Made by a program: the position numbers and the translations under genes | The notes under the pieces: generated by a model | Told to the model about the DNA's origin: nothing | The model's database searches: none | The model's input: the letters and a program-made list of their open reading frames with translations, nothing else | Shown here: in pieces, positions 1-64,000 of the stretch | How the letters are laid out: the number at the start of each line of letters is the position of its first letter | How positions within the stretch are numbered: the first letter of the stretch is position 1 | NCBI GenBank assembly: GCA_947627985.1 | Contig: CANQYD010000003.1 | Location: 24,108 to 88,107 of the forward strand | Length of the DNA: 64,000 bases | From: an uncultured Clostridia bacterium | Lineage (GTDB): Bacteria; Bacillota; Clostridia; Oscillospirales; Ruminococcaceae | Direction: 5' to 3'

Positions 1-89
1 TATCGGGAGTTGGTGGGGTGCGGGAGGTTGGGGACAGGGCTTGGTGCCGCTGCCGTACTGCGGCAGGAGGAGAAGGGATAAGATAAGAA

Positions 90-124
90 TCTGACTTCCG
101 GTTTCTAATCTCTGTCCTCTGTGC
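90..124 (+). repeat. CT-rich heptamer array (5 phased units)
   Basis: TCTGACT TCCGGTT TCTAATC TCTGTCC TCTGTGC read directly. Confidence 0.8.
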
Positions 125-140
125 GACCGACGGGAGCACC

Positions 141-222
141 GGGCGAAGCCCCGGCGCCGAAGGCGCCGCTGCCTCCGCTTCGCGGAGGCAGGAGCCGTGC
201 TTCGCACGGCTGGGCTTCGCCC
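141..222 (+). repeat. Clamped triple-hairpin module
   Basis: GGGCGAAGCCC (141-151) and its reverse complement GGGCTTCGCCC (212-222) bracket GGCGCC-GAA-GGCGCC, CTGCCTCCGC-TTC-GCGGAGGCAG, AGCCGTGC-TTC-GCACGGCT. Confidence 0.85.
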
Positions 223-374
223 ATGACTTCTGCTTCTGCTTTTCCCTGTAAGAAGTACCCGACCTTGTTACTGGGCTTGTGGTTCTGTCGGGAGTTGGTG
301 GGGTGCGGGAGGTTGGGGACAGGGATTGGTGCCGCTGCCGTACTGCGGTAGGAGGAGAAGGGATAAGATAAGAA

Positions 375-409
375 TCTGCCCTCTGACTTCTAACCTCTAT
401 CCTCTGTGC
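375..409 (+). repeat. CT-rich heptamer array (5 phased units)
   Basis: TCTGCCC TCTGACT TCTAACC TCTATCC TCTGTGC. Confidence 0.8.
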
Positions 410-531
410 GACCAGCGGGAGCACCGGGCGAAGCCCCGGCCTTCCCCCGCCCTCCAAAAAATCAGCACCCCGCCCCTCAAAATCGCCCACTTTCCACCCC
501 AAAATTCCCCCTGATTTATCTATTATGACGA

Positions 532-561
532 TTGACAATCCTCTTTCCGATGTGGTATAAT
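532..561 (+). promoter_or_regulatory. Sigma-70/SigA-type promoter of the Ile T-box operon
   Basis: TTGACA 532-537, 18-nt spacer with TG at 553-554, TATAAT 556-561. Confidence 0.75.
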
Positions 562-592
562 GCATAACAATCAACAAAATACCGTCGCCAAA

Positions 593-839
593 GGCTATGA
601 CAAAGACGGGACGCCGGAAAAATCGCCTCGAAGAGAGCGGAAGATTGCTGGGACTTCCGCAGGCGCTCGGCAGTCCGGATCACTTTCGAGCCGGAGCTCC
701 GAAATATTAAGGGCTCTCGCGTCCGCGCGTTACAGCGGAAGGCTTTTTATGAGCCGTTAAGAGGCAGGCTTTTTGTCTGCAATTTGAGTGGTACCGCGGG
801 ATATTCTCGTCTCAAAGAAATTCTTTGGGGCGATTTTTT
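593..839 (+). promoter_or_regulatory. T-box riboswitch leader, specifier read as AUC (Ile)
   Basis: K-turn 5' half GGCUAUGACAAAG (593-605) pairs with CUUUCGAGCC (683-692). AGAGAG bulge and distal hairpin present. T-box AATTTGAGTGGTACCGCGG at 781-799. Terminator hairpin plus T-run at 807-839. ATC-A at 679-682 sits in the specifier position. Confidence 0.85.
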
Positions 840-883
840 ATTATCTGCCCCGATCACTTCTAAAGCGTAAGGAGAAGAAGCAC

Positions 884-3157
884 ATGAGCAATCAGTCAGT
901 CAACCAGTTAGTCGAAGTCGCCGAGAGAATCCGCGAAATGCGCGAGATCATGGGCTGGACGACAGCCGAAATGGCGGAAAAGACCGAGGTCGCGGAGGAG
1001 GATTATCTTAAGTATGAGAGCGGTCAGGCAGACCTGCCGTTCACATTCATACATAAGTGCGCCCTCGCTTTTGAAATCGACCTCACCGACCTTCTGGAAG
1101 GTCGTTCGGCGGCAAGGCTTTCAAGCTACACCCTCACAAGAAAGGGTCAGGGTCAGGTCACGGCGCATGAAAAGGGCATCGATATCGCCAACTTAGCCCC
1201 CAAATTCCGCGATAAGATCGCCGAGCCGTATTGGGTAAAGTACGACTACATCGAGGCGCAGCAGAATGTCCCGATCCACCTCACCAAGCACTCCGGACAG
1301 GAATTCGACCTCATCATCTCCGGCAGCCTCAAGGTTCAGGTCGGCAGCCATATCGAGATTCTGAACGAGGGCGACTCAATCTACTACAACTCCTCCACAC
1401 CTCACGGAATGATCGCCGTCAACGGTCGCGACTGCGTGTTCGTAGCGGTCGTACTGCCGGGCGAGGACGACACCGAGGAGACCGCAAGGACCTCCCTGAT
1501 TCAGGCTAACCGTCCCAAGAAGGACACCCTCTTAGCCGAGCGCTTTGTCGATTTTATCGAAGATGAAAACGGCAAGCTCATCGACATGAAATTCCACGAC
1601 ACCGATACCTTCAACTTCGGCTTCGACTGCGTTGACGCGATCGCCGATAAATATCCCGATAAGCTCGCGATGATCCACGTCGACAAGCACAAGGTCGAGC
1701 GCCGGTTCACGTTTAAAGATATCAAACGCGCCTCAAATCAGACCGCCAATTACCTGCGTTCGCTCGGAATAAAGCGGGGCGACAAGGTCATGCTGGTCTT
1801 AAAAAGACATTATCAGTTCTGGTTCGCAATGGTGGCGCTGCATAAACTCGGCGCGATCGCGATCCCCGCGACAAATCAGCTCAAGCAGCACGATTTTGAA
1901 TACCGCTACGACAGAGCGGGCGTCTCGGCGATCCTCTGCACCGCCGACGGCGACGTCGCCGAAATTGCCGAAAAGGCGGCGGAAAATTGCCCGACCGTCA
2001 AGACCAAAATCCTCGTGGGCGGCGCAAGAGAGGGCTGGCGCGATTTCGACAACGAATATCAGCTCTATACCGGAAAATTTGAAAGACCCGAGGACTGCTC
2101 CGCAGGTTCCGAGCCGGCGCTCATGTTCTTCACCTCCGGCACCACCGGCAATCCGAAGATGGCTCAGCATGCGCATACATACGCCCTCGGTCACTTCGTC
2201 ACCGCCAAATACTGGCACTGCTGCGAGCGGGACGGACTTCACCTGACGATATCCGACACCGGCTGGGGCAAGTCGCTTTGGGGCAAGCTCTACGGTCAAT
2301 GGCTCTGCGAGGGCGCCGTGTTTGTCTATGATTTCGATAAATTCGACGCGGCGGATATTCTCCCGATGTTTGCAAAATATAATATCACAACATTCTGCGC
2401 GCCTCCGACCATGCTCAGAATGATGATAAAGGAAGATTTATCCATCTTTGACTTAAGCTCTATCCATCACATGACCACCGCCGGAGAAGCGCTCAACCCC
2501 GAGGTCGCGAAGCAGTTCAAGCAGGCGACGGGGCTTGAGATCATGGAGGGCTTCGGTCAGACCGAGACGACGCTCGTCATCGGCAACTTATACGGCGACA
2601 CCCCGAAATACGGCTCGATGGGCAAGGCTTCGCCGCAGTACGATATCGATATTTTGGACCCCGACGGAAACCCCGTGGCGAACGGCGAGGTCGGCGAGAT
2701 ATGCATAAAGACCTCCGACGCGGTCCCGCTCGGGCTGTTTAAGGAGTATTACCTCGACGAGAGGCTCACAAAAGAGGCTTGGCACGACGGATACTATCAC
2801 ACCGGCGACACCGCGTGGCGCGATGAGGACGGGTATTTCTGGTATGTTTCGAGGATCGACGACGTCATCAAGTCCTCGGGATACAGGATCGGTCCGTTTG
2901 AGATCGAGAGCGTCATCATGGAGCTGCCCTATGTGCTTGAATGCGGCGTTTCGGCTGTTCCCGACGAGATCAGGGGGCAGATAGTCAAGGCGAGCATAGT
3001 GCTCACCAAGGGTACCGTCGCCTCGGACGATCTCAAGAAGGAGATTCAGAACTACGTCAAGAGCCACACGGCGCCCTATAAATATCCGCGCGTGATCGTT
3101 TTCAGGGACGATTTGCCGAAGACGATCAGCGGGAAGATTCAGAGGAACAAACTCTGA
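884..3157 (+). CDS. Fusion protein: XRE-type HTH + cupin domain joined to AMP-forming medium/branched-chain acyl-CoA synthetase (MACS-like)
   Basis: ORF 788-3157. Start set to ATG 884 (AAGGAG upstream, after the T-box terminator). HTH (MGWTTAEMAEKTEV), cupin (HSGQEFDLIISG..HGM), then FFTSGTTGNPK, YHTGD, SSGYRIGPFEIE, PKTISGKIQR. Confidence 0.85.
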   Translation: MSNQSVNQLVEVAERIREMREIMGWTTAEMAEKTEVAEEDYLKYESGQADLPFTFIHKCALAFEIDLTDLLEGRSAARLSSYTLTRKGQGQVTAHEKGIDIANLAPKFRDKIAEPYWVKYDYIEAQQNVPIHLTKHSGQEFDLIISGSLKVQVGSHIEILNEGDSIYYNSSTPHGMIAVNGRDCVFVAVVLPGEDDTEETARTSLIQANRPKKDTLLAERFVDFIEDENGKLIDMKFHDTDTFNFGFDCVDAIADKYPDKLAMIHVDKHKVERRFTFKDIKRASNQTANYLRSLGIKRGDKVMLVLKRHYQFWFAMVALHKLGAIAIPATNQLKQHDFEYRYDRAGVSAILCTADGDVAEIAEKAAENCPTVKTKILVGGAREGWRDFDNEYQLYTGKFERPEDCSAGSEPALMFFTSGTTGNPKMAQHAHTYALGHFVTAKYWHCCERDGLHLTISDTGWGKSLWGKLYGQWLCEGAVFVYDFDKFDAADILPMFAKYNITTFCAPPTMLRMMIKEDLSIFDLSSIHHMTTAGEALNPEVAKQFKQATGLEIMEGFGQTETTLVIGNLYGDTPKYGSMGKASPQYDIDILDPDGNPVANGEVGEICIKTSDAVPLGLFKEYYLDERLTKEAWHDGYYHTGDTAWRDEDGYFWYVSRIDDVIKSSGYRIGPFEIESVIMELPYVLECGVSAVPDEIRGQIVKASIVLTKGTVASDDLKKEIQNYVKSHTAPYKYPRVIVFRDDLPKTISGKIQRNKL

Positions 3158-3740
3158 TAGAAGGCAGAATGTCAGAAGTCAGATGTCAGATTCTGCACTC
3201 AGCCTTAAACGAGACAAGTCAAAAAGGTTTTGCCCCGCTTTTCCTAAAAAAGCGGGCGGGGTCGAGGGGCAGAGCCCCTCGTCGCTCGTCGCAACGAGCG
3301 AAATCCCCAAGCAAGAGGACGGCGGAAGCCGTCGTCTTGCTTAAATCGATTCTAAGCGCAGGAGGGGGGAAATGAAAACAGTCCGGTGGACTGTTTTCAT
3401 CGGGGGAACCCTCGCCGGGGGTTCCCCCAACAAAAAACCGGCGACGAAGTCGCCCGGGAGCCGAGCGAAGCGAGGCTCATAAGCCCCTCCCCTCTCAGGG
3501 GAGGGGTTGGGGTGGGGTCAAAGCCGGAGGGGTGTGGGGAACCCTGCAAGGGTGCCCCACAGCTCGGAAAGGGGTGAGCAGAAGCTGGTTTTGTTGCCAA
3601 TCGCACTTCGCAATCAAAAACGTGGGATTGCTCGTGCTCTTGGACAAAACCCCGCAGGGGTTGTCCCCAATAGCAGCAGGCTTTTAAAAATTGAAAAGCC
3701 CAAATATCTCTCGCGCCGCTTTAAATCACTAAATCCACCT
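3158..3740 (+). repeat. Type I mosaic hairpin element (modules heptamer(rev)-E-C-B-F-A-D)
   Basis: E module 3211-3349, C 3372-3428, B 3440-3454, F 3484-3517, A 3522-3562, D 3578-3668. Each module recurs at 7.1, 12.4, 16.3(rev), 26.0 and 45.1 kb. Confidence 0.9.
3498..3517 (+). other. Canonical G-quadruplex motif
   Basis: GGGG A GGGG TT GGGG T GGGG; first two runs also pair with CCCCTCCCC at 3484-3492. Confidence 0.7.
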
Positions 3741-3812
3741 TTCCGCCCCTCCCACCTGCACCATTTTAAAACCACACCATTTTTGCCCCAACAAATCCCC
3801 CAAGGAGCCCCC

Positions 3813-4481
3813 ATGAATTCATTCAAACGCGTCTCACTTTTCGCCGGTCACTACGGCTCCGGCAAGACCAATTTGGCGGTCAACTACGCGATCGAACTGA
3901 AAAAACACTTCTACCGGGTCGTCATAGCCGACCTCGACATCGTCAACCCCTACTTCCGCACAAAGGATTCGGCTGAGCTCCTCGAAAAAGCCGGGATCGA
4001 GACCGTCTCCCCCGAGTTTGCAAACTCAAACGTCGATCTCCCGGCGCTCCCCTCGGAACTCTACGGCGTCGTCCAGAACCGCCATAGATACGCCGTTTTG
4101 GATATCGGCGGGGACGATCGCGGCGCATATGCCTTGGGGCGGTTTGCTCCCTATATTTTGGAAGAAAATGATTTTGAGATGATCTACGTCGCCAACTTCT
4201 GCCGACCGCTTACCCGCGAGCCCGAAGAGGCTTTAGAGGTCATGCGGGAGATAGAATCCGCGGGAGGCATCCCCTTTACGGCGATCGTCAACAACACAAA
4301 TCTTTCGCACCTCACCGATGAAAAAACCGTCGCCGAGGGTTATGCAAAAAGCAAAAGGCTTGCCGATATGAGCGGGCTTAAGCTTTTATTCACATCAGTC
4401 GAAAAGAGGCTTGCGGGAAATATCGACCTCGAAAACGTCTTCCCGATAGAGCTTCAGAGGAAATATTACGAAATTCTTTAA
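3813..4481 (+). CDS. P-loop NTPase (MinD/CooC-like SIMIBI class), function unknown
   Basis: ORF 3507-4481 trimmed to ATG 3813 (AAGGAG 6 nt upstream; upstream part lies in repeat). Walker A GHYGSGKTN. Confidence 0.75.
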   Translation: MNSFKRVSLFAGHYGSGKTNLAVNYAIELKKHFYRVVIADLDIVNPYFRTKDSAELLEKAGIETVSPEFANSNVDLPALPSELYGVVQNRHRYAVLDIGGDDRGAYALGRFAPYILEENDFEMIYVANFCRPLTREPEEALEVMREIESAGGIPFTAIVNNTNLSHLTDEKTVAEGYAKSKRLADMSGLKLLFTSVEKRLAGNIDLENVFPIELQRKYYEIL

Positions 4482-4494
4482 GGAGGAGAGAAAA

Positions 4495-4701
4495 ATGCCG
4501 AAGCTGACGTTCAACGTCGATCTTTGCAAGGGCTGCGGGCTTTGTGTCAGCGCATGTCCGAAAAAGCTCCTTGTGATCGCTAAGGACAAAATCAACAAAA
4601 AAGGTCATTCTCCCGCCGAGATCACCGATCAGTCACAGTGCATAGGCTGCGCGTTTTGCGCGACAATGTGCCCCGACTGCGTGATAACGGTAGAGAAGTA
4701 A
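4495..4701 (+). CDS. 2-oxoacid:ferredoxin oxidoreductase delta subunit (2x[4Fe-4S] ferredoxin)
   Basis: CKGCGLCVSACP and CIGCAFCATMCP motifs, 68 aa, first of a D-A-B-C gene order. Confidence 0.85.
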   Translation: MPKLTFNVDLCKGCGLCVSACPKKLLVIAKDKINKKGHSPAEITDQSQCIGCAFCATMCPDCVITVEK

Positions 4702-4714
4702 GGAGGTCGAAGGA

Positions 4715-5773
4715 ATGGCAAAGGTTTTAATGAAGGGCAACGAGGCTATCGCGGAAGCCGCGATAAGAGCGGGCTGCCGCCACTATTTCGGATACCCCAT
4801 CACCCCTCAGACGGAGGTTGCCGCATACATGGCGAAGAGAATGCCCAAAATAGGCGGCACTTTCCTGCAAGCCGAGAGCGAAATTTCGGCGATAAACATG
4901 GTCTACGGCGTATCGAGCGCGGGACTTCGGGTGATGACGAGCTCCTCAAGCCCCGGAGTATCTTTAAAGCAGGAGGGCATTTCCTATCTTGCCGGGTCCG
5001 ATCTTCCGGCGCTTATCGTCAACGTACAGAGAGGCGGACCGGGTCTTGGGGGAATCCAGCCCTCGCAGTCCGACTATTTCCAAGCGACCAAGGGAGGAGG
5101 ACACGGCGACTATCACCTCATCGTTTTAGCTCCCGCTTCTGTTCAGGAGATGGCTGATCTGACGGTGAAGGCGTTTGACCTTGCCGATAAGTACAGAATG
5201 CCCGCCATGCTCCTTGCCGACGGCACAATGGGACAGATGATGGAGCCCGTCGAGCTTCCCGAAGAGTGCGCGCACTCTGTAGATAAGCCCTGGGCTCTGA
5301 CGGGCACTCAGGGAAAGAGAGAGCATAACATCATAAACTCCCTCTATTTAGTGCCTGAACAGCTCGAGGAAAAGAATCTTGAAAGATATGAAAGATATAA
5401 GACAGTCGAGCGGGACGAGGTAATGTATGAGGAGTACATGCTCGATGACGCCGACGTCTGCGTAGTCGCGTTCGGGATCGCCGCAAGAGTATCCAAAAAC
5501 GCCATCACCGCGGCAAGGGCAAAGGGAATCAAAGCGGGTCTCATAAGACCCATCACCCTCTATCCCTTCCCGAAGGATATCATCAGAAAAACCGCAGAGA
5601 ATGTCAAGGGCTTTGTCTCGGTCGAGCTCTCGATGGGTCAGATGATCGACGACATCAGGCTCGCGGAAGAATGCAAAAAGCCCGTTACGCTCTGCTCAAG
5701 GGTGGGCGGAATGATCCCGTCGCCGGAAGAGGTCTTGAAGGCGATCGAAGATATGGAAGGAGGAAAATTCTGA
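4715..5773 (+). CDS. 2-oxoacid:ferredoxin oxidoreductase alpha subunit
   Basis: 352 aa, [16 protein letters not shown].. N-terminus typical of Kor/Vor/Por alpha; stop overlaps next start (TGATG). Confidence 0.85.
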
Positions 5774-6522
5774 TGGCTGTAGTATTCAAAAAGCCCGAGG
5801 CTCTCACCGACGCTCCTCTGCACTATTGCCCCGGCTGCACTCACGGAATAATCCACCGCCTCGTCGCCGAAGCTATCGACGATCTGGGCATTTTGGGAAG
5901 AACGGTAGGCGTGGCTCCCGTCGGCTGTGCGGTCATGGCTTATGACTATTTCTCCTGTGATATGGTCGAAGCGGCTCACGGTCGCGCGCCGGCTGTTGCC
6001 ACGGGACTTAAAAGGGCAAGACCCGAAAACATCGTCTTTACATATCAGGGCGATGGAGATCTCGCTTCCATCGGCATGGCAGAGACCGTTCATGCCGCGA
6101 CAAGGAACGAAAATATAACGGTAATATTTGTAAACAACGCTATCTACGGCATGACCGGCGGTCAAATGGCTCCTACCTCTCTTCCCGGTCAGGTGACTCA
6201 GACGTCGCCCTACGGCAGAGACGTCAAGACGGTCGGATACCCGATTAAAGTATGCGAACTGCTCTCGGCGCTCGACGCGCCCTATTATATCGAAAGAGTC
6301 GCGGTCAACAATGTCAAAAACGTCATGAACGCGAAAAAGGCGATCAGAAAGGCGTTTGAGAACCAGGTCGAGGGAAAGGGCTTCTCGCTTATCGAGGTCG
6401 TATCAAGCTGTCCCACAAACTGGGGAATGACCCCCGAAAAGGCTCTTAAATGGGTGGAGACGGACATGATCCCCTACTATCCTTTGGGAGTTTACCGCGA
6501 TAAATCAAAGGAGGCTGAGTGA
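5773..6522 (+). CDS. 2-oxoacid:ferredoxin oxidoreductase beta subunit (TPP-binding)
   Basis: ORF 5671-6522 trimmed to ATG 5773; [26 protein letters not shown] motif. Confidence 0.85.
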
Positions 6523-6523
6523 T

Positions 6524-7057
6524 ATGGCTTACACGCAGATACTCATCGCCGGATTCGGCGGTCAGGGAGTGCTCTTTGCGGGGAAAGTCCTTGCGTATAA
6601 AGGTCTTGAGGAGAACAAGCAGATATCATGGCTTCCGTCATACGGACCCGAGATGAGAGGCGGCACCGCAAACTGCTCGGTAATCGTTTCGGACACCCCG
6701 GTCGGCTCGCCTATCGTCTCCGAGCCGGACATACTGATCGTCATGAATCTGCCGTCGCTTGATAAGTACGAGAATGCGGCAGTCCCCGGGGCGAAGGTGT
6801 TCATCGACTCTTTCCTCATCGAGAGAAAAATCGAGCGCACCGACATTGAAGCGCACTACATTCCGGCTACGAAGATAGCGCGGGAGATGGGTATTCCGAC
6901 GCTTGCGAACATGGTTCTTTTGGGCAAGGTCATCAAGGAGACGGGGGTAGTCTCGATGGAAGGGCTAAAGGACGCGCTTGCGAAGACGGTTTCGGCGAAG
7001 CACCCCGAGCTTTTGGAGGCGAATCTGAAGGCGATACAGGCAGGTTATGATTATTAA
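6524..7057 (+). CDS. 2-oxoacid:ferredoxin oxidoreductase gamma subunit
   Basis: 177 aa, ILIAGFGGQGVLFAGK.. typical gamma N-terminus; starts 1 nt after beta stop. Confidence 0.85.
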   Translation: MAYTQILIAGFGGQGVLFAGKVLAYKGLEENKQISWLPSYGPEMRGGTANCSVIVSDTPVGSPIVSEPDILIVMNLPSLDKYENAAVPGAKVFIDSFLIERKIERTDIEAHYIPATKIAREMGIPTLANMVLLGKVIKETGVVSMEGLKDALAKTVSAKHPELLEANLKAIQAGYDY

Positions 7058-7320
7058 AAGGTTAATTAGCGCTTGAGCTGTGTAAGAGACAAGTCAAAAA
7101 GTTCGCCAGCCTTTCAAGGCTGCGGGGTCAAGGGGCGGCGCCCCTTGTCGCGCGTCGCAACGCGCGAAATCCCAAGCAAGAGGACGGCGTGAGCCGTCGT
7201 CTTGCGCATATCGGTCAAAAGAGGGCGACGAAGTCGCCCGAAGCCGGAGGGGTGTGGGGAACCCTGCAAGGGTGCCCCACAGAGCCGAGCGAAGCGAGGC
7301 TCAAAAAGCCCCTCCCCACC

Positions 7321-7340
7321 GGGGAGGGGTTGGGGAGGGG
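7321..7340 (+). other. Canonical G-quadruplex motif
   Basis: GGGG A GGGG TT GGGG A GGGG, preceded by CCCCTCCCC-ACC (7309-7320). Confidence 0.7.
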
Positions 7341-7528
7341 AAAGCCGGAGGGGGTTTGGGGGAACCCCGCAGGGGTGCCCCCACAGCCCGGAAAGGGGTA
7401 TGGGGAAAACCCGCAGGGGTTGTCCCCAATAGCAGGAGGCATTAAAAACTGCAAAGCCCAAATATCTCTCACATCGCTTTAAAGCATTACAGCCGAGCGA
7501 AGCGAGGCTCGAAAAGCCCCTCCCCACC

Positions 7529-7549
7529 GGGGAGGGGTTGGGGAGGGGG
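7529..7549 (+). other. Canonical G-quadruplex motif
   Basis: GGGG A GGGG TT GGGG A GGGGG, preceded by CCCCTCCCC-ACC. Confidence 0.7.
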
Positions 7550-7874
7550 AAAGCCGGAGGGGGGTTGGGGGGACCCCGCAGGGGTGCCCCACAGCACGGA
7601 AAGGGGTAAGCAGAAGCTGGTTTTGTACCTGCTCGACTGCCCTCGGCGGAAACGCTCGCCTCGGTTGTCTCGCAGACAAAACCCCGCGTCTGCGGGAAAA
7701 CCCCGCAGGGGTTGTCCCCAGCACAACTAATACGTTGTGCGAGACCTAAGACTAAAACATTTTTACAAGGTCAGGACGTGAAGCCGGAGGGGCGTGGGGA
7801 ACCCCGCAGGGGTGCCCCACAGTGCCGAGCGAAGCGAGGCACCCCCCATTCCCCCACTTTTCTTCAAATCCCTC

Positions 7875-7903
7875 TTGAATTTTCCGATTTAGCGTAGTAT
7901 AAT
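7875..7903 (+). promoter_or_regulatory. Promoter of ilvE
   Basis: TTGAAT 7875-7880, 17-nt spacer, TATAAT 7898-7903. Confidence 0.65.
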
Positions 7904-7941
7904 AATTTTATATTCCATCTTATTAAAAGGAGCAGATCAAA

Positions 7942-9009
7942 ATGCTTGACATCAAAATTCAGAAAACAACGGAGCCCAAGCCGATCCCGAAAAAGGGCGA
8001 ACCCTTAGGCTTCGGACACATCTTCACCGACCACATGTTCATCATGAACTACACCGAGGGCAAGGGCTGGCATGACCCGAGGATAGTCCCGTTCGGAGAC
8101 ATCACCCTGAGCCCCGCCGCAATGGTGCTGCACTACGGTCAGGAGATGTTCGAGGGCTTGAAAGCCTACAGAGGCGAGAGCGGCGACGTCTACCTCTTCC
8201 GCCCGGATATGAACGCTAAGCGCGCCAATAACTCCAACGACCGCCTTTGCATTCCCCATATCCCCGAGGAGGATTTTGTTCAGGCGGTCAAAGCCGTCGT
8301 CGATGTCGATCGCGACTGGGTGCCGTATGAGGAGGGGACTTCCCTCTATATCCGTCCGTTCGTGATCTCGACCGATCCCCACCTCGGCGTGGCGCCGTCC
8401 AAGACGTATCTGTTCATCATCATTCTCTCTCCGTCGGGAGCATATTATGAGAGCGGTCTTGCGCCGGTCGGAATCTGGATCGAGGACGAATATGTAAGAG
8501 CCGTCCGCGGAGGTATGGGTTATGCCAAGACCGGCGGTAACTATGCCGCGTCGCTGGCAGCGCAGGTAAAGGCGCATGACAGCGGCTATTCCCAGGCGCT
8601 TTGGCTCGACGGCGTTGAGAGAAAATATATTGAGGAAGTCGGATCGATGAACATCATGTTCAAGATATCCGGAAAAGTCGTCACCCCGATGCTCAACGGC
8701 TCGATCCTCCCGGGAATCACGAGAAATTCCATCATTCACCTCTGCAAGGACTGGGGATATGAGGTCGAGGAGAGGAGGATTTCGGTCGACGAGCTGATCG
8801 AAGCCGCAAGAAAAGGCACTTTGGAGGAGGTCTTCGGCACCGGAACCGCCGCGGTCGTCTCGCCTGTCGGAAAGCTCAGGTACAAGGACGAGGTAATCGA
8901 GATCGGCGGGGGCAAGATCGGTGAACTCACGCAGAAGCTCTATGACGAGCTGACGGGTATCCAGTGGGGCAAGAAGCCCGATCCCTACGGTTGGAGAGTC
9001 ACGGTCTGA
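7942..9009 (+). CDS. ilvE: Branched-chain amino acid aminotransferase
   Basis: 355 aa; [35 protein letters not shown] motifs of class IV BCAT. Confidence 0.9.
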
Positions 9010-9037
9010 CCGGCTGAGGCATACATAATGAAAAGAA

Positions 9038-9069
9038 CCGATCGCTTCTTTTGAGGCGGTCGGCTTTTT
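9038..9069 (+). terminator. Intrinsic terminator of ilvE
   Basis: CCGATCGC..GCGGTCGG stem followed by CTTTTT. Confidence 0.7.
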
Positions 9070-9470
9070 AGGGGGTAGAGGGTAGAAGATGGAGGGGAGA
9101 GTGTTAGATTGGGGGTGAGGGAGGGCTCTAAGGTGGGGAAAGAGGAATTATGTTTGCGGAGATTCTTTGGGAAAAGGTGCTTAGTATCTTACTTTGCTAA
9201 TATGTACTTAGTGTACGATTTAAAAGAAAACCCGCCTTGCCCGATCCTTTGTTAAAAGGTATTCGTGATGTCCTGTATTTAACTCCCAGACCCACCGCGC
9301 CCTTTGGTAAAAGGTATTCGTTCATTTTCCCGGTGGAAAATGAACTCATGCTATTTGAAGTAGACCCCTCCCCCGGCATACCTTGCGCAAAGCTATAAGT
9401 AAAGCGAGCCCCCTCCCCCTAAAAAGGGGGAGGGGGCTCGGGGTAGGGGTATGAAAAATCAGCAGAAAGC
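9060..9470 (+). repeat. Partial Type I mosaic (G-rich heptamer-complement tract, G module x1.5, F module)
   Basis: GTTAAAAGGTATTCG.. at 9251 and 9306. Hairpin GTTCATTTTCC-CGGT-GGAAAATGAAC at 9320-9345. F/G4 at 9408-9449. Matches 12975-13128 and 45405-45557. Confidence 0.8.
9426..9449 (+). other. G-quadruplex motif
   Basis: GGGGG A GGGGG CTC GGGG TA GGGG preceded by complementary CCCCCTCCCCC. Confidence 0.65.
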
Positions 9471-9569
9471 ATTCTGCCTCAATCATAGGTTGTAATTAGA
9501 TGGAAGGCTTGCTTCAGGGCTTGGCGCCCCTGCCGACCCTCGATAGAAGCAGTAGGCAAAAGATAAAAA

Positions 9570-9604
9570 TCTGACCTCTGACTTCTAACCTCTGTCCTCT
9601 GTGC
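9570..9604 (+). repeat. CT-rich heptamer array (5 units)
   Basis: TCTGACC TCTGACT TCTAACC TCTGTCC TCTGTGC. Confidence 0.8.
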
Positions 9605-9611
9605 GACCAAC

Positions 9612-9704
9612 GGGAGCACGGGGCGAAGCCCCGCTGCCGCAGGCAGCGCGCCGACGCTTCGCGTCGGCGGTGCGACTTCGTCGCACGGGCTTCGCCCTGC
9701 TCCC
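9612..9704 (+). repeat. Clamped triple-hairpin module with extra outer stem
   Basis: GGGAGCA (9612) / TGCTCCC (9698). Clamp GGGCGAAGCCC 9621-9631 / GGGCTTCGCCC 9687-9697. Hairpins GCTGCC-GCA-GGCAGC, CGCCGACGC-TTC-GCGTCGGCG, GTGCGAC-TTC-GTCGCAC. Confidence 0.85.
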
Positions 9705-9865
9705 CGCCCGCACCTTTTTACAGACTCCGGTAGTCGCACCCCCACGCACCCCCCGCTTCCCTCTCTCGCCCCTCTCAGAACCACTCGGCGCAAGCTGCAC
9801 CCCTTGCCGCTCCCTTCATTCCCCGCAAAGCAAAACCCCGTCGCAGATAACCTCAAGCCACAACC

Positions 9866-9900
9866 TCTACCCTCTATCCTCTCCCCTCCATCATCTAACC
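9866..9900 (+). repeat. CT-rich heptamer array abutting a -35 box
   Basis: TCTACCC TCTATCC TCTCCCC TCCATCA TCTAACC, ends 1 nt before TTGACA 9902. Confidence 0.75.
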
Positions 9901-9901
9901 A

Positions 9902-9930
9902 TTGACAAATCCTCACATCTGCAGTAAAAT
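9902..9930 (+). promoter_or_regulatory. Promoter of GH5 gene
   Basis: TTGACA 9902-9907, 17-nt spacer, TAAAAT 9925-9930. Confidence 0.7.
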
Positions 9931-9957
9931 AATCATATATAACTTCGGAGGTGCAAC

Positions 9958-11364
9958 ATGAAAAAACTTATCGCAATCCTGCTAACGGCGGCCATGCTGC
10001 TTTCAGCTCTTCCGACGGCTGTTTTTGCCGACGGCGGCTTCGGTCTCAAAGCCGATTCCGACGGCACTGCCGTCACTCTATCGTGGGAAAAAGTCCCGGG
10101 CGCCGGAAGCTACACCGTCTATTACAACAGAAGCGGCGCAAAGCCCAAATCCCTCGGCAGCTTTAAATCGCTAAAACTCAAAGTCAACGGGCTCAAATCC
10201 GGCGTTTCCTATTCCTTTAAGGTCGTGTCGGATAACGGTTTCGAGACCGATGACCTCAGCATAACCCCCGAGACCGGCAAGAAAAAATCCGTCGAAAAAT
10301 ATCCCGAAAAAGAGGAATTTGAGACCGGAAAAGAAGCTGCGGAAGAATTCGGAGCCGGATACAACATCGGCAACGCCTTCGACTCCATCGATTCGAGCAA
10401 GCCGACCATGATGAACGAGCCGCTTGACCGCCTCGAGACCGCTTGGGGCAACCCCGTCATCAACGAGGATTACATCAAGGGGATCAAAAAAGCCGGCTTC
10501 GGCGCGGTCCGTCTTCCGGTGACATGGGGGAAAGCCGCAGATTCCGAGGGCAACGTCAGAAAGGACTACCTCGACCGCATTCAGGAGGTCGTCGATATGA
10601 TCCTTGAGGAGGATATGTACTGCATCATCAACGTCCACCACGACACCGGTTCCGACGGCTGGATCAGAGCTTCCGACAGCTCGTTCGGAAAGTACGGCGA
10701 CCGCTTCGGCAAAATCTGGGAACAGGTTGCCGAGAAGTTTAAGGATTACGGCGAAAAACTGCTCTTTGAGTGCATGAACGAGACCTTAAACGACAACGGC
10801 GAGTGGTATACCGATAAAAAAGCGGACTTCGACGCCATCAAAAAATGGCAGAAAGTTTTTGTGGATACCGTGCGCGCCTCGGGCGGCAACAATGAGCAGA
10901 GAAATCTGATCCTCTCGACCTACGCTGCTTCCTCGTCGTCGGGGATCATCAACGCCTTCGAGCTTCCCTCAAAAGTCGAGCCGGAGCACATCGTCTTAGA
11001 GGTCCACAACTACGATCCGCAGGGGTTCTCGTGGAGAGACGTCGGATACGACACCGAGAGGAGCAGCTGGGGCACCTCTCAGGATAAAAAACAGGTCGAC
11101 GACTTCCTCTACACCTTAAGTAAAAAGGCGGATTCGCTCGGCGTCGGAGCGATCGTCGGCGAATTCGGCTCGGTAGACAAGAGTAACGAATCAGAGCGCG
11201 CAAAGCAGGCGGAATATATGTATAAAAACGCCCATAAATACGGCGTCGCGGTATTCTGGTGGGACAACGGCTCGGCTAACGATTTCAGGATTTTTGACCG
11301 CACAAACGGCAAGGCGACGATGCCGAAGATCGTAAAAGCAATAGTAAACGCCGTAGATGATTAA
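9958..11364 (+). CDS. Secreted GH5 endoglucanase/cellulase with N-terminal Fn3-like domain
   Basis: Signal peptide MKKLIAILLTAAMLLSALPTAVFA; GYNIGNAFD, VRLPVTW, IINVHHD, ECMNE (acid/base), HNYDP, GEFG (nucleophile). Confidence 0.85.
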   Translation: MKKLIAILLTAAMLLSALPTAVFADGGFGLKADSDGTAVTLSWEKVPGAGSYTVYYNRSGAKPKSLGSFKSLKLKVNGLKSGVSYSFKVVSDNGFETDDLSITPETGKKKSVEKYPEKEEFETGKEAAEEFGAGYNIGNAFDSIDSSKPTMMNEPLDRLETAWGNPVINEDYIKGIKKAGFGAVRLPVTWGKAADSEGNVRKDYLDRIQEVVDMILEEDMYCIINVHHDTGSDGWIRASDSSFGKYGDRFGKIWEQVAEKFKDYGEKLLFECMNETLNDNGEWYTDKKADFDAIKKWQKVFVDTVRASGGNNEQRNLILSTYAASSSSGIINAFELPSKVEPEHIVLEVHNYDPQGFSWRDVGYDTERSSWGTSQDKKQVDDFLYTLSKKADSLGVGAIVGEFGSVDKSNESERAKQAEYMYKNAHKYGVAVFWWDNGSANDFRIFDRTNGKATMPKIVKAIVNAVDD

Positions 11365-11500
11365 AAACCTTGCGTGAAATCATAAAAATCTGCCATCAAG
11401 GAATTTCGCGGGGGGGGGGTACTTGATAGTTAATGATAAATGTGATATCGTAAAATCAAGGACAGTATTGTCTGAATGAAATTACAGGAGGTCATTTATC

Positions 11501-12211
11501 ATGACTAAGAAGATTCTTGCTGCCATCGTCGCAGTGATGATGGTACTCGCACTCAGCGTCACCGCTTTTGCCGCGTCTATCGACCTCGTCGATGGCTGCG
11601 TTGCCAACAATGACGGCGAATTCGTCGTTGCCGACGGTTCCGTAACTTCCAGCGGCACCAGCTTCAGCGTTAAGCTTGCCGAGGCTGTTCCGGACGGAGA
11701 CACCGTTACCGTTCACATCAAGGGCTCTTCCGACGGCGACTTCAGAGTATGGCTTGCCGCAGGTACTGCCACCTTCTCCAACGAGCCTCTTTGGAAGGCT
11801 TCCGAGCAGGGCGTCACCACTCCCGGCGAGTTCGACGTCACCTTTGATCTTACCGCTTTCCCGAAGGACGGAACCGGCACTGCCGCAGACTGCATCATGT
11901 TCAAGGCTCCTTCCTACGACTCCAAGCTCTCCAACTTCAAGCTGACCTTCCTCTCCATCAATGGCGACGAGGCTCCTGCTGCCGAGGCTGAGGCTGAGGA
12001 AGCTCCCGCCGAGGCTGAGGCTGAAGCCGAGCCCGAGGAAGCTCCCGCTGAGGCTGCCGAGGAGACCACTGCTGAGGCTCCCGCAGAGGCTGAGACCACT
12101 GCCGAGGCTCCTGCCGAGACCGAGACCAAGGCTCCTGCCACCGGTCTTGCCCTCGCCGTAGTTCCCGCAGTCATGGCTCTTGCTGCCGTTGCAGTTTCCA
12201 AGAAGCACTGA
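11501..12211 (+). CDS. Small secreted surface protein, paralog 1 (signal peptide, beta-rich domain, EAPAE linker, PxTG-type C-terminal sorting signal)
   Basis: MTKKILAAIVAVMMVLALSVTAFA ... ETKAPATGLALAVVPAVMALAAVAVSKKH. Confidence 0.85.
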   Translation: MTKKILAAIVAVMMVLALSVTAFAASIDLVDGCVANNDGEFVVADGSVTSSGTSFSVKLAEAVPDGDTVTVHIKGSSDGDFRVWLAAGTATFSNEPLWKASEQGVTTPGEFDVTFDLTAFPKDGTGTAADCIMFKAPSYDSKLSNFKLTFLSINGDEAPAAEAEAEEAPAEAEAEAEPEEAPAEAAEETTAEAPAEAETTAEAPAETETKAPATGLALAVVPAVMALAAVAVSKKH

Positions 12212-12257
12212 TTTTAACGACAGGCGATAACAGAAAATAAGTCGTAAAAAACTTCCG

Positions 12258-12292
12258 GAAAGGACCCCCGCGCAGGGGGTTCTTTCTTTTTA
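12258..12292 (+). terminator. Intrinsic terminator of paralog 1
   Basis: 12-bp stem GAAAGGACCCCC / GGGGGTTCTTTC, loop GCGCA, then TTTTT. Confidence 0.8.
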
Positions 12293-12839
12293 GGGGTTAG
12301 GGGATAGATGATTAGAGGATAGAGATATGCGACAGGGCTTGCGGGACAAAGCGGGGTCTGAGGGGAGGGGGAGGACAGGATCTTCGTCTTCCCCGAGTTG
12401 AGACAAGGCAAAAAGGTTTTGCCCCGCTTTTCCTCAAAAAGCGGGCGGGGTCGAGGGGCGGCGCCCCTCGTCGCCCGTCGCAACGGGCGAAATACTTTAA
12501 GCAAGAGGACGCTGTAAAGCGTCGTCTTGCTTTTATCGTTCAAAAGAGGGCGACGAAGTCGCCCGAGAGCCGGAGGGGTGTCAGCAGAAGCTGGTTTTGT
12601 AACCAATCGCACTTCGCAATCGTAAACGATTGATTGCTCGTGCTCTTGGACAAAACCCCGCGTCTGCGGGAACCCCGCAGGGGTGCCCCACAGCCGGAGG
12701 GAGTATGGGGGAACCCTTGCAAAGGGATCCCCCAACAAAAACCGGCGACGAAGTCGCCCGGAGCCGCGCGAAGCGAGGCTCGAGCCCCCTCTCCCTTGGG
12801 AGAGGGGGTTGGGGGTGAGGGTGAAAGCCCCTCCCCACC

Positions 12840-12859
12840 GGGGAGGGGCTGGGGAGGGG
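12840..12859 (+). other. Canonical G-quadruplex motif
   Basis: GGGG A GGGG CT GGGG A GGGG after CCCCTCCCC-ACC. Confidence 0.7.
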
Positions 12860-13102
12860 AAAGCCCGGAAAGGGGGCTTGGGGAAAACCCTGCAAGGGTT
12901 GTCCCCAACATAGTAGCAGCGTAGAAGGACTTATATAACGTCTTAAATATAAATATAGTAGTCCCCGCCCTCTCCTACCCCTTGTTAAAAGGTATTCGTT
13001 CATTTTCCCGCCGGAAAATGAACTCATGCTATTTTAAGCAGACCCCCACCCCCATCGAAATCTGTGCAGACTTATAGTAGAGCGGAGCCCCCTCCCCTAA
13101 AA

Positions 13103-13128
13103 GGGGGGAGGGGGCTTGGGGGTGGGGG
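13103..13128 (+). other. G-quadruplex motif
   Basis: GGGGGG A GGGGG CTT GGGGG T GGGGG after CCCCCTCCCC-TAAAA. Confidence 0.7.
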
Positions 13129-13506
13129 TAAAAGCCGGAGGGGTGTGGGGAACCCCGCAGGGGTGCCCCACTGAGCCCCCTCTCCCTTGGGAGAGGGGCA
13201 AGAGCCGGGGGGCGTGGGGAACCCCGTAGGGGTGCCCCACAGTTGTTGAGCAGAGAGAAAAGATAGTAGCAGAAGATTACCTTTAAGTTTAGGAAAGGGG
13301 GGCTTAGGGGGAAAACCCTTTCCAAAAGGGCTTTTCCCCTCATAAGTCAGAGCCGAATTTTAAAAAATCAGAGCTAACAATTGCCGATTTAAATCGTTAA
13401 ATCTACTACGACGCTCCACTTTGCCCGCATACCCCATTTGAATAGTCCCCCATAATCCCCACCCTCACAATAAATCAAAAAATCCACCCCAAAATGCAAA
13501 AAGCTA

Positions 13507-13535
13507 TTGACAACCCGGAAAATCTGTATTATAAT
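13507..13535 (+). promoter_or_regulatory. Promoter of paralog 2
   Basis: TTGACA 13507-13512, 17-nt spacer, TATAAT 13530-13535. Confidence 0.75.
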
Positions 13536-13588
13536 AACAGTGTAGCTTGCGGGAAACCGCACTAACAAATGAAAACGGAGGATTTTTT

Positions 13589-14128
13589 ATGAAAAAGATT
13601 TTAGCTGTTATCGTAGCCGTCATGATGGCTATGACTCTCGTTATGAGCGTGTCAGCCGACGAGTATGCAGGCGAGGTCCCTGCCGGTTCCGAGTGGTGGT
13701 ATGAGGTCATGATCAAGGACATCATTCCGCTTGAGAACCTTGAGGGTCACTCTTCCATCACTTTCGGCTGCGACTGCAACTTCGCTGCCGGTTATAACGA
13801 AGGCGACACTTGGATTCAGAGAACCGACCTGAGCACCGAGCCCATCACCATCGATCTTACTACCGCTACCATCAACGACGATTCCAAGATCATGCTCCAG
13901 AAGGGCTCTGCCGGTGCTTTCACCATCACCTACACTCTTGATGACGGCGCTGCCGCTCCTGCCGAAGAGACCCCTGCCGAGGCTCCTGCTGAGACCGAAG
14001 CTGAGGCTCCCGCCGCTGAGGAGACTCCCGCCGAGACTGAGACCAAGGCTCCTGCTACCGGTCTTGCCCTCGCTGTAGTTCCCGCCGTCGTGGCTCTTGC
14101 CGCTGTCGCGGTTTCCAAGAAGCACTAA
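13589..14128 (+). CDS. Small secreted surface protein, paralog 2
   Basis: ORF 13547 trimmed to ATG 13589 (GGAGGA upstream); MKKILAVIVAVMMAM.. ; C-terminus ETKAPATGLALAVVPAVVALAAVAVSKKH. Confidence 0.85.
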   Translation: MKKILAVIVAVMMAMTLVMSVSADEYAGEVPAGSEWWYEVMIKDIIPLENLEGHSSITFGCDCNFAAGYNEGDTWIQRTDLSTEPITIDLTTATINDDSKIMLQKGSAGAFTITYTLDDGAAAPAEETPAEAPAETEAEAPAAEETPAETETKAPATGLALAVVPAVVALAAVAVSKKH

Positions 14129-14140
14129 TCAAAAACCGAG

Positions 14141-14170
14141 GAAAGCTCCCGCCCGGGGGCTTTCTTTTTT
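14141..14170 (+). terminator. Intrinsic terminator of paralog 2
   Basis: GAAAGC..GCTTTC stem with GC-rich interior followed by TTTTTT. Confidence 0.75.
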
Positions 14171-14214
14171 ATGATAATCGGTCAAAACTTTGATACCGAA
14201 AATTCAAAAATCTA

Positions 14215-14243
14215 TTGACTTTCTTTTATAGATGTATTATAAT
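14215..14243 (+). promoter_or_regulatory. Promoter of paralog 3
   Basis: TTGACT 14215-14220, 17-nt spacer, TATAAT 14238-14243. Confidence 0.75.
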
Positions 14244-14297
14244 GTTTTCATAGATGCGGTACGCCGCACTAAAAGATGAAATATGGAGGAAATTACC

Positions 14298-14951
14298 ATG
14301 AAGAAAATTCTTGCAATTGCCATAGCCGTCGTTATGGTTATGGCGCTCGCAGTCACCGCTTCCGCAGAGACTATTTACGAGTACACTTCCCCGGTCAAGG
14401 TCGCTTTCGGCTGGACCACCCTTATCCAGAACGGCGACGCCAACGCCACCGACTTCTTTAAGGCGATCGGCACCGAGGGCGCTGTCATCGAGATGATCGC
14501 TACCGACCTTGTCGACGGCGACAGACAGGCTGAGGTCGTTGACGCTTGGTTCCAGATCTGCACTCAGGACACCGTAGGTTGGACTGAGGCTGGCGGTCTC
14601 AAGACCGAGGGTATCGGCGAGACCTACGGCTTCACCGATGAAGGTTATGTCATCACCATTCCCGCCGCAGCTTTCAACGAGATGGTCGTAAACAGCGGCG
14701 TTGATCCCGCCAACCTCTCCATCATTCTCAACGCCGGCGGTTCTTGGGCTAAGTCCGCTTCCAAGATCATTCTGAGAGTTTCCGTTCCCGACGAAGCCGC
14801 CGAGGCTCCCGCAGAAGAGACTCCCGCCGAGGAAGCTCCCGAAGAAGCTCCCGCCGAGACCGAGACCAAGGCTCCTTCCACCGGTATCGCGCTTGCTGTA
14901 ATTCCCGCCGTCATGGCTCTTGCAGCTGTTGCCGTTTCCAAGAAGCACTAA
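14298..14951 (+). CDS. Small secreted surface protein, paralog 3
   Basis: ORF 14283 trimmed to ATG 14298 (GGAGGA upstream); MKKILAIAIAVVMVMALAVTASA; C-terminus ETKAPSTGIALAVIPAVMALAAVAVSKKH. Confidence 0.85.
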   Translation: MKKILAIAIAVVMVMALAVTASAETIYEYTSPVKVAFGWTTLIQNGDANATDFFKAIGTEGAVIEMIATDLVDGDRQAEVVDAWFQICTQDTVGWTEAGGLKTEGIGETYGFTDEGYVITIPAAAFNEMVVNSGVDPANLSIILNAGGSWAKSASKIILRVSVPDEAAEAPAEETPAEEAPEEAPAETETKAPSTGIALAVIPAVMALAAVAVSKKH

Positions 14952-14989
14952 GCGAATAGCCGCGGATAATATCCAAAAAATGCAAATTT

Positions 14990-15022
14990 CGGGGAAGATT
15001 TCGGTCTTCCCCGTGATTTTTA
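14990..15022 (+). terminator. Intrinsic terminator of paralog 3
   Basis: CGGGGAAGA / TCTTCCCCG stem then TGATTTTT. Confidence 0.75.
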
Positions 15023-15125
15023 TCCATGATCTTCCAAACTTTCTTCCTGATAATGCCGAGATTTCTTCATTTTGCATAAATCGATGATAAAATTTTGGCT
15101 AAACTGCTATAAATCATGAAAACAC

Positions 15126-15154
15126 TTGACTTTGCGGGCAAAATGTGAGAAAAT
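15126..15154 (+). promoter_or_regulatory. Probable promoter of paralog 4
   Basis: TTGACT 15126-15131, 17-nt spacer, GAAAAT 15149-15154 (weaker -10). Confidence 0.5.
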
Positions 15155-15212
15155 ACAATTATGGTTACGCTGACAAATAGCGCGACTAATTAAAGTTATG
15201 GAGGAATATTTT

Positions 15213-15938
15213 ATGAAGAAAATTCTTGCGATCGTCGTCGCTATGATGATGGTCATGGCTCTTTCGGTAAGCATTTTCGCTGACGATATCGACGTATCCG
15301 GCATGGACGTTGCTTTCGAGTGGACCGAAGGCAAGGCTGCACATGACTGGTGGACTGCCAAGGACGTTTTCAGCGCTGACGATTACGCCAAGTTTGTCGA
15401 GGCTCTCGGCATGGACGGCGCTGTCGTTGAAGTCGCCGGCAACAACCCCGGTGCAGGCGGAGCGATGACCAACTTCAACTTTGACTGGGACGGTCACGGC
15501 ATTCTGATGGCCGGCGACGGTCAGTATCCTATGGGCGATTTCGATTGCTTCGCTTCCATGGATCAGCTCAGAGCTGACGGCAAGGTTCCGGATACTATCG
15601 ACAACGTAATTCTTCAGTTCAACATCTATCAGGATGAGACTGACGTAACCGTTTCCAAGGTTGCCGTTTATGTTCCTGCCGGTGCTGCTCCCGAGGCTGA
15701 GGCTGAGGCTGAGGAAACTCCCGCCGAGACCGAGGAAGCTCCTGCTGAGGCTGAAGCTCCCGCCGAAGAGACCCCTGCCGAGGCTCCTGCTGAGACCGAG
15801 GCTGAGGCTCCCGCCGCTGAGGAGACCCCTGCTGAGGCTCCCGCTGCCGAGACCAAGGCTCCTGCCACCGGTTTAGCTCTCGCGGTTGTTCCCGCTGTCA
15901 TGGCTCTTGCCGCTGTTGCGGTTTCCAAGAAGCACTAA
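15213..15938 (+). CDS. Small secreted surface protein, paralog 4
   Basis: ORF 15198 trimmed to ATG 15213; MKKILAIVVAMMMVMALSVSIFA; C-terminus ETKAPATGLALAVVPAVMALAAVAVSKKH. Confidence 0.85.
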   Translation: MKKILAIVVAMMMVMALSVSIFADDIDVSGMDVAFEWTEGKAAHDWWTAKDVFSADDYAKFVEALGMDGAVVEVAGNNPGAGGAMTNFNFDWDGHGILMAGDGQYPMGDFDCFASMDQLRADGKVPDTIDNVILQFNIYQDETDVTVSKVAVYVPAGAAPEAEAEAEETPAETEEAPAEAEAPAEETPAEAPAETEAEAPAAEETPAEAPAAETKAPATGLALAVVPAVMALAAVAVSKKH

Positions 15939-15956
15939 TTAAAAATTAAAAATTTT

Positions 15957-15985
15957 GGGGGAGTTTCGACTCCCCCATTTTTTTG
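15957..15985 (+). terminator. Intrinsic terminator of paralog 4
   Basis: GGGGGAG-TTTCGA-CTCCCCC followed by ATTTTTTT; a second hairpin plus T-run at 16002-16028. Confidence 0.8.
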
Positions 15986-16145
15986 TGATTTTTTGTGATT
16001 TGAGGCGCCCGGGGGTGCCTCTTTTTTTGGGGGAATCTTTCAAGATGGCAAAAGGAGGGGATTTTGCCTCGCTTCGCTCGGCAAACCCAAGGGGAGAACC
16101 CTTTATAAAAGGGTTCTCCCCTATAACCCCTCTCCTAAAATCTTT

Positions 16146-16166
16146 CCCCCTCCCCAACCCCTCCCC
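16146..16166 (-). other. G-quadruplex motif on minus strand
   Basis: Plus strand reads CCCCC T CCCC AA CCCC T CCCC. Confidence 0.65.
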
Positions 16167-16310
16167 GGCGGGGAGGGGCTTTTCGCCTCGCTTCGCTCGG
16201 CTCCCGGGCGACTTCGTCGCCGGTTTTTTGTTGGGGGAACCCCCGGCGAGGGTTCCCCCGATGAAAACAGTCCCCCGGACTGTTTTCATTTCCCCCTCCT
16301 GCGCTAATTA

Positions 16311-16348
16311 TGAAAAAAGCAAGACGACGGCTTACGCCGTCCTCTTGC
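16311..16348 (-). terminator. E4 hairpin acting as intrinsic terminator downstream of proC
   Basis: GCAAGAGGACGGCGTAAGCCGTCGTCTTGC followed by TTTTTT when read on the minus strand. Confidence 0.6.
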
Positions 16349-16500
16349 TTAAGGGATTTCGCCCGTTGCGACGGGCGACCAAGGGCTCCGCCCTTGGATT
16401 CCGCCCGCTTTTTAAGGAAAAGCGGGGCAAAACCTTTTTGACTTGTCTTTTAGATGGTAAACTGCTGAATCTGACTTCTGACCTCTCTGTTTTCTGCCTT

Positions 16501-17295
16501 CTACTTGCCCAGCTCCTTGGACCTTCTCTCGCACGCCCTCGCGGCGTCGATCAGAATCCCCTCGAACCCGCGCTCGTCAAGCACCTTGACCGCCTCGACC
16601 GTCGTGCCGTTCGGGGTGCAGATATTTTTCTTGAGCGTCTCCGCCGGGGTGCCGCTCTCAAGCACCATCTTCGCCGAGCCGAGCACCGTCTGCGCCGCAA
16701 AAATCTCCGCCTGCGCCTCGCTCATGCCAGCCTCGACCGCGTACTTCTTCAGCGCGATGATGAACGCGTACACATACGCGGGACCCGACCCCGACACCGC
16801 CGTCACCGCGTCAAACAGGCTCTCGTCGAGAACCTCAGCCCGCCCGAAGCTCTCAAAAATCCTCGCGATCCCGAGAATTTCCTCCCGGCTGACCATTTCA
16901 TTCCCGCAAATCCCGGTCATGCCCTCGCCCACCATCGCCGGGGTGTTCGGCATGATCCTGATGATCTTCCTGCTGCCAAAAAGTCCCTCAAGCGTCGAAA
17001 TCTTCTTGCCCGCGATGATGGAGCATATTATCGCATTTTGGGGGATAAGTACTGCGATCTCTTTCGCAAGATCGGCTAAGTCCGCAGGTCTGACTGCCAA
17101 AATGACCGCGTCGGTGCCGCTCAGAGCCGCGCCGTAATCATCAAAAACGCTTATTCCAAGGGACTTTGCGTGTTCCTTGGCTTCCGCAGACTTGTCGCAT
17201 ACCCGGATATCCCCCGGCTTTAAAACCTCGGCACGTACAGCGCCCGAGGCTATCGCGGATCCCATGTGCCCGAATCCTATAAAAGTTAAATTCAT
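16501..17295 (-). CDS. proC: Pyrroline-5-carboxylate reductase
   Basis: 264 aa; IGFGHMGSAIASG NAD(P)-binding N-terminus, MPNTPA, SGSGPAY, VCTPNGTT motifs. Confidence 0.9.
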   Translation of the reverse strand: MNLTFIGFGHMGSAIASGAVRAEVLKPGDIRVCDKSAEAKEHAKSLGISVFDDYGAALSGTDAVILAVRPADLADLAKEIAVLIPQNAIICSIIAGKKISTLEGLFGSRKIIRIMPNTPAMVGEGMTGICGNEMVSREEILGIARIFESFGRAEVLDESLFDAVTAVSGSGPAYVYAFIIALKKYAVEAGMSEAQAEIFAAQTVLGSAKMVLESGTPAETLKKNICTPNGTTVEAVKVLDERGFEGILIDAARACERRSKELGK

Positions 17296-17377
17296 AAACT
17301 ATCCTCCCGAAAAATATCAATATAAAAAATTTTAGCACATCGGGCGATAAATTTCAATAAAAATTGTGTGAAAATGA

Positions 17378-17406
17378 TTGATTTTCGCGAGAAAATTTAG
17401 TACAAT
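17378..17406 (+). promoter_or_regulatory. Promoter of GH3 gene
   Basis: TTGATT 17378-17383, 17-nt spacer, TACAAT 17401-17406. Confidence 0.6.
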
Positions 17407-17436
17407 AGAATCAAGAATAATTTTCGGGAGGTAAGT

Positions 17437-19533
17437 ATGGAAATTTACAAGGACAAGTCCAAATCCTTTGAGGAGCGCGCACACGACCTTGTGTCGCGAA
17501 TGACCCTGATGGAGCGCTGCGAACAGCTCAAGTTCGGCGCGCCGGCGATCGAGAGGCTGTCGGTCGAGGCGTATAACTGGTGGAACGAGGGTCTCCACGG
17601 CGTCGCAAGAGCCGGCGTCGGGACGATGTTCCCGCAGGCGATCGGTCTCGCGGCGTCTTTTGACGAGGAGCTTTTAAGGACCGTTGCCGAGGTCATCTCC
17701 ATCGAGACAAGGGCTAAATATAACGAATATTCAAAAAAGGGCGACCGCGATATATACAAGGGTCTGACCCTTTGGAGCCCGAATATCAACATCTTCCGCG
17801 ACCCGAGATGGGGCAGGGGACACGAGACCTACGGCGAGGACCCCTATCTCACCTCCCGCCTCGGCTGCGCGTTTGTAAAGGGGATTCAGGGGGATGGCGA
17901 GTATCTGCGGGCTGCCGCATGCGCCAAGCATTTCGCGGTTCACTCGGGTCCCGAGGCTCTTCGGCATGAATTCGACGCCATAGCCGATCCCAAGGACATG
18001 GAGGAGACATATCTTCCCGCGTTCGAGGCTCTTGTCAAGGAAGCCAAGGTCGAGGGCGTGATGGGCGCTTACAACCGCACAAACGGCGAGCCCTGCTGCG
18101 GTTCGGAATATCTCCACAAAAAGCTCGTCGAATGGGGCTTTGACGGCTATTTCGTCTCCGATTGCTGGGCAATCAAGGACTTCCACGAGAACCATCACGT
18201 CACCGCAACACCCGAGGAATCCGTAGCTCTTGCGCTCAAAAACGGCTGCGACGTCAACTGCGGCTCCACATATTTAATGGTATATAAGGCATACGAGGAC
18301 GGCTTGATCACCGAAGAGGAGATCACCGAAGCCGCAGAGCATCTCATGAGAACGAGAATGCGGCTCGGCATGTTCGATGAGACGGAATTTGACAGTCTTG
18401 ATTACACCGAGGTCGAGAGCAGAGCGCACCTCGACGTCAGCCTTGAAGCCGGCAGGAGCGCATGCGTCCTCCTCAAAAACGACGGCATTCTCCCGCTCGA
18501 TCCCGAAAAAATCGGCACGATCGGCGTCATCGGACCCAACGCGCAGAGCCAAAAGGCGCTGATGGGCAACTATCACGGCACCGCGTCGAGGTACATAACG
18601 ATCCTTGAGGGCATTCAGGACGCTTTCCCGGGCAGAGTGCTCTTCTCGGAGGGCTGCCACCTCTTCAAGGACCGCATCGAGGGGCTGGCGCTTCCCGGCG
18701 ACCGAATCGCCGAGGCGCAGATCGTCGCCGAGCACTCCGACGTCGTCGTCCTCTGCGTGGGTCTCGACGAGACGCTTGAGGGCGAGCAGGGCGACGCCTC
18801 GAACACCGACGCTTCGGGCGATAAGCTCACCTTGCAGCTCCCCGAGCCGCAGCGGCTTTTAGTTAAGAAGGTTATGGAAATCGGCAAGCCGACCGTCATC
18901 GTGATCGTGAGCGGCTCTTCGCTGAACGTCGAAGCCGAGCCGAACGCGATCTTGCAGGCATTCTATCCCGGTTCGGAAGGCGGAAAAGCCGTCTCCGAGA
19001 TACTTTTCGGGAAGATTTCGCCCTCCGGTAAGCTTCCGGTGACATTCTACAAAGACGTCCATAAGCTTCCTGATTTTACTGATTATTCCATGAAATACCG
19101 CACCTACCGCAACGAACGCGCCGAAGACGACAACGTGCTCTACCCGTTCGGCTACGGTCTCAGCTACGGCGATATCCGGGTCGAATCGGCTTCGGTCGAC
19201 GATCTGGGCGACGAGCTCAGGGCTTCGGTGAAACTCGTAAACGCCGGAAAATCGGCTTCCGACGTCTTGCAGTGCTACTTTAAATCCGGCTCGAAGGACG
19301 CCGTTCGGAATCATGCGTTATGCGGATTTAAAAAGGTGCAGCTGCAAAGCGGTGAAGCAAAGACGGTCGAGATGATCATCAAAAAATCGGCTCTGACGGT
19401 CGTCGACAGCGAGGGCAGGAGATATCTCGATGCGTCGGCTCCGACGGCACTCTATTTCGGCACCTCCCAGCCCGATGAGCTCTCACAGAAGCTCACCGGG
19501 AAGACCTGCGTCAAGGTCGATATCAAGCTTTAA
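17437..19533 (+). CDS. GH3 beta-glucosidase/beta-xylosidase
   Basis: 698 aa; NWWNEGLHGV, SPNINIFRDPRWGRGHETYGEDP, KHFAVHSG, FVSDCWAI (nucleophile region). Confidence 0.85.
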   Translation: MEIYKDKSKSFEERAHDLVSRMTLMERCEQLKFGAPAIERLSVEAYNWWNEGLHGVARAGVGTMFPQAIGLAASFDEELLRTVAEVISIETRAKYNEYSKKGDRDIYKGLTLWSPNINIFRDPRWGRGHETYGEDPYLTSRLGCAFVKGIQGDGEYLRAAACAKHFAVHSGPEALRHEFDAIADPKDMEETYLPAFEALVKEAKVEGVMGAYNRTNGEPCCGSEYLHKKLVEWGFDGYFVSDCWAIKDFHENHHVTATPEESVALALKNGCDVNCGSTYLMVYKAYEDGLITEEEITEAAEHLMRTRMRLGMFDETEFDSLDYTEVESRAHLDVSLEAGRSACVLLKNDGILPLDPEKIGTIGVIGPNAQSQKALMGNYHGTASRYITILEGIQDAFPGRVLFSEGCHLFKDRIEGLALPGDRIAEAQIVAEHSDVVVLCVGLDETLEGEQGDASNTDASGDKLTLQLPEPQRLLVKKVMEIGKPTVIVIVSGSSLNVEAEPNAILQAFYPGSEGGKAVSEILFGKISPSGKLPVTFYKDVHKLPDFTDYSMKYRTYRNERAEDDNVLYPFGYGLSYGDIRVESASVDDLGDELRASVKLVNAGKSASDVLQCYFKSGSKDAVRNHALCGFKKVQLQSGEAKTVEMIIKKSALTVVDSEGRRYLDASAPTALYFGTSQPDELSQKLTGKTCVKVDIKL

Positions 19534-19587
19534 AACATCTTCCTTCACGCAAGCTTTTCCCAAGATATTTAATCAAGGAGATTTATT

Positions 19588-21054
19588 ATGGATATTATCC
19601 GCGGCGAAAACCCGCTGACCCGGCTCGACTATCCCGATCCCGACGTCATCAGGGTGGGCGATACATATTACATGTGCTCGACGACGATGTATTTCATGCC
19701 GGGCTGTGTGATTTTGCGCTCTTATGATCTGATAAACTGGGAATTTGTCTGCCATGTTTATGATAAGCTGGAAGATACAGACAGGGAGAATATGACAAAC
19801 GGGAACGCCTACGGAGCGGGAATGTGGGCGCCCTGCCTTAGATATCACGACGGCGTTTTCCACGTCATTTTCATTGCAAACGACACGAAAAAGACCTACC
19901 ACTTCACCGCGGAAAATATCTCGGGGCCGTGGAAAAAGTCCTATATAAAGGGCTTTTACCACGATTGCTCCGTCCTTTTCGACGACGGCGGCAGGGTCTA
20001 TATAATGTACGGCAACCGCGAGATCAGAGTGACCGAGTTAGAACCCGACCTCAGCGGTCCAAAGCCCGGTGGAATTGACAAAATTATCCTTTCCGACCCT
20101 CCGGGGAACGGTCTCGGGTACGAAGGCAGCCATTTTTACCGCATAAACGGGCGATATTACGCGTTTTTCATTCACTCGGCGCGGGACAGGTGGCTTCGGA
20201 TCGAGGCTGCGTTCATGGCTGACAGCGTTGAGGGACCGTGGGTCGGCGGGGACGTCATCGCGGACGGCTTCGAGGGCACAAGCGGGGTCGCTCAGGGCGG
20301 TATAGTCGATACTCCGAACGGAAATTATTTCGGAGTGATCTTTGCCAATCGGGGAGCCGTCGGGAGAATCCCTAACCTCGTTCCCATGCACTTTGACGAG
20401 ACCGGGTTCCCGGTATTTGATAAAGTAACTAAACTAATTCAGAGCGAATCCACCCGACCCGGGCATGCCTGTAAACCCCTGTGGCACAGCGATGACTTCA
20501 CGCAAGGTTTAGACGGGGCTTGGGAGTGGAATCATAACCCGGTTAAGGAAAAATATCGGCTTCAAAACGGACTTTTCCTCTATGAAATGCCTGCTCCTGA
20601 CCTTGAAAGCGCGAGAAACACCCTGACCCAGCGCGCGCTGTGGTCGGAGTGCTCGGCTGAGGTGACGGTGGACGGCTCAATGCTGTCTGTAGGCGGATTT
20701 GCGGGCATTTGCGCGCTGCAATACCTCTACGGCGCGCTCGGGATTGAGCGCTGCGGGGACGGATTTTATGCGGTCCTTAAATGCCGGGAGGAGGACAAAG
20801 AGGTCGAGCGCGGGAGATTCAGATCTGAGAATACGTTAAACTTAAAGGTCAGCTTTTCATTCGGACCGGGGAAGGATTTTGCAGAATTCTTTGTAAAAGA
20901 TGGGGACATATGGAAGCAAATCGGCAGCCGCCATCGCGTGACATTTGACCTTCGGCACTTCACCGGCTGCCGCTTCGGGCTGTTCTGCTACGGAAAAGGA
21001 GAATGCAGTGGCTATGCAAAGTTCACAAAATTCATCTACCACAATTATGCATAA
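19588..21054 (+). CDS. GH43 beta-xylosidase/alpha-L-arabinofuranosidase
   Basis: 488 aa; YPDPDVIRVGDTYYMCSTT, GMWAPCLRYHDGVF, EGSHFYRINGRYY. Confidence 0.85.
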   Translation: MDIIRGENPLTRLDYPDPDVIRVGDTYYMCSTTMYFMPGCVILRSYDLINWEFVCHVYDKLEDTDRENMTNGNAYGAGMWAPCLRYHDGVFHVIFIANDTKKTYHFTAENISGPWKKSYIKGFYHDCSVLFDDGGRVYIMYGNREIRVTELEPDLSGPKPGGIDKIILSDPPGNGLGYEGSHFYRINGRYYAFFIHSARDRWLRIEAAFMADSVEGPWVGGDVIADGFEGTSGVAQGGIVDTPNGNYFGVIFANRGAVGRIPNLVPMHFDETGFPVFDKVTKLIQSESTRPGHACKPLWHSDDFTQGLDGAWEWNHNPVKEKYRLQNGLFLYEMPAPDLESARNTLTQRALWSECSAEVTVDGSMLSVGGFAGICALQYLYGALGIERCGDGFYAVLKCREEDKEVERGRFRSENTLNLKVSFSFGPGKDFAEFFVKDGDIWKQIGSRHRVTFDLRHFTGCRFGLFCYGKGECSGYAKFTKFIYHNYA

Positions 21055-21730
21055 CATACAAGAAAAGCTCTTTGCTTTAAAGGACGAAAAATACAAAAAA
21101 TTGCAGGCTTCCATCGTCCCGAACATCGACCCCGACAGCATCATAGGCGTCCGCGTGCCGGATATCAGACGGCTCGCAAAGAGTCTTGATGAAAGGGAAA
21201 GGGAGGAATTCATCGCCTCGCTGCCGCATCAATATTATGACGAAAACATGCTTCACGGCGCGATTTTATCGGATTTAAAGGATTTTGACGCAGCCATTAT
21301 CCATCTCGAAAAATTCCTTAAGTATGTTGACAACTGGGCTGTCTGCGATCTTATAAACCCGAAGGCGTTTGCCAAAAATCCCGAGAGGCTGCTGCCGGAA
21401 ATCATGAGATGGATTCGCTCGGGCGAGCCGTATACCGTTCGGTTCGGGATCGGAATGCTGATGAGGTACTTTTTAGACGAAAGGTTCGGGGAGGAGTACC
21501 TAAGCCTTGTCGCCGCGATAAATATCGATCACTACTACGTCAAGATGATGCAGGCGTGGTACTTTGCGACGGCTCTTGCAAAGCAATATGAGAATACGTT
21601 AAAAATCATTGAATTCCGCGAGCTCGATCCGTGGGTGCATAACAAATCGATTCAAAAGGCTTGCGATAGCTATCGCGTGCCTTTGGAGCATAAGAACCGC
21701 TTAAAAGCGCTGAAGTCAAGACCTGATTAA
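21047..21730 (+). CDS. DNA alkylation repair protein (AlkD-like HEAT-repeat family)
   Basis: ORF 20945 trimmed to ATG 21047 (8-nt overlap with GH43 stop); GVRVPDIRRLAK, DNWAVCDL motifs. Confidence 0.7.
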   Translation: MHNIQEKLFALKDEKYKKLQASIVPNIDPDSIIGVRVPDIRRLAKSLDEREREEFIASLPHQYYDENMLHGAILSDLKDFDAAIIHLEKFLKYVDNWAVCDLINPKAFAKNPERLLPEIMRWIRSGEPYTVRFGIGMLMRYFLDERFGEEYLSLVAAINIDHYYVKMMQAWYFATALAKQYENTLKIIEFRELDPWVHNKSIQKACDSYRVPLEHKNRLKALKSRPD

Positions 21731-21743
21731 CAAGGAGGACAAC

Positions 21744-22844
21744 ATGAAAAAATTGGGATTCGGACTTATGAGGCTGCCCTGCGTCGGCGGGGACGGCAAA
21801 AACATCGACCTCGAAAAGGTCAAGGAGATGGTCGATCTCTTCATGTCGAAGGGCTTTACATACTTCGACACCGCCTACGTCTACCACGGCGGGTTCAGCG
21901 AGGTCGCCTTCCGGGAGTGCGTTGCAAAGCGCTATCCGAGGGATTCGTTCACCGTCACGACCAAGCTGCCGCTCTTCTCTAACCCCGACAGAGCCGGCAT
22001 GGAGAAAATGTTCGGCGAGTCGATGGAGCGCCTCGGGGTGGAGTATATCGACTACTACTGGCTCCACGCCTTAAACCGCGGAAGCTATGAGTTTGCGAAG
22101 AGCGTCGGGGCATTTGATTATCTTCGGGAACTCAAGGCTCAGGGAAAAATCAGGCACATGGGCTTTTCCTTCCACGACAACGCCGAAACGCTTGACAAAA
22201 TCCTGACCGAGCAGCCGAATATGGAATATGTGCAGCTCCAGATCAATTATCTCGACTGGGAGGACCCGGGCGTGCAGTCGAGGCTTTGCTATGAGGTCGC
22301 GACGAAGCATAATAAGCCCGTCATCGTCATGGAGCCGATCAAGGGAGGAAGCCTTGCAAATCCTCCGAAAAAGGCTGAAAAGCTTCTTAAGGATCACAAC
22401 CCCGAAGCTTCCTGCGCAAGCTGGGCTTTAAGATTCGCCGCTTCTCTTCCTAACGTGATGGTGGTCCTTAGCGGCATGTCGGAGCTTTGGCAGGTTGAAG
22501 ATAATGTTAGTTTTATGGATGATCTTAAGCCCATCAGCGATGAGGAGAGATCGATCCTTGCCGAAGCCGCGAAAGAGCTCAAATTCGCGATACCCTGCAC
22601 CGCCTGCCGCTACTGCACCGACGGCTGCCCGATGAGCATCAATATCCCCGAGATATTTGCGGCGTACAACCATATGAAGCACGACATTCACAAAAAATGG
22701 GAGGCGAGGGAGAAGTACGCCGAGATCATAAAGACCGGCGGAGCCGCGACCGACTGCGTCGGCTGCGAGCAGTGCGTGAACGCCTGCCCTCAGCATCTTG
22801 AGATACCGAAACTCTTAGCCGAATGTGCGGCTGATCTGTCATGA
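21744..22844 (+). CDS. Aldo/keto reductase with C-terminal 2x[4Fe-4S]-type cysteine motifs
   Basis: FGLMRLP, FDTAYVYHGG, IDYYWLHA; C-terminal CTACRYCTDGCP and CVGCEQCVNACP. Confidence 0.8.
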   Translation: MKKLGFGLMRLPCVGGDGKNIDLEKVKEMVDLFMSKGFTYFDTAYVYHGGFSEVAFRECVAKRYPRDSFTVTTKLPLFSNPDRAGMEKMFGESMERLGVEYIDYYWLHALNRGSYEFAKSVGAFDYLRELKAQGKIRHMGFSFHDNAETLDKILTEQPNMEYVQLQINYLDWEDPGVQSRLCYEVATKHNKPVIVMEPIKGGSLANPPKKAEKLLKDHNPEASCASWALRFAASLPNVMVVLSGMSELWQVEDNVSFMDDLKPISDEERSILAEAAKELKFAIPCTACRYCTDGCPMSINIPEIFAAYNHMKHDIHKKWEAREKYAEIIKTGGAATDCVGCEQCVNACPQHLEIPKLLAECAADLS

Positions 22845-25063
22845 GCGCGAGGATTTGGCTCGACCACCCCGCAGATACCGGCTCCGAGGCTTTTAAGGAA
22901 GGCTGGAACTCGGCATACCCGATCGGAAACGGCTCGGTCGGGGGAATGGTCTACGGCGACCCGATAAACGACATCGTCCAGCTCAATGAGGAGACGGTAT
23001 GGGTCGGCGGCGGGGGAAGAAACCGCGTCAACCCGAAGGCTCGCGAAAGCTGGAAGAGGTGCCGCGAACTTCTTTTGGAAGGAAAGATCGCCGAGGCGGA
23101 GGAGCTTTGCAAGAGCGACTTATACGCCGTGCCCGATCAGCAGCGCTATTACGACACCTGCGGGCATATAAGATTTCACTGGACGCATGATGAATATTCA
23201 GATTATGTGCGCGAGCTTGACCTTGAGGACGGCGTCTGCCGGGTAAAATTCAAAGCCGGGGGGAAGGAGTACTTAAGGGAATATTTCGTCAGCTATCCCG
23301 ATCAGGTAATGGCGATACGCGAGATATCGATATCCGGAGAAAAATTCGGGTGCAGGGCGGATATCTCGGAGCGGGACAATCCCGACTATTCCCTTGATAT
23401 AAACGGCTGCGGGTGCTATGTCACCGTAAAACAGCCCGAGGGGGGCTGCGAATACGCCGTCATGGCGACCGCTGAGGGCGACGGCTGCGTGATCTTCTCC
23501 GAAAAGGGCTTCGAGGCATATGACTGCTCCGAGCTGACCGTCTATATCGCGATACGAAGCGACTTTCACGGCGACGACATCTTGCAGTGGTGTGAAGATA
23601 AGCTCGAAGCAGCCGCCGAAAAGGGATACGAACCGATCAGGGCTGATCATATCGCGGATTATAAGGGATATTTTGATCGCTGCCGCCTGAGTCTGGGCGG
23701 AGACGGTTTTGAAAAAGTCCCGACGGATCAGCGCCTTGCAAACGCCGATAACGATCCGAAGCTTGCAGAGCTCTATTATGATTACGGGAAATATCTTCTG
23801 ATATCCTGCTCCCGACCCGACACCAAGCCCGCCAATCTTCAGGGCATATGGAACAAGGATCACACCCCGCCGTGGGGCTCGAAATTCACCGTCAACATCA
23901 ACACCGAGATGAATTACTGGCTCTGCGGGGCGGCAAATCTGAGCGAGCTTGAAATGCCGCTGTTTGAGCATTTAAAGACCATGCTTCCCTACGGAAAACG
24001 CGTGGCTGAGGACATGTACGGTCTGCACGGATTTGTAGCGCATCACAACACCGACCTCTTCGGCGATTGCGCGCCGCAGGATCAGTGGATGCCGGCGACG
24101 GTCTGGGCGATGGGTGCCGCGTGGCTTTGCACTCACATAAAGACGCACTATGAATTCACGGGAGATCGGGACTTTCTGAGGGAATATATCGGTATCCTGA
24201 AAGAGGCGTGCCGCTTCTTCACCGAGTACATGTTCGAGCACGACGGAATGCTGCTGACGGGACCTTCGACGTCTCCCGAAAATACATATCTTCACCCCTC
24301 CGGCGAATCGGGAAGCCTCTGCGTCGGTCCGACGATGGATTCTATGATTATCCGCGAGATTTTTGAAAGCTGCCTTGAATATTCAAAACTTCTCAGCGTT
24401 GAAGATGATCTCACGGAAAAAATCGAAAAGATGCTCCCGAAAATCCCGAAGCCGAAGATCGGCAAGTACGGTCAGATCATGGAGTGGGCTGAGGACTATG
24501 ACGAAGTCGAGCCGGGGCATCGGCACATCTCCCACCTCTGGGGACTCTATCCGTCGGATCAGCTATCGTATGAAAAGACCCCCGAGCTGATGAAGGCGGC
24601 AAGGGTGACGCTCGAGCGCAGGCTCTCAAACGGCGGCGGGCACACGGGCTGGTCGAGGGCGTGGATAATCAACATGTGGGCGAGGCTTCGGGACGGCGAA
24701 AAAGCCGGCGAGAACATCTCGGCGCTCTTAAAAAGGTCCACATATCCCAATTTTTTGGATATGCATCCGCCCTTCCAGATCGACGGAAACTTCGGCGGCT
24801 CGGCTGGAATTTTGGAGACTCTTTTACAGTCGCAAGGCGGGGTGATAACACTTCTCCCGTCCCTTCCGCCGTCATGGAAAAGCGGCAGCGTTAAAGGCAT
24901 AAGAGCCCGCGGAGGACTGATTTTTGATATCGTCTGGGAGAACGGCAGGATCGTCTCCGCAGAAGCTTTATCGAAAAATCCCGGGAAGTTCAAGATCGCG
25001 ATCATGCAGGGTCAGCCGAAAGAATATGAGATAGAGGCTGATAAAGCCGCAAAAATCGTATAA
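22841..25063 (+). CDS. GH95 alpha-L-fucosidase-type glycoside hydrolase
   Basis: 740 aa; YPIGNGSVGGMVYG, QLNEETVW, ANLQGIWN, TVNINTEMNYW, HRHISHLWGLYP; ATGA overlap with upstream stop. Confidence 0.8.
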   Translation: MSARIWLDHPADTGSEAFKEGWNSAYPIGNGSVGGMVYGDPINDIVQLNEETVWVGGGGRNRVNPKARESWKRCRELLLEGKIAEAEELCKSDLYAVPDQQRYYDTCGHIRFHWTHDEYSDYVRELDLEDGVCRVKFKAGGKEYLREYFVSYPDQVMAIREISISGEKFGCRADISERDNPDYSLDINGCGCYVTVKQPEGGCEYAVMATAEGDGCVIFSEKGFEAYDCSELTVYIAIRSDFHGDDILQWCEDKLEAAAEKGYEPIRADHIADYKGYFDRCRLSLGGDGFEKVPTDQRLANADNDPKLAELYYDYGKYLLISCSRPDTKPANLQGIWNKDHTPPWGSKFTVNINTEMNYWLCGAANLSELEMPLFEHLKTMLPYGKRVAEDMYGLHGFVAHHNTDLFGDCAPQDQWMPATVWAMGAAWLCTHIKTHYEFTGDRDFLREYIGILKEACRFFTEYMFEHDGMLLTGPSTSPENTYLHPSGESGSLCVGPTMDSMIIREIFESCLEYSKLLSVEDDLTEKIEKMLPKIPKPKIGKYGQIMEWAEDYDEVEPGHRHISHLWGLYPSDQLSYEKTPELMKAARVTLERRLSNGGGHTGWSRAWIINMWARLRDGEKAGENISALLKRSTYPNFLDMHPPFQIDGNFGGSAGILETLLQSQGGVITLLPSLPPSWKSGSVKGIRARGGLIFDIVWENGRIVSAEALSKNPGKFKIAIMQGQPKEYEIEADKAAKIV

Positions 25064-25097
25064 AAAAGCGTGAGCTTTTAAATTAAAGGAGGACATT

Positions 25098-25904
25098 ATG
25101 TTAGACTGGTTAATCAATTTTGCAAACACCTACCTCGTTGACTTCGGCGTAAAGATCATCTTAGCGCTGCTTCTTCTGGTGATCGGCTTGAAGGTCGTCA
25201 AGGTCATCATCAAGAAAATCGGCAAGAGCAAGGGCTTTCTGAAGCTCGACACGAACATCGCGGCGCTGATACTCTCGGGTCTCAAGCTTGTTCTGAACAC
25301 GCTGATAATCATCATCGCGGTGCAGATCATCGGCGTTCCGTCGGCGACGGTCATCGCGGCTCTCGGCTCCTGCGGCTTGGCTATCGGTCTTGCCTTGCAG
25401 GGCGGGCTCTCAAATATCGCGGGCGGCGTGATGATCATGGTATTCAAGCCGTTCCACATCGGCGATTTCGTCTCGACATCGGCTGGAGACGGCACGGTCG
25501 AGGATATCGGGCTGTTTTACACGAAGCTCTGCACCATCGACAATCGGCTGATAAATATTCCGAACTCGGTGCTCTCGTCGTCCACCGTCACAAACCTCTC
25601 CGCAAAGCCGGTCAGAGGGCTTGATATCGAGGTCGCGGTCGCATACGGAAGCGATCTCGAAGCTGCAAAGAAGGCGCTTTTAGAGCTTGCCGACAGGAGT
25701 GAGCTGGTCCTTAAGGACCCGGCGCCGATGGCGTTCATCAACGAGCACAGGGAGTCGTCGGTCGTCGTCACGCTGAGGGTTTCGGTGAAGGGAAGCGATT
25801 ACTGGGCTGCGAGGTTTGAGCTGATGCAGAACTCGCTCAAGGCAGTCACCGACGCGGGCGTGACCATTCCGCTGCCGCAGCTTGATGTGCACATGAGAGG
25901 GTAG
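25098..25904 (+). CDS. Small-conductance mechanosensitive channel (MscS family)
   Basis: 268 aa; three N-terminal TM segments, FKPFHIGDFV, NIPNS motif. Confidence 0.85.
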   Translation: MLDWLINFANTYLVDFGVKIILALLLLVIGLKVVKVIIKKIGKSKGFLKLDTNIAALILSGLKLVLNTLIIIIAVQIIGVPSATVIAALGSCGLAIGLALQGGLSNIAGGVMIMVFKPFHIGDFVSTSAGDGTVEDIGLFYTKLCTIDNRLINIPNSVLSSSTVTNLSAKPVRGLDIEVAVAYGSDLEAAKKALLELADRSELVLKDPAPMAFINEHRESSVVVTLRVSVKGSDYWAARFELMQNSLKAVTDAGVTIPLPQLDVHMRG

Positions 25905-26320
25905 AAGTTAGAGAAGTAGAGGTTAGAGACTGCTGGCATCCTTCAGAGAGATAAGTCGAAAAGGTTTTGCCCCGCTTTTCCTCAAAAAGCGGGCGAGAGT
26001 CCAGAGGCGAGGAGCCTCTGGTCGCCCGTCGCAACGGGCGAAATCCCAAAGCAAGAGGACGGCGTAAGCCGTCGTCTTGCTTTTTATTATTCAAAAAGCG
26101 CAGGAGGGAGCATAAGCTGGTTTTGTTGCTGCTCGCACTTCGCAATCGTAAACGATTGATTGCTCGTGCTTGCAGACAAAACCCCGCGTATGCGGATGAA
26201 AACAGTCCGGTGGACTGTTTTCATCGGGGGAACCCTCGCCGGGGGTTCCCCCAACAAAAAACCGGCGACGAAGTCGCCCGAAGCCGAGCGAAGCGAGGCT
26301 CAAATGCCCCCTCTCCCTTA
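25902..26320 (+). repeat. Type I mosaic element (heptamer(rev)-E-D-C-B, truncated in F)
   Basis: E 25947-26090, D 26108-26195, C 26198-26255, B 26264-26278, GAGCGAAGCGAG 26286; ends in GCCCCCTCTCCCTTAG. Confidence 0.9.
26051..26086 (+). terminator. E4 hairpin = intrinsic terminator downstream of mscS
   Basis: GCAAGAGGACGGC-GTAA-GCCGTCGTCTTGC followed by TTTTT. Confidence 0.65.
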
Positions 26321-26329
26321 GACGGGGTG

Positions 26330-26516
26330 TCATAAGGAAGTCGAAACTAATTTTTTGAAGCGATGTGACTTCGGTCACGCCGTTTCTCTTTGCTTTTCCG
26401 CTTGCAAGAGCTCGTTTACGGGTATCCTCATAAATCTTGATGAATAGGCGGTCAAGTTCCGCGAGCCTCTTTTCATTTTGTGAGTTTTCGATTAGCATAC
26501 TTAATGATTTCAGCAC
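26330..26516 (-). pseudogene. Possible remnant of a large serine recombinase (DUF4368-like segment)
   Basis: Minus-strand translation ..EKRLAELDRLFIKIYED.. resembles the coiled-coil region of Tn-associated serine recombinases; no catalytic domain; ORF runs into the repeat. Confidence 0.25.
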
Positions 26517-26601
26517 TATTGAGCGACATTTTTGTCATAACCTGTCGAAATTAATTTTCACAAGCCGTAATTTTGCTCATTTCAATTATATCAATCTTTC
26601 C

Positions 26602-27759
26602 CTACATCACCCTGCGTATCCCGTCCAGCCTATTCAGCGCCTCATAAAGCGTCTCGTTTTTCTTTGCAAAATGCAGCCGGATCAGATTATTTACCGGCTC
26701 TCTGAAAAAGCTCGACCCCGGGACTGCGCCTACCCCCACCTTCTGCGCGAGGGCTTCGCAGAACTCCAAATCCGAATCATAGCCGAACTCCGAAATGTCC
26801 AAAAGGACGTAATATGCGCCCTGCGGGACGGTGTGCCTAAGACCGATGTCGTCAAGCCCTTTGAGGAACAGGTCGCGCTTCTCGGTGTATTTTTTCAGGA
26901 GGTCGCGGTAATAATCATCCTTAAATTTCAGACCCGTGACCGCAGCTTCCTGCAAGGGCGCTGCCGCTCCGACTGTCAGAAAATCGTGGACCTTTTTTGC
27001 GGTATCGACTACGTCTGCGGGCGCGATGATGTACCCGAGCCGCCAGCCGGTGATAGAATATGTCTTTGACAGCGATGAGCAGGAGATAGTGCGCTCCCAC
27101 ATTCCGGGCAGCGAGGCAAAATACACATGTTCGTTAGGCTCGTAAACTATATGCTCATAGACCTCGTCGGTGATGACGAATGCGTCGTATTTTTTCGCGA
27201 GATCGGCGATCAGCATAAGCTCATCTCTCGTGAACACCTTGCCGCAGGGGTTTGACGGGTTACAGAGTATAAGCGCCTTCGGGTGCTGCCGAAAAGCGTC
27301 CTCCAACACTTCGGGATCAAAGTTATATTCCGGAGGTATCAGCGGGACATATATCGGCTCTGCGCCCGAAAGGATCGCGTCGGCGCCGTAATTTTCATAA
27401 AACGGCGAGAAAACTATGACCTTGTCGCCGGGGTTTGTGACCGTCATCATCGCCGCCATCATCGCCTCGGTGCTGCCGCAGGTCACGACGATCTCGCTGT
27501 TCGGGTCGATTTTTCTGTCCATCAGCCGCGACTGCTTTACGGCAAGAGCTTCGCGGAAATTCTGCGCGCCCCAGGTTATCGAATACTGGTGAAAGTCCTC
27601 TTTCGTGACTTCGGCAAGCCGGTCGAGAATTTCCTTGGGCGGCTCAAAATCGGGAAAGCCTTGTGATAAATTCACCGCGCCGTATTTTAGGGATACTCTT
27701 GTCATGCGCCTGATCACCGAGTCGGTGAACGATTTGGTCCTCTTTGAAAGTTCAGGCAT
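26602..27759 (-). CDS. Class I aminotransferase of the YbdL/MtnE (methionine/2-oxo-acid) type
   Basis: 385 aa; NLSQGFPDF, NPSNPCGKVF, SLSKTYSITGWRLGY, LIRLHFAKK, all matching my recollection of E. coli YbdL. Confidence 0.8.
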   Translation of the reverse strand: MPELSKRTKSFTDSVIRRMTRVSLKYGAVNLSQGFPDFEPPKEILDRLAEVTKEDFHQYSITWGAQNFREALAVKQSRLMDRKIDPNSEIVVTCGSTEAMMAAMMTVTNPGDKVIVFSPFYENYGADAILSGAEPIYVPLIPPEYNFDPEVLEDAFRQHPKALILCNPSNPCGKVFTRDELMLIADLAKKYDAFVITDEVYEHIVYEPNEHVYFASLPGMWERTISCSSLSKTYSITGWRLGYIIAPADVVDTAKKVHDFLTVGAAAPLQEAAVTGLKFKDDYYRDLLKKYTEKRDLFLKGLDDIGLRHTVPQGAYYVLLDISEFGYDSDLEFCEALAQKVGVGAVPGSSFFREPVNNLIRLHFAKKNETLYEALNRLDGIRRVM

Positions 27760-29161
27760 TTTGCTCTCCTTTTGTCAGAATATAGGATTTTTGGTCGTTT
27801 AAAATATGCTCCGGGTCGAGGGCGTTTTTGATTTGATTCATGACATCAAGATTCTCACTCGCGGTCAAGCTGAGAAAATACCGACGTTTCGAGATTCCTA
27901 TGCCGTGCTCGCCCGAAGTTATGCCGCCAAGGCGGTAGGCTTCGCCGTAAATATTCTCCATATTTTCGGTCAGCTCACGCTTCCAGACCTCTTCGCTTCT
28001 TGAACCCCTCACCACGCAGAGATGGACGTTTCCGTCCCCGGCATGCCCGAAGCTTATCATCTGCATACCGCTCTCACGCTCGGCTTTATTAACAAATTTA
28101 ATAAATTCTGCGGTTTTATTTATCGGCACCACGATGTCCACCGGCTCCTGCTCCGAGACCGCTTCGACTGCCTTGACAAGCGCACCGCGAACCTTCCAGA
28201 TATCCGCGGCATAGACGGGGTCGTCCAAGGTTATGAAGTCCACAGCGCCCGTTTCGGAAGCCAGCTTTTGCACTCGTGCGAGGTTATTTTTCACTTCCGT
28301 TTCGTTGCCGTCGAGAGTCAGAAGAATGTAGGAGCCCGCGTCGGGTCGGGGGTATTTTATGCCGCAGAAATCCTCGCCCAGCTTTGCCACTTTTCTCTCG
28401 ATAAATTCAACGGCGGTAGGGTTTACGTTCGCTTTCAGAATCTTCAAAACGCTTGAAATCCCGCTGTCAAGATCGGGGTAGGGTATCAGCGCGCTGATCG
28501 AAAATTCCGGCTTCGGTATCAGCTTCAGAATGCATTTTGTGATGACGCAAAGCGTTCCCTCGGAGCCGATGAACAGGTTTTTAAGGGACAATCCGCTCGC
28601 GTCCTTGACGTTTTTGCCGCCGACGTTTAAGACCCTGCCGTCTGCCATTACGACCTCAAGTCCGCGTACATAATCCCGAGTGACGCCGTACTTTACCGCT
28701 CTCATTCCACCGGCGTTGGTGCTGATGTTGCCGCCGATAGACGACTCCTTTTCCCCAGGATCGGGAGGATAGAAAAGCCCCTTTTCCTCGACATAGCTCT
28801 GCAAATCGCAAAGCAGAATTCCCGGCTCTGCCGTAACGGTCATGGTATCATAATCGAGCTCCAAAATGCGATTCATATGGGAAAAATCAAGGATGACCCC
28901 GCCGTTTAAGGGTACAGTTGAGCCTACAAGATTTGTGCCTGCGCCCCTCGGAGTTACGGCGATTTTATGGGCGTTCGCATATTTTAAAATCTCGCTGACC
29001 TCATCTGCGGATTTCACAAATACCAGCGCAGCCGCTTCTCCCCGAAGCCGTCCCAAGGTATCGCTTAAGTACTTGTCCTCGATATTCTCGGTTATAACGC
29101 GGCTCCGATCTATGATTATCTCATACAGCCAATCCATTAAAATCGTCCTCACTTTGTCCAC
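27752..29161 (-). CDS. FAD-linked oxidase (GlcD / D-2-hydroxyacid dehydrogenase family)
   Basis: 469 aa; VTPRGAGTNLVGSTVP FAD-binding motif, GGNISTNAGG, HAGDGNVH, GEHGIG. Confidence 0.85.
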   Translation of the reverse strand: MDKVRTILMDWLYEIIIDRSRVITENIEDKYLSDTLGRLRGEAAALVFVKSADEVSEILKYANAHKIAVTPRGAGTNLVGSTVPLNGGVILDFSHMNRILELDYDTMTVTAEPGILLCDLQSYVEEKGLFYPPDPGEKESSIGGNISTNAGGMRAVKYGVTRDYVRGLEVVMADGRVLNVGGKNVKDASGLSLKNLFIGSEGTLCVITKCILKLIPKPEFSISALIPYPDLDSGISSVLKILKANVNPTAVEFIERKVAKLGEDFCGIKYPRPDAGSYILLTLDGNETEVKNNLARVQKLASETGAVDFITLDDPVYAADIWKVRGALVKAVEAVSEQEPVDIVVPINKTAEFIKFVNKAERESGMQMISFGHAGDGNVHLCVVRGSRSEEVWKRELTENMENIYGEAYRLGGITSGEHGIGISKRRYFLSLTASENLDVMNQIKNALDPEHILNDQKSYILTKGEQNA

Positions 29162-29964
29162 GCCGGAACGAAGAAGCCCTTGTAGTTTTCCTCAAAGAAA
29201 TCGGCGGTCTCGTCCGAGCAGAAAGCCACGGCGACTTTTTTGTAGGTCTCGTTGTCGATATCTTCCGAGCGGACCGCTATCACGCAGACGAAGCTGTTAT
29301 CGTCAGGGTCGGGATTTTCATAGAAGATCGCGGTGCCGGGGTCTACGCCGTAACTTGCCGCATAGTTTCCGTTGACGACCGCCGCCGCAATCTCGCTGTC
29401 GCTGACATACTGATATGTCATGCTCGCGTTGACCTCTACAAGCTCAACTTTTGATGTTTCAATATCGGTGGAGGTGGGAGTGGAGCCGGAGCCGTCTTTT
29501 AGGGTCAGAAGTCCCGCGTCGCGAAGCAAAAGAAGCGCTCTGCCGTAGTTTGTGGCGTCATTCGGAACGGCTACCTTGCCGCCCTCGGGAATTTCCTCGG
29601 GGGTTTTATACTGCGACGAGAAAAGGTTCATGGCTATCGTGAAAGTATCGCTTAAAATCGCGATGTCATAGCCGTTTGTCGCCTTGTCGTTTTCAAAATA
29701 TGCATGGTGCTGGAAGGCGTTCATCTCGATATCCCCGCTGTCAAGAGCATTGTTGGGAAGAGCAAAATCGGAGAACTGCACAAGTTCCACGGTTATCCCC
29801 TCGTCGGCAAGCTTTGCAATAGTCGGCGCCCAGAGGTCCTCATAAACCGCGCCGGTGACGCCGAGACGAACAACCGATTCCTCCTTGCTTCCGCAGCCGG
29901 AGAGCAGGGTCAGCAGGAGGGTGAAAGTAAGTAAAAGTGCGATAATTTTTTTGAAGTTTTTCAT
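29149..29964 (-). CDS. metQ: MetQ/NlpA-family lipoprotein (methionine ABC transporter substrate-binding)
   Basis: ORF to 29982. ATG 29964 preferred (AAAGGA upstream; gives MKNFKKIIALLLTFTLLLTLLSGC lipobox). 29982 is an alternative start. Confidence 0.8.
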   Translation of the reverse strand: MKNFKKIIALLLTFTLLLTLLSGCGSKEESVVRLGVTGAVYEDLWAPTIAKLADEGITVELVQFSDFALPNNALDSGDIEMNAFQHHAYFENDKATNGYDIAILSDTFTIAMNLFSSQYKTPEEIPEGGKVAVPNDATNYGRALLLLRDAGLLTLKDGSGSTPTSTDIETSKVELVEVNASMTYQYVSDSEIAAAVVNGNYAASYGVDPGTAIFYENPDPDDNSFVCVIAVRSEDIDNETYKKVAVAFCSDETADFFEENYKGFFVPAWTK

Positions 29965-29994
29965 GGTAAAAAATCCTTTCATAATTTAAATTTA

Positions 29995-30675
29995 TCAGTG
30001 AGTTGCCTTTTTAGCAATAAGCCCGCCGATACACTGAATGACGGTCACGATGACGACTATTGCCAAGACCGATACCCATATCACGTCGGTGTGACCGTAG
30101 TTGTAGCCCCAGGTTATCGCGTAATCCCCGAGCCCGCCGGCTCCGACATAGCCAGCCATCGCCGTGAGACCGATTAGGTTTATCAGGGTGATGGTCGTGC
30201 CCCGCGAAAGTGCGGCGACGCTCTCATGAAGATATACCGTAAATATTATATTTATCGGGCTTTTTCCCATCGATTCCGCGGCTTCTATAAGACCCGGATC
30301 GACCCCGGCAAGAGCCGTCTCGACCTGCCTCGCAAAGAAGAAAACCGATGCCGCGACCAAAGGCACGATAACCCCTCTTACGCCGATTTTAGTGCCCATT
30401 ATCGCCTTTGTGACGGGAAGCAGAATCGCGATGAATATTACAAAGGGTATCGAGCGAAAAAGATTAACCAATTTATCGAGTATCTGATGCACCGCCCTTT
30501 GCTTAAGTATTCCGCCGTCGCGGGTGACGGTCAGAATCACCCCGAAAAACAGCCCGAGAACGAACATGATACATCCGCTCCACGCGGTCATCTCAAGCGT
30601 TGCCAAAACGCTGTCCCAGAACCTTTCCGGGTCTGCCATGACGTTCGGCATGATTTTTTCAAGCGCTTCGCTCAT
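29995..30675 (-). CDS. metI: Methionine ABC transporter permease
   Basis: 226 aa, 5 TM, EAAESMG.. EAA loop; overlaps metN stop. Confidence 0.85.
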   Translation of the reverse strand: MSEALEKIMPNVMADPERFWDSVLATLEMTAWSGCIMFVLGLFFGVILTVTRDGGILKQRAVHQILDKLVNLFRSIPFVIFIAILLPVTKAIMGTKIGVRGVIVPLVAASVFFFARQVETALAGVDPGLIEAAESMGKSPINIIFTVYLHESVAALSRGTTITLINLIGLTAMAGYVGAGGLGDYAITWGYNYGHTDVIWVSVLAIVVIVTVIQCIGGLIAKKATH

Positions 30676-31702
30676 CTTTAATCACCTCCACAAAGACGTT
30701 TTTTTCAATTAAATATTGAATTGCCTGCGTGATTTTTTCCCGCTCGCCGCTGAATATCCCGACGGTGCCGCCGATGGGCGAGCCCTGTATAAAATCAATA
30801 TCCGCAAAAATCACGTTTAAAACTATGCCGAATTTTTGGGATATCGTCGAAATAAGCGGCTCTGAAACGCTTCGCTCGGTATATGACAGCTTCGCGATTA
30901 TCTCCCCCGGCTTTAAGGCTATAGCCGGAGAGTTTTCGGCTATCAGCTCGTGTATTTTTTTAAGATTTGACGTCGTCGCGATGAATGCCTTTGTCAGCGG
31001 CTCTTTTGGGTTGGCAAAGACCGAAAACGTCTCGCCCTGCTCGATCACTTTTCCGTGATCCATGACAGCGACCCGGTCGCAAAGCTCCTTTACCACCGCC
31101 ATTTCATGCGTGATGACTACCGTGGTAATCCCGAGCACTTGGTTAAGCTTCTTTAATAAATTCAGAATCTGCTTTGTCGTCTGCGGATCAAGCGCCGAGG
31201 TGGATTCGTCGCAGAGAAGTATTTTCGGGTCATTCGCCAAAGCCCTTGCTATCGCGACCCGCTGCTTCTGACCTCCGGAAAGCTGGGAGGGATAGGCGGT
31301 CTCTTTATCCGCCATTTCAACGGTCTTCAGCAGCTCCCTGACCTTTTCTCTTATTTCATTTTTCGACTTCCCGCTGCCCTTGAGCGCGTATGCCACGTTG
31401 TCAAAAACATTTCTCGACGGCATGAGGTTGAAATGCTGAAAAATCATACCGATCTTCTTGCGCGCCGACCGCAATTCCCGTGCGGATATTTTTGTGATAT
31501 CCTGTCCGTCGATCAAAACCTCTCCCGAAGTCGGGCGCTCCAAAAGGTTTATGCAGCGCACCAGAGTCGATTTTCCGGCTCCCGAGAATCCTATAATCCC
31601 GAAAATTTCGCCGTCGCGGATAGTCAGGCTGACGTTACTTACGGCGTGCACGTCGCTCTTTTCGCCTTTAAAAACCTTGCTGACATTTTTTATCTCTATC
31701 AA
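30659..31702 (-). CDS. metN: Methionine ABC transporter ATP-binding protein with C-terminal NIL domain
   Basis: TTG start; GFSGAGKST Walker A, LSGGQKQRVAIARAL, LLCDE; C-terminal NIL-type regulatory domain. Confidence 0.85.
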   Translation of the reverse strand: MIEIKNVSKVFKGEKSDVHAVSNVSLTIRDGEIFGIIGFSGAGKSTLVRCINLLERPTSGEVLIDGQDITKISARELRSARKKIGMIFQHFNLMPSRNVFDNVAYALKGSGKSKNEIREKVRELLKTVEMADKETAYPSQLSGGQKQRVAIARALANDPKILLCDESTSALDPQTTKQILNLLKKLNQVLGITTVVITHEMAVVKELCDRVAVMDHGKVIEQGETFSVFANPKEPLTKAFIATTSNLKKIHELIAENSPAIALKPGEIIAKLSYTERSVSEPLISTISQKFGIVLNVIFADIDFIQGSPIGGTVGIFSGEREKITQAIQYLIEKNVFVEVIKDERSA

Positions 31703-31741
31703 GTGAACACTTCTCTCATTTTGAATTATATATTTTCCCTC

Positions 31742-31770
31742 TTGAAAACCTATAAAATATATGTTATAAT
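31742..31770 (+). promoter_or_regulatory. Promoter of Rrf2 regulator gene
   Basis: TTGAAA 31742-31747, 17-nt spacer, TATAAT 31765-31770. Confidence 0.7.
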
Positions 31771-31801
31771 TAGGTTATGAACATAAAAGGAGGAAGATAG
31801 C

Positions 31802-32236
31802 ATGAAAATATCCACAAAAGGTCGCTACGCTCTGCGTATGCTTTTCGATCTGGCTGAGCACCGCAGCGAGGGCTATATCGCGCTCAAGGACATCGCCGAG
31901 CGCCAGGGAATATCCAAAAAATACCTCGAGCAGATCGTGCCCGTCCTCAACCGGTCGGACATTCTGAAAACCAACCGCGGCTATCAGGGCGGGTACATGC
32001 TCGCGAAGGACCCGTCGCAGTACACGGTCGGGGAAATACTCCGTCTGACCGAGGGAAGCCTCGCACCGGTTTTTTGTGCCGAGTGCCCGGGGGATTGCAA
32101 GCGAAGCGCCGATTGCCCGACGTTTCCGGTCTGGCAGGGGCTTTACCGGGTGACGAACGAGTACCTCGACGGGATCACGCTTCAGGACATTTTGGACGAC
32201 CACCAAAAGCGCGCCGCGGACAATTACATCATCTGA
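31802..32236 (+). CDS. Rrf2-family transcriptional regulator (CymR/IscR-like, Cys-containing)
   Basis: MKISTKGRYALRMLFDLA; three-Cys cluster region CAECPGDCKRSADC. Confidence 0.85.
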   Translation: MKISTKGRYALRMLFDLAEHRSEGYIALKDIAERQGISKKYLEQIVPVLNRSDILKTNRGYQGGYMLAKDPSQYTVGEILRLTEGSLAPVFCAECPGDCKRSADCPTFPVWQGLYRVTNEYLDGITLQDILDDHQKRAADNYII

Positions 32237-32505
32237 TTTTGGGGGATAGCGCTGCATTTTCCAATTTTCGGAATGTGATGAATTTTCAGAATTTGTACGA
32301 CTTCTTGAAAATCGTTTTTTAACGCAGATTGATATATTATCATATATATCTTTTTCTTTATATATATCTATAAAGCCTTTATTATAGCCATATATTATTA
32401 TCTTAAAAAGATTGTTCAAATAATTTGTGTTGATAATTTATAATATTTCTCAAAATCACGATTACCCTGTAAATTCTGAAAATTCTGCATATTCCGGAAT
32501 ATGGT

Positions 32506-32601
32506 AATTCAGAGGATAGAGAGTCGGAAGATAGAGGATCAAATATTTTTATCCAAGTTTTCCAAATTCTATCTTCTACCCTCTATCCTCTAACTTCTAT
32601 T
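32506..32601. repeat. Inverted pair of heptamer arrays
   Basis: 32506-32534 (complement orientation: ..GGATAGA..AGATAGA) and 32567-32601 (TCTATCT TCTACCC TCTATCC TCTAACT TCTATTC); the latter overlaps the cysK stop. Confidence 0.7.
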
Positions 32602-33526
32602 CCGCGAACATCGGGGTGGAGAGATATCTCTCGCCGGTATCAGGCAGAAGCGCGACGATTATCTTCCCCTTATTCTCGGGGCGCTTGGCAAGCTGCGTTG
32701 CGGCATAAACTGCGGCGCCCGATGAAATGCCGACCAAAAGCCCCTCTTTGCGCGCCAAAGTGCGACCCGTCTCGAATGCTTCCTCGTTCTCGACGGTTAT
32801 TATCTCGTCGTAAACGCCTGTGTTCAGCGTGTCCGGCACAAACCCCGCGCCGATTCCCTGAATTTTATGCGGACCGGACACACCCTTTGAAAGGACCGGG
32901 GAGCCTGCCGGCTCGACAGCGACGACCTTTATATTCGGATTTTTGGACTTGAGATATTCTCCCACGCCGGTCACGGTGCCGCCGGTTCCCACGCCCGCAA
33001 CGAAAATGTCAACCTTTCCATCGGTGTCCTCCCAAATCTCGGGACCGGTGGTTTTTCTGTGGATATCGGAATTCGCGGGGTTGGTAAACTGGCTCGGGAT
33101 AAAGCTGTTCGGGGTTGCCTCGGCGAGCTCCTGAGCCTTTGCAATCGCGCCCTTCATTCCCTTTGCGCCATCGGTCAAGACAAGCTCCGCGCCGTATGCC
33201 TTAAGAAGATTTCTGCGCTCAATGCTCATCGTCTCGGGCATCGTGAGGATGATTTTATATCCCCTCGCCGCAGCCACTGCCGAAAGCCCAATCCCGGTGT
33301 TGCCGCTGGTCGGCTCAATGATGACCGAATCCGGCTTCAAAAGTCCCTTTGCCTCGGCGTCGTCGATCATCGCCCGGGCGATCCTGTCCTTGACGCTCCC
33401 GGCGGGGTTGAAATACTCAAGTTTGCCGTAAACCGTCGCGCCTAAATTCTTTTCTTTGATGTAGTTTGTGAGCTTTAAAAGCGGCGTTCTGCCGATAAGG
33501 TCGGTGATTCTATCGTATGTTTTCAT
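32597..33526 (-). CDS. cysK: Cysteine synthase A (O-acetylserine sulfhydrylase)
   Basis: ORF to 33595 trimmed to ATG 33526 (AAAGGAG upstream); [29 protein letters not shown]. Confidence 0.9.
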
Positions 33527-33657
33527 AAGTTTTGCTCCTTTCAAAATTGCGCAATATTTGTTAATAATTGATTGTAATACCGTTCGCGGCGACATCGTTT
33601 GAAGATCATCATAATGTGCTCCTCCAAAAGCATATATAGCCTATTGATTATATAGGC

Positions 33658-33686
33658 ATTATATCACCGCGCGCCCCGTATGTCAA
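33658..33686 (-). promoter_or_regulatory. Promoter of cysK
   Basis: Minus strand TTGACA (33686-33681), 17-nt spacer, TATAAT (33663-33658); palindrome GCCTAT-N7-ATAGGC at 33639-33657 immediately downstream. Confidence 0.75.
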
Positions 33687-33722
33687 TATCAAAAATAAAA
33701 ATCCGCTTTTTTAACAGTTACT

Positions 33723-33751
33723 ATTGACAATGGCGGGGTAAATATGTATAA
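33723..33751 (+). promoter_or_regulatory. Consensus promoter in front of a truncated gene
   Basis: TTGACA 33723-33728, 17-nt spacer, TATAAT 33746-33751. Confidence 0.7.
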
Positions 33752-33805
33752 TACATATAATGCCGATAGGTTTAATATTAAGGCTAAAAAGGAGACGTGA
33801 TAAAA

Positions 33806-33916
33806 ATGTCAAAAAATTTAACGAGAGACGAAGCGTGGGAGCTTTTGCAAAAGTGGAATCAGGAGCCGTTTCATCTTAAACACGCGGTTACGGTATCATA
33901 CCTCGTTAAATCCTGA
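33806..33916 (+). pseudogene. Truncated 5' fragment of an HD-domain phosphohydrolase gene (36 codons)
   Basis: GGAG RBS then MSKNLTRDEAWELLQKWNQEPFHLKHAVTV.. (typical HD/HDIG N-terminus), followed by an early stop. Confidence 0.5.
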
Positions 33917-34023
33917 TTTATCATCGAAACAATTATATCAAATTCATTTGAAAAAGTACGTCAAGCTGCTAAATTCCTTCAAAAGCAGGGACTTACTGTT
34001 TCCTGATTCCTACCCGTGACTTC

Positions 34024-34059
34024 AGCTCCGCAACTTTCTGCTTTTTGCGGGGCTTTTTT
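34024..34059 (+). terminator. Intrinsic terminator-like hairpin
   Basis: CCGCAA..TTGCGG stem followed by GGCTTTTTT. Confidence 0.55.
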
Positions 34060-34227
34060 GTTGTGCTCTTTTTTATATCATGACGTATTTTCTTTCACGC
34101 TAAACCTCCTGTTCACACTTGGGGATTGCTTGTGCGGAAGATGATTTTATCATGTCTTATATTATACTATCTTCTGTACAAAATCTACCCCCTATGTGTA
34201 CGATTTTAGGATAGCACTACAAAGTCA

Positions 34228-34270
34228 CCCGGAGCCGAGCGAAGCGAGGCAAAGCCCCCTCTCCCTTGGG
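34228..34270 (+). repeat. Isolated Type I fragment
   Basis: CCCGGAGCCGAGCGAAGCGAGGCAAAGCCCCCTCTCCCTTGGG matches the B-to-F junction of Type I elements. Confidence 0.8.
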
Positions 34271-34440
34271 CATCCCCCCCACTTAAAGCCCCTTACCCGC
34301 CCCACGCTTACAAAACAAATATGCGAGGTATCGGAAATTATCCTTACCTCGCACTTTTTATACACCATTAGGTACTGCAAAAACTTCAAGCATTCAATTG
34401 AACCGATGTTAAAAAGATAAGCAACGCTATAAACGGCGAT

Positions 34441-34959
34441 TCATTTAAACACGATTCTTTTCGGATAATCAAGCATAGTAATCTCAAAGTCCTCAGCGTT
34501 GATTTTTTCCCACATTCCCGAAGCAAATTGAGTTTTCGTCATGACATAGCCAAGGCGAACCGTCTTTTTCTCATCGGGCGCTATTTCTGACTGCCCGATT
34601 TCAAAGCCGTTGATTTTGCTGAAAATATCCATGGCTGCGTCGTTCGACCACGCTCCGCGCTCGGCAGAAAGTTTATAATACGGAAAGCTTACAGTCTCCG
34701 CCGTGTTGTTTAAAACCTCTATTTCTGCGGCTAAAATCAGCTCATCATCATATTTGCGATCCACTCCGAAGGATTCGGGCGAGTCAATTTCGAGTGATAA
34801 CAGTCTGACCTCGCAGCCTGATATTTCGGCAGTTTCGCCGCGGCTTATTTCCAATGTTTCAACCTGCGGAAATTCCCGGTTTACATGATAGATTCTTACA
34901 CCCGCAACGGTTAAAAATATAATCAAAATAATCAACAGACAAATTTTAGTTTTCTTCAC
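34441..34959 (-). CDS. Membrane-anchored extracytoplasmic protein, unknown function
   Basis: 172 aa, N-terminal TM (ICLLIILIIFLTVAGV), beta-rich remainder; overlaps the upstream ABC ATPase gene. Confidence 0.65.
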   Translation of the reverse strand: MKKTKICLLIILIIFLTVAGVRIYHVNREFPQVETLEISRGETAEISGCEVRLLSLEIDSPESFGVDRKYDDELILAAEIEVLNNTAETVSFPYYKLSAERGAWSNDAAMDIFSKINGFEIGQSEIAPDEKKTVRLGYVMTKTQFASGMWEKINAEDFEITMLDYPKRIVFK

Positions 34960-35593
34960 CTATGATCTCACCCCTATCAAGCCTGATGATCTCATCCGCC
35001 AGATTTTCAATCTCATCTCTATCATGGCATGCAATCACTACGGTCGCGCCTTTTTCTTTAAATTCTTTAATGATCTCCGCCGCCGTTTCCACGCCGCTCG
35101 GGTCGAGGGCGTTGAACGGCTCGTCAAGCAGCAAAATTTGTGGATTTTCCATTATCGCCGCCGCGATGCCGAGGCGCTGCTTCATTCCGAGCGAATATTT
35201 GCGGTATTTTCTCCGATCATGCGGCTCAAGCCCGACCTTTTCAAGAGCCTCGGAAACATCATCTTTCGTCGCTTCTCCCTTGATTTCCGCCAAAAGCAAA
35301 AGGTTTTCAAGCCCCGTTTTTGAATCCAAAAATGCGGGATTTTCGATCAGCGCTCCCACGCTTTTCGGAAAAGAATTTTTCCCGCCGAGCCGCTCGCCGT
35401 CGATGGAAACATACCCCTCGGTCGGCAGAATCAGCCCGCATATCGCCCGCATAAGCATGGTCTTACCCGAGCCGTTTTTGCCCCAAAGACCGTAAATTTT
35501 CCCGCTTTCAAGCGTCAGATTTATGTTTTTGAGGACGGCCGCGCCGCGAATTACTTTTGTATAATTTTTGATTTCAATCATTTTTCTCACCAA
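34946..35593 (-). CDS. ABC transporter ATP-binding protein
   Basis: GKNGSGKT Walker A, SLGMKQRLGIAAA signature, LLLDEP Walker B; alternative start 35581. Confidence 0.85.
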   Translation of the reverse strand: MVRKMIEIKNYTKVIRGAAVLKNINLTLESGKIYGLWGKNGSGKTMLMRAICGLILPTEGYVSIDGERLGGKNSFPKSVGALIENPAFLDSKTGLENLLLLAEIKGEATKDDVSEALEKVGLEPHDRRKYRKYSLGMKQRLGIAAAIMENPQILLLDEPFNALDPSGVETAAEIIKEFKEKGATVVIACHDRDEIENLADEIIRLDRGEIIGEEN

Positions 35594-36275
35594 ATATAAT
35601 ATCTTTCTTTGTAAAAATTACCGTTCCGATCGCCAAGCATACCGAAAATACCCCTGAACCGATTATCGGAACGGCGGCGATGTTTTGTACTCTTGCAAGC
35701 TGCGCATAATTTCCGAGCAAGATTGGCGAATTTAAATATGTTGAGGCTATAACTTCGGCTGACACGATCAAATATGCCGTTTTGTTACCGATAAGCAGAG
35801 ACAAAAGTCTTAAAACCGATGAATAAGCAGCCCCCAGCGCGGGAGGTATCAGTATTATCATACTCGGAGCGGAAAAACCCGATATGATCAGCAGCTCGGA
35901 ATATATCACCAAATATGCTGCGAGCGCCGAAATTGCCGCGGAAAGAGTATCCGCAAGATATATCCAAGCGCGTTTTGACCGGATTGCAATATTACCGCAA
36001 ATTTTTGAAAGCGGACGTTTCAGAGATATAAAACAGATGAATAGATGTATAAAGATCCAAACTATCGGAATAACATATTTTTCATTATCCGTTTGCCGCA
36101 GATCACCCGAAAAAAGGCGATATACAGCCCCTGAAAGCCCATCAGTCGGAGAGGGAATTCCGTTTGTTATATAAATCAGCAGCGGAGTGATCGCAGCAAG
36201 CAGCAAGTATTTGCAGGCGTTATTTTTCAGGGATTCGACCGCAAAGATTTTTATCAGCCGAATAAGCTTTATCAA
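35574..36275 (-). CDS. Polytopic membrane protein (ABC-2-like permease component)
   Basis: 233 aa, about 6 hydrophobic segments, start/stop overlaps with neighbours. Confidence 0.6.
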   Translation of the reverse strand: MIKLIRLIKIFAVESLKNNACKYLLLAAITPLLIYITNGIPSPTDGLSGAVYRLFSGDLRQTDNEKYVIPIVWIFIHLFICFISLKRPLSKICGNIAIRSKRAWIYLADTLSAAISALAAYLVIYSELLIISGFSAPSMIILIPPALGAAYSSVLRLLSLLIGNKTAYLIVSAEVIASTYLNSPILLGNYAQLARVQNIAAVPIIGSGVFSVCLAIGTVIFTKKDIIFGEKND

Positions 36276-37036
36276 TAATAAAACTCCTTTCGGAGGCAGA
36301 TTTTTCTGCCGATAAAATATGCAGCCGCCGAGAGAACAGTCGGCAGACCGAGACAGATCAGCGGATCGAAATCGTCAGTCAGCTGAATATGATACAGCCC
36401 CGAGAAGCGCGTCAGGATCGGCGAGAACCAAGCCTCGTTGAGCCCGAAAACGACCGCCGTAATTATGCCTGCCACCGAGCCGAGCGAATTTTTTAAAATC
36501 AAAAACAGCATCGAAACAAAAAATGCGGTTAAAAAAATATATAATACCGACAATGCCAAAAGCCCCGAAAATGTAAACCGTTCGGTCGTCGTGAAGTTTG
36601 CAGAGTAATAAACCGAACGAACGCTCTGCCAGTTTATAAGGACAGAGATCCCTGAAAATTTTGCGGATAAAAGAGCTGCGGCGGTGTAAAAAAGTGTAAA
36701 GCAGAAACAAATAACCGCGGTTTTTAATACCGATATGTTCCAAATATTCTGTCTGCTTTTTCTTCTGATAACGATCCGAATATGCTCGTCCTCCGAAAGA
36801 ATCAGACTGATATTCAAAATCAGGATCGGTAAAACAAAGCTTAAAAATGCCCTTTGGCAGTTAAACAGCACCGCGTCTATCACCGACATCTGCGCAGCAT
36901 ATAATGACGCGGCGTGCTTCTTCCACCGCAGTGTATTGACGAAAACTATGACCGTCTGCACTGCTGAAGATATGAATATAACAGGAAGTCGGGAGATAAC
37001 CTGTCTTGGGATTTCGGCAACAGCTTTAAAGGACAT
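36272..37036 (-). CDS. Polytopic membrane protein (ABC-2-like permease component)
   Basis: 254 aa, multiple TM segments, 4-nt overlap with the downstream gene. Confidence 0.6.
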   Translation of the reverse strand: MSFKAVAEIPRQVISRLPVIFISSAVQTVIVFVNTLRWKKHAASLYAAQMSVIDAVLFNCQRAFLSFVLPILILNISLILSEDEHIRIVIRRKSRQNIWNISVLKTAVICFCFTLFYTAAALLSAKFSGISVLINWQSVRSVYYSANFTTTERFTFSGLLALSVLYIFLTAFFVSMLFLILKNSLGSVAGIITAVVFGLNEAWFSPILTRFSGLYHIQLTDDFDPLICLGLPTVLSAAAYFIGRKICLRKEFYY

Positions 37037-37841
37037 CTTTTCTGCTCCCCAATACCGTAGCAGGAATAAAAGTTACTAAAAACAGCGTTATCGGCAATAA
37101 AATGATCTCGGCAGTAAAGGTCGGTACAGTCTGAGTCGGCAGAATGATGTGATAAGGATCAAAACTGAAATTTCCGAAAACGCTGCTGAAAATATAGCAA
37201 AGCATGTAGAGAATAAACGGCGACAGCAGTGATGAAAATCGGCTTTTTACGAGCAGCGACGCCAAAAGCGCAATCTCGCAGAACAGCCCTATAATCACTG
37301 CGCCGATAATTAAAAACATTATTATGTACAGCATCGGGTGATCAAGAAAAATATCCGCAAACGGATTTACCGCTCTTGCCGCAGCAAACGTTTTTGTGGA
37401 AGGGATGGGCTTTGCCGCAGGTACAAACATCGCCGTCACCAAAAGATTTGCAACAAAGGGGATCACAAAAACGGCAGCCCCCGATAAAAATACTGCAATA
37501 TATTTCGCCGTAAGCCATTTTTTTATATCTCCGCGAACGACTATATTCTTTGAGTACCCGTCCCCGAGATCGCCTGCAAGGCTGTCGGCGTGCGGCAGAG
37601 AACATATCAGCGGGGCAAGTAGAAAAATCAGCGTATGCGCCAAAGAACCCGCCCTGAGACCGATATATTCGCTGAACAGCGACATCGGATATTCCATCTT
37701 AGGCATGTGATTAAGCCATAGGGCAGGATATGTACTACTAAAAAAATCAAATACCGTGATTGCGCAGCCCGAAAGGACAGCTATCAGAAAATATATGTTA
37801 TTAAAAGCTCTTTTAAGCTCAAATTTCAGAAGTTTAACCAT
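37026..37841 (-). CDS. Polytopic membrane protein (ABC-2-like permease component)
   Basis: 271 aa, MVKLLKFELKRAF.. N-terminus typical of ABC-2 permeases, 6 TM. Confidence 0.65.
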   Translation of the reverse strand: MVKLLKFELKRAFNNIYFLIAVLSGCAITVFDFFSSTYPALWLNHMPKMEYPMSLFSEYIGLRAGSLAHTLIFLLAPLICSLPHADSLAGDLGDGYSKNIVVRGDIKKWLTAKYIAVFLSGAAVFVIPFVANLLVTAMFVPAAKPIPSTKTFAAARAVNPFADIFLDHPMLYIIMFLIIGAVIIGLFCEIALLASLLVKSRFSSLLSPFILYMLCYIFSSVFGNFSFDPYHIILPTQTVPTFTAEIILLPITLFLVTFIPATVLGSRKDVL

Positions 37842-37845
37842 ATTT

Positions 37846-38634
37846 CTACCTCAGATATAAATGCCCGACCTTGTCCTGCGCGTCCAAAGAATAGCCCCAG
37901 ACGTCGAGATCGACCCAGCGCGTTACCCCTTCTTCGGCAAATTTTCTTTCTACAAACCAGCCGAATTTAGCTGTCTTAGTTTCGTCTGCCTCGAAGTATG
38001 CGCTGAAGTAGTCGATCGCGCCGTTAAAGCCCTCGGGGCAGACGCCGCAGTTGTTATGGAGGCTGAACCAATGCGCGCCCTCAAAGCCCATGTATGGGTA
38101 AACGTCGTTATCGCCTACCAAATGCAGATCATGACTGCCCCATTTTTGCATCTGCGCCTCGCCGGTGAGATTCTGAATATCCATCTCGACAATGAGCCAC
38201 ACGCAGTCGAGCCCGAAAGCGCCGTCATAGCTGCCGTCATCGGCTATATGATCGGCAGCTTTTACCCAGCGTTCAACGCCGTTTTCGTCGGGCTGAGGCT
38301 CGGGCAGAGAAAAATCGCGGCAATCCTCTTTTATGATCCCCTCGGGCAGGGTATCCGAAAAGTAAAAGTCCTTAAGCGTATAACCCCAGTCGTCGTGGAT
38401 AATCTGCACACCGATATTTGAATCTTCGGATATTGAATCGCTCGGAACAGTCACAGCGGTCTCGGCGTTTGTCGTAAGTTCGTCAGCATGTTGATAGCGG
38501 TTTCCGCTTGGATCTTTGGGCATAAAATCTTCATTGTTCCGAGCAGGCGCAGGTCCGCAGCCGTTAATGAACATAACGGCTGCGGTCAGTACCGCAATTG
38601 CAAAGATGATTAAAACTGTTAAAGACTTTTTCAT
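37846..38634 (-). CDS. Lipoprotein, unknown function
   Basis: Signal peptide with lipobox FINGC; 262 aa acidic extracytoplasmic domain. Confidence 0.65.
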   Translation of the reverse strand: MKKSLTVLIIFAIAVLTAAVMFINGCGPAPARNNEDFMPKDPSGNRYQHADELTTNAETAVTVPSDSISEDSNIGVQIIHDDWGYTLKDFYFSDTLPEGIIKEDCRDFSLPEPQPDENGVERWVKAADHIADDGSYDGAFGLDCVWLIVEMDIQNLTGEAQMQKWGSHDLHLVGDNDVYPYMGFEGAHWFSLHNNCGVCPEGFNGAIDYFSAYFEADETKTAKFGWFVERKFAEEGVTRWVDLDVWGYSLDAQDKVGHLYLR

Positions 38635-38918
38635 CTTTCGGTTTCCTCCTTTTTCGGTAGGATAATCTCTAAAGCGACGTTTTCGGGAAGCATAGCAGGC
38701 TCACTTTTTTCGGTGGTTTCAACTTGTATTGGCAGCGCAGGTGCGGGCTGATATTCAGCATTAAAGACAAACGCAAAGAGAAAAACACTCAGCGCAGCCG
38801 CGGCAATATCGCTCAAAAATTTCAGCCTCACATCGCGCCGATATTCAAACGAAGCCTCCAAGAAAGCGGGATCAGCGCCGTCCAAAGCGCGATAAATAAA
38901 GCTTTCGTTCATGTTCAT
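38631..38918 (-). CDS. Putative anti-sigma factor (single TM)
   Basis: 95 aa, one TM (AAAALSVFLFAFVF), overlaps sigma gene stop (ATGA-type coupling). Confidence 0.5.
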   Translation of the reverse strand: MNMNESFIYRALDGADPAFLEASFEYRRDVRLKFLSDIAAAALSVFLFAFVFNAEYQPAPALPIQVETTEKSEPAMLPENVALEIILPKKEETER

Positions 38919-39454
38919 AAGAGACCCCTTTTCTTCAGGATTTTTTCAAGCTTTTCCCGCGACGCGGCAAGGCTTGATTTGACCTTCGATTCGCTGAACG
39001 AGTAGCGAACCGCGATCTGGCGCACGCTCTCGAAAAAGTAGTATTTGCGGATAAAAATGTTGCGCGCGTCGGGCGGCAAGCCGTCAAGAAAGTCGTTGAC
39101 GGCGTCCTTGAGGGCGATCTTATCGGCAAGCGGCATGCCGTCGGGCTGGGGGTATGTATCATCAAGACCGACAACCTCGCCCGAGCGCTTTTTCGCATTG
39201 ATATAGCGGTATTTCGAGAGCGCCGCCGACCGAGCCGCAGTGCAGACATATGCCCGAAAATTCTCGGGATTTTCGGGAGGAATGCTCTGCCAGAGCCTGA
39301 TGTAGACGTCCGAAAGGCACTCCTCAGCGTCCTCGCGGGAGCGCAGGATTGAGCGGATCAGCTTTTTGATGAGCCGCCCGTATTTTTTCTCGGTCAGCAC
39401 GATCGCGCGCTGATCCCGCAAAAAATAAAGTTCAATGATCTCGCTGTCCTTCAC
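38915..39454 (-). CDS. Sigma-70 family (ECF-like) RNA polymerase sigma factor
   Basis: GTG start with GGAGG upstream; region 2 (DAEECLSDVYIRLW) and region 4 HTH (ESVRQIAVRYSFSESKVKSSL). Confidence 0.8.
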   Translation of the reverse strand: MKDSEIIELYFLRDQRAIVLTEKKYGRLIKKLIRSILRSREDAEECLSDVYIRLWQSIPPENPENFRAYVCTAARSAALSKYRYINAKKRSGEVVGLDDTYPQPDGMPLADKIALKDAVNDFLDGLPPDARNIFIRKYYFFESVRQIAVRYSFSESKVKSSLAASREKLEKILKKRGLL

Positions 39455-39514
39455 GGCTCACCTCCATGGGTTTCTATAACATAAGACGCAGGCGGGGCGA
39501 CTTTGGTCGGAAAA

Positions 39515-39565
39515 ATAATGATAAAAAATCTGCACAAATTTTTAGAGATGGATTTGTGCAGATTG
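39515..39565 (-). terminator. Strong intrinsic terminator (minus strand)
   Basis: 13-bp perfect stem AATCTGCACAAAT / ATTTGTGCAGATT followed on the minus strand by TTTTATCATTATTTTT. Confidence 0.8.
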
Positions 39566-39619
39566 CAAAACTGTCATAAAAATGCGGTGAGTTTATTATG
39601 ACATGATGGGGCGTGAAAG

Positions 39620-40003
39620 TCAATTTGAAAGTAGAAGGTGTGGGGGAGTGTATTTAACATAATGCGGGCAATCCAATTCTATATATTTTCCGCCATTAAC
39701 CCGAGAAACATAGTCAATTGCAATTTTTCGCCAAGTTTCCTCATCAAATTCCGTACCTCCCGAAGCGTTTGAAATGAATAACAGCATCGGGAGCTGCGGG
39801 ACGCCCATACTGTCAACCGTTTCGGCATTTTTCTTCACCGATTTCGCCTCATTTATCATTGTCTTTGTCGCAGTGCGGCTGTAAAAAACTGCCTTATAGA
39901 TTTCTTTTTCCCTGTCAGACAGCGTGCCGTGACGAATCGCGTTGCTCTCCGCAATACCGGCTGCGGGAAAAAGGCACGGAACCCCCGCAGTTTTCCCCCA
40001 TCA
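39620..40003 (-). pseudogene. N-terminally truncated gene remnant (possible alpha/beta-hydrolase C-terminal part)
   Basis: Reading frame of ORF 39620-39859 stays open upstream to an in-frame TGA near 40003 with no start codon; ..LDCPHYV.. near the C-terminus. Confidence 0.35.
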
Positions 40004-40144
40004 GCAGCATAAGCTAAAACATGCAAATCCAAACCGTCTCTCACTACATTCTAAACCGCTGCATCATAAATTCCCCGGGAGTGTACAAATCGCCCTCATT
40101 ATCCTCACTGATTAAATCTGTCACCAACGGTGACACCTTGAAAT

Positions 40145-40180
40145 TCTGACAATCTGACTTCTGACTTCTGTCCTCTTGAT
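40145..40180 (+). repeat. CT-rich heptamer array
   Basis: TCTGACA(A) TCTGACT TCTGACT TCTGTCC TCTTGAT. Confidence 0.75.
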
Positions 40181-40216
40181 GCGGTCGTTTTGACCACATC
40201 TAATTTCCCTCCCCGA

Positions 40217-40245
40217 TTGACTAATCCCAAAAAATCTGCTAAAAT
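40217..40245 (+). promoter_or_regulatory. Promoter of sbcD
   Basis: TTGACT 40217-40222, 17-nt spacer, TAAAAT 40240-40245. Confidence 0.7.
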
Positions 40246-40264
40246 ACTCAGAAAGGAGGCTGCC

Positions 40265-41407
40265 ATGAAATTTCTTCACCTTTCCGACCTGCACTTGGGC
40301 AAGCGGGTCAGCGAATTTTCGATGATACCCGATCAGGAGCATATCCTCCGGCAAGTCCTCGGGATAATCGACGCCGAGAAGCCTCAAGCGGTCGTCATCG
40401 CGGGGGACGTCTACGACAAATCGGTGCCGTCCGCGGAAGCCGTCCGGCTCTTCGACTTCTTCCTCACAGCCCTTTCCGCAAGGCGTCTTGCGGTCATGAT
40501 CATCGCCGGCAACCACGACTCCCCCGAGCGGCTGTCCTTCGGCGAAAAGCTCTTTAAGCTCGGCGGCGTGCACATCTCCCCGGTCTATGACGGACAAATT
40601 TCCCCCGTCGTTTTGGAAGATGATTTCGGCTGCGTAAACTTCTGGCTCCTGCCTTTTTTGCGGCCTTCGCAGGTGCGCTCGGCTCTTTTGCGCGACGGTA
40701 TCGAGACCTACACCGAAGCCTGCGCCGCCGCTGTTGAAAATTTAAATATAGATCATGCGGCTCGAAACGTCCTCATCTGCCACCAGTTCGTGACCGGGTC
40801 TTTAAGAAGCGAGTCGGAGGAGATATCGGTCGGCGGGTCTGATAATGTTGACGCCGAGGTATTTTCGGGATTTGACTACGTCGCCCTCGGTCATCTTCAC
40901 AGCCCGCAAAACGTAGGTTCGGAGAGATTGAGATACTGCGGCACCCCGCTTAAGTACTCCTTCTCCGAGTGTTCGCATGAAAAATCCGTGACCGTCGTCG
41001 AAATGCTTGAAAAGGGGAATATGAAGATAAAAACCGTCCCCCTGAAGCCTCTTCACGACATGCGTGAAATAAAGGGCACATATTCCGATCTCACGCTTAA
41101 AAAGAATTACGAGAATACCGCGACGGACGATTATCTGCACATAATCCTCACCGACAGCGACGACGTCCCCGACGCGATCGGCAGGCTACGAACGGTATAC
41201 CCGAACATCATGAAGCTCTCCTACGACAACGAGCGGACCCGGGGCGAGGCATTTATCCCCGACGGCGAGGCTAAAGCCGAGACCCCGTATGAGCTGTTCG
41301 GCGAATTTTTCGAGCGGCAGAACGGCAGGAAGATGAGCACCGATCAGGAAAAGATAATAACGGATCTCATCGAAAAAATCTGGAGCGAAAGACAGATAAG
41401 CCGATAA
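40265..41407 (+). CDS. sbcD: Exonuclease SbcCD, nuclease subunit D (Mre11-like)
   Basis: ORF 40190 trimmed to ATG 40265 (AGGAGG upstream); MKFLHLSDLHLG, AGDVYD, GNHDS, GHLH motifs. Confidence 0.85.
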   Translation: MKFLHLSDLHLGKRVSEFSMIPDQEHILRQVLGIIDAEKPQAVVIAGDVYDKSVPSAEAVRLFDFFLTALSARRLAVMIIAGNHDSPERLSFGEKLFKLGGVHISPVYDGQISPVVLEDDFGCVNFWLLPFLRPSQVRSALLRDGIETYTEACAAAVENLNIDHAARNVLICHQFVTGSLRSESEEISVGGSDNVDAEVFSGFDYVALGHLHSPQNVGSERLRYCGTPLKYSFSECSHEKSVTVVEMLEKGNMKIKTVPLKPLHDMREIKGTYSDLTLKKNYENTATDDYLHIILTDSDDVPDAIGRLRTVYPNIMKLSYDNERTRGEAFIPDGEAKAETPYELFGEFFERQNGRKMSTDQEKIITDLIEKIWSERQISR

Positions 41408-41438
41408 TTCTCACCTTTTACTGCATGGAAGGATTTAA

Positions 41439-43160
41439 ATGGAAAGAATCACTAAATACATCAAGCCCTACACCGGCTACATAATCCTGACGGTTCTGAT
41501 AAAGCTCTTCGGAGCTGTGTTGGAACTGTTTATCCCCTATTTTATGGAAATTATTTTAGACGACGTCGTCCCGCGGGGCGTAAAGTCCACCATCTTCATC
41601 TACGGCGGGCTGATGCTTTTATGCGCGATCGGCTGTCTTGTCTGCAACATCGGAGCCAACCGAATGAGCGCCGTCAGCTCGGGAAAGATCACAAGAAAAC
41701 TCCGCTACGACCTCTTCGACAAGCTTGAGCGGCTCTCTGCGGGTCAGATGGACCGCCTGACCGTGCCTTCAGCCGAATCGCGGCTCACAAGCGACACATA
41801 CAACGTAAACCAGCTTTTGGCGAGAATCCAGCGGCTCGGGATCAGGGCGCCGATACTCCTTTTGGGAGGCGTTGTGATGACCCTGACGATGGACCCCGTC
41901 CTCGCTCTGATCCTCATTGCCCTGCTGCCTTTGATCGGCGTTATCGTCTACGCCGTCACAAAAAAATCCGTCCCTCTTTACAAAGAAGAGCAGACGGTGC
42001 TCGACCGCGTGGTGCGGGTATTGCAGGAAAATATCACCGGCGTGCGGGTCATCAAAGCCCTCTCAAAGACCGACTACGAGCGGGAGCGCTTCGGAGGCGT
42101 GAACGACGAGCTTACGGCAATCGATCAGAAAGCCGGAATGATAACAGCCGCCACCAACCCCTCGACCTCCCTTGTTCTGAACATCGGGCTCACGCTGGTC
42201 GTTCTGATCGGCGCGTGGAGAGTTGCGGGAGGGCAGACGAAATCCGGCGTCATCATCGCCTTTTTGCAGTATTTTGTGATGATCTTAAACGCCATGCTCG
42301 GCATAACGAGGATTTTCGTGATGTGGTCCAAAGGCGAGGCTTCGGCTCACCGCGTCGCCGAAGTTCTGGAAATGCCTGAGGACCTCGTGCCCGTAGATTC
42401 TGCCGAAGATCATGCCGATAATCCTCCGCATATCGAATTTAAAAACGTCAGCTTTTCCTATACCGGCAAAGGCGACAGCTTGGAAAATATCAGCTTTAAA
42501 CTTTACCGCGGTGAAAGTCTCGGGATAATCGGCGAGACGGGAGCCGGGAAATCAACGGTTTTAAGCCTTCTCATGCGCTTTTACGACGTCGATTCCGGCG
42601 AGATTCTTATCGACGGCAGGGACGTGAAATCATATTCAAAAGACGAGCTGACATCAAAATTCGGAGCCGTTTTCCAAAACGATTTTGTGATGGAAGGGAC
42701 GGTCGCCGACAATATCCGCTTCTTCCGGGATTTATCGGATGACGATCTATCCCGCGCTTCTTCCGACGCTCAGGCTGCGGAATTTATCGCGCACAGGGCA
42801 AAGGGAATGCAGTCCGACGTGGCGGTCAGGGGAAACAACCTCTCGGGAGGTCAGAAACAGCGCCTACTGATCGCAAGAGCGCTTGCCGGAAATCCCGAAA
42901 TTTTACTTTTGGACGACTCCTCCTCGGCTCTTGACTACCGAACCGACGCGGAACTCAGAAAGGCTTTAAAACGCGGATACTCCGGGGTCACGACGGTCAC
43001 GGTCGCGCAGAGGGTCAGTTCAATCAGAAGCTGCACTAAGATTTTGGTGCTTTCCGACGGCAAAGAGATCGGTCTCGGGACTCATGAAGAGCTCATGCAA
43101 AGCTGCGAGGAGTACCGCTTAACAGCCGAGCAGCAGATGGGAGGTGCCCAAAGTGCCTAA
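41439..43160 (+). CDS. ABC exporter, fused TMD-NBD (heterodimer partner 1)
   Basis: 573 aa; GETGAGKST, LSGGQKQRLLIARAL, LLLDD. Confidence 0.85.
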   Translation: MERITKYIKPYTGYIILTVLIKLFGAVLELFIPYFMEIILDDVVPRGVKSTIFIYGGLMLLCAIGCLVCNIGANRMSAVSSGKITRKLRYDLFDKLERLSAGQMDRLTVPSAESRLTSDTYNVNQLLARIQRLGIRAPILLLGGVVMTLTMDPVLALILIALLPLIGVIVYAVTKKSVPLYKEEQTVLDRVVRVLQENITGVRVIKALSKTDYERERFGGVNDELTAIDQKAGMITAATNPSTSLVLNIGLTLVVLIGAWRVAGGQTKSGVIIAFLQYFVMILNAMLGITRIFVMWSKGEASAHRVAEVLEMPEDLVPVDSAEDHADNPPHIEFKNVSFSYTGKGDSLENISFKLYRGESLGIIGETGAGKSTVLSLLMRFYDVDSGEILIDGRDVKSYSKDELTSKFGAVFQNDFVMEGTVADNIRFFRDLSDDDLSRASSDAQAAEFIAHRAKGMQSDVAVRGNNLSGGQKQRLLIARALAGNPEILLLDDSSSALDYRTDAELRKALKRGYSGVTTVTVAQRVSSIRSCTKILVLSDGKEIGLGTHEELMQSCEEYRLTAEQQMGGAQSA

Positions 43161-45009
43161 GGAACCCCGCACAAACGATCAGGGCTTGGACCTCGGACTT
43201 CCTCACAAGGCGAGGGGAACGCTTCTTTTAAGGCTCTGGAAATACCTCGGCAGGAACAGAGTGCTCTTGGCGCTCGCGCTGATTTTATCGCTTTCGAGCT
43301 CGCTTTTGGCGCTCTACGGACCCAAGCTCTCGGGTCAGGCGATAAACGCGATAAAACTCGGCGAGGACAGCGGTTCGATGGACTTTTCGGTGATATACCG
43401 CTGCGTGATCCTGATGGTGATTTTTTACATTCTCTCGTCGGCTCTTACCTATCTTCTGAACGCCGTCATGATCAGAATGTCCAAAAAAATCGCCAAGCAG
43501 ATGCGGCACGACATCTTTGAAAGCCTCTCGCGCCTGCCTGTCAGCTTCTTTGACAGATTCCAGACCGGCAACATCATCTCGGTCGTGACCTACGACGTCG
43601 ACACCGTCAACCAGTCGCTTTCAAACGATTTGCTTCAGATTTTGCAGTCGGTCGTGACGGTCTCGGTCTCCTTCGGCATGATGATCTCCATCGCGCCGAA
43701 ATTGGTGCTGATATTTGTGTTCATCGTCCCGGTGACGGCGATATTCACAAGATGGCTTGCAAACCGCGTGAGACCGATGTTTCGCAATCGCAGCCGCAAA
43801 TTGGGCGAGCTGAACGGATTCGTCGAGGAGATGATTTCGGGACAAAAGACGGTCAGGGCATACGGCAGGGAGGACGCGGTGCTTGCGAAGTTTGACGAGA
43901 AGAATAAGATCGCCGTCGACGCCTACACCGAAGCCGAGGCAAACGGCACCATCACGGGACCCTGCGTCATGTTCATCAGCAATATTTCACTCACCCTCGT
44001 CTGCGTTTTCGGCGCGCTTTTGTTCATGAAAGGCGGAAATCCGCAAGCCGCCGCGGCTATGGGATTTTTCGGAGCACTATGGAATAAACCCCTTCTCTTG
44101 GGAGATTTATCAAGTTTTGTACAGTATTCAAGAAAATTCTCGGGACCGATAAACGAGGTCGCGAACATCATCGCCGAGCTTCAGTCGGCATTTGCGGCGG
44201 CTGAAAGAGTATTCGGACTTATTGACGCCGAGCCGGAAAAACCCGATTCCGAGGCGGCAGGAGTGCTTAATGACGTTAAAGGAAAAGTGGAGCTTAAAAA
44301 CATCGACTTCTCCTACGAGCCGGGTAAACCCATCATCAAAAACTTCTCGATGACGGCTGAGCCGGGTTCGCTGACGGCTATCGTCGGACCCACCGGAGCC
44401 GGGAAGACCACCATCATCAACCTCCTGATGAGATTCTACGACGTCGATTCGGGGTCGGTGACTGTAGACGGCAAGGATGTAAGAGACCTCACGCGTGATT
44501 CGCTGAGGCGGGCTTATACGATGGTCTTGCAGGACACATGGCTGTTTTACGGCACCGTCTTTGAGAACATCGCCTACGGCAAGCCCGGCGCGACGATGGA
44601 GGAGGTCGAGAGAGCCGCGAGGGCGGCGAAGATCCATTCATACATATCAAAACTGCCGGAGGGCTATAACACAGTGCTTTCGGACAACGGCACGTCCATC
44701 TCAAAGGGTCAGAAGCAGCTTTTGACGATCGCGAGGGCGATGCTTTTGGACGCGCATATGCTGATTCTGGACGAGGCGACGTCGAACGTCGATACAAGGA
44801 CGGAGCAGCAGATTCAGGCGGCGATGAGGGAGCTGATGAAGGGAAAGACCTGCTTTGTCATCGCGCACAGGCTTTCGACGATACAGAAGGCGGACAATAT
44901 TTTGGTAATGCGGGGCGGGGAGGTAGTCGAGCAGGGCACGCATGAGGAGCTGATGGCAAGAAACGGGTTCTATCACGAGCTGTATCAGGCGCAGTTTGAG
45001 ACGGCGTGA
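43153..45009 (+). CDS. ABC exporter, fused TMD-NBD (heterodimer partner 2)
   Basis: ORF from GTG 43144; GTG 43153 preferred (GGGAGGTG 7 nt upstream); GPTGAGKTT, ISKGQKQLLTIARAM, LILDEATS. Confidence 0.85.
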   Translation: MPKEPRTNDQGLDLGLPHKARGTLLLRLWKYLGRNRVLLALALILSLSSSLLALYGPKLSGQAINAIKLGEDSGSMDFSVIYRCVILMVIFYILSSALTYLLNAVMIRMSKKIAKQMRHDIFESLSRLPVSFFDRFQTGNIISVVTYDVDTVNQSLSNDLLQILQSVVTVSVSFGMMISIAPKLVLIFVFIVPVTAIFTRWLANRVRPMFRNRSRKLGELNGFVEEMISGQKTVRAYGREDAVLAKFDEKNKIAVDAYTEAEANGTITGPCVMFISNISLTLVCVFGALLFMKGGNPQAAAAMGFFGALWNKPLLLGDLSSFVQYSRKFSGPINEVANIIAELQSAFAAAERVFGLIDAEPEKPDSEAAGVLNDVKGKVELKNIDFSYEPGKPIIKNFSMTAEPGSLTAIVGPTGAGKTTIINLLMRFYDVDSGSVTVDGKDVRDLTRDSLRRAYTMVLQDTWLFYGTVFENIAYGKPGATMEEVERAARAAKIHSYISKLPEGYNTVLSDNGTSISKGQKQLLTIARAMLLDAHMLILDEATSNVDTRTEQQIQAAMRELMKGKTCFVIAHRLSTIQKADNILVMRGGEVVEQGTHEELMARNGFYHELYQAQFETA

Positions 45010-45029
45010 TAAGATTTTTGGAAAGCCAT

Positions 45030-45622
45030 AGGGGAAGACAAGGCAAGTTTAGGATCAAGCCCTTTTTAAAGGGCTTGCGGAATCCAAGGGCGGAGCCCTT
45101 GGTCGCGCTCCGCAGAGCGCGAAATCCCTGCAAAAAGGACAGCGAAAGCTGTCCTTTTTGCCTTTATCGTTCAAATGAGGGCGACGAAGTCGCCCGAAGC
45201 CGGAGGGGTGTCAGCAGAAGCTGGTTTTGTAGCCAATCGCACTTCGCAATCGTAAACGACTGATTGCTCGTGCTCTTGGACAAAACCCCGCGTCTGCGGG
45301 AACCGTGCAACGGTGCCCCACAGCCGGAAAAGGGGTTTGGGGAAAACCCGGCACGGGTTGTCCCCAACATAGTAGTGGTATCGAACAGTAATTCCCTCCC
45401 GCCCGACCCTTAGTTAAAAGGTATTCGTTCATTTTCCTGCCGGAAAATGAACTCATGTTATTTGAAGCAGACCCCCGCCCCCGTCGAAGTCTGTACAGAC
45501 TTATAGTCGAGCGGAGCCCCCTCCCCCTAAAAGGGGGAGGGGGTCTGGGGGTGGGGGTGAGAGCCGGAGGGTCGTGGGGAACCGTGCAACGGTGCCCCAC
45601 AGCCGAGCGCAGCGAGGCACCC
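45030..45622 (+). repeat. Type I mosaic element (E-B-D-A-G-F-A)
   Basis: E 45036-45168 (divergent stems, same fold), B 45180-45194, D 45205-45300, A 45302-45321, G 45405-45475, F/G4 45518-45557, A 45560-45601. Confidence 0.9.
45533..45557 (+). other. G-quadruplex motif
   Basis: GGGGG A GGGGG TCT GGGGG T GGGGG preceded by CCCCCTCCCCC-TAAAA. Confidence 0.7.
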
Positions 45623-45625
45623 CCC

Positions 45626-47032
45626 TTAAATCTTCTCCCCCTCCACCTCAAAATACGCGCAGTACTCCCTCATATCAAAATCCCCCGGGGCGCGCCAGTT
45701 GTCCACGCTCTTGATAAGCCGGTAGCTTCCCGCCTCAAGCTCGCCGTAGAGCCCTTTCCACGACATGTCGAGCGTGGTCCTGCCATTCAGATTGATGCAG
45801 ATAGCCTCGGCGGTAATCGCAATCTCATTCTCCTCGATCTTCCGCCACTTCTTGCCGTCGAATCGTTCGATTGTCAATCCCCGACCCGTCTCAAGTTCAT
45901 TGATATTTTCCCCTCCCGATTGCTCGAAGACGACGGTGCAGCCTGTTTTCGTGACGTTTTGGACTCCCATTCTCAAGCCCCACGGATCGATAAGCACCCC
46001 GTCCGCGCCGAAATCATACTCCACGCCGTCGATGACCTGCCTCCCCGTCGCCATTTCGCCGCTTTCGTCGGCATAGTATTTTCTCATGCCGTTTTTGCAT
46101 ACCCAGATATTGCGCGCAGGTTTGCCGTTTACATACATTATCTGCTTCGCGCCTTCGATATACCAGCCGGTATAAGTGCCGAGCAAAAATCCCTCGTCGT
46201 CGAATCTCAGGACGGTGTCGTTTCTGATCATATCCGCACCGGTCATCGGCACGCCGTTTTCTTTTATATATTTGACCCCCGGCTTTTTGCTGTCATAATA
46301 TTTTGAGCCCTCGGGGAACCACAGCCAGCCCTCGAAGCTTTCGCCGTCTTCGCCGACGTACGTTATCCCGTCGTTCGGCTCGCCGACAGGGCATGTCGCA
46401 ATTCTTTCCTTTGCGAAGAGCCGGCAGGGTTCAGCCTCGAAAAATCCCCCGTGGTACCAAGTCGGGTCAAAGTCAAAGGGCAATTTCATCGCCAAATATA
46501 TATCATCTTCCCCGTCGCTCTGATGCCAGCAGTAGCAGGTCTCAAAACCGCCGTCAACGGGCGTTGTGCGGGCAAGGGTCTCGGCGACTTCTCCTCCCTG
46601 CCAGAGCGCTTCCTCACAGCCCTCTTCGCCGTTTTCCCACTGCTCCCGAAGTTTTAAAAACTCCCTCTTTCCGACTTCTTCGGAGGTGCATTGATACATC
46701 GATATCTCCACGCCGTCTATCTCTATTTTAAGTTCGACATATGTCGGCGCTACCGTTACAGAGGTGATATCATCGCAGATTTCCATGCATCTTCTCGGAA
46801 AATAGACCTTGTCCGCGGTCATGAGGAAGTTTTTGACATCTTCATCGCCCTCAAAATCCGCGCCGTCCCGAACAGCCTTCATGTGAGTATAAAGGTCGGT
46901 TAAAGACCGATAACAAACGGCTCCCGGCACGTCTGCATATTCAAAAATATCCTTTGAATCAACAGCAGCCGCCGGCAAAATCATAGCCGCAGCCATCAAT
47001 ACCGAAATCAAAACCGCAAAAATCTTTTTCAT
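45626..47032 (-). CDS. Secreted protein with cell-wall-binding (CW_binding_1-like) repeats
   Basis: ORF to 47053 trimmed to ATG 47032 (GGAGGA upstream); signal peptide MKKIFAVLISVLMAAAMILPAAA; repeats of the GW..G..YY.....G.M..G type. Confidence 0.75.
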   Translation of the reverse strand: MKKIFAVLISVLMAAAMILPAAAVDSKDIFEYADVPGAVCYRSLTDLYTHMKAVRDGADFEGDEDVKNFLMTADKVYFPRRCMEICDDITSVTVAPTYVELKIEIDGVEISMYQCTSEEVGKREFLKLREQWENGEEGCEEALWQGGEVAETLARTTPVDGGFETCYCWHQSDGEDDIYLAMKLPFDFDPTWYHGGFFEAEPCRLFAKERIATCPVGEPNDGITYVGEDGESFEGWLWFPEGSKYYDSKKPGVKYIKENGVPMTGADMIRNDTVLRFDDEGFLLGTYTGWYIEGAKQIMYVNGKPARNIWVCKNGMRKYYADESGEMATGRQVIDGVEYDFGADGVLIDPWGLRMGVQNVTKTGCTVVFEQSGGENINELETGRGLTIERFDGKKWRKIEENEIAITAEAICINLNGRTTLDMSWKGLYGELEAGSYRLIKSVDNWRAPGDFDMREYCAYFEVEGEKI

Positions 47033-47088
47033 AAAAAATCCTCCCAAGTTCATTTACATGTAATACTTATTTTGCGGCATAAATATTG

Positions 47089-47131
47089 CGCCCCGGGAAA
47101 AAGTTCGTCGGATTGAATATATCCCGGGGCG
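47089..47131. terminator. GC-rich hairpin between two minus-strand genes
   Basis: CGCCCCGGGA..TCCCGGGGCG 10-bp stem; T-run on the plus side, weaker on the minus side. Confidence 0.45.
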
Positions 47132-47153
47132 TGTTTTTATTAAATTTTTATAA

Positions 47154-47843
47154 TTATCTGCTGAGGTCCCAAGGCGTGAGCATGCCTTTCAGCTGTGAAT
47201 TCGGCTTTCCCGTAGCCGTCAGAAAGACCATGACGACCCGATGACCGTTTCTGCTTTCCTGCTCCACGAGGTCCTCGATGTCCTCGGCATACGCCGAAGG
47301 CTTTGCAAATAAAAATCTCTCCGTCTTTCTGCCGTCGAGCGCGAGATATTTTTCGATCTCCGCCACCTTCATTCCCGACAGCGACACCGAGCCCATGTCG
47401 CAGAGATAATTGAAGATGGAATTTTCGTCCAACACCCCCACCACGGCTCCCGATCTTAAAATCGGAACATGAGAAAAGCCCCGCTTTTTCATCGTCGTGA
47501 CGGTCTCCATAAGATCAGCCTGAACTGTCCTTGAGAATATTCTGTCCGCTCTTATCGCGATATCCATGCACCGCTTCGGGCTTCGCACGCGGTCGGTGAG
47601 ATCGTCTATAAACGCTATCATTTCCTTGCTCGGGCAGAGGGAGAATTCGTCCGAGACCTTCGGCTCGTGCTGGAGCCAGTTCCGGACGTCCTGACAGTAT
47701 CGGATATCCTCCGAAAGAGCCCGGAATTTCTCCTGAGAGCATAAAAACCGCGAGATGGAGTCGCTGTTTTTGAGGGCGTATCTCTCCCTTACGGCGTGCT
47801 CCAAGAGTTTGTATTTTTCTATGTATTCGTCTGCGCTGTTCAA
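47154..47843 (-). CDS. CBS-domain pair protein with N-terminal helical domain
   Basis: 229 aa; ..HVPILRSGAVVGVLDE.. and ..GMLTPWDL.. CBS signatures. Confidence 0.7.
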   Translation of the reverse strand: MNSADEYIEKYKLLEHAVRERYALKNSDSISRFLCSQEKFRALSEDIRYCQDVRNWLQHEPKVSDEFSLCPSKEMIAFIDDLTDRVRSPKRCMDIAIRADRIFSRTVQADLMETVTTMKKRGFSHVPILRSGAVVGVLDENSIFNYLCDMGSVSLSGMKVAEIEKYLALDGRKTERFLFAKPSAYAEDIEDLVEQESRNGHRVVMVFLTATGKPNSQLKGMLTPWDLSR

Positions 47844-47918
47844 AATTCCTTGCTCCTTTCGGTGGATTTTCCTGCCGACCCCGCTTCAGCTTTCCGAAGC
47901 GGAGCCGACAGGATTCAT

Positions 47919-50804
47919 TTACTGTATGGCTTCGACATGATCGAGCTCGCAGCCGTCCAAGACGTTCTGACCGCCGATGACGCATACTCCCGCTTCATCG
48001 AGCACCCGATCGAGCATGTCCGCAAAATCGCAAAGTTCCTTTTCGCCGGTCTCCATCATCTCCCTGCGCTCGCGTTTGACGTCCTCCTCGGTGATACCTC
48101 CCAAGAACCGCCTTGCAGCCTGTTCGCCCTCGGCTCTCGGAGTTAAGAGCGGGTCGTCGTTTGCAATCGTGCTGATGATGTATTTCTCCACCGACTCTTT
48201 TCTGTCGCAGAAGTCTCTTAAGACCTGAGCGCATGCGCGGAAGCTTCCAAGCGATCTTGCAGGCGAGGGATCGCGGTAGCTTGAGAAGCTAACGCTTCCG
48301 TCGTACGGGGTGTTCATGTGGACGCCGTATGCTCCGCCTTTGACTCTGACGTCGTTCCAGAGGTAGTCGTATGTGAGAAGCTGGGCGGCGACTTTAGCGT
48401 ATCCTCCGCAGCTCTTGCCGGTGAGGTTTGCGGCGGTTGCGGCAAAGCCGATCTGAGCGGGCACCGAGAATCCGCAGGAGCCCTTCGGGAGGGTTTTATA
48501 TTCCGCGTCGGCGCCGATCTCGGAGGCGTTCATGATACCGGAAAGCTTGCGGCAGAGTTCATCGTCCGGCCGACCGGTGAGGGAGATTATCATCCTCTTT
48601 GAAGAGAAAATTTTTCTGTAGATTTTTTCAAGCCCGCGGCAGATTTCTTCCCCGCGCTCGGAAAATTCGCCGTCGGTTTTTTGAAGATATCTAAGCATTT
48701 CAATGCCGCCCACAGCCTCTGAAATCGCGTCTTTGGCGGTGAATGACGCGAGCACCCGCCTTGTGCCGTAGCCGTTTCCGCGAACGGCGACAGCCTGCTC
48801 GGTGTTGAGCCTGATCTGACGCAGGACGTTGTAGATAGTGGTCGTATCGTCAAAGCGGGAGCGGTTTAAAATCTCGTCGGCAAGGCGGACCGCTTCCTCC
48901 CTGTTCTTTTCAAGAACCGCAATACGGACGTTGAACATCGGGTTGGCGATTTTTGTCTGACCCGTGGGAGCGGACACAGCCATCTGCGTCGTGAACCGAC
49001 CGAGAGACGCCTGAAGCTCGGAGCTTAAATCGAGTACCGAGTAATTTTCGGTCGGAATGTCGGTCAGGATTTTTGATATCAGCGAAGCGGCTTGCAGCTC
49101 TGTCATATCAAAATCGCGAAGGGTGAAGTAGATGTCGATATATGCTATGCCGTCGGTCGCGATGTCCTGATTCAAGACGGTCACATCGCCGATCTTTGAG
49201 ACCTTCTGCGGGCAGATTTTTACGTCTTTCGGGATATCGCTGAGCTTAAGCTTCGGGAGTTTGTCGATGAGTTCGGGGGAATCGGGGGTCTCCTGACGGG
49301 TCCTTAATTCTTTGAATTCACGCATGACCCGCTCGGTTTCCGATTTGTCCCAGCCGGCTTTTATCTTGGCGCAGCGCTCTGCCTCGCGCTTGCTCTTCTC
49401 CTCGCCCAAAGTCTTTGAGGGAAGCAGGCAGACCTTTCCGCAGTGGGGATTGTCAAGAAATACATCTTTAATAAGATTTTCAAACCAGCCCTCGTCAACT
49501 TTTTTTCTCAGGGAGGCAAACACCCCGTTGAGGCAGAGATTCTGTGCGGGGTCGCCGCCGTAGAGCCAGCTCTCGTAGGTCGTGAGGGCGTAGACAAGAC
49601 CCTTCGGCATGCCTCCGAAGTCCTTCTCTCTCACGCTGAATTCCCGGCGGCTCAGTATCCCAAGAAGGTGCTTTTTGTCAAGACCGGTCTCGGAAAGTTC
49701 CTTGAGTTTATCTTCGACCAGCTTCCAGATTTCCCCGCGCTTTTCGGGGTCGCAGTTTTTGATGATGAGGTTTACGGAGGGCTGCTGCACGCCGTCGTAG
49801 TTATACATCGATACGTCCTCGGCAAGACCTGCGTCAAGTATCGCCTTTGTAAGAGGGGAGTCGTTGGTCTCGCAGAGAGCGTCGGCAAGGACGGATAAGC
49901 CCATTATCTTCTCCAAATCCTTATAATCGGCATATACCCAGCCTGTTGAGATGATCGCCTTGTTTTTGTCGTCCTCCGAGGCGCCGATCTCATATTCGGC
50001 AACTCTTTCAGCCGGGTGGACGGGCTTTTGCATCGGGATATCGGAATCGATCTTAAGGCGGTCAAATTTTCCGATGAAGCTGTCGATCTTTTCAAGAGCC
50101 GCGTCGATATCGAGATCGCCGTCAAGGACTATGCGGGAATTCGACGGGTGATAGAATTTGCGGTGATTTTCAAGATATTTTTCATAAGTCAGCTCGGGGA
50201 TATGTTCGGGGTGCCCGCCGGAGTCGTAGCTGTAGCAGTTGTCGGGGAAGAGGGCGTTGCTCATCTCAAACGTCATAACGTCGTCTTTGGAGGCGTACGC
50301 GCCCTTCATCTCGTTATATACGACGCCGTTGAAGCGCAGTTCGCCGTCCTCGGAATCGAGCTCATAGTGCCAGCCCTCCTGCAAGAACGCGTGGGGATTT
50401 TTGACGGAAAGAGGGTTGATGACCGCGTCGAGATAGACGTCCATCAGGTTCAAAAAATCCTGCGGATTGCGGGAGCTGACGGGATATACGGTCTTGTCGG
50501 GGTAGGTCATCGCGTTCAGAAACGTCGCCATCGAGCTCTTGATGAGTTCCACAAACGGCTCTCTGACGGGGTATTTCTCGGAGCCGTTGAGTACGGAATG
50601 CTCCAGAATATGGAAAACTCCCGTGTGGTCGGAGGGAATGGTCTTGAAGCCGATCGAGAAGGTCTTGTTCTCGTCGTCCCGCTGAAGCCACACAAGATCG
50701 GCGCCGTTTTTTACATGCTCAAGCCGCCACATGACCGCGTCGATCTCAGAAAGATCGGTCTTTGAGAGAACACGGAAGCCGTGGATTATGTCGTTTATCT
50801 GCAT
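47919..50804 (-). CDS. M16-family (insulinase/PreP-like) zinc metallopeptidase
   Basis: 961 aa; HxxEH motif in GVFHILEHSVLNGS, downstream E in NAMTYPDKT region. Confidence 0.85.
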   Translation of the reverse strand: MQINDIIHGFRVLSKTDLSEIDAVMWRLEHVKNGADLVWLQRDDENKTFSIGFKTIPSDHTGVFHILEHSVLNGSEKYPVREPFVELIKSSMATFLNAMTYPDKTVYPVSSRNPQDFLNLMDVYLDAVINPLSVKNPHAFLQEGWHYELDSEDGELRFNGVVYNEMKGAYASKDDVMTFEMSNALFPDNCYSYDSGGHPEHIPELTYEKYLENHRKFYHPSNSRIVLDGDLDIDAALEKIDSFIGKFDRLKIDSDIPMQKPVHPAERVAEYEIGASEDDKNKAIISTGWVYADYKDLEKIMGLSVLADALCETNDSPLTKAILDAGLAEDVSMYNYDGVQQPSVNLIIKNCDPEKRGEIWKLVEDKLKELSETGLDKKHLLGILSRREFSVREKDFGGMPKGLVYALTTYESWLYGGDPAQNLCLNGVFASLRKKVDEGWFENLIKDVFLDNPHCGKVCLLPSKTLGEEKSKREAERCAKIKAGWDKSETERVMREFKELRTRQETPDSPELIDKLPKLKLSDIPKDVKICPQKVSKIGDVTVLNQDIATDGIAYIDIYFTLRDFDMTELQAASLISKILTDIPTENYSVLDLSSELQASLGRFTTQMAVSAPTGQTKIANPMFNVRIAVLEKNREEAVRLADEILNRSRFDDTTTIYNVLRQIRLNTEQAVAVRGNGYGTRRVLASFTAKDAISEAVGGIEMLRYLQKTDGEFSERGEEICRGLEKIYRKIFSSKRMIISLTGRPDDELCRKLSGIMNASEIGADAEYKTLPKGSCGFSVPAQIGFAATAANLTGKSCGGYAKVAAQLLTYDYLWNDVRVKGGAYGVHMNTPYDGSVSFSSYRDPSPARSLGSFRACAQVLRDFCDRKESVEKYIISTIANDDPLLTPRAEGEQAARRFLGGITEEDVKRERREMMETGEKELCDFADMLDRVLDEAGVCVIGGQNVLDGCELDHVEAIQ

Positions 50805-50833
50805 AGTGATTTCTCCTTTCAGGGTTTGGTTTA

Positions 50834-50862
50834 ATTTTAACAGAAAAGAGGGGAGATGTCAA
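50834..50862 (-). promoter_or_regulatory. Promoter of M16 peptidase gene
   Basis: Minus strand TTGACA (50862-50857), 17-nt spacer, TAAAAT (50839-50834). Confidence 0.7.
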
Positions 50863-50896
50863 GGCAGAAGACAGATGTGAGAAGTCAGAGGACAGA
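50862..50896 (-). repeat. CT-rich heptamer array (5 units) abutting the -35 box
   Basis: Minus strand reads TCTGTCC TCTGACT TCTCACA TCTGTCT TCTGCCT and runs straight into TTGACA. Confidence 0.8.
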
Positions 50897-51062
50897 GGCG
50901 GAGCTTAAAATACGACATCTGATGGCTGAATTTTGGCGGGGTGGGAGATTGGGTACGGGGTTGGGTGCCACTGACGTACCTTGATAGGAGCAGAGGGAAA
51001 AAGATAAGAATCTGTCCTCTGCCTTCTGATATCTGTACTCTGTGCGACCGGAGGGAGCAGGA

Positions 51063-51149
51063 GGGCGAAGCCCCCGGCGACGAAGTCGCCGGCTGCCACG
51101 GCTTCGCCGTGGCAGCGCCCGCGCGCGAGCGCGCGGGCGGGCTTCGCCC
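51063..51149 (+). repeat. Clamped triple-hairpin module (unit A)
   Basis: Clamp 51063-51073 / 51139-51149; GGCGAC-GAA-GTCGCC, GCTGCCACGGC-TTC-GCCGTGGCAGC, GCCCGCGCG-CGAG-CGCGCGGGC. Confidence 0.85.
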
Positions 51150-51354
51150 GTGCCCCCCCTGCTTCTATCGGGGTTTGGTAGGATACGCAAGCCCGGTGCC
51201 GGGGTGGGTGCCCCTGACGAACCCCGGCAGGAGCAGGAGGCTGGGCACAGGGTTGGGCGCCCCTCCCGAACCCCGGCAGGAGTAGAGGGAAAAAGATAAG
51301 AATCTGTCCTCTGCCTTCTGATATCTGTCCTCTGTGCGACCGGAGGGAGCAGGA

Positions 51355-51436
51355 GGGCGAAGCCCCGCTGCCTCCGGCAGCGCGCCGACGCGCAGCGTCG
51401 GCGGTGACCGCGCTCGCGCGCGGGCGGGCTTCGCCC
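51355..51436 (+). repeat. Clamped triple-hairpin module (unit B)
   Basis: Clamp 51355-51365 / 51426-51436; GCTGCC-TCC-GGCAGC, CGCCGACGC-GCA-GCGTCGGCG, imperfect CCGCGC..GCGCGG. Confidence 0.8.
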
Positions 51437-51636
51437 GTGCCCCTGCTCCTATCAAGGCTTAGTAGGATACGCAAGCCCGGTGCCGGGTTGGGTGCCCCTG
51501 ACGGACCCCGGCAGGAGCAGGAGGCTGGGCACAGGGTCGGGTGCCCCTCCCGAACCCCGGCAGGAGCAGAAGGAAAAAGATAAAATCTGTCCTCTGCCTT
51601 CTGATATCTGTCCTCTGTGCGACCAACGGGAGCACC

Positions 51637-51713
51637 GGGCGAAGCCCCGCTGCCGAAGGCAGCGCGCCGACGCGGCGCGTCGGCGGTGCGACTTCGTCGC
51701 ACGGGCTTCGCCC
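51637..51713 (+). repeat. Clamped triple-hairpin module (unit C)
   Basis: Clamp 51637-51647 / 51703-51713; GCTGCC-GAA-GGCAGC, CGCCGACGC-GGC-GCGTCGGCG, GTGCGAC-TTC-GTCGCAC. Confidence 0.85.
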
Positions 51714-51806
51714 GCCCCCACCCCTCCTCCCCGCCCCAACGCCCTCACCCCTCTAAATATACAATCTCCCCGCCCCATTTTGCAAAATTATCGTGCAAAA
51801 CGCTGA

Positions 51807-51836
51807 TTGACAAAAGCCCCCGGGGTATATTATAAT
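51807..51836 (+). promoter_or_regulatory. Promoter of the leu/ilv operon leader
   Basis: TTGACA 51807-51812, 18-nt spacer, TATAAT 51831-51836. Confidence 0.75.
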
Positions 51837-51854
51837 TGTATCACTAATATTAAA

Positions 51855-52112
51855 GGCGATGACGAAGAAGGCAAAAGTCGGGTCGATTCAAAGAGAGCCG
51901 GTGGTTGGTGAAAACCGGCAGAAGCCCGCTGTGAGCCCCTCGCTTCCGAGCCGGCTGTCTGAACATTTAAAGTAGGATTGCCCGTGACTGCTGCGTTAAT
52001 GCATAGGAATTGTTGGATTCCAAGAGCGGCGGATTTTTCCGCAATTTGAGTGGTACCGCGAGTGTATGATATCTGCACCCGTCTCAAAGAAATCTTTGGG
52101 GCGGATTTTTTA
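51855..52112 (+). promoter_or_regulatory. T-box riboswitch leader, specifier read as CUC (Leu)
   Basis: GGCGAUGACGAAG (51855-51867) pairs with CUUCCGAGCC (51943-51952). AGAGAG plus distal loop GGTTGGTGAAAACC. CTC-G at 51939-51942. T-box AATTTGAGTGGTACCGCG at 52043-52060. Terminator plus T-run at 52078-52112. Confidence 0.85.
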
Positions 52113-52185
52113 TACCCGCTGCCGGGGATTTCCGAAGGGATGACAATTTTCCTAAAAAATCACTTTTTAAAGGAGAAGAAAGAAA

Positions 52186-53850
52186 ATGATGAACCACAGA
52201 AAGTATTCCCCCGGCTATTATCTCCCGCCCGAGATGACCTACGATTGGGTCAAGAAGGATCACATCGAGAAGGCGCCCCTTTGGTGCTCCGTAGACCTTC
52301 GGGACGGCAACCAGTCCCTCGTTATCCCGATGAGTTTTGATCAGAAACTCAAGTTTTACAAGATGCTCGTAAAGCTCGGCTTCAAGGAGATCGAGGTCGG
52401 CTTCCCGGCGGCTTCCGATACCGAATATGACTTCCTGCGCGCTCTTATCGAGCAGAACATGATCCCGGACGACGTCACCGTTCAGGTGCTGACCCAGTGC
52501 CGCGAACACATAATCAGAAAGACCTTTGAAGCCGTAAAAGGCGCGCCGTCCGCAATCGTTCACTTCTACAACTCCGTCAGCGTAGCCCAGCGCGAGCAGG
52601 TCTTTAAAAAGTCGAAAGAGGAGATCAAGAAGATCGCCACCGACGGCGCCAAGCTCGTCAAAGAGCTTGCAGCCGAGTACGACGGCAACTTCCGCTTCGA
52701 GTATTCCCCCGAGAGCTTCACGGGCGCCGAGCCGGAGTATTCTTTGGAGGTATGCAACGCTGTTTTGGATATCTTGGAGCCGGGTCCCGACAACAACGTG
52801 ATCATCAACCTCCCCGTCACGGTGGAGATGAGCATGCCCCACATCTACGCCTCCCAGATCGAATACATGAGCAAAAATCTTAAATATCGCGAATATGTGA
52901 CCCTCTCCCTCCACCCGCACAACGACCGCGGAACCGGCGTAGCCGACACCGAGCTCGCGCTTCTGGCGGGAGCCGACAGGGTCGAGGGGACCCTCTTCGG
53001 GAACGGCGAGAGGACCGGAAACGTCGACATAATCACCCTCGCGATGAATATGTATTCCCACGGGGTAGACCCGAAGCTCGACTTCTCGGATATGCCCGCC
53101 ATCGCCGACGTGTATGAAAAATGCACCGGAATGAGGGTATACGAGCGCACGCCCTACGCCGGAGCGCTGGTCTTTGCCGCGTTCTCGGGAAGCCATCAGG
53201 ACGCTATCGCAAAGGGCATGAAGTGGCGGGAGGAAAAGCATCTTGAAGAGTGGACCACCCCCTATATCCCGATCGACCCGACCGACATCAACCGCACCTA
53301 CGACGCGGACGTCATCAGGGTGAATTCCCAGAGCGGCAAGGGAGGAATAGGTTATCTTTTAGAGCACACCTACGGCTACAACCTCCCCGCAAAAATGCGC
53401 GAACACTTTAGCTACATCTGCAAGGGAATTTCCGATCATGAGCACCGCGAGCTCAAGCCGGACGAGATTTTGGAGATATTCCGCTCTCACTATTTCAGGA
53501 TAGTCGAGCCGGTCTGCATCGAGAAGATGAACTTCGCCGAGCACCCCGACGGGGTCGATCTTGACATCGTCTTTAAGTACAACGGCAAGGACGTATCGAT
53601 GAAGGCGAGGGGAAACGGCTCCATCGACGCCGTCTCGAACGCTCTTAAAGACCTCACCGGCGACAGCTACACCCTTGAAGTCTACACCGAGCACAGCCTC
53701 ATGAACAAGGCTTCACAGTCGGAAGCGATAGCATATATCGGCATTCGCACTCCCTCGGGAGAACTCTTCTGGGGCGCGGGATATCACACCGACATCATCA
53801 GGGCTTCGGCATACGCTCTTGTCAGCGCATACAACAATTCCAAAAAGTAA
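52186..53850 (+). CDS. leuA: 2-isopropylmalate synthase (long form)
   Basis: 554 aa; [23 protein letters not shown]-terminal regulatory domain. Confidence 0.9.
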
Positions 53851-53863
53851 AGGAGAAATCGGC

Positions 53864-55123
53864 ATGGGAATGACAATGACCCAAAAAATACTTGCCTCTC
53901 ACGCGGGACTTCCCGAAGTCAAAGCGGGACAGCTGATCTCGGCTAAGCTCGATCTGGTCTTAGGCAACGACATCACCACCCCCGTTGCGGTGAACGAGTT
54001 TAAAAAAGCCGGATTTGACGGCGTTTTCGATAAGGACAGGATAGCGATAGTTTTAGACCATTTTGTCCCTAATAAAGATATCAAGGCTGCCGAGCAGTCG
54101 AAGCAGTGCCGCGAATTTGCCTGCGAGCACTGCGTCAGCCACTTCTATGACGTCGGAAAGATGGGTATCGAACATGCGCTATTGCCCGAGCAGGGAGTCG
54201 TGACCGCGGGCGACTGCATAATCGGCGCCGACAGTCATACATGCACATACGGCGCGGTGGGAGCATTTTCAACCGGCGTCGGCTCAACCGATATGGCAGC
54301 CGGAATGGCGACGGGCACCGCATGGTTCAAGGTCCCGCCGGCGATCAAATTCGAGCTCAGAAACAGCCTGCCGAAAAACTGCTCCGGCAAGGACGTTATC
54401 CTCACGATAATCGGCATGATAGGCGTCGACGGCGCGCTCTATAAGAGCATGGAATTTTCCGGCGACGGCGTGAAGTCCCTCTCCATGGACGACCGGCTCT
54501 GCATCTGCAACATGGCTATCGAAGCCGGCGCGAAAAACGGCATTTTCCCGGTGGACGGCATAACGAGAAAATATCTTGACGGCAGGACGGAAAGAGCTCC
54601 CAGGGAGTTCTCCGCCGACTCCGACGCGGAATATGAAAAGGTAATCGAAATCGACCTTTCAAAAATCGTCCCGACGGTGAGCTGCCCGCACCTTCCCGAG
54701 AACACCAAGCCCGCCTCCGAGCTCTCGGATATCAAGATCGATCAGGTCGTCATCGGAAGCTGCACCAACGGCAGAATGGAGGACATGGAAGCCGCCTACA
54801 GCGTTCTTTGCGGCAAAAAAGTCGCCGACGGGGTCAGATGCATAATAATCCCCGCGACGATGGCGATATATAAAGAGTGCATCGAAAAGGGCTATATCAC
54901 GGCGTTTATCGACGCGGGAGCGGTAGTCTCAACTCCGACATGCGGACCCTGCCTCGGCGGTTACATGGGAATTTTAGCCGAGGGCGAGAGATGCGTGGCG
55001 ACGACTAACCGAAACTTCGTCGGAAGAATGGGGCATGTAAAATCCGAGGTCTATCTTGCGAGCCCCCTCACCGCCGCAAGCTCCGCGCTGACAGGCTATA
55101 TCACCGCACCGAAGGAGGATTAA
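53864..55123 (+). CDS. leuC: 3-isopropylmalate dehydratase large subunit
   Basis: ORF 53819 trimmed to ATG 53864 (AAAGGAG upstream); [30 protein letters not shown]. Confidence 0.9.
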
Positions 55124-55124
55124 G

Positions 55125-55607
55125 ATGAACACAAAAGGCAAAGTATTTAAATATCCCGACAACGTCGACACCGACGTGATAATCCCCGCGCGCTATCTGA
55201 ACACCTCCGACGCGCAGGAGCTTTCCAAGCACTGCATGGAGGACATCGACGCGGAGTTCGTTAAGAATGTAAACAAAGGCGACGTAATGGTCGCGGGCTG
55301 GAACTTCGGCTGCGGCTCGTCGAGAGAGCACGCACCCCTCGTCATCAAGACCTGCGGGACGGGCTGCGTCATCGCGAAGAGCTTCGCGAGGATTTTCTAC
55401 AGAAACGCCATCAACATCGGTCTCCCGATACTTGAGTGCGAGCAGGCTGCCGATGAAATAAACGCCGGCGATGAGGTCTCGGTCGACTTCGACACCGGTA
55501 TCATCACCGACAAGACCACCGGCAAAAGCTATCAGGCACAGCCCTTCCCGGAGTTTATACAGAACATCATCAAAGCCGGCGGACTGTTAAAATCCTTAAA
55601 GAAGTGA
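55125..55607 (+). CDS. leuD: 3-isopropylmalate dehydratase small subunit
   Basis: 160 aa; [26 protein letters not shown]. Confidence 0.9.
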
Positions 55608-55616
55608 GGGAAAAAG

Positions 55617-56684
55617 ATGAAGAAGAATATTGCGGTTATAAGAGGCGACGGCATCGGTCCCGAGATCGTGAACGAGGCGCTGAAAGTGCTCGATAAGGTC
55701 GCGAAAAAATACGGTCACGAGTTTAATTATGTAGACGCCGACATGGGCGGCTGCGCCATCGATAAATACGGCGACCCCCTGCCTCAGCATGAACTTGACA
55801 AGTGCCTTGCGGCTGACAGCGTGCTCCTCGGCGCGGTGGGCGGACCGAAGTGGGACGGCGTTCCGGGGAACATGAGACCCGAAAAGGGACTTTTGAGAAT
55901 CCGAGCGGGAATGGGCGTATATTCAAACAACCGCCCCGCGAAAATCTGGAAACAGCTTGCCGACGCCTCTCCGCTCAAGCCGGAGATTGTCGAAAAAGGA
56001 ATCGATTTCATAATCGTCCGCGAGCTCATCGGGGGAATTTACTTCGGCGAGCACAAGACCTATGAAGAGGGCGAGAAAATTTCGGAGGACGTGATGAAAT
56101 ATTCCGAATCCGAAATTGAGAGGATCGGCAGGATCGGCTTTGAGACCGCAAGAAAGAGAAGAAAGAAGCTCTGCTCGGTCGAAAAGTCAAACGTCCTTGA
56201 CACTTCAAGGCTCTGGAAATCGGTCATGCACAGGCTTGCAGCCGAGTATCCCGACGTCGAACTCTCCGACATGCTTGTCGACAACTGCGCGATGCAGATC
56301 GTCAAGAACCCCGCTCAGTTCGACGTAATCGTCACCGAGAACATGTTCGGCGATATTCTGTCGGACGAAGCCTCGATGATAACCGGCTCGATCGGCATGA
56401 TCCCGTCGTCGTCGTTAGGAGCGACTTCCAACGGTCTCTATGAGCCTATTCACGGCTCGGCTCCCGACATCGCGGGTCAGAACAAGGCGAACCCTATCGG
56501 AACTATCCTCTCGGCGGCGATGATGCTTCGCTTCAGCTTCGATATGCCGAAAGAGGCGGACGACATCGAAAACGCCGTTTCAAAGGTGCTCGACATGGGT
56601 TACCGCACGGGCGACATCATGAGCGAGGGCATGAAGCTCACCGGGTGCTCCGAAATGGGCACGCTGATTGCCGACGCTATCTGA
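55617..56684 (+). CDS. leuB: 3-isopropylmalate dehydrogenase
   Basis: 355 aa; IAVIRGDGIGPEI, VRELIGGIYFG, NMFGDILSDEASM, EPIHGSAPDIAG. Confidence 0.9.
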   Translation: MKKNIAVIRGDGIGPEIVNEALKVLDKVAKKYGHEFNYVDADMGGCAIDKYGDPLPQHELDKCLAADSVLLGAVGGPKWDGVPGNMRPEKGLLRIRAGMGVYSNNRPAKIWKQLADASPLKPEIVEKGIDFIIVRELIGGIYFGEHKTYEEGEKISEDVMKYSESEIERIGRIGFETARKRRKKLCSVEKSNVLDTSRLWKSVMHRLAAEYPDVELSDMLVDNCAMQIVKNPAQFDVIVTENMFGDILSDEASMITGSIGMIPSSSLGATSNGLYEPIHGSAPDIAGQNKANPIGTILSAAMMLRFSFDMPKEADDIENAVSKVLDMGYRTGDIMSEGMKLTGCSEMGTLIADAI

Positions 56685-56707
56685 AATAAAGAAGAAGGAC
56701 TGATAAA

Positions 56708-58376
56708 ATGAAGCTTTGCGGAGCTGATATAATCGTAAGAACTCTCATAGAGCAGGGCGCGACCACCGTTTTCGGATATCCGGGCGGTCAAATTATCAAT
56801 GTTTATGACTCTCTGTATAAATATCGCGACGAGATCACCCACATTCTCACGGCTCACGAACAGGGCGCGACGCATGCCGCGGACGGGTTCGCAAGAGCAA
56901 CCGGCAAGCCGGGAGTAGTCATCGCGACGTCGGGACCGGGCGCCACAAATCTCGTGACGGGAATCGCGACGGCATATCTCGATTCGGTGCCGATGATCGC
57001 GATAACCGGAAACGTCCCGACTTCACAGCTCGGAACAGACTCTTTTCAAGAGATAGACATCACGGGTATCACCCTGCCGATCACAAAGCATAACTACGTC
57101 GTCGGCTCGGTCGAAGAGCTTGCCGACACCATCAGAGAGGCGTTTAGGCTTGCGATATCCGGCAGACCCGGACCTGTCCTCATCGACGTGCCGAAGGATA
57201 TCCAGATCGCGCAGTGCGAATTCACCGAGCAGGAGCCGGTCACGATGGAACCCCGTCAGGCAGCCAAGGAGATCAGGATAAAAGACGCGGCGGAATGCGT
57301 GAACCTCTCGCAGAAACCGTTTATATATTTCGGAGGAGGAATGCTGACCTCCGGCGCTCAGGAGGAGCTTTTGCAGCTTGCGGAACTCTTGGACGCGCCG
57401 ATAGGGTGCTCGCTGATGGGTATCTCGGCGATACCTACCGATCACCCGCGTTTTCTCGGAATGCAGGGCATGCACGGTCACTATGCATGCTCGATGGCGA
57501 TGCACCGGGCGGACTGCATAATCGCGCTCGGCGTACGTTTTAACGACCGAGTGACGGGCAACCGAGCCAAATTTGCCACCCATGCGCAGATAATCCATAT
57601 CGACGTCGACGGCGCCGAGCTCGACAAGACCGTCTCGGCAGCGCATTCGATGAGAGGGGATTTAAAACTCACGCTTCAGAAGCTTATCCCGCTTCTGTCG
57701 CAGAAAAAACTCCCCGACTGGAGAAAGACCATCGAGGGCTTGAAGGCTGAAGAGCGCCGCACCCTTGACAACCGCCCGGGTCTCACTCCGAGATCGGCGA
57801 TACTGACGCTCAATAAGTACCTCGGCGAGAATACCCCCGTCGCCACCGACGTCGGTCAGCACCAGATGTGGGCTGCACAGAATCTCAATTTTAAGACTTC
57901 AAGAAGATTTATATCCTCCGGCGGGCTCGGTACGATGGGCTTCGGCATGGGCGCCGCGATGGGCGCCGCGATAGGTACCGGCGAGAGATCGGTGCTTGTG
58001 ACGGGAGACGGCGGGTTCGGAATGTGCTTAAATGAACTTGCGACGGCGGTGACATATCATATCCCGATGGTCATACTCCTCATGAACAACGGCGTTTTGG
58101 GAATGGTCCGCCAGTGGCAGACGCTCTTCTTTGACAAGCACTATTCAAATACCGTGCTCGACCGCAAGACGGATTTTGTCAGACTTGCCGAGGCTTTCGG
58201 CGCCGTCGGGTATCATGCAGAAACGCCCGAGCAGCTCGATGAAGCCCTTAAAAAGGCATTTTCCGAGAACGGTCCCGCTTTGGTCGAGTGCATGATAGAT
58301 AAGGACGAGTTTGTCCTTCCCATGCTTCCTCCGGGAGGATCGATGGACGATATCATAACAAAGGTTGGTGAGAGCG

Positions 58377-58384
<8 letters not shown>
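56708..58384 (+). CDS. ilvB: Acetolactate synthase large subunit
   Basis: 558 aa; GYPGG, HEQGATHAADGFAR, GGLGTMGFG, TGDGGF..NNGVLGMVRQWQ TPP motif. Confidence 0.9.
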
Positions 58385-59964
<1,580 letters not shown>

Positions 59965-59992
59965 TACGAACCGAGGCGGGGAGGGGACTGCC

Positions 59993-60067
59993 GGGCTAAG
60001 CCCCGCCGCGTTACACGCGGCGAGGCGCCCTTCGGGCGCCTGTTCGCTTTGCGAACGGGCTTCGCCC
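59993..60067 (+). repeat. Clamped triple-hairpin module in the ilvC-ilvD spacer
   Basis: GGGCTAAGCCC (59993-60003, one change) / GGGCTTCGCCC (60057-60067); GCCGCG-TTACA-CGCGGC, AGGCGCCC-TTC-GGGCGCCT, GTTCGC-TTT-GCGAAC. Confidence 0.8.
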
Positions 60068-60152
60068 GGGTACCCGACTTCCGCAGCGTAAAAAATATCT
60101 CGCACTACCGCCGGGCATATCCCGGCTGTATGCAGTTTAAGCAGGTGATTTT

Positions 60153-61808
60153 ATGAAAAGCGACAACATTAAATTCGGTCCGCAGAATGCCCCTCACCGC
60201 GCGCTTTACCACGCGCTGGGCTTCACCGAGGAGGAGATAAATCGCCCGATGGTCGGCATCGTCAGCTCCTACAACGAGATCGTCCCGGGGCACATGAACA
60301 TCGACAAGATTGTGGACGCCGTGAAATTGGGCGTCGCGATGGCTGGCGGTACACCGGTGGTGTTCCCGGCGATTGCCGTCTGCGACGGGATAGCTATGGG
60401 TCACACCGGCATGAAATACTCCCTCGTCACCCGCGATCTCATAGCCGACTCCACCGAGGCGATGGCTCTCGCGCACGGCTTTGACGCGCTCGTGATGGTC
60501 CCGAACTGCGACAAAAATGTCCCGGGTCTTCTGATGGCTGCCGCAAGGCTCAATATCCCGACGGTATTCGTATCGGGAGGTCCCATGCTCGCGGGTCATG
60601 TCGACGGGCACAAGACCAGTTTCTCATCGATATCCGAAGCCGTCGGCGAATTCAACGCGGGCAAAATCGACCTTGAAAAGCTGCATGAATATGAGTGCAA
60701 GACCTGTCCGACATGCGGCTCCTGCTCGGGAATGTACACCGCCAACTCGATGAACTGCCTCACCGAAGCCCTCGGCATGGGCTTAAGGGGAAACGGCACT
60801 ATCCCGGCGGTCTATTCTCAGAGGATAGAGCTTGCAAAACATGCGGGTATGCAGGTCATGGAGCTTCTTAAGAAGAATATCCGCCCTCGGGATATCATGA
60901 CCGAAGCGGCTTTCATGAACGCTCTCACGGTCGATATGGCTCTCGGCTGCTCGACCAACTCGATGTTGCATCTCCCCGCGATCGCGCATGAATGCGGGAT
61001 AGAGATCAATCTCGATATCGCAAACTCCATCAGCGCCAAGACCCCGAACCTCTGCCACCTCGCCCCCGCCGGAAGGACCTATGTCGAAGAGCTCGATGAA
61101 GCGGGAGGAGTCTGGGCTGTCATGAATGAACTTTCAAAGAAGAATCTTCTGAACCTCGACTGCATGACCGTCACCGGCTCGACCGTCGGCGAGAACATCA
61201 AAACCGCCGTCAACATGAATCACGACGTCATCAGACCCGTCGAGAACCCCTACAGCGAGACGGGCGGAATTGCGGTCCTAAGAGGAAATCTCGCGCCCGA
61301 CGGCTGCGTCGTGAAGAGGTCTGCCGTATCCCCGAAGATGCTAAAATATGAGGGAAAAGCCCGCGTATTTGAGTGCGAGGAGGACGCTCAGGCTGCTATC
61401 AACGCCTCCGAAATCAAGCCGGGAGACGTCGTCGTCATCCGATACGAGGGACCGAAAGGCGGTCCGGGTATGCGCGAGATGCTGAATCCGACCTCGGCTA
61501 TCATGGGCATGGGTCTTGGCGAGAGCGTCGCGCTCATCACCGACGGCAGATTTTCGGGAGCTACAAGAGGCGCCTGCGTGGGACACATATCCCCCGAAGC
61601 GGCTTCCGGCGGACCCATCGGCATCGTCAAAGAGGGGGACATCATCGCGATCGATATCCCCGAAAACAAGATCGAGCTTAAAATCCCCGAGGAGGAATTT
61701 AACGCCCGCATGGCTGCGTTCGTACCGAAAAAGAAGGAGCTTTCGGGCTATCTGAAGAGGTACGCGGAGCTTGTATCATCGGGCGCAAAGGGTGCTATAC
61801 TGAACTAA
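60153..61808 (+). CDS. ilvD: Dihydroxy-acid dehydratase
   Basis: 551 aa; [37 protein letters not shown]. Confidence 0.9.
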
Positions 61809-61857
61809 ACGGCAGCGGGGAGGCTCTTACGGGATTGGGTGCTGATAAAGGGTCAGG

Positions 61858-61940
61858 GGGCGAAGCCCCCGTCGCGCGAAGCGCGACGGCGCCGCCTTCG
61901 GCGGCGGCGAGCCGACTTCGTCGGCTCGCGGGCTTCGCCC
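61858..61940 (+). repeat. Clamped triple-hairpin module 3' of ilvD
   Basis: GGGCGAAGCCC 61858-61868 / GGGCTTCGCCC 61930-61940; GTCGCGC-GAA-GCGCGAC, GCCGCC-TTC-GGCGGC, GAGCCGAC-TTC-GTCGGCTC; C-run tail follows. Confidence 0.85.
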
Positions 61941-62013
61941 GAACCCTCCTCCCGCTCCCGCCCCCGTAACCTTTCCTCCCGCTGCCTCCCTTTATAGGAA
62001 AGGAGAGCATTTT

Positions 62014-63195
62014 ATGACAGGCGATCTTGAGGCGCTGCGCGTCGGCATTCGCTCGCTTACGGTATTCCGCGGCATTTCCGCCGACCCGCTTCTTACGGCT
62101 CTTGCCGATTTTTTGGATTCGGGGGACGATCCCGCAGAGCAGGTCGATAAATACTGCGCCTTCGCTCACACCCTTTATGAAAGCGGCTCCGACAGCCTAA
62201 CGGCTTATGTGAGAGAACTTGTGAGATGCTGCGAGACCCCGGTCTCGGAGCTTCTGGGCGTCGAGAAAAAGGTCCCGCCCGAGATGATGAAAAGCGCCGA
62301 AAACGAGCTGAAACTCTTAAGCCGAATCGCCGTTCTGACGCCCGATGATCTTCAAAAAAATATCGGCTTTAAGATCGATCTTCCCGGCTGGGAGACAGAA
62401 AAAGCCGACCTCTTGGGGGATTACTCGGAGCAGATGAAAAACATCTCAAAGCGCGGGTACGGAATCTATGCAAAATACAAGGCGTTCCGGCTCGTCGGCA
62501 AAAGCGTCATGCCGATCGAATACCCCGACCCCGTCCGCCTAAGCGAACTGATCGGCTACAGGCTTGAAAAGGAGCAGATAATCCTGAACACAAGGGCGCT
62601 CATAACGGGCAAGCCCGCGGCAAATATCCTCCTGACGGGCGACGCCGGGACCGGCAAATCATCGACCGTAAAAGCCGTCGTGAACGAGCTCTGGGAGGAG
62701 GGCTTGCGGATCCTCGAACTTAAAAAAGAGCAGCTCCACGACCTGCCGGAGGTGCTCTCGGAGCTGAACAGAAATCCTCTTAAATTTATTATATTTATTG
62801 ACGATCTGTCCTTCACCTCAAACGACGACAACTTCTCGGCGCTCAAGGCGATCTTGGAGGGAACGGTATCCGCAAGAGCCCGAAACGTCGTCATCTACGC
62901 GACTTCGAACCGCCGTCACCTAATTAAGGAGAGCTTTTCCGACCGCGACGGCGACGATATCCACCGCAACGACACAATGCAGGAGACAGTCTCGCTTTCC
63001 GAGAGATTCGGCTTGCATATTACGTTTTCGCGTCCCGATAAGGCGACCTATCTCGACATCGTCGAACACCTCTGCAAGGAAGCGGGGGTCAGGTTTGACC
63101 CGACCGACGCGGAACGCTTCGCACTTACCCGCGCCTCCCGCTCGGCAAGAGCCGCAAGACAGTATGTGGACAGCTTGGTGGCAGGGGAAGAGTAG
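62014..63195 (+). CDS. AAA-type ATPase of the DUF815 family
   Basis: 393 aa; LLTGDAGTGKSS Walker A, FIIFIDDLSF Walker B, ATSNRRHL. Confidence 0.75.
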   Translation: MTGDLEALRVGIRSLTVFRGISADPLLTALADFLDSGDDPAEQVDKYCAFAHTLYESGSDSLTAYVRELVRCCETPVSELLGVEKKVPPEMMKSAENELKLLSRIAVLTPDDLQKNIGFKIDLPGWETEKADLLGDYSEQMKNISKRGYGIYAKYKAFRLVGKSVMPIEYPDPVRLSELIGYRLEKEQIILNTRALITGKPAANILLTGDAGTGKSSTVKAVVNELWEEGLRILELKKEQLHDLPEVLSELNRNPLKFIIFIDDLSFTSNDDNFSALKAILEGTVSARARNVVIYATSNRRHLIKESFSDRDGDDIHRNDTMQETVSLSERFGLHITFSRPDKATYLDIVEHLCKEAGVRFDPTDAERFALTRASRSARAARQYVDSLVAGEE

Positions 63196-63260
63196 GAAAG
63201 GGCGGAAAGGTTTGGAAAGTTTTTCTTGACAAATCAGCCCACCCGTGCTATAATTATTGT

Positions 63261-63327
63261 CGGCATAAACGCATCGATTTTACAAAAAGCAACCGCCGGC
63301 TGCAAGCTTGGAGGTTGCTTTATTTTT
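63261..63327 (+). ncRNA. Candidate small RNA 1 (about 67 nt)
   Basis: Own promoter TTGACA 63226-63231 / 17 nt / TATAAT 63249-63254; terminator AAGCAACC..GGTTGCTT plus TATTTTT ending at 63327; no ORF. Confidence 0.5.
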
Positions 63328-63367
63328 GGTATTGACAAAATTGAGAAGATGTGCTATTATAATAGCA

Positions 63368-63450
63368 GAGAGCTGAACGGCTTAACCGTTCAGAATCAAT
63401 TACACGAAGCAACCGCCATGAACTTGCAAGCACTGGCGGTTACTTTTTTA
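63368..63450 (+). ncRNA. Candidate small RNA 2 (about 83 nt)
   Basis: Own promoter TTGACA 63332-63337 / 17 nt / TATTAT 63355-63360; 5' hairpin CTGAACGG-CTTA-ACCGTTCAG; terminator AACCGCCA..TGGCGGTT plus TTTTTT. Confidence 0.5.
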
Positions 63451-63593
63451 TTTCACGGATGATTTCTAAGAAAACGAGAAGAATAATCAAAATGATGTAT
63501 AGATTCTCATTCATCGCGCATACCCCCTTTCGGGGCTTCGCCGCCACAGCTCTCTGCTTTTTGTATTATATCATGCCCGCCATAAAATGTCAA

Positions 63594-63626
63594 TCCCGCC
63601 CGGTTTCACCCGAGCGGGACATTTTT
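63594..63626. terminator. Bidirectional terminator-like hairpin 3' of the minus-strand activase-like gene
   Basis: TCCCGCCCGG-TTTCA-CCCGAGCGGGA with flanking T/A runs. Confidence 0.5.
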
Positions 63627-63641
63627 ATGCCTATTAACCTT

Positions 63642-64000
63642 TTACACCTTTACCTCTTCCGGATTACGCGTCTCCGCCTCCGCCTTTTCCTCCTTCATCG
63701 CCTTCTTGGCGGAGCTGAGCATGAGCTTTATGCGGTTGAGTTGGTTGACCTCCGAGGCGCCGGGGTCGTAATCGACGGCGGCGATGTTTGCCTGCGGGTA
63801 AACTTTTTTAAGGTGCTTTATCATTCCCTTGCCGACGACGTGATTCGGCAGGCATGCAAAGGGCTGAATGCAGACGATATTCGGCACGCCGCTCTCCAAA
63901 AGTTCAGCCATCTCTCCCGTCAGGAACCACCCTTCGCCGTACTGATTTCCGAGGCTTAAAAACTGCTTCGCAAGGTTGGCGACGTCTTTTATCGGCATCG
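63642..64000 (-). CDS. C-terminal part of a BcrAD/BadFG-type CoA-enzyme activase-related protein (continues beyond window)
   Basis: ..GWFLTGEMAELLESGVPNIVCIQPFACLPNHVVGKGMIKHLKK..DYDPGASEVNQLNRIKLML; stop at 63642. Confidence 0.7.
   Translation of the reverse strand, partial: MPIKDVANLAKQFLSLGNQYGEGWFLTGEMAELLESGVPNIVCIQPFACLPNHVVGKGMIKHLKKVYPQANIAAVDYDPGASEVNQLNRIKLMLSSAKKAMKEEKAEAETRNPEEVKV

Follow-up and report, generated by a model that had tools for sequence, protein, structure and literature searches.

Why should an RNA element that senses isoleucine stand in front of an acyl-CoA synthetase gene? The question is raised by a block at positions 532 to 9,009 of the window, the whole stretch of 64,000 nucleotides from an uncultured Clostridia bacterium that was analysed, in which a T-box leader is followed by the genes of a synthetase (P1), a P-loop NTPase (P2), the subunits of a 2-oxoacid:ferredoxin oxidoreductase and ilvE (Table 1). 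The sequence-only reading had proposed that uncharged tRNA-Ile switches on a route from 2-methylbutyrate to isoleucine. This proposal is supported by a conserved operon, a pairing of Ile and Val T-boxes, a MacsMa-like acyl pocket and a VorB-type alpha subunit, and a tRNA-Ile T-box presiding over such a salvage route is, as a whole, probable. Most likely, the genes behind the Ile T-box convert the gut fermentation acid 2-methylbutyrate to isoleucine. All that the earlier reading stated at the level of the sequence holds; the downstream gene set listed there, with ilvE under a promoter of its own, is borne out by the domain matches and the promoter hexamers.

Table 1. Features of the T-box, synthetase, oxidoreductase and ilvE block (positions in the window)
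Feature	Position	Strand	Basis or remark
Promoter	532..561	+	TTGACA, 18-nt spacer, TG-extended TATAAT; 12/12 match
T-box leader	588..845	+	Stem I, Stem III, antiterminator with UGGUACC bulge, terminator 807-833 and U-run
Specifier codon AUC (Ile), then A682	679..681	+	Covariance-model alignment; invariant in orthologous leaders
P1, HTH_19 + Cupin_2 fused to MACS-type AMP-forming acyl-CoA synthetase, 757 aa	884..3157	+	Pfam and NCBIfam matches
First spacer, dispersed REP-like GC-rich palindromes	3158..3812	.	~620 nt insertion relative to close relatives
Terminator-shaped hairpin	3372..3400	+	A-tract, 13-bp stem, U-tract; dG -22.3 kcal/mol, z -3.6
P2, SIMIBI-class P-loop NTPase, 222 aa, Walker A GHYGSGKT	3813..4481	+	Weak CbiA match; Foldseek
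Oxidoreductase delta subunit, 2 x [4Fe-4S] ferredoxin, 68 aa	4495..4701	+	Fer4 domain matches; two CxxCxxCxxxCP motifs
Oxidoreductase alpha subunit, VorB subfamily, 352 aa	4715..5773	+	POR_N + PFOR_II
Oxidoreductase beta subunit, thiamine-diphosphate-binding, 249 aa	5773..6522	+	TPP_enzyme_C
Oxidoreductase gamma subunit, 177 aa	6524..7057	+	POR domain
Second REP-like spacer	7058..7941	.	Gamma-to-ilvE gap in relatives: median 24 nt
ilvE promoter	7875..7903	+	TTGAAT, 17-nt spacer, TATAAT; 10/12 match
ilvE, branched-chain amino-acid aminotransferase, class IV, type II	7942..9009	+	Two equivalog cut-offs passed
Intrinsic terminator 3' of ilvE	9038..9063	+	11-bp stem, then T-run

The leader and its specifier codon

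The complete T-box that had been placed at 593-839 ahead of the synthetase gene was recovered with the Rfam covariance model RF00230, which matches at 588-817 (+) over its whole length (1-219) with 99.3 bits (E 1e-20; gathering score 93). With the terminator included the element spans about 588-845, the terminator stem (dG -15.2 kcal/mol, z -5.6) being followed by a U-run to about 845. The antiterminator, UUUGAG-UGGUACC-GCGGGA...UCUCGU-CUCAAA, has its 3' strand in common with the terminator, and through this common strand the two structures are, judging from the sequence, mutually exclusive.

On the 3' side of the specifier loop the consensus GAAa-uuc-a of RF00230 aligns to CCGG-AUC-A. The alignment, a check set beforehand, therefore returns the triplet that had been read earlier, AUC followed by A. 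The register is settled by comparison across leaders: ATC is invariant in 74/74 leaders of the window-type synthetase (ACS1) with varying flanking bases, GTA (GUA in the RNA, Val) is invariant in 51/51 leaders of its paralog ACS2, and the helix adjoining the specifier covaries (GAAG:CUUC, GGAG:CUCC, AAAG:CUUU, GAAA:UUUC). A +1 register was rejected because the Val leaders would then give UAG/UAA, and a -1 register because the triplet differs from leader to leader. The base 3' of the specifier is C rather than a purine in 19 of the 74 Ile leaders, which counts against the assignment. A second T-box in the window (51850-52089, 102.1 bits with RF00230) lies ahead of leuA and its covariance-model alignment gives CUC-G, as read before; leuA-type genes are preceded by Leu (CUC) T-boxes that belong to this family of leaders and provide a positive control for the specifier reading.

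On these sequence comparisons a genuine Ile-sensing T-box ahead of the synthetase is confirmed, and the leader is best explained as a T-box riboswitch that attenuates transcription and answers to tRNA-Ile through the specifier AUC. The acceptor end of uncharged tRNA-Ile, whose binding is predicted, would stabilise the antiterminator and let RNA polymerase pass the terminator into P1. The leader resembles the branched-chain T-box leaders of Firmicutes (ilv-leu, ileS and the leuA of the window) in RNA family, in attenuation mechanism, and in that the specifier names the amino acid under control and biosynthetic genes follow. It differs in the gene controlled, which is an acyl-CoA synthetase (in relatives directly the ferredoxin oxidoreductase) and not a canonical ilv enzyme, tRNA synthetase or transporter. 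In the literature that could be searched, including a T-box survey of 2008 (PMC2494555) in which CoA, ferredoxin and oxidoreductase are nowhere mentioned, we found no paper linking T-boxes to acyl-CoA synthetase or ferredoxin oxidoreductase genes.

The synthetase and its acyl pocket

Pfam and NCBIfam matches agree with the MACS-like synthetase proposed earlier as the first downstream gene. Residues 234-755 of P1, the entire catalytic region, match PDB entry 3ETC with 621 bits, the best match in the PDB, while acetyl-CoA synthetases reach at most 255 bits. This closest solved relative is MacsMa of Methanosarcina acetivorans, which favors 2-methylbutyrate and carries no other acid through the CoA step (PMC10455477). 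The acyl-pocket residues of P1 (W444, G462, A533, G558) are identical to those of MacsMa at all positions examined: W444 is the retained equivalent of MacsMa Trp259, and the same residues are found at the equivalents of Acs-V310 (Gly), Acs-V386 (Ala) and Acs-W414 (Gly), with Gly558 at the site of the acetate-gating Trp414 of Acs. ACS2 has Ala where P1 has Gly462, and its pocket would therefore be one methyl group smaller. P1 differs from MacsMa in about 230 additional N-terminal residues with an HTH_19 and Cupin_2 module (residues 14-189), which is absent from 3ETC and was missed by the earlier reading, and in being bacterial and T-box-controlled; its substrate is predicted, whereas the preference of MacsMa is taken from PMC10455477. 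Homology and pocket residues suggest that P1 is a 2-methylbutyrate-CoA ligase, which would convert exogenous 2-methylbutyrate to 2-methylbutyryl-CoA.

Anaerobes are well known to build isoleucine from propionate by way of reductive carboxylation, which favors a different assignment in which P1 activates propionate, the oxidoreductase is a 2-oxobutyrate synthase (propionyl-CoA + CO2 to 2-oxobutyrate), and IlvBN-C-D-E then make isoleucine under unchanged regulation. The genes ilvB, ilvC and ilvD are within the window, with an ilvA-like gene adjoining, and MacsMa is able to adenylate propionate; however, it does not take this acid on to the CoA ester (PMC10455477). The pocket of P1, besides being identical at the positions examined to that of a 2-methylbutyrate-preferring enzyme, is larger than that of the Val-linked ACS2, opposite to what a C3 versus C4 pair predicts, and the operon retains ilvE, not ilvBNCD. 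Propionate is thus an unlikely substrate, and we infer that 2-methylbutyrate is used and that the pathway runs in the reductive direction.

The operon in related genomes

The weightiest line of evidence for the salvage reading is a comparison of 80 related loci from gut Oscillospirales, 55 of which have enough flank for an operon count. The arrangement ACS1(-ACS2)-P2-delta-alpha-beta-gamma-ilvE, or an ilvE-first variant, is found in 50/55, with median gaps of 8-24 nt conserved over dozens of species; T-box(Ile)-ACS1 without an oxidoreductase nearby, which counts against, is found in 5/55. In most genomes two synthetase paralogs stand in tandem and each has a promoter and a T-box to itself, ACS1 behind the Ile and ACS2 behind the Val specifier without exception in the leaders counted above. 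Every leader has a near-consensus promoter of its own, and the equivalent of 532-561 is present ahead of 73/73 orthologous leaders examined. In two-synthetase genomes transcription from the Val T-box unit runs, by gene arrangement, straight into the oxidoreductase genes, and in one locus (L072) a Val T-box lies directly 5' of ilvE-P2-delta-alpha-beta-gamma. The second unit of most relatives, promoter-T-box(Val, GUA)-ACS2-P2-delta-alpha-beta-gamma-ilvE, would take isobutyrate to valine. The comparison strongly supports a scheme in which branched acids would be salvaged into isoleucine and valine by reductive carboxylation.

Among NCBIfam models P1 scores best with MbcS (439 bits), a short-chain synthetase of Staphylococcus aureus that lacks the HTH-cupin module and whose activation of 2-methylbutyrate and isobutyrate serves lipid synthesis (PMC10026030). 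By analogy, the synthetase might chiefly prime the synthesis of anteiso and iso fatty acids with branched acyl-CoA, with isoleucine shortage as a sign of a missing Ile-derived primer and the amino-acid route secondary or absent, and the five loci with T-box(Ile)-ACS1 alone fit this picture. However, the score is far under the equivalog cut-off of 850, and the oxidoreductase and ilvE that share an operon with the synthetases in the other 50 loci would be superfluous for primers from free acids, while their oxidative use during Ile/Val starvation would burn a scarce amino acid. We regard lipid priming as the chief function as quite improbable. Primer supply and amino-acid salvage are not mutually exclusive uses.

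The alpha subunit scores 555 bits with the NCBI VorB model NF005507 (cut-off 399). The beta (whose start overlaps the stop codon of alpha), gamma and delta subunits stay below every curated NCBIfam cut-off, their best names being generic or 2-oxoglutarate-type, so that the substrate range has to be read from the alpha subunit and the regulatory context. IlvE exceeds both TIGR01123 (413 bits, cut-off 250) and NF009897 (501 bits, cut-off 307). P2 always accompanies the oxidoreductase genes, in a position conserved in 57 loci; the best Foldseek matches of its AlphaFold2 model (pLDDT 80) are SRP/FtsY and ArsA (TM 0.55-0.64). In the salvage route, the VorB-type enzyme would convert acyl-CoA, reduced ferredoxin and CO2 to 2-oxo-3-methylvalerate, and IlvE would transaminate the latter to isoleucine. 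The canonical ilv/leu pathway is also present, so that the route would be one of salvage, switched on by isoleucine shortage.

An oxidative function, in branched-chain amino-acid fermentation or as a 2-oxoglutarate/pyruvate enzyme with the T-box-controlled synthetase next to it by coincidence, could be read from the beta and delta subunits, which score best with 2-oxoglutarate-type models (all under cut-offs), and from the 655 nt between P1 and the oxidoreductase genes in the window. This is very improbable given the VorB score of alpha, the short gaps kept in other species and the direct reading of these genes from Val T-boxes, L072 included; moreover, a catabolic enzyme switched on by starvation for its own substrate would be illogical. 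An AMP-forming ligase induced by amino-acid starvation would make sense only in the biosynthetic direction.

Reach of the signal and relation to known pathways

The spacer 3158-3812, described earlier as repeat-filled and promoter-free, is an insertion of a dispersed REP-like family, as is the second spacer; its repeat units recur elsewhere in the window, and a + strand scan finds no sigma-70-like site, even at 8/12 match. By alignment, the P1-to-P2 gap is about 45 nt with a ribosome-binding site in loci L008, L009 and L010, compared with 655 nt here. The hairpin at 3372-3400 is one unit of a dispersed repeat, found at 3376, 16265 and 26200. Having no promoter of their own, the oxidoreductase genes must depend on read-through of this insertion and its terminator-shaped hairpin, and the earlier caution about their co-transcription with the synthetase stands. 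Owing to the insertion, the -22 kcal/mol hairpin before P2 and the ilvE promoter, the Ile signal may stop at the synthetase, for which alone the sequence supports T-box control within this genome. REP-like insertions would have loosened the operon here, with ilvE gaining its own promoter, and the Val unit was presumably lost from this lineage, leaving the Ile T-box directly upstream of the shared genes.

Rumen and gut anaerobes reportedly carboxylate branched short-chain acids reductively to Ile, Val and Leu (Allison and co-workers); biochemical knowledge of this pathway goes back to the 1960s. The proposed steps, from acid to acyl-CoA, to 2-oxoacid with ferredoxin and CO2, and to amino acid, are like those of this pathway and of the methanogen VOR (VorABC), in keeping with the VorB-type alpha subunit. 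To that physiological and biochemical work the present analysis adds, from sequence, a specific set of candidate genes for branched-acid carboxylation, the way they are arranged in an operon, synthetases that differ by paralog, and control by tRNA sensing. The Ile T-box and its twin Val-sensing copy in relatives assign candidate genes and a control logic to this biochemically known pathway.

The T-box leader and the genes behind it

The leader in front of the first gene of the block is matched by the Rfam covariance model RF00230 at positions 588-817 of the forward strand, with the model aligned in full (1-219) and a score of 99.3 bits (E = 1e-20) against a gathering score of 93 bits, the curated threshold for T-box membership. 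The model alignment contains the Stem I features, that is, the GC-UAUGA...GAGC K-turn, the AGAGA bulge and AUC-A, with an S-turn that is non-canonical relative to its consensus (AGUA/GAA). On the 3' side of the specifier loop, CCGG-AUC-A is aligned to the consensus GAAa-uuc-a, giving AUC at 679-681 followed by A682. The T-box sequence with the UGGN bulge (UGGUACC) is AAUUUGAGUGGUACCGCG at 782-799, and the intrinsic terminator is formed by CGUCUCAAAGA-AAU-UCUUUGGGGCG and a U-run (12 bp, dG -15.2 kcal/mol, z -5.6). The segment CGUCUCAAAG is common to terminator and antiterminator, the 5' strand of the first being the 3' strand of the second, and the antiterminator with its UGGN bulge thus competes with the terminator. 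A second T-box in the window (51850-52089, 102.1 bits) lies ahead of leuA and carries a CUC-G specifier (Leu) in the same register of the RF00230 alignment. Since the extent of the match, AUC-A and CUC-G all agree with it, the sequence-only reading, which had described a T-box leader with an AUC-A specifier and a leuA leader with CUC-G, is correct to within a few bases. By its sequence the leader is an Ile-keyed T-box with terminator/antiterminator competition, for which tRNA-responsive read-through is predicted. No tRNA gene was found within the window, and a third T-box candidate at 46459 on the reverse strand, which came from a regex match, was ruled out as not being a T-box.

Features of the block, positions in the window
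Feature	Positions	Strand	Description
Promoter, extended -10	532-561	+	TTGACA, 18 nt, TG-TATAAT; perfect match
P1 (ACS1, acyl-CoA synthetase)	884-3157	+	757 aa; synthetase fused to HTH-cupin module
P2	3813-4481	+	222-aa P-loop protein; CbiA match sub-threshold
delta	4495-4701	+	two 4Fe-4S motifs; Fer4
alpha	4715-5773	+	POR_N, PFOR_II; VorB subfamily NF005507, 555 bits vs cut-off 399
beta	5773-6522	+	TPP_enzyme_C; thiamine-diphosphate-binding
gamma	6524-7057	+	POR domain
ilvE	7942-9009	+	own promoter 7875-7903, terminator 9038-9063

The genes behind the leader are collected in the table. The synthetase P1 consists of HTH_19 (residues 14-73), Cupin_2 (135-189), AMP-binding (253-623, 232 bits) and AMP-binding_C (673-751, 76 bits) domains as defined by Pfam. 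The alpha subunit of the 2-oxoacid:ferredoxin oxidoreductase exceeds the VorB cut-off and is accompanied by a complete four-subunit set; for beta, gamma and delta every NCBIfam match is below its curated cut-off, the best being generic or 2-oxoglutarate-type models. From the assignment of alpha the four subunits would form a VorB-type oxidoreductase with predicted branched-chain activity. The last gene passes two equivalog models for IlvE (TIGR01123, 413.5 vs 250 bits; NF009897, 501.4 vs 307 bits).

A separate group of genes adjoins the GH5 cellulase gene (9958-11364). Four tandem paralogous small secreted proteins of 236, 193, 222 and 246 aa are encoded at 11501-15938, and all four end in ETKAP(A/S)TG, a hydrophobic stretch and SKKH, which looks like a sortase-type sorting signal of an xPxTG variant.

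Arrangement and specifiers in related genomes

Unchanged P1 is present on metagenome contigs, all from one study. A scan of species-representative genomes with P1 gave more than 500 matches, of which the best 80 (75-90% identity) were analysed. These best 80 of more than 500 are all gut MAGs, labelled Clostridia, Oscillospiraceae, Acutalibacteraceae, 'Candidatus Faeciplasma' and similar, from rabbit, ruminant, bird and human hosts. The seven window proteins were compared with the 80 loci by tblastn, and arrangements were counted wherever 7.5 kb or more of downstream sequence was available (55 loci). Most common is ACS1-ACS2-P2-delta-alpha-beta-gamma-ilvE (32/55), in which ACS1 is the counterpart of P1 and ACS2 a paralog with 61-65% identity to P1 that also has the HTH-cupin module; seven further loci have ACS1-ACS2-ilvE-P2-delta-alpha-beta-gamma. 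The window's own type, ACS1-P2-delta-alpha-beta-gamma-ilvE, accounts for 10 of the 55, and ACS1-ilvE-P2-delta-alpha-beta-gamma for one. Gaps within the block have medians of 8-24 nt. ACS1 stands alone in the remaining type (5/55). At 9995-13824 of one such locus, L038 (also in L046, L049, L075 and L083), the Ile T-box and ACS1 are followed by nucleoside hydrolase and dUTPase genes, and the synthetase is therefore unlinked to the oxidoreductase in a minority of genomes.

In the source genome, genes for an ilvA-like threonine dehydratase (PALP + ACT), a NUDIX protein and RidA lie just upstream of the window start (L001, 6751-8943), divergent from the T-box promoter. Among the loci compared, this neighbourhood is confined to contigs of the source organism, and a conserved ilvA/RidA upstream neighbourhood was rejected.

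A T-box motif lies ahead of both synthetase copies. The specifiers were read as column counts in a MAFFT alignment of 135 leaders, a simple regex having miscalled 5 of them. All 74 ACS1 leaders carry ATC and all 51 ACS2 leaders GTA; CTC is found in six leaders of leuA-type genes. The register is fixed by four lines of evidence. Structure-aware alignment of locus L011 with the Rfam model gives AUC-A at 91.9 bits and GUA-G at 73.6 bits (E = 2.5e-15), both leaders (92 and 74 bits) being recovered in E-value mode with nothing at the gathering threshold; the base preceding the specifier codon is variable across leaders; the Val leaders would read UAG/UAA in the +1 frame; and a 4-bp helix directly 3' of the codon and the following base covaries with its 5' partner in 110 leaders (GAAG:CUUC in 98, GGAG:CUCC in 3, AAAG:CUUU in the window, GAAA:UUUC or UUUU in 4).

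Near-consensus promoters precede the T-box motif by about 245 nt in the leaders of both ACS1 (73/73) and ACS2 (49/49). The ACS1-to-ACS2 gap has a median of 390 nt, and in most two-synthetase genomes the stop codon of ACS1 and the -35 box of the Val unit lie about 0-40 nt apart. The promoter and -35 positions therefore define two units, promoter-T-box(Ile)-ACS1 and promoter-T-box(Val)-ACS2-P2-delta-alpha-beta-gamma-ilvE, and together with the specifiers they label ACS1 as 'Ile', ACS2 as 'Val' and the shared oxidoreductase and aminotransferase as 'branched-chain'. One exception is L072 (9560-12830), where ACS1 has a consensus promoter and a leader with no recognisable T-box, ACS2 is missing, and a Val T-box (GUA-C; the single ilvE leader with GTA) stands directly ahead of ilvE-P2-delta-alpha-beta-gamma. 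A Leu-keyed third synthetase, for isovalerate, was not seen in the 80 loci (the best 80 of more than 500). In L059 (4600-6255) and L016 (19650-21344), a LeuA-like synthase of 455-462 aa is headed by a CUC (Leu) T-box belonging to this leader family; the position of the synthase adjoining the Ile/Val salvage block suggests a larger T-box-organised branched-chain neighbourhood.

The source genome differs from these relatives in its spacers. The gap between ACS1 and P2 is about 45 nt with a ribosome-binding site in L008, L009 and L010 vs 655 nt in the window, and that between gamma and ilvE about 20 nt in the same three loci vs 884 nt. The additional sequence is made up of GC-rich palindromic units, which are found repeatedly between genes throughout the window; GCCGAGCGAAGCGAGGC occurs in 10 copies and GGGGAACCCYGCARGGGTGCCCC in 9, where none is expected by chance. 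Such REP-like units fill 1-500, 3158-3812, 7058-7900, 12660-13240, 16060-16290, 26200-26300, 34234 and 45576-45618. A terminator-shaped unit, AAACAGTCC-NNN-GGACTGTTT, is found at 3376, 16265 and 26200, and the unit at 3372-3400, a hairpin with A-tract, 13-bp stem and U-tract (dG -22.3 kcal/mol), might terminate transcription. The spacer 3158-3812 contains no sigma-70-like promoter, even at 8/12 matches, while the other promoters of the T-box system are all near-consensus; the oxidoreductase genes are for this reason most likely dependent on read-through from the T-box unit. A search of the two spacers for a T-box remnant or another RNA family found none, a lone sub-threshold sRNA match being taken as chance. 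Metagenome assemblies of the source organism break right after P1, probably due to the REP-like units.

Acyl pocket of P1 and the proposed route

The best PDB match to the catalytic region of P1 is 3ETC, the Methanosarcina acetivorans acyl-CoA synthetase MacsMa (621 bits), followed by 4-hydroxybutyrate-CoA ligase (353 bits) and ACSM2A (326 bits), with acetyl-CoA synthetases at no more than 255 bits. In an alignment with E. coli Acs, residues W414, V386 and V310 are replaced in P1 by Gly558, Ala533 and Gly462, respectively, the two valines being residues that we take to line the acetate pocket. The equivalent of MacsMa Trp259 is kept as W444 (AKYW motif), and in the printed alignment 3ETC carries P1's residues at these pocket positions. 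Medium-chain enzymes are known to have Gly in place of the acetate-gating Trp of Acs, with Trp259 taking over (PMC10455477), and P1 shows both marks of a MACS-type enzyme, the Trp-to-Gly exchange and the alternative pocket Trp. For MacsMa, 2-methylbutyrate is the preferred acid and the only one taken through to the thioester (PMC10455477). Comparison of ACS1 (n = 81) with ACS2 (n = 45) identified 22 positions fixed differently between the groups, among them position 462, where ACS1 has Gly and ACS2 has Ala, a split that fits a C5 substrate for ACS1 and a C4 substrate for ACS2. We propose 2-methylbutyrate as the Ile-linked substrate of P1 and isobutyrate as the Val-linked substrate of ACS2. Propionate, converted to 2-oxobutyrate by the same regulated genes, would fit the regulation but not the pocket evidence.

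On the proposed route from 2-methylbutyrate, uncharged tRNA-Ile would cause read-through past the leader terminator, P1 would form 2-methylbutyryl-CoA, the VorB-type enzyme would convert it to 2-oxo-3-methylvalerate by reductive carboxylation, and IlvE would transaminate the latter to isoleucine. The biosynthetic direction is favoured because the AMP-forming ligase is effectively irreversible and the genes would be induced by starvation for the product. An oxidative or 2-oxoglutarate-type oxidoreductase, placed next to the synthetase by chance, is contradicted by the synteny and by the Val T-box directly in front of the oxidoreductase genes. The supply of lipid primers, as by the Staphylococcus aureus branched-acid synthetase MbcS, agrees with the synthetase and may coexist with the amino-acid route, but leaves the operonic oxidoreductase and ilvE unaccounted for; P1 itself was rejected as an MbcS, its score of 438.9 bits with the equivalog NF047394 lying far under the cut-off of 850. 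The canonical pathway is also encoded in the window (T-box(Leu)-leuA-leuC-(leuD)-leuB-ilvB-(ilvN)-ilvC-ilvD, 51850-61808, with the ilvA-like gene just upstream of the window start), and the branched-acid route would therefore be a salvage option rather than the sole source.

Accessory components and significance

Two conserved parts of the block are less readily assigned. The N-terminal module of P1 (residues 1-230, window 884-1573) scores above the cut-offs of HTH_19 (36.9 vs 30.2 bits) and Cupin_2 (38.2 vs 27.2 bits) in the XRE-cupin domain order, and has no PDB match by sequence. Stand-alone HTH-cupin relatives of about 185 aa are many (35-45% identity), fusion clusters few. The HTH has a net charge of -9 over 68 residues (-1 to -10 in relatives), and no operator-like conserved palindrome is visible around 77 + 49 aligned promoters. 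DNA binding is doubtful on both grounds, and a 'DNA-binding trigger enzyme' was not adopted as the main explanation; the module may belong to an XRE-cupin subfamily that lacks the usual DNA binding. It may serve as a sensor or allosteric element, as 15 of the 22 paralog-specific positions fall within the first 230 residues.

P2 has the Walker A motif GHYGSGKT, and its confidently predicted structure (pLDDT 80) is matched by Foldseek with probability 1.0 to SRP/FtsY and ArsA (TM 0.55-0.64), a fold search that gives the class only. It has no PDB sequence relative and no NCBIfam match, and CbiA is below its cut-off. The model thus points to a SIMIBI-class NTPase outside any named family. It is conceivable, though we consider it improbable, that the system is a device with two inputs and a powered enzyme, in which the T-box reports demand (uncharged tRNA-Ile/tRNA-Val), the HTH-cupin module senses supply or end product, and P2, which is always encoded alongside the oxidoreductase, is its nucleotide-dependent partner; P2 would then serve assembly or energy coupling for the uphill, CO2-fixing direction. 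We know of no such demand/supply sensing or NTPase partner for VOR systems or acyl-CoA synthetases.

Branched short-chain acids have long been known to be used, and often needed, by cellulolytic Clostridia of rumen and gut, and feeding of 'isoacids' is a practice in ruminant nutrition, but the genes and control of this use are poorly defined. Neither the RNA family nor the enzyme classes nor the chemistry is new. What we could not find described is their combination, that is, a T-box that controls both an acid-activating synthetase and a ferredoxin oxidoreductase, specifier-matched paralogs, an HTH-cupin fusion and a conserved NTPase. Full-text searches found no paper on a T-box with acyl-CoA synthetase/VOR genes; a prior description in the T-box survey of Vitreschak (2008) is possible, and in another T-box survey from 2008 (PMC2494555) the terms CoA, ferredoxin and oxidoreductase are absent.

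Genome-based auxotrophy predictions ignore the branched-acid route, as in a gut amino-acid reconstruction where it goes unmentioned (PMC9026213). The locus offers a concrete gene set with several hundred matches among species-level genomes, in which the codon in the leader would tell the paralogs apart, AUC marking the Ile-linked and GUA the Val-linked enzyme. It would also bring enzymes of acid activation and CO2 fixation into the T-box regulon, and it draws attention to two conserved uncharacterised components, the SIMIBI NTPase and the fused HTH-cupin module.

Follow-up and report, generated by a model that had tools for sequence, protein, structure and literature searches.

The 64-kb stretch of clostridial DNA analyzed here (referred to below as the window) carries six copies of a hairpin-rich module, designated E, each located behind a gene and oriented in the direction of that gene. 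A sequence-only reading of the window had suggested that this module is transcribed as a structure of the 3' untranslated region (3' UTR). The question raised by the locus is whether E is a dedicated structured RNA of mRNA 3' ends or a repeat of some other kind.

The E family and its genomic context

The six copies of E listed in that reading are all recovered, both by alignment and with R1, a covariance model built from these same six copies. In the R1 matches, copy 1 spans positions 3205 to 3350 on the plus strand (169 bits; fold z-score, -6.8) and begins 47 nt past the stop codon of an AMP-binding ligase gene (788 to 3157), copy 2 (7080 to 7215, plus strand) begins 22 nt past the POR gamma gene (6524 to 7057), and copy 3 (12394 to 12540, plus strand) begins 182 nt past an unannotated paralog gene (11501 to 12211). 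Copy 4 (16309 to 16455) is on the minus strand, 45 nt past proC (16501 to 17295, also minus), whereas copies 5 (25942 to 26090) and 6 (45026 to 45171) are on the plus strand, 37 nt past mscS (25098 to 25904) and 16 nt past an ABC exporter gene (43144 to 45009), respectively. The sense orientation of all six copies holds as previously given, and so do the stop-to-module distances (26 to 53 nt in five copies and 188 nt in the copy placed at 12400). The six-copy alignment has a mean column identity of 78% over approximately 180 nt, and the 24-nt signature GTCGCNNNNCGCANNNNGCGAAAT occurs exactly 6 times in the window, compared with 0.09 occurrences expected by chance. An R1 search with all filters off finds no further copies in the window; its weaker matches there are palindromic hairpins seen from the opposite strand. 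Five of the six copies have no terminator ahead of the module. Between the paralog gene and copy 3, the sequence contains a terminator-shaped plus-strand hairpin, GGACCCCCGCGCAGGGGGTTC followed by TTTCTTTTT, at approximately 12256 to 12295, whose minus-strand counterpart is also listed in the scan for terminator-like sites.

Each window copy folds into four hairpins, as claimed, and RNAalifold recovers all four. In copy 1, these are, on the plus strand, E1 (3234 to 3256, CCCGCTTTT/AAAAGCGGG), which forms the outer, gene-proximal end of the module and has an inner stem that covaries family-wide; E2 (3263 to 3281, CGAGGGGC-AGA-GCCCCTCG); E3 (3282 to 3301, TCGCTCGT-CGCA-ACGAGCGA), followed by an AAATCCC linker; and E4 (3309 to 3342), a 13-bp palindrome with a G-G mismatch. 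Two details of the original description need correction: E3 is present with a stem of 8 bp (TCGCnnnn/nnnnGCGA) rather than 6 bp, and the G-G mismatch of E4 is indeed conserved, in five copies rather than four. A T-rich tail follows E4 in three or four of the six window copies. The fold energy of copy 1 is -74 kcal/mol, with z-scores of -6.8 for RNA, -6.7 for the opposite strand, and -9.7 for DNA; both strands of E fold equally well. A GGGG/CCCC helix closing E2 and E3 was also predicted in copy 1, showed no covariation by eye in the family, and was dropped.

Family-wide, the conserved unit consists of the three adjacent hairpins E1 to E3, about 85 nt in total. Its fixed parts (loops, stem bases, and linkers) comprise GGTC, GTCGC, the CGCA loop, and GCGAAATCC; the inner pairs of the stems are free to change and remain perfectly complementary. 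There are no U-tracts in E1 to E3. E4 is specific to the window lineage: its columns are mostly gaps in other genomes, where the position is taken by unrelated short hairpins or by nothing. Genome-specific subfamilies of E are apparent in the family alignment.

A scan for the 24-nt signature, with one genome per species, finds at least 119 stretches, nearly all of them in Clostridia, including both metagenome-assembled genomes and isolates. Among the matches listed, nearly all sources are Ruminococcus, Oscillospiraceae, Acutalibacteraceae, Butyricicoccus, and unnamed Clostridia or Eubacteriales, from gut and rumen; to the named groups, which are abundant gut anaerobes, E adds a large interspersed-repeat family. 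Full-length modules are identified by R1 (lowest E-value, 1e-24) in about 95 species-level assemblies as counted by accession prefix, almost all from Oscillospirales-type gut Clostridia. The model also picks up extra copies that do not match the signature, and Butyricicoccus pullicaecorum has 7 model matches within 8 kb. Eight signature matches outside Clostridia (in Rhizobium, Acetobacteraceae, Arenimonas, Ciceribacter, Pirellulales, Casimicrobium, Acidobacteriota, and Solibacteraceae) have no R1 match at an E-value of ≤0.01 and are therefore regarded as chance matches. Viral contigs account for 20 signature matches, with real modules on only five contigs, in the same convergent-pair layout as elsewhere (see below); these five contigs show no sign of a phage linkage of E and look like host or prophage-flank DNA. 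Two contigs binned as Prevotella sp. NALB_7961_1 (L008 and L016) carry full E modules with a GC content of 65 to 69% and are probably mis-binned Clostridia contigs.

Searched against Rfam 15 at the gathering threshold, the whole window yields only two T-box matches and none for E; in E-value mode, the best match in the region from 3150 to 3800 reaches 29 bits, far below the cut-off of 137, and is noise. No description of E was found in the literature on REP or MITE elements in Ruminococcaceae or Firmicutes or in searches for the motif sequence itself, nor does E appear in the first 200 of the 408 supplementary files of a human-microbiome structured-RNA catalogue (PMC8040213). As far as the Rfam and literature searches show, the E family is undescribed.

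Genes in all loci were called by a home-made codon-usage log-odds caller trained on long open reading frames, so that the calls are approximate and the orientation counts given below carry some error. By these calls, E copies are intergenic, with a gene-call overlap in 1 of 111. The proposed rule that the module is always sense to its upstream gene is true in the window but fails family-wide, where 67 of 105 copies (64%) are on the same strand as the upstream gene and 38 are on the opposite strand. From the E1 side, the median distance is 61 nt where the module faces a stop codon and 98 nt where it faces a gene start, compared with about 250 to 265 nt from the E3 side to a gene boundary of either kind. 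Thus, the E1 side abuts a gene, the E3 side is followed by 100 to 400 nt or more of other modules, and E behaves as the outer end of a longer element. Single E copies are sense in 58 cases and antisense in 28 (approximately 2:1), with 18 located between convergent genes versus 4 between divergent ones and, in co-directional contexts, 20 sense and 11 antisense. Terminator-like hairpins are found ahead of approximately 17% of the copies, including window copy 12394, and after E on the same strand in approximately 36% (39/109) and on the opposite strand in 30% (33/109).

The flanking genes are unrelated housekeeping genes, with 127 Pfam families among 104 proteins and without enrichment, and no transposase or RAYT gene is seen among the 25 Pfam families listed for these 104 proteins. 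A cis-regulatory RNA (riboswitch or leader) would be tied to one gene family and lie upstream of it in sense; E is linked to no gene family, and of 80 downstream genes, only 38 share its strand and 42 do not. A riboswitch is ruled out by the anatomy of E together with its gene context. An integron attC site was rejected as well, given that E folds as four independent hairpins and not as one long imperfect palindrome (R''-L''...L'-R') with extrahelical bases.

The inner mosaic modules capped by copy 1 occupy positions 3351 to 3780 (plus strand) and form a chain of GC-rich hairpins assigned to repeat families D4 to D20; the equivalent blocks are at 7216 to 7850, 12541 to 13340, 26091 to 26400, 45172 to 45620, and 15990 to 16308. 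One inner module, AAAACAGTCC-GGTG-GACTGTTTT, has the shape of a bidirectional terminator. It is found after three window copies of E (3375 to 3397, 16264 to 16286, and 26199 to 26221) and after 13 copies in other genomes (loci L028, L001, L067, and L075, among others), usually 110 to 300 nt from the start of the E match, and its sequence is conserved across several genera, with no stem covariation. Other modules nearby in the mosaic (3462 to 3478, 7285 to 7301, 3440 to 3454, 7223 to 7239, and similar ones) form short hairpins whose loops read CGAAG or GCGAAGC, a motif that would correspond to the unusually stable d(GCGAAGC) DNA mini-hairpin.

Two E copies in the same intergenic region always converge, with E1 facing outward (23 copies, none divergent and none direct). 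Such pairs mostly lie between co-directional genes, with one arm antisense to every neighboring transcript, and represent the arms of foldback composites of 240 to 750 nt. In the composite at positions 4409 to 5152 of locus L047, the outer 91-nt arms are 99% complementary, and the inner blocks are mirrored too; the composite in L028 has the same layout. MITE-like terminal inverted repeats are therefore present in composites from other genomes but not in the window mosaics, which are single-armed and have no inverted partner E inside. Likewise, the REPIN-like inverted doublet is the sole arrangement where a region is shared, yet most copies of E are single, including all six in the window. No direct repeat that could represent a target-site duplication flanks the 16 composite ends.

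Covariation and replacement of hairpins

The original observation that both sides of each stem change together and that the CGCA loop and the GAAAT linker stay fixed holds for the window and for about 110 further copies from about 95 other genomes. Among the six window copies, two-sided changes are seen at 13 of the 44 predicted pairs. In a model-based alignment of 117 distinct E copies, the pairs in E3 are Watson-Crick in 805 cases, G-U in 5, A-C in 2, and of other kinds in none, and those in E2 are Watson-Crick in 859, G-U in 16, A-C in 4, and other in 21. Summed over the E1 inner stem, E2, and E3, there are 29 G-U and 26 A-C pairs among approximately 2,900, which puts the G-U share at only about 1%. 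As an independent check, 90 copies were aligned with MAFFT, which is blind to structure. In this alignment, E3 is 99.3% paired, its four inner pairs show two-sided changes in 18 to 53 sequences each, and the covariation score is 0.346 for the true structure versus ≤0.24 for partners slid by 1 to 3 columns; 0 of 500 shuffles attain the observed score. The search pattern is partly responsible for the constancy of GTCGC, CGCA, and GCGAAAT, and the copies found by the model alone extend the covariation to outer pairs (e.g., GCCGC...GCGGAAT). The E feature is real and statistically solid, and its hairpins are maintained.

A strand-specific structured RNA tolerates G-U but not A-C pairs and has a single orientation; E has G-U and A-C pairs in near-equal numbers and 38 antisense copies next to 67 sense ones. 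Because G-U pairs are rare and not above A-C, pairing is equally good on both strands and lacks an RNA strand signature. This pattern is the one that a DNA palindrome gives, unlike that of the usual one-strand RNA. The clean covariation in E, lacking such a signature, means that covariation alone is not proof of a functional RNA, which is a caution for noncoding RNA discovery: 99% pairing and dozens of double changes can come from hairpin swapping among DNA repeats.

Such swapping is seen at orthologous sites. Loci L147 and L151 are 95% identical over their genes and have retained composites at both shared intergenic sites. Between the two, all of E1, E2, and E3 in one arm have given way to other variants, and an inner hairpin shows three pair changes, each perfectly compensated. 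In one E3, two neighboring pairs have changed with full compensation (GCTC/GAGC versus GTCC/GGAC), and blocks of 50 to 140 nt come and go, with the linkers and approximately 100 nt of each flank identical. In strains of the window organism with a 100% identical MscS protein, the site behind mscS carries an E1 of the 45036 type, not the 25942 type. Hairpins are reassorted within the window as well, where copies 16319 and 45036 have the E2 type CCAAGGG in common and differ in E1 and E3. Some of these swaps come from short-read assemblies, which can be chimeric inside repeats. With whole hairpins swapped and linkers and flanks identical, point mutation followed by compensation is not an easy source of the changes; template switching in quasi-palindromes is an established process. 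Neither orthologous comparison (L147 with L151 and the MscS strains) reveals an empty site, both showing occupied ones.

Short-read contigs of the window organism (among L120 to L131, metagenome contigs with window genes) stop inside E1, an indication that the repeat fragments assemblies, and E explains why short-read assemblies of the organisms that carry it break right behind genes. Contig L128 is identical to the window sequence up to position 7300 and then departs, inside a repeat module, into MBOAT, DUF4093, and holA genes that are absent from the window, which is either a rearrangement or a chimeric join.

Nature of the E module

E is an interspersed intergenic hairpin repeat rather than a new class of RNA. 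At six copies per 64 kb, it is a high-copy extragenic hairpin set in mosaics, as REP and BIME elements are. Like E, the REP/BIME/REPIN elements are GC-rich hairpins in high copy number that lie strictly outside genes, mostly at gene 3' ends, combine with other short motifs into mosaics, and conserve their structure with compensated stem changes at sites that persist over long evolutionary times. Their unit is the inverted doublet, an arrangement that E shows where two copies share an intergenic region; REPINs are mobilized by RAYT transposases (PMC3116915, PMC3337134, PMC3733652). Unlike REP, E has no GTAG or CGTC tag, its consensus containing GGTC and GTCGC (the tetranucleotide CGTC is confined to the window copies at 3211 and 12400, as CTCGTCGC, and the family consensus is TGGTCGC), and its unit has three different hairpins with fixed loops instead of one. 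The E arms are 85 to 150 nt long and 90 to 560 nt apart, in contrast to a total of approximately 100 nt for a REPIN, with no RAYT gene nearby among the 25 families listed for the 104 flanking proteins. The hosts are Firmicutes anaerobes rather than Proteobacteria, and a single E sequence family is found in at least about 90 species, in contrast to the usual species or genus specificity of REP families.

Foldback MITEs, the pneumococcal BOX, and bcr1 of Bacillus cereus are noncoding, modular, intergenic elements with stable predicted folds and genome-specific subfamilies, often cotranscribed with their neighbors. E resembles these comparators (reviewed in PMC3184786; the details are general knowledge) in its modular intergenic nature, stable folds, subfamilies, and, in composites, long terminal inverted arms, and differs from them in that no target-site duplication was found and in its far wider host range. 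With intrinsic (Rho-independent) terminators, E shares the position behind genes and the GC-rich stems, as well as the T-rich tails of E4 and of the ACAGTCC module; it differs from them in the lack of a U-tract in E1 to E3 and in having fixed loops, sequence conservation across species, and antisense and paired copies. On balance, we lean toward regarding E as the terminal, gene-proximal module of a mosaic repeat family of the REP/BIME/REPIN/foldback-MITE kind in Oscillospirales-type Clostridia and not as a dedicated 3' UTR RNA.

The principal alternative, that E is a transcribed 3' UTR RNA selected at the RNA level, whose primary function is to stabilize the upstream mRNA against 3'-to-5' decay or to shape its 3' end, appears to us possible but rather unlikely. 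It draws on the facts that all six window copies are sense, five of them 16 to 47 nt past a stop codon with no terminator between; that sense copies make up 67 of 105 family-wide, at a median of 61 nt from the stop, and 58 of the single copies versus 28 antisense; that the hairpins are very stable (-74 kcal/mol); and that a terminator-like hairpin follows approximately 36% of the copies, with the T-rich tail of E4 in three or four window copies. The two orientation biases, six of six in the window and approximately 2:1 among single copies, count against a DNA repeat, and the bias of the single copies could reflect RNA-level selection. However, 36% of the copies are antisense to the upstream gene, the convergent pairs between co-directional genes leave one arm outside any sense transcript, G-U pairs are not in excess over A-C, 17% of the copies (12394 among them) lie behind a terminator, E is not tied to any gene family, and whole hairpins are replaced between close relatives. 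As a general rule, then, the 3' UTR assignment does not stand; cotranscription of sense copies remains plausible, with five window copies lacking a preceding terminator.

Transcription figures differently in a second alternative, according to which the composite serves as a portable cassette for bidirectional termination or insulation, its E hairpins and the AAAACAGTCC...GGACTGTTTT module stopping transcription from either side and separating neighboring units. The convergent, E1-outward geometry would indeed present the same order of hairpins to polymerases from either side, composites contain perfect hairpins between an A-tract and a T-tract, regions with gene 3' ends are preferred (18 versus 4), and terminator-like sites lie 3' of E on both strands (39 and 33 of 109 copies). 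We nevertheless find this cassette doubtful: E1 to E3 themselves have no U-tracts, many genes already own a terminator ahead of the element, and it explains neither why the loops and linkers are conserved throughout an order while the stems vary freely nor why 400 to 900 nt of hairpins would be needed. A third idea starts from the type I-C CRISPR repeats, which have the form GTCGC-stem-CGCA-stem-GCG...ATTGAAAT; E3, with its GTCGC start, CGCA-like loop, GCG stem end, and AAAT tail, would be a relic or mimic of such a repeat, and the module would interact with Cas proteins. Beyond this resemblance, neither the window nor any of the 151 loci contains an I-C-type repeat or an array, the E copies are dispersed with irregular spacing, and E lacks the 7-nt TGGATTG segment of the repeat handle, so that E shows none of the regular direct repeats, unique spacers, and ATTGAAA handle of a CRISPR array; this origin is highly improbable.

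If E is a mosaic DNA repeat, its hairpins would matter as folded nucleic acid that is alike on both strands, most simply as extruded or single-stranded DNA. Fixed loops and linkers combined with free but complementary stems suggest recognition of the folded structure by a protein. The two strands do not differ in their pairing, copies occur antisense and in pairs, and E sits at the end of an element, all of which points to the DNA level. Either a transposase-like enzyme or a host factor could serve as the putative trans-acting, structure-specific protein. Whole hairpins may pass between copies by recombination or conversion at the conserved linkers or, alternatively, by arm-to-arm template switching; either route would make the changes look compensatory and leave mismatched intermediates almost absent. 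E has no known parent insertion sequence, and no mobilizing enzyme, target-site duplication, or empty site was found; the elements may be old and largely immobile.

The elements would settle at gene ends, and a sense copy behind a gene without a terminator (five of six in the window) is probably carried on the mRNA 3' end, where its GC-rich hairpins would block 3' exonucleases or aid termination. REP elements, when transcribed, can act as mRNA 3' stabilizers. In E, an effect on mRNA ends would be a by-product, possibly co-opted later as described for REP. A broader proposal, which is tentative and in our judgment unlikely, is that Oscillospirales have an order-wide, vertically persistent hairpin-repeat system, an analogue of REPIN-RAYT unrelated to it in sequence, in which a putative structure-specific protein reads the fixed loops and linkers of E1 to E3. 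The stems would be actively diversified or swapped, each as a complete and perfectly paired unit, through linker-guided conversion or arm-to-arm template switching and at a pace far above that of change in the surrounding DNA. If such a dedicated protein exists, it would extend host-repeat associations of the REPIN/RAYT type to Firmicutes.

Other features of the window

Tandem repeats of approximately 285 nt (TRF period of 284, 2.5 copies, 87% match) are located at positions 3 to 440 and 50986 to 51688, directly upstream of the two T-box leaders (588 to 817 and 51850 to 52089), and match no Rfam family; a related copy is found at 9483 to 9635, before the gene at 9958 to 11364. In the region from 588 to 3157, the T-box leader precedes an open reading frame that combines HTH_19, Cupin_2, and AMP-binding ligase domains. 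This ligase, which does not belong to the aminoacyl-tRNA synthetases, represents an unusual T-box target; the open reading frame is long and may consist of two genes. Four paralogous small genes (11501 to 12211, 13547 to 14128, 14283 to 14951, and 15198 to 15938) are found around and between the plus-strand E copy at 12394 and the minus-strand copy at 16309. Their products have no Pfam match and carry low-complexity repeats rich in Ala, Glu, and Pro.

Follow-up and report, generated by a model that had tools for sequence, protein, structure and literature searches.

What fold does a G-rich motif preserve when it recurs in the intergenic spacers of a bacterial genome? The question is raised by a stretch of DNA of 64,000 nucleotides (hereafter the window, which also encodes glycoside hydrolases), where the preliminary description took such a motif for a bistable element, able to form either a hairpin or a G-quadruplex, and believed it to be without precedent among bacterial repeats. 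Taken at face value, the motif would have passed for a bacterial G-quadruplex switch of a new kind.

Nine copies in the window, eight on the plus strand and one on the minus strand, share one layout, i.e., a C-arm, a short loop, a complementary G-arm, a second short loop and a second G-arm (Table 1), and these are the very nine that had been reported. Matches to GGGGAGGGGTTGGGGAGGGG with at most one mismatch lie at 3498, 7321, 7529 and 12840 on the plus strand and at 16147-16166 on the minus strand (about 0.01 expected), and the hairpin CCCCTCCCC-N2-6-GGGGAGGGG has five matches in the window against an expectation of zero. The looser copies, reported at 9426, 12798, 13103 and 45533, were each recovered as a G-quadruplex-type match (PQS) at exactly these coordinates. 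Every copy has, 5' of its first two G-runs, the exact complement of these runs, as had been asserted, the intervening loop being ACC, TCTCA/CTC, TAAAA or GCC; likewise, the variant at 13177 proved to be a hairpin that lacks the downstream G-runs.

Table 1. Copies of the motif, their remnants and partner arms, and the arrays that house them (window positions)
Feature	Position	Strand	Remarks
Mosaic hairpin array with the 3484 motif	3158..3700	+	begins at stop codon of gene 788-3157
Triplex-type motif CCCCTCCCCT ctc AGGGGAGGGG tt GGGGTGGGGT	3484..3518	+	10 triads, 0 mismatches
Mosaic hairpin array with the 7309 and 7517 motifs	7058..7860	+	between POR gamma gene and promoter-like site 7875-7903
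Triplex-type motif (copy first reported) CCCCTCCCC acc GGGGAGGGG tt GGGGAGGGG	7309..7340	+	
Triplex-type motif, arms as in the 7309 copy	7517..7548	+	
Upstream arm CCCCTCCCCC of the 9410 copy	9366..9375		able to pair with third arm as well
Triplex-type motif, TAAAA variant: CCCCTCCCCCT aaaa AGGGGGAGGGG gctc GGGGTAGGGGT	9410..9450	+	1 mismatch
Mosaic hairpin array, three motifs and one hairpin-only copy	12212..13350	+	
Triplex-type motif, asymmetric arms: CCCCCTCTCCC tt GGGAGAGGGGG tt GGGGGTGAGGG	12785..12821	+	third arm exact mirror of purine arm
Triplex-type motif CCCCTCCCC acc GGGGAGGGG ct GGGGAGGGG	12828..12859	+	6 nt 3' of the 12785 copy
Upstream CCCCCACCCCC of the 13088 copy	13044..13054		Watson-Crick complement of third arm
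Triplex-type motif, TAAAA variant, third arm GGGGGTGGGGG	13088..13128	+	
Pyrimidine/purine hairpin CCCCTCTCCC tt GGGAGAGGGG	13177..13198	+	without third arm
Mosaic hairpin array, inverted orientation	16040..16500	-	begins at stop codon of minus-strand proC (16501-17295)
Triplex-type motif CCCCTCCCC gcc GGGGAGGGG tt GGGGAGGGG	16147..16178	-	in array 3' of minus-strand proC
Truncated copy, C-arm GCCCCCTCTCCCtt alone	26304..26320	+	left at array end
Isolated remnant: GAGCGAAGCGAGGC module and C-arm	34228..34272	+	without G-arms, low-GC region
Mosaic hairpin array with the 45517 motif	45010..45625	+	3' of gene 43144-45009
Upstream CCCCCGCCCCC of the 45517 copy	45474..45484		pairs with third arm via one G.T
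Triplex-type motif, TAAAA variant: CCCCCTCCCCCT aaa AGGGGGAGGGGG tct GGGGGTGGGGGT	45517..45558	+	12 triads

The arrays are broadly rich in G-runs and C-runs serving as hairpin stems, and the motif could on this account be regarded as a product of chance or as a by-product of low-complexity G/C-rich spacers. This supposition is refuted by 150 Markov-simulated windows of order 1, order 3 and order 5, which keep up to 6-mer statistics. The window contains 19 PQS with runs of three or more G versus about 2 in the simulations, nine with runs of four or more versus 0-0.04 (at most one in the 150), and 18 regions with a G4Hunter score of at least 2.0 versus 0.8-1.6. A scan under the triplex definition given below returned nine motifs in the window and none in the simulated windows. 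Additionally, the arms change together and the layout recurs across many phyla, and chance can for practical purposes be set aside.

A bistable element, acting in single-stranded DNA or in 3' untranslated RNA, would have its first two G-runs engaged either by the C-arm or, along with the next two runs, in a four-tetrad quadruplex; K+, temperature or helicases would shift the equilibrium, with effects on transcription, decay or replication. In favour of such an element, each of the nine copies qualifies as a canonical PQS (four runs of at least three G, loops of 1-7 nt), eight of them with runs of four or more G and loops of 1-4 nt, and their G4Hunter scores range from 2.4 to 3.2. With the G4 term of ViennaRNA, whose quadruplex energies are crude and whose model does not include triplexes, the quadruplex reaches -45.7 kcal/mol as against -12 (DNA) or -25 (RNA) for the hairpin and ranks first in seven of the nine copies. 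Further, the G-rich strand is the RNA sense, and purine-motif triplexes do not form in RNA (PMC4666352), leaving hairpin versus quadruplex there; an E. coli analogue also displays ion-dependent CD changes (Kaplan 2016, PMC5100583). The earlier view of two exclusive folds is sound insofar as a hairpin of 9-12 bp or a four-tetrad quadruplex is possible in principle; however, it overlooked a third fold, the class II intrastrand triplex. The C-run tails noted 5' of promoters are likewise present, but the one at 440-515 stays below a G4Hunter score of 2.0 and none has the hairpin/third-arm layout; on the minus strand the tails reach 2.0 only at 51705-51755 and 9736-9773, and that at 61944-61965 has only a PQS with runs of three or more G.

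The third fold was sought by means of the published class II definition (ITxF, Holder 2015), under which a pyrimidine arm is followed by its Watson-Crick purine partner, after a loop of 1-6 nt and with a stem of 6-15 nt, and then, after another loop of 1-6 nt, by a third arm that runs antiparallel to the purine arm and offers G·G, A·A or T·A with no more than one mismatch; the scan covered stems of 8-13. All nine copies fit this definition, with stems of 9-12 nt, loops of 2-5 nt and a third arm that is free of mismatches in seven and has a single one in two. Such an arm accompanies nine of the ten pyrimidine/purine hairpins of the window, each time on one strand only. In the window copies the second G-arm mirrors the first, A being faced by A or T, and the three arms co-vary: arms of the form 4-T-4 / 4-A-4 come with a third arm of 4-A/T-4, CCCCCTCTCCC / GGGAGAGGGGG with the exact mirror GGGGGTGAGGG, and 5-1-5 arms with GGGGGTGGGGG. 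For the asymmetric 12785 copy, a third arm in direct order would read GGGTGAGGGGG, whereas the actual, mirror order is GGGGGTGAGGG. Finally, a terminal T stands opposite the terminal A in the 3484 and 45517 copies.

The same rule was examined in 1.57 Mb from many phyla, a sample that was picked by a G-rich pattern and whose copies are not independent. Among its asymmetric hairpins with a tail, mirror-only tails outnumber direct-only ones by 24 to 2, and eight mirror tails have no two G3 runs and hence no canonical G-quadruplex. The centre base of the third arm, in 137 copies, is T in 92, A in 20 and C in 6, despite the GC-rich genomes. The layout itself was found in Alphaproteobacteria, Cyanobacteria, Chloroflexota, Bacteroidota and Bacillota, among many phyla, and related elements were seen in Oscillospiraceae and Ruminococcus MAGs. 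Together with the T-box leaders and the glycoside hydrolases of the window, these elements suggest a clostridial anaerobe of gut or rumen as the host. A metagenome scan for the upstream module plus C-arm (GCGAAGCGAGGC-N1-14-CCCTCYCC) gave nearly only chance matches on GC-rich soil contigs, which were used solely as extra background in the mirror-versus-direct test.

Mirror register, A or T opposite A, terminal T-A and joint changes of the arms are explained by a triplex and not by a quadruplex, for which the G-runs would suffice and which leaves the preference for A/T over C at the centre (112 vs 6) without a reason. Moreover, the eight related mirror tails are short of G-runs, the 12785 copy keeps the mirror even as its quadruplex is weakened under ViennaRNA, and the E. 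coli analogue is a triplex by NMR (PMC4666352). A hairpin/quadruplex switch thus appears a rather unlikely account of the motif, and the comparisons favour triplex geometry as the putative conserved constraint. The mirror-versus-direct test in particular provides comparative, non-biophysical support for that geometry as a conserved feature.

On balance, the motif is probably a class II purine-motif potential intrastrand triplex with a layout like that of BoxC/PIT/TMECO, and one module of mosaic hairpin arrays. We infer that the triplex could form in this organism once the G-rich sense strand is exposed as single-stranded DNA, be it as non-template strand in transcription or as lagging-strand template in replication. 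The C-arm would then pair with the first G-arm, and the major groove would take up the second G-arm, folded back so as to run antiparallel to the first, to give G·G:C triads together with one or two A·A:T or T·A:T triads. Under this proposal the quadruplex potential would be a by-product, since a pair of mirror-image G-arms with a single A or T interrupting each amounts to four G-runs. As for a cellular effect, the E. coli literature suggests that a very stable fold-back may stall DNA polymerase and mark rearrangement-prone spacers, as opposed to acting as a tuned regulatory switch.

Several features temper the triplex reading. First, runs of 4-5 G with 1-2-1 loops (3 in E. coli) strongly favour a quadruplex in K+. 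Second, the arrays are probably transcribed, and a role at the level of RNA would fit, where a purine-motif triplex is impossible. Third, the third arms of the three TAAAA variants have a Watson-Crick partner about 55 nt upstream, and because of this partner a triplex is not needed there. By extension, third arms in general could belong to bigger Watson-Crick structures (three-way junctions or inverted doublets, for instance) as their 3' strand, the likeness to a triplex then being incidental. Indeed, an upstream CCCCC[A/G]CCCCC or CCCCTCCCCC complements the third arm in all three TAAAA copies, with one A-T to G.T change, and sphingomonad and E. coli copies are often inverted doublets whose third arms can pair with each other's complement. 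However, six copies (3484, 7309, 7517, 12785, 12828 and 16147) have no complementary C-arm nearby, and pairing with a separate arm would leave the mirror relation between third arm and purine arm unexplained, making such a structure a highly improbable general explanation.

The setting of the motif provides further discrimination. The arrays, 400-1100 nt long, start right 3' of stop codons and follow the direction of the upstream gene in seven of seven cases, with no terminator between stop codon and array start in five of them, and in all nine copies the G-rich strand is the one with the sense of the upstream gene. Since they start after stop codons and are co-directional with the upstream gene, the arrays are probably transcribed, and their modules might act in RNA as 3' UTR hairpins that block 3'-5' exonucleases like E. 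coli REP, with the second G-arm as a spare register or spacer. Consistent with this, one module has a GNRA tetraloop in six of its seven copies, and in folding without the G4 term the C-arm often pairs with the second G-arm at almost the same energy. Nevertheless, a spare register would be a direct repeat with A at its centre, whereas T is commoner and the mirror rule is observed.

The loops of the array hairpins bear on the same issue. Those of the form GNA or GNRA number 30 of 86 when read on the sense strand and none on the antisense, and 17 of these 30 are C(GNA)G triloops, the classic stable minihairpin loop of DNA. That most of the special loops are C:G-closed GNA triloops, a loop type typical of DNA rather than RNA, argues against hairpins selected in RNA, as does the near absence of G-U intermediates from the co-varying stems: in neighbouring modules, 10 of 29 pairs have compensatory double changes, and only one change is of the G-U type. 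A purely RNA-level role is accordingly a doubtful explanation. At the same time, the array loops show the G-rich sense strand to be the one that would fold. Along with the polarity of the arrays and the mirror-versus-direct result, this narrows the search for function to that strand, in single-stranded form and at the level of DNA.

A bolder view would treat the arrays as a new strand-specific ssDNA-folding element of Clostridia-like bacteria, in which every module, the triplex/quadruplex one included, would fold either on the lagging-strand template or, in the wake of RNA polymerase, on the sense strand that it displaces. Such arrays might then constitute a transcription-end, R-loop or replication roadblock, or a scaffold for a mobilising enzyme, and near-identical elements across phyla would reflect a shared host factor reading DNA triplexes or four-tetrad quadruplexes. 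We regard this conjecture as improbable. In terms of genome organization, short-read contigs of the same organism end at the arrays. Two (L243 and L247) cross an array into other neighbour genes, through either rearrangement or assembly chimerism over shared repeats, and part from the window exactly at the module boundaries 7300 and 16146.

Several other candidates were considered and rejected. An intrinsic (Rho-independent) terminator is contradicted by the sense strand, which has TTGGGG after the hairpin, a T-run being found only on the antisense strand of some copies. A pyrimidine-motif triplex or i-motif on the C-rich strand is unlikely, given that the T borne by most third arms places an A in the would-be Hoogsteen pyrimidine strand and that runs of C+ triads require acidic pH. 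Mimicry of the SD/anti-SD pair (GGAGG/CCTCC) is at odds with the commoner third arm, GGGGTGGGG, which has no SD core. Searches of Rfam at gathering score found only two T-box leaders in the window and no relevant family, and region 12200-13560, searched with E up to 1, gave nothing at gathering score; a plasmid collection contained no match to the arrays.

Taken together with the literature, the repeated motif is a further example of an already described bacterial repeat type and not a new class of G-quadruplex switch. The presumed novelty does not hold on two counts, in that the layout is known as BoxC/PIT/TMECO of E. coli and occurs in hundreds of genomes (PMC4666352), and a "G-quadruplex-Hairpin-Duplex switch" with a conserved C-rich 5' flank has been published (PMC5100583). 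What the window adds is a case with longer G-runs from outside Proteobacteria and Cyanobacteria, an orientation strictly tied to that of the upstream gene, and a setting in mosaic arrays with strand-specific, DNA-type loops; it also supplies clean sequences on which triplex versus quadruplex may be decided by experiment.

The closest known system, BoxC/PIT/TMECO (Bachellier 1990s; Hoyne and Maher 2000, 2002; Holder et al. 2015, PMC4666352), is a class II purine-motif potential intrastrand triplex of E. coli and many other bacteria. The E. coli DNA oligonucleotides form a triplex and not a quadruplex by NMR, with melting temperatures of 70-82 C; in vivo, DMS footprinting showed no triplex protection, and no promoter, terminator or polymerase effect was found (PMC4666352). 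These repeats have long been known, with no function described in the literature, and all 5426 complete E. coli genomes examined carry the TMECO sequence, at a median of 19 places. In both systems a 5' C-rich arm, a loop, a complementary G-rich arm, a short loop and another G-rich arm, whose A or T faces A, follow one another, the arms measure 9-12 nt, and the copies are strictly intergenic and many per genome. Some copies are also paired with a complementary C-arm in both, and some adjoin other palindromic repeats, one E. coli copy lying next to REP in the mtlA-mtlD spacer. However, the arm sequence differs (CCCCTCCCC here as opposed to CCCTCNCCC in E. coli): the TMECO pattern CCCTCNCCC-N3-6-GGGNGAGGG-N3-GGGNGAGGG is absent from both strands of the window, and BLAST of 7283-7390 against the 5426 E. 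coli genomes gave one marginal match of 45 nt (E = 0.02). Further, the G-runs are of 4-5 here versus 3, the second loop is 2-4 nt versus 3, and the host is probably a clostridial anaerobe with T-boxes and not a proteobacterium. Additionally, the motif is here one fixed module within arrays of 400-1100 nt, and its G-rich strand is always the sense strand of the upstream gene, whereas E. coli has no strand bias.

HPG1/HPG2 of E. coli, described as the "G-quadruplex-Hairpin-Duplex switch" (Kaplan 2016, PMC5100583), apparently represent the same repeat class as BoxC/PIT/TMECO. There too a conserved C-rich 5' flank can pair with two of the four G-tracts such that hairpin, quadruplex and duplex compete; the elements are intergenic and near 3' ends, CD changes are ion-dependent, and the stabilities of hairpin and quadruplex are nearly equal at 71 vs 73 C, the authors also mentioning an antiparallel triplex (PMC5100583). 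The window copies, being intergenic repeats with a C-rich flank complementary to two G-tracts, conform to the definition of that switch, but in place of three-G runs they carry four- and five-G runs, which should render the quadruplex relatively more stable.

At the level of the arrays, the parallel is with REP/BIME (the RAYT-mobilised REPINs of enterobacteria and pseudomonads), since here as well palindromic extragenic units form mosaic clusters. In both, short palindromic modules are clustered 3' of genes in mosaic order, break short-read assemblies and keep their stems via compensatory changes; unlike REP/BIME, the present arrays contain many more module types, a fixed polarity with the upstream gene and strongly strand-specific GNA/GNRA loops. 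Finally, as in the mirror repeats of H-DNA, the two G-arms together make up the homopurine mirror repeat that a purine-motif (reverse-Hoogsteen) triplex requires, but here, in distinction to H-DNA, one and the same strand also contains the pyrimidine arm, so that the predicted fold would be a single-strand one with no need of a supercoiled duplex.

A regular-expression scan recovered all the positions at which the motif had been placed in the preliminary description (3498, 7321, 7529, 9426, 12798, 12840, 13103 and 45533 on the forward strand; 16146 on the reverse), and this observation is confirmed. The copy at 7309-7340 reads CCCCTCCCC-acc-GGGGAGGGG-tt-GGGGAGGGG, i.e., a C-rich arm, a complementary purine arm and a third, G-rich arm. 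The complementary arm changes among variants (CCCCTCCCC/GGGGAGGGG versus CCCCCTCTCCC/GGGAGAGGGGG) and the lack of a tail in the 13177 copy were likewise as described. In the window, the G-rich 20-nt core is present in five places when up to one mismatch is allowed (four forward, one reverse) versus 0.01 expected, and the hairpin portion in five versus 0. Under Markov models (orders 1, 3 and 5), about 2 quadruplex-type matches with runs of at least three Gs and 0-0.04 with runs of at least four are expected in simulation, versus 19 and 9 in the window; G4Hunter returns 18 regions scoring >=2.0 versus 0.8-1.6 expected, with the nine motif copies at 2.4-3.16.

This layout corresponds to one of the four classes of intrastrand triplex motifs defined by Holder et al. 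2015 (PMC4666352), namely class II, in which a 5' pyrimidine arm is followed by a purine arm and a reverse-Hoogsteen arm to form C-G*G, T-A*A and T-A*T triads (PMC4666352). A scan implementing the published definition, run with stems of 8-13 nt, loops of 1-6 nt and at most one mismatch, identified nine such motifs in the window and none in 150 simulated windows; no class I motif was found in the window. On the basis of its sequence, the element hence qualifies as a potential intrastrand triplex repeat of class II.

Class II motifs and the mosaic arrays in the window
Feature	Position	Strand	Remark
Class II motif	3484-3518	+	10 triads
Class II motif	7309-7340	+	
Class II motif	7517-7548	+	
Class II motif	9410-9450	+	one mismatch
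Class II motif	12785-12821	+	
Class II motif	12828-12859	+	
Class II motif	13088-13128	+	one mismatch
Class II motif	45517-45558	+	12 triads
Class II motif	16147-16178	-	
Mosaic array	3158-3700	+	
Mosaic array	7058-7860	+	
Mosaic array	9010-9480	+	
Mosaic array	12212-13350	+	
Mosaic array	16040-16500	-	
Mosaic array	25905-26330	+	
Mosaic array	45010-45625	+	

The third arm differs in its predicted form under the competing origins and folds: a duplicated arm would be a direct repeat with a central A, a quadruplex needs the G-runs alone with the loop base free, and a purine-motif triplex calls for an arm that mirrors the purine arm and sets A or T opposite A. Among the window copies, the asymmetric one combines the purine arm GGGAGAGGGGG with the third arm GGGGGTGAGGG, its exact mirror; the 5-A-5 arms are coupled with a third arm GGGGGTGGGGG, and in the copies at 3484 and 45517 a terminal T of the third arm faces the purine arm's terminal A. 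A search across species, with one genome for each and requiring solely CCCCTCCCC-N2-6-GGGGAGGGG-N-TGGGG, yielded at least 120 loci, and nearly all the matches listed continue with [A/T]GGGG past the required pattern. Among the matches listed are Sphingomonadales, Rhizobiales, Caulobacterales, several Gammaproteobacteria, Nostocales, Chloroflexota, Planctomycetota, Bacteroidota and Oscillospiraceae/Ruminococcus MAGs; in the Ruminococcus copies, GGGGGAGGGG is followed by its mirror, GGGGTGGGGG. Among asymmetric hairpins in 243 sequences (1.57 Mb, duplicates removed), a sample picked by a G-rich pattern with non-independent copies, 24 tails are mirror-only, two direct-only and 64 both. Eight of the mirror tails lack two G3 runs, making a canonical quadruplex impossible for them. 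At the centre of 137 symmetric cross-phylum copies, likewise picked by a G-rich pattern and not independent, T predominates (92 copies), against 20 with A and 6 with C, although most hosts are GC-rich. Mirror repeats are not known to arise through slippage or template switching; therefore, the pattern speaks for triplex geometry being selected or recognised. At several sphingomonad loci (L011, L061, L067, L068, L071, L081, L087, L107), copies of the motif aagCCCCTCCCCTTCAGGGGAGGGGTTGGGGTGGGG come in inverted pairs spaced by about 75 nt and often lying immediately 3' of stop codons, with third arms complementing the partner C-arms in a REPIN-like layout.

The preliminary description had envisaged two exclusive folds, hairpin and quadruplex; both potentials are real, but the triplex was missed. 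The quadruplex remains an alternative to the triplex as the fold of the window motif on account of its 4-5-long G-runs with 1-2-1 loops: in ViennaRNA, with its approximate quadruplex term, a four-tetrad fold is predicted at -45.7 kcal/mol as compared with about -12 (DNA parameters) or -25 (RNA parameters) for the hairpin, and the quadruplex ranks first in seven of the nine copies, in a model that has no triplex score. Against this, NMR of the E. coli class member TMECO revealed a triplex and not a quadruplex, though with runs of only three Gs (PMC4666352). One strand thus has three competing candidate folds: hairpin, triplex and quadruplex. The competition between hairpin and quadruplex follows from the pyrimidine-purine-purine layout and need not be a design feature.

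The TAAAA-variant copies (9410, 13088, 45517) additionally carry, about 55 nt upstream, a C-rich arm complementary to the third arm (CCCCTCCCCC, CCCCCACCCCC and CCCCCGCCCCC, respectively, the last pairing through G.T), such that their tail could alternatively close a three-way junction; no such partner was found for the other six copies in the window. These copies lie in a 198-nt repeat unit (family D5; 9296-9493, 12974-13171, 45403-45600) comprising a GTTCATTTTCC...GGAAAATGAAC hairpin, the C-rich arm (complementary to the third arm with a centre of A-T, G.T or bulged T-A), a small palindrome and the motif.

The motif is one module within mosaic arrays of small hairpins (Table); the six arrays besides 9010-9480 are long, with at least 10 distinct small hairpin modules in largely fixed order, and as a whole look like an undescribed BIME-like family. 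Every array follows the direction of the gene ending just upstream, the sole inverted one lying 3' of the sole minus-strand gene, proC, and therefore the G-rich strand is the sense strand in all nine motifs. Five arrays begin at the stop codon with no intervening terminator, and the other two past a terminator-like hairpin (one at 9038-9063). Stems are preserved in neighbouring modules: 10 of 29 pairs display compensatory double changes and only one a one-sided G-U type change. Further, reading the 86 small hairpin loops on the sense strand gives 30 GNA triloops or GNRA tetraloops, and reading them on the antisense strand none; 17 are C(GNA)G, known from d(GCGAAGC) and similar DNA minihairpins of exceptional stability studied by Hirao, Yoshizawa and colleagues. 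The sense-strand polarity, compensatory stems and GNA/GNRA loops, along with the failure of purine-motif triplexes to form with RNA strands (PMC4666352), together favour folding at the DNA level, with the G-rich sense strand becoming single-stranded either during transcription, where it is the non-template strand, or during replication, where it would serve as lagging-strand template. The arrays may also act in RNA, as 3' untranslated regions with structure, in which case the motif would be limited to a hairpin or an RNA quadruplex. Read antisense, some modules, including some copies of the motif, are terminator-like hairpins with a T-run (minus strand: 7309-7329, 3440-3454, 7223-7239, 7682-7697, 12744-12758), the T-run not being kept in every copy; hence, the arrays could stop transcription entering from downstream.

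Instability was assessed using metagenome contigs of the same organism, which break at arrays. Two of these, L243 and L247, cross an array into gene neighbourhoods unlike that of the window (MBOAT and DNA polymerase III delta for one contig; for the other, a PHP protein and the his operon). In the regions concerned (L243 3490-4280, L247 4780-5290), stretches that match the window at 100% and 99.4% identity end exactly at module boundaries (7300 and 16146 of the window). As both diverge precisely there, assembly chimeras are as likely as real rearrangement at arrays.

A second repeat type (3-440, 9483-9708, 50924-51724, 61830-61990), with 285-292-nt units that are in part tandem, contains GCGACTTCGTCGC and GCCGACGC..GCGTCGGC hairpins and ends in C-rich tails; its small hairpins show the opposite polarity to the first type (TTC loops). 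It lies upstream of promoter-like sites, two sets preceding T-box leaders detected at the Rfam gathering score (588-817, 51850-52089). One leader precedes a 789-aa ORF that begins with GTG at 788, within the 3' end of that leader, and matches HTH, cupin and AMP-binding domains, an unusual T-box cargo. Four adjacent paralogous small genes (11501-12211, 13547-14128, 14283-14951, 15198-15938) encode Ala/Glu/Pro/Thr-rich C-terminal repeats (DNA repeat families D2, D3 and D9), with no Pfam match in the two scanned. The region 32000-38000, possibly an acquired island, has a G+C content of 44-47% versus about 54% elsewhere, exclusively minus-strand genes and an isolated array-module remnant at 34228-34272.

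The claim that a hairpin/quadruplex repeat module was hitherto undescribed does not hold, as it is preceded by TMECO, the E. coli example of Holder et al., known earlier as BoxC and, in Hoyne and Maher 2000, as PIT (PMC4666352), and by E. coli repeats sharing this layout, which Kaplan et al. 2016 reached via quadruplex prediction, noting the conserved C-rich 5' flank and naming them a G-quadruplex-Hairpin-Duplex switch (PMC5100583). We liken the latter to TMECO by layout. TMECO (CCCTCNCCC-N3-6-GGGNGAGGG-N3-GGGNGAGGG) occurs 3610 times across 262 genomes and melts at 70-82 C (PMC4666352). Its type A sequence, rebuilt from a control oligo of Holder et al. 2015 (PMC4666352), is found, unannotated, in 5426 of 5426 complete E. 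coli genomes at a median of 19 places each. The literature reports polymerase arrest in vitro, no promoter, terminator or polymerase effect and no DMS protection in vivo, and greater variation of the flanks among E. coli strains; we found no later literature assigning a role to such repeats. The TMECO pattern has no match in the window, and BLAST against E. coli returned marginal similarity only, to a single BoxC-like copy between mtlA and mtlD, next to a REP; given the conformity to class II, this places the two in one structural class but in separate sequence families. That copy (L265 150-215; GCCCCTCTCCtcacGGAGAGGGtttGGGTGAGGG, then its C-rich complement), directly 3' of the REP and unannotated in RefSeq, has a mosaic neighbourhood of the same kind as the window's. 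Unlike E. coli TMECO, which has no strand bias, the window motif has a fixed sense-strand polarity; this, a probably clostridial host, longer G-runs, a mosaic-array setting with strand-specific DNA-type loops and comparative support for the mirror rule are the new, modestly interesting, additions to the known triplex-type repeats.

Follow-up and report, generated by a model that had tools for sequence, protein, structure and literature searches.

A clamped triple-hairpin repeat of gut Clostridia, probably a REP/BIME- or MITE-like palindromic family maintained at the DNA level

The intergenic region upstream of the leu operon in the window (i.e., the whole 64,000-nt stretch of DNA that was analysed) carries about three tandem units of a composite repeat at 50905-51795, with periods of 292 and 283 bp, and each unit contains a module in which three abutting perfect hairpins are enclosed by two complementary clamp halves of 11 bp. 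We give a probability of roughly 60% to the reading that these modules represent a new palindromic repeat family of the REP/BIME or MITE kind, the arms of which are kept perfect by processes acting at the DNA level; the family is apparently undescribed. The leu array itself would, on balance, be lineage-specific and have formed by tandem amplification of a composite repeat, non-coding and intergenic, to three copies. If this is true, an uncultured clade of herbivore-gut Clostridia carries a repeat, probably numbering hundreds of copies in each genome, that is defined by its shape and not by its sequence and has the form of a perfect four-way junction with DNA-optimised triloops.

Layout of the leu array and fold of the modules

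The element GTGCGACC starts at 51042, 51334 and 51617, and these positions bear out the repeat coordinates and the spacings of 292 and 283 bp given in an earlier note made from the sequence. Tandem Repeats Finder described the array as a repeat with a period of 284 (50986-51688, 2.5 copies, 87% matches), and copies of repeat family D1 lie in register at 50924 and 51216. Unit A (50924-51215) is composed of one G-rich sub-repeat, an A-rich tract and CT heptamers, followed by GTGCGACC, the module and a short C-rich return arm. Unit B (51216-51498) has two G-rich sub-repeats and further parts ordered as in unit A, and unit C, together with a C-rich tail reaching the leuA promoter, occupies 51499-51795 (units and modules are given here without strand). 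The tract of TCTGNCC-like CT heptamers in unit A (51011-51043, plus strand) has equivalents at 51303-51335 and 51586-51618; what had been described as five phased heptamers is indeed present, but the repeat is loose (period 7, 4.7 copies, 69% matches in Tandem Repeats Finder). In the Lapin-033__bin31 loci, identical heptamers are found on both sides of modules, as inverted repeats.

Parts of this layout are supported by independent assemblies. Specifically, unit C from about 51529 onward has an exact match in one independent contig of the same species (L115), and same-species contigs of other samples carry two operon modules (see below) identical base for base. Short-read assemblies break at these repeats: two same-species contigs (L114 and L115) end within or beside unit C, so that a single assembly underlies the count of three units.

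In each unit the module consists of GGGCGAAGCCC, the three abutting perfect hairpins and GGGCTTCGCCC. Written as stem and loop, the hairpins between the clamp halves are CCGGCGAC-GAA, GCTGCCACGGC-TTC and CGCCCGCGCG-CGAG in module A (51063-51149), CGCTGCC-TCC, CGCCGACGC-GCA and a degenerate third arm, CCGCGC-TCGC, in module B (51355-51436), and CGCTGCC-GAA, CGCCGACGC-GGC and GTGCGAC-TTC in module C (51637-51713). Across copies, stem CGCTGCC carries the loops GCA, TCC and GAA and stem CGCCGACGC the loops TTC, GCA and GGC, so the triloop differences listed earlier are correct on re-reading.

A search for clamp pairs recovered seven full modules in the window, at the positions given in the earlier note, with left and right halves starting at 141/212, 9621/9687, 51063/51139, 51355/51426, 51637/51703, 59993/60057 and 61858/61930; one mismatch is present in the left half at 59993, which reads GGGCTAAGCCC. 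Counting GGGCGAAGCCC or its complement with at most one mismatch gave 19 occurrences in the window against 2.4 expected, a number reached by 0 of 100 shuffles. Outside the leu array, two composite units lie upstream of the other T-box promoter (3-440), the first with a full module (141-222) and the second truncated just past a lone left clamp half (426-436), and a single composite unit (9483-9700, module 9621-9697) precedes a GH5 cellulase gene. The two remaining modules are situated within the ilv region: one in the ilvC-ilvD spacer (59993-60067), identical in three same-species contigs, and one (61858-61940) at the tip of an imperfect palindrome of about 180 bp in the ilvD-DUF815 spacer (61811-61987; single-stranded DNA dG -78.4, z -9.0), identical in two same-species contigs.

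When folded as single-stranded DNA, all seven modules adopted the clamp plus three hairpins, with dG between -37 and -51 kcal/mol and z between -6.7 and -9.3 (0 of 200 shuffles as good); values were dG -50.8 and z -9.0 for module A, dG -44.8 and z -6.7 for module B and dG -43.1 for module C. The claim that the clamp halves pair and enclose three hairpins is thus seen both in the sequence and in every predicted fold. Module 51637-51713, the only one also folded on the reverse strand, gave an identical structure and energy there. As predicted by these models, the module on either single strand is a perfect four-way junction.

Distribution, covariation and loop composition

To detect further modules we used a covariance model (R1) that was built from three equal-length modules of other species only, because a MAFFT alignment of the seven had misaligned hairpins of unequal length. 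Against the window, R1 found exactly the seven modules (E 2.5e-11 to 2.9e-5), with near-equal scores on the two strands (e.g., 55.9 bits on the plus and 51.7 on the minus strand for module A, and 37.7 and 35.5 bits on the two strands for module B). Against related loci (579 kb) it gave 185 matches in 71 sources. Related modules are numerous in Clostridia/Oscillospiraceae MAGs of the rabbit gut and rumen from different studies, and tandem arrays of modules were found in the window and in loci L018, L042 and L089. The family seems, more probably than otherwise, to be abundant and confined to one clade of gut Clostridia, represented by Oscillospiraceae/Acutalibacteraceae-like MAGs of the rabbit caecum and rumen. 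Clamp-pattern matches in other phyla, which serve as a natural control, mostly enclosed 0-1 perfect hairpins and in no case three; 7 clamp-pattern matches in viral contigs likewise contained no triple-hairpin interior, plasmids gave no blastn match, and a metagenome scan with a 30-base unit-specific pattern gave 0 matches.

The fold is kept across these copies while the stems are replaced. Standard pairs occupied 97.3% of alignment cells, compared to 63.1% after shuffling and about 42% with the partner slid, the covariation score was 0.737 vs. 0.142, double changes were seen in 37 of 39 pairs, and cells changed on one side only made up less than 1%; these counts are inflated by the fitting of the alignment to the model and by the inclusion of both strands of many modules. 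In module interiors, the fraction covered by perfect hairpins was 0.86, compared to 0.23 after shuffling, and 0 of 1680 shuffles reached 0.8. The distance between clamp halves was 50-79 nt in 110 cases and 130-139 nt in a long form (18 cases); three arms were also present in those long forms whose fold was examined. The inner loops flip, yet neither the sequence of the clamp nor its GAA...TTC polarity varies. Retention of the fold under stem replacement, as proposed in the earlier note, is far beyond chance or simple decay and holds among paralogues, among species and at orthologous sites.

That note had also named three outcomes that would argue against a conserved structure, i.e., only near-identical copies, no covariation support, and a match to a known family. 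Instead, we counted 126 distinct stems in the covariation set, pairing far exceeded the shuffle control (as above), and no Rfam family fitted the units. Scanning the window at Rfam gathering thresholds returned only two T-boxes, and relaxed scans (E up to 10) of two targets, region 50800-51850 and the L018 array, returned noise or nothing. In the literature we found no paper describing such repeats in Clostridia or Ruminococcaceae, and the clamp 11-mer occurred only in unrelated primer or sequence lists.

The composition of stems and loops bears on whether the structure is one of DNA or of RNA. G·U pairs were rare (21 of 3186, 0.66%). Triloops were GAA, GGA, GCA or their complements in 163 of 252 cases (65%), and 211 of the 252 loops (84%) were closed by a 5'C-G3' pair. 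Counting complements together, we found 65 GAA+TTC, 55 GGA+TCC, 43 GCA+TGC and 4 GTA+TAC loops; the frequencies of N in C(GNA)G loops hence match the stability order of d(GCGNAGC) DNA mini-hairpins, A>G>C>T (PMC13037366). Single modules contain both GNA and TNC loops, as many as eight different loops occur on one and the same stem, and loop polarity shows only a weak bias as an orientation marker (72 vs. 47). Judged from sequence, the scarcity of G·U pairs (about 0.7%), the strand symmetry and the DNA-stability-ordered C(GNA)G loops favour the DNA level over the RNA level. The earlier proposal of selection on structure stands as far as fold retention goes, but such a pattern can also arise by another route: template switching within palindromes likewise produces perfect stems, compensatory changes of several bases in one step, and inverted loops (PMC8794818).

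Turnover of modules and their relation to the leu operon

Comparison of orthologous sites revealed modules that are present in some species and absent in others, and one inversion. The ilvD-DUF815 spacer measures 205 nt with its module here vs. about 10 nt in L025, L117 and L118, and the ilvC-ilvD module, which the window shares with L025, is absent from the 91-nt spacer of L117. In L025 the interior of the ilvC-ilvD module is inverted relative to the window copy, with collinear flanks; of the earlier statement that the number and order of hairpins are kept, the part on number thus stands and the part on order does not. Within the leu array, units A and B have near-identical flanks and different first and second hairpins (H1 and H2), and the interior of unit B is a mosaic in which H1 and H2 are as in unit C and H3 is like that of unit A. 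What had been read as unrelated stem sets in neighbouring units of the window are therefore wholesale swaps of hairpin sets and not compensatory evolution in place. Compensated changes were found at another site, where one module is kept at an orthologous position in three species (L028, L058 and L076) and where they include a TTC/GAA/TTC loop flip. We also observed a 465-bp tandem array of modules in L018 and a synteny breakpoint that adjoins a module.

We looked for genes that could account for this turnover. No transposase was found among the 30 Pfam-scanned ORFs of the window, and neither a transposase nor any other recurrent gene stood beside modules in 98 loci, where all-against-all ORF clustering returned only housekeeping families (MATE, BipA, PrfC, response regulators, CotH-like). 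No target-site duplication could be read at the ilvD-DUF815 insertion, as filled and empty sites are too diverged. We therefore infer mobility from the presence and absence of copies only.

The array lies directly upstream of the leu promoter and T-box, as the earlier note had it. The leuA promoter (51807-51836, plus strand; TTGACA-18-TATAAT, 12 of 12 matches) and the T-box leader of the leu operon (51850-52089, plus strand; RF00230, 102.1 bits) are both outside the repeat, as is the second T-box match (588-817) with respect to the composite units there. On the other side, an M16 peptidase gene (47919-50804, minus strand) is divergently oriented and has a predicted promoter at 50834-50862 (minus strand; 11 of 12 matches, with a TG extension), so that the leu units lie between two divergent -35 boxes, upstream of both promoters. 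In L099, L102, L103 and L104, in which LeuA is 85-95% identical (orthologues were found via LeuA homologues, as the exact LeuA protein is not on record), no module occurs upstream of leuA; promoter and T-box are kept, the TTGACA -35 box is readable in the same sequence context, the upstream sequence is unrelated and the upstream genes are different. Since four related species keep promoter and T-box and lack the units, proximity to the leu T-box is incidental, and by this sequence comparison the units have no part in T-box or leu regulation.

Other modules also adjoin promoters, at distances from 6 to about 200 nt from the -35 box: the L018 array ends 6 nt before a -35-like box and the L028/L058/L076 module lies upstream of a conserved promoter (both read by eye). 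Gene contexts of modules in relatives were tandem in 25, divergent in 7 and convergent in 4 cases, although spurious ORFs that cross the GC-rich repeats confound this classification and placed 37 of the 84 modules 'inside an ORF'.

Competing explanations and known systems

We propose that the family is selfish or neutral DNA of the REP/BIME or MITE type that would be spread and maintained at the DNA level. This proposal builds on the observed insertion of copies at some orthologous sites and their absence from others, tandem amplification, interior flips and exchange of hairpin sets. One arm would be copied from the other by template switching or conversion within the palindrome, which would also invert loops, and through such palindrome dynamics the arms could stay complementary while their sequence drifts; hairpins with high stability in single-stranded DNA may in addition be preferred. 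The invariant clamp may be the recognition site of a putative protein that mobilises or binds the element. As a side effect, the ilvC-ilvD and ilvD-DUF815 copies would be transcribed into very stable RNA, and such operon-internal copies may alter mRNA decay and thus stability. Purely mutational template switching does not explain the constant three arms, nor does it explain the invariant clamp sequence and GAA...TTC polarity; these features point to a constraint, functional or mechanistic. A related, unlikely reading is that the module is a structure-defined mobile or invertible DNA element resembling a Holliday junction, in which a structure-specific enzyme (candidates being a junction resolvase, an HUH nuclease or a recombinase) would read the clamp and mobilise, invert or amplify the element, and arms would be regenerated by hairpin-templated synthesis. 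It would account for the three arms, the conserved clamp, arms that change faster than flanks, and DNA-tuned loops.

Two readings invoke a function for the host, with which the retention of one module in three species and the position of modules and arrays beside promoters would also fit. Stable RNA hairpins typically carry tetraloops, and REPs of E. coli act at the RNA level, e.g., on mRNA decay. A structured RNA under selection for its fold, i.e., a four-way junction acting in cis through protection from 3' exonucleases, cleavage by RNase III, or insulation or attenuation of transcription, would draw on those RNA-level effects of REPs, on the very strong covariation (also at orthologous sites), on a predicted RNA structure of -77.4 kcal/mol for 116 nt and on two window copies that lie between same-strand ilv genes and are presumably co-transcribed. 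We nevertheless consider it improbable: G·U pairs amount to only about 0.7% and strand scores are alike, the loops are hypervariable and no unpaired nucleotides are conserved, the triloops obey the DNA C(GNA)G rule instead of forming the tetraloops of stable RNA hairpins, and the RNA fold of unit B with flanks has a z of only -3.1. Genomic position speaks against it as well, given the inverted interior at the orthologous ilvC-ilvD site, the leu units upstream of both divergent promoters, modules in divergent spacers elsewhere and close relatives without a module in the same operon spacers. A DNA element that serves the host when extruded or single-stranded, whether as a supercoiling sink, an insulator, a site for junction or nucleoid proteins, or a priming signal like the phage G4 origin or ssiA, is in our view more doubtful still. 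GC-rich arms of 7-12 bp extrude poorly from duplex DNA, none of the orthologous sites tested (the leuA promoter and the two ilv spacers) requires a module, the -35 box lies anywhere from 6 to about 200 nt away, copies also occur between genes within operons, and no candidate protein was found; such an element would nevertheless suit the many copies that adjoin promoters (leu units, the L018 array and the L028/L058/L076 module), the invariant sequence and polarity of the clamp, the constant three-arm geometry and a loop type that is familiar from hairpins recognised by primase and by vRNAP (PMC13037366).

In the window, both T-box promoters have composite units upstream of them, as would be expected if the units regulated the leu T-box operon from upstream (e.g., as sites for a leucine-responsive regulator). 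We regard this as very improbable, since the four related species above retain promoter and T-box beneath unrelated upstream sequence and genes, the same composite unit precedes the GH5 cellulase gene, and modules occur at dozens of unrelated loci. An origin of the pattern in faulty assembly, or by chance in GC-rich sequence, is barely credible: same-species short-read contigs do break at the array, but independent assemblies agree exactly in unit C and in the two operon modules, shuffles never reproduced the pattern and the family is found in many MAGs of different studies.

Among known systems, REP/BIME/REPIN elements of enterobacteria and pseudomonads share with the modules short, GC-rich extragenic palindromes in high copy that form mosaic or tandem composites, are found within and between operons, vary among related strains and species, adjoin rearrangement breakpoints and give very stable hairpins when transcribed; the density of seven modules in the 64 kb window corresponds to such high-copy, mosaic repeats. 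The modules lack the defining imperfect palindrome of 20-40 nt with a 5' tetranucleotide (GTAG or similar): they are 75-95 nt long, with three perfect hairpins in an 11-bp clamp and no GTAG at the bases of clamp or hairpins. In place of a single imperfect hairpin or doublet they have a fixed clamp enclosing three hairpins, and they differ further in their perfect Watson-Crick arms, GNA triloops, hypervariable inner arms, invariant clamp and Firmicute host clade. No gene for a RAYT (Y1 HUH transposase) was found among the 30 window ORFs (Pfam) or among recurrent neighbours in the 98 loci.

Bacterial MITEs (Correia/NEMIS, ERIC, RUP, BOX and bcr1) are likewise non-coding, measure 80-300 bp, carry inverted repeats at or near their ends, can form a long hairpin over the whole element (here 61811-61987), show insertion polymorphism at orthologous sites, may be modular (as BOX A-B-C) and coexist in long and internally shortened forms. 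Correspondingly, the repeats have an 11-bp inverted repeat, only spurious ORFs across them, and filled and empty orthologous sites. By contrast with MITEs, the conserved part here is the internal clamp and not the outer ends, and the interior consists of perfect mini-palindromes that turn over and not of decaying internal sequence. No parent insertion sequence or target-site duplication was identified in the loci examined. A CRISPR array was ruled out, given that the repeats are composites of 283-292 bp, the 11-mers are inverted and not direct and the interiors are palindromic; no Cas families appeared among the Pfam matches of the 30 window ORFs. A reading as integron attC sites was considered and rejected. 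Structured RNAs such as those in Rfam, including the T-box, share high covariation and a multi-stem fold, and the array adjoins a T-box; the units match no Rfam 15 model, and they are neither within the T-box RNA nor conserved with it.

At the level of the single hairpin, the modules resemble the extraordinarily stable d(GCGNAGC) mini-hairpins (Hirao, Yoshizawa et al.; PMC13037366), as the clamp halves contain GCGAAGC/GCTTCGC and most inner loops are C(GNA)G, the d(C-GNA-G) motif, or its complement, a correspondence in sequence only. In that source d(GCGNAGC) is a physico-chemical motif of phage and plasmid priming sites and of a phage promoter and not a genomic repeat family, and an interspersed element of strung mini-hairpins is not described there (PMC13037366). 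Template-switch (quasi-palindrome) mutation (PMC8794818) shares perfect stems, multi-base compensation and loop inversions, all of which are seen here; it is a mechanism and not an element, and predicts neither a conserved clamp nor three arms. The repeats may offer a natural system for the study of template-switch or quasi-palindrome correction and for a search for a clamp-reading protein. The overwhelming covariation, which R-scape-style tests would score as structured RNA, may stem from DNA palindrome dynamics, a possibility that matters for ncRNA discovery pipelines. For metagenomics, the repeats that break short-read assemblies would also mark hot spots of rearrangement and insertion in MAGs.

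Clamped three-hairpin modules in the window

We found that the region upstream of leuA consists of three tandem composite repeats (units A, B and C at 50924-51215, 51216-51498 and 51499-51795), as the earlier note had proposed: the sequence GTGCGACC is found three times (51042, 51334 and 51617), and Tandem Repeats Finder agrees, giving a period of 284, 2.5 copies and 87% matches across 50986-51688. Each unit contains a module, in which a left clamp (GGGCGAAGCCC) and its reverse complement, the right clamp, bracket three hairpins (H1, H2 and H3). With up to one mismatch allowed, we counted 19 occurrences of the clamp 11-mer or its complement across the window, compared to an expectation of 2.4; 0 of 100 shuffles gave as many. 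The search yielded seven clamp pairs (left/right: 141/212, 9621/9687, 51063/51139, 51355/51426, 51637/51703, 59993/60057 and 61858/61930) along with an unpaired left clamp half, part of a truncated unit, at 426. These seven pairs are the full modules of the earlier note, and scanning for perfect hairpins placed three abutting perfect stem-loops inside each. When folded as single-stranded DNA, all seven formed the clamp plus three hairpins (-37 to -51 kcal/mol; z -6.7 to -9.3), and the minimum-energy structure accounted for ~70% of the ensemble. For one module (51637-51713) we also folded the reverse strand, with the same outcome. The copy in the ilvD-DUF815 spacer (61858-61940) forms the tip of a ~180-nt imperfect palindrome (dG -78 kcal/mol, z -9).

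Six composite units (the three at leuA, a pair at 3-440 and a single copy at 9483-9700) could be aligned and share a constant order of parts: first a G-rich left arm (~150 nt, 70-95% conserved), next an A-rich tract and loose CT heptamers, then GTGCGACC-N3-GGGAGCA and finally the left clamp, past which the interior differs wholesale among copies. The flanks of units A and B are almost identical while their H1 and H2 are unrelated, and unit B is a mosaic of the H1/H2 of unit C (also at 9621) and a unit-A-like H3. In the window, the 'unrelated stem sets' of the earlier note thus reflect swaps of hairpin sets between copies and not divergence in place.

Three same-species contigs, drawn from other samples and recognised by a 100% identical IlvD, matched base for base at the ilvC-ilvD module (59993-60067; three of three), the ilvD-DUF815 module (two of three) and unit C (one of three), meaning that the repeat is real. 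Two of these contigs terminate inside or beside unit C, and the copy number of three at leuA rests on one assembly.

The family in other genomes

A clamp-pattern scan with one genome per species returned at least 98 loci. The matches listed came mostly from uncultured Clostridia, Oscillospiraceae or Ruminococcaceae metagenome-assembled genomes from rabbit caecum and rumen, and their interiors were almost always three abutting perfect hairpins (>90% coverage) with very many different stems. By contrast, matches listed from other phyla, which served as a natural control, had mostly 0-1 perfect hairpins and in no case three. Interior coverage by perfect hairpins was 0.86 versus 0.23 in dinucleotide shuffles, with 0 of 1680 shuffles at 0.8 or higher. 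A covariance model built from three modules, all of other species, recovered exactly the seven known modules in the window and no further full copy, with near-equal scores on the two strands, and gave 185 hits in 71 sources altogether. In the resulting alignment (which is fitted to the model and includes both strands of many modules) standard pairs made up 97.3% of cells, compared to 63% when shuffled and ~42% when slid; both-side changes were seen in 37 of 39 pairs, and the covariation score was 0.737 versus 0.142, equalled by 0 of 500 shuffles. As a description, the earlier claim of a structure maintained while its sequence is replaced is therefore correct.

Neither the units nor an array from a relative had a match in Rfam, and we found no relevant literature when searching for the clamp sequence and for repeats in these taxa. 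We found neither a family of only near-identical copies, nor unsupported covariation, nor a database match, any of which had been held to argue against the original reading. The family is real, widespread and apparently undescribed. An AT-rich module in a relative (L017, Ruminococcaceae RUG14213; 4961-5042, 52% GC overall), with stems such as AAAACC/GGTTTT and CAAAAGGCT/AGCCTTTTG, still carries the GC-rich clamp, so the architecture is independent of GC-rich arms.

DNA-level and RNA-level readings

Several independent features point to DNA over RNA. G·U pairs are rare (21/3186, 0.66%), cells changed on one side only amount to <1%, the module is strand-symmetric in both covariance-model score and single-stranded fold, and modules lie in spacers of all three types (divergent, tandem and convergent). 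Loops are GAA, GGA, GCA or their complements in 65% of cases, with a 5'C-G3' closing pair in 84%, and GNA and TNC loops co-occur within single modules at near-random polarity (72 vs 47). They obey the same rule as the extraordinarily stable d(GCGNAGC) DNA mini-hairpins, and their counts by N (A 65, G 55, C 43, T 4) track the published stability order A>G>C>T (PMC13037366). Identical 9-bp stems bear up to eight different loops, meaning that loops turn over much faster than stems. A single intra-palindrome template switch is documented to create a perfect stem, invert a loop or make compensatory changes at several bases at once (PMC8794818), and this mechanism explains most of the pattern without selection on RNA. 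The best-supported reading (probability roughly 0.6) is a variant REP/BIME/MITE-type palindromic repeat at the DNA level rather than a new RNA. Transcribed copies may have side effects at the RNA level, and copies near promoters may have a DNA-level function for the host.

A neutral model of palindrome drift, however, predicts neither a clamp of invariant sequence and polarity nor the three arms. Across species the clamp does not vary, in 5' to 3' direction it always reads GAA first and TTC second (143 rows of the corresponding column pair are A-U, 5 are G-C and none is U-A), and no right-left clamp pairs were found at module spacing. Arm number is three in the short form (110 cases with a clamp spacing of 50-79 nt) and in those copies of the long form (18 cases, 130-139 nt) whose folds were examined. 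Invariant clamp and three arms suggest that a protein recognises the module or that a four-way junction is structurally required. We consider possible, though unlikely, an enzyme that recognises the junction, mobilises or flips the module and rebuilds the arms. The recurrent module neighbours among the 98 loci listed are housekeeping genes, with no candidate enzyme gene among them, and no transposase was found among the 30 window ORFs scanned. SbcCD cuts hairpin and palindrome DNA, and an ORF for an SbcD-type nuclease (40190-41407, Metallophos plus SbcD_C; next ORF 41439-43160) may be relevant to the genome's tolerance of so many palindromes.

The proposed link to the leu T-box proved incidental. 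The leuA promoter (51807-51836), followed by the T-box (51850-52089), and the predicted M16 peptidase promoter (50862-50834, minus strand) flank the array divergently, so that the entire array is upstream of both -35 boxes. Four related species (LeuA identity 95, 92, 91 and 85%) all conserve promoter and T-box, but upstream of the -35 box they have unrelated sequence and a different gene each time, and the covariance model found no module upstream of their leuA. Moreover, a leuA-type composite unit also precedes a second T-box gene and a GH5 cellulase gene within the window. The second T-box leader (588-817) precedes ORF 788-3157, whose HTH, cupin and AMP-binding domains make it an unusual target; its start is probably downstream of the listed GTG at 788, as this overlaps the leader. 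In the closest relative (L099, LeuA 95%), ~2 kb upstream of leuA (3031-5001) holds tRNA-Ala(CGC) at 3366-3441 and a different, lower-GC direct-repeat family (e.g., ggaactatataagattatttctccgtgagctc at ~3481 and ~3727).

Turnover at orthologous sites and neighbouring repeats

The module shares insertion polymorphism, inversion, tandem amplification, internal deletion and hairpin-set exchange with REP/BIME or MITE-like repeats. The ilvD-DUF815 spacer has 205 nt and a module in the window versus ~10 nt in three relatives (L025, L117 and L118, the latter two with 96% IlvD identity); no target-site duplication was readable there, the filled and empty sites being too diverged. The ilvC-ilvD spacer of L117 (91 nt) has no module. 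In L025 (Lapin-015__bin65), syntenic with window 59458-64000 (aligned blocks 76-91% identical), the ilvC-ilvD module has its interior flipped between the two clamps, with hairpin order reversed, the middle loop changed from TTC to GAA and both flanks collinear. Another module is kept at an orthologous position in relatives L028, L058 and L076 (flanks 81-90% identical), with compensated stem differences and H1 loops TTC, GAA and TTC. A synteny breakpoint, an inversion of ~2.4 kb upstream of this module, falls exactly at its left edge (L028 6930-6958 vs L076 4014-4021 and L058 2883-2930).

An array in relative L018 (3344-4558, period 465 bp) alternates short modules with the long form and terminates 6 nt ahead of a -35-like box read by eye. 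The long form has clamp, H1 and H3 as in the short form and a middle arm of ~95 nt whose AT-rich core is moderately conserved (e.g., TTGCAAAA..GAATTTTCTGCCATTTATAAAG); it also occurs, often in tandem with short modules, in nine further loci (L022, L041, L045, L055, L063, L064, L080, L087 and L089). The short form looks like its internal-deletion derivative.

The window also holds a second, larger mosaic family of hairpin strings (3211-3700, 7107-7840, 12400-13250, 16090-16430 (inverted), 25948-26320 and 45056-45620), mostly directly downstream of genes, in which a terminator-like hairpin (CCCGCTTTT..AAAAGCGGG) is followed by a fixed GC-rich hairpin series with compensated stem differences (e.g., CGAGGGGC/GCCCCTCG, CAAGGGGC/GCCCCTTG and CCAGAGGC/GCCTCTGG). 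The hairpin GGCGAC-GAA-GTCGCC is common to this family and module A. Short arrays of 7-bp repeats (TCTGACC-like or complement; 3159-3190, 9069-9101, 9570-9601, 9864-9897, 25901-25929, 32567-32600, 40144-40170 and 50860-50900) lie in both orientations at the borders of genes with repeat-rich spacers, and at the Lapin-033__bin31 loci 7-bp repeats stand on both sides of the module as inverted repeats; such arrays may serve as protein-binding sites or mark the ends of elements. Finally, four paralogous ORFs (11501-12211, 13547-14128, 14283-14951 and 15198-15938), for which we found no Pfam match, have long repetitive Glu/Ala/Pro/Thr-rich tails encoded by GAGGCTCCCGCC-type DNA repeats.
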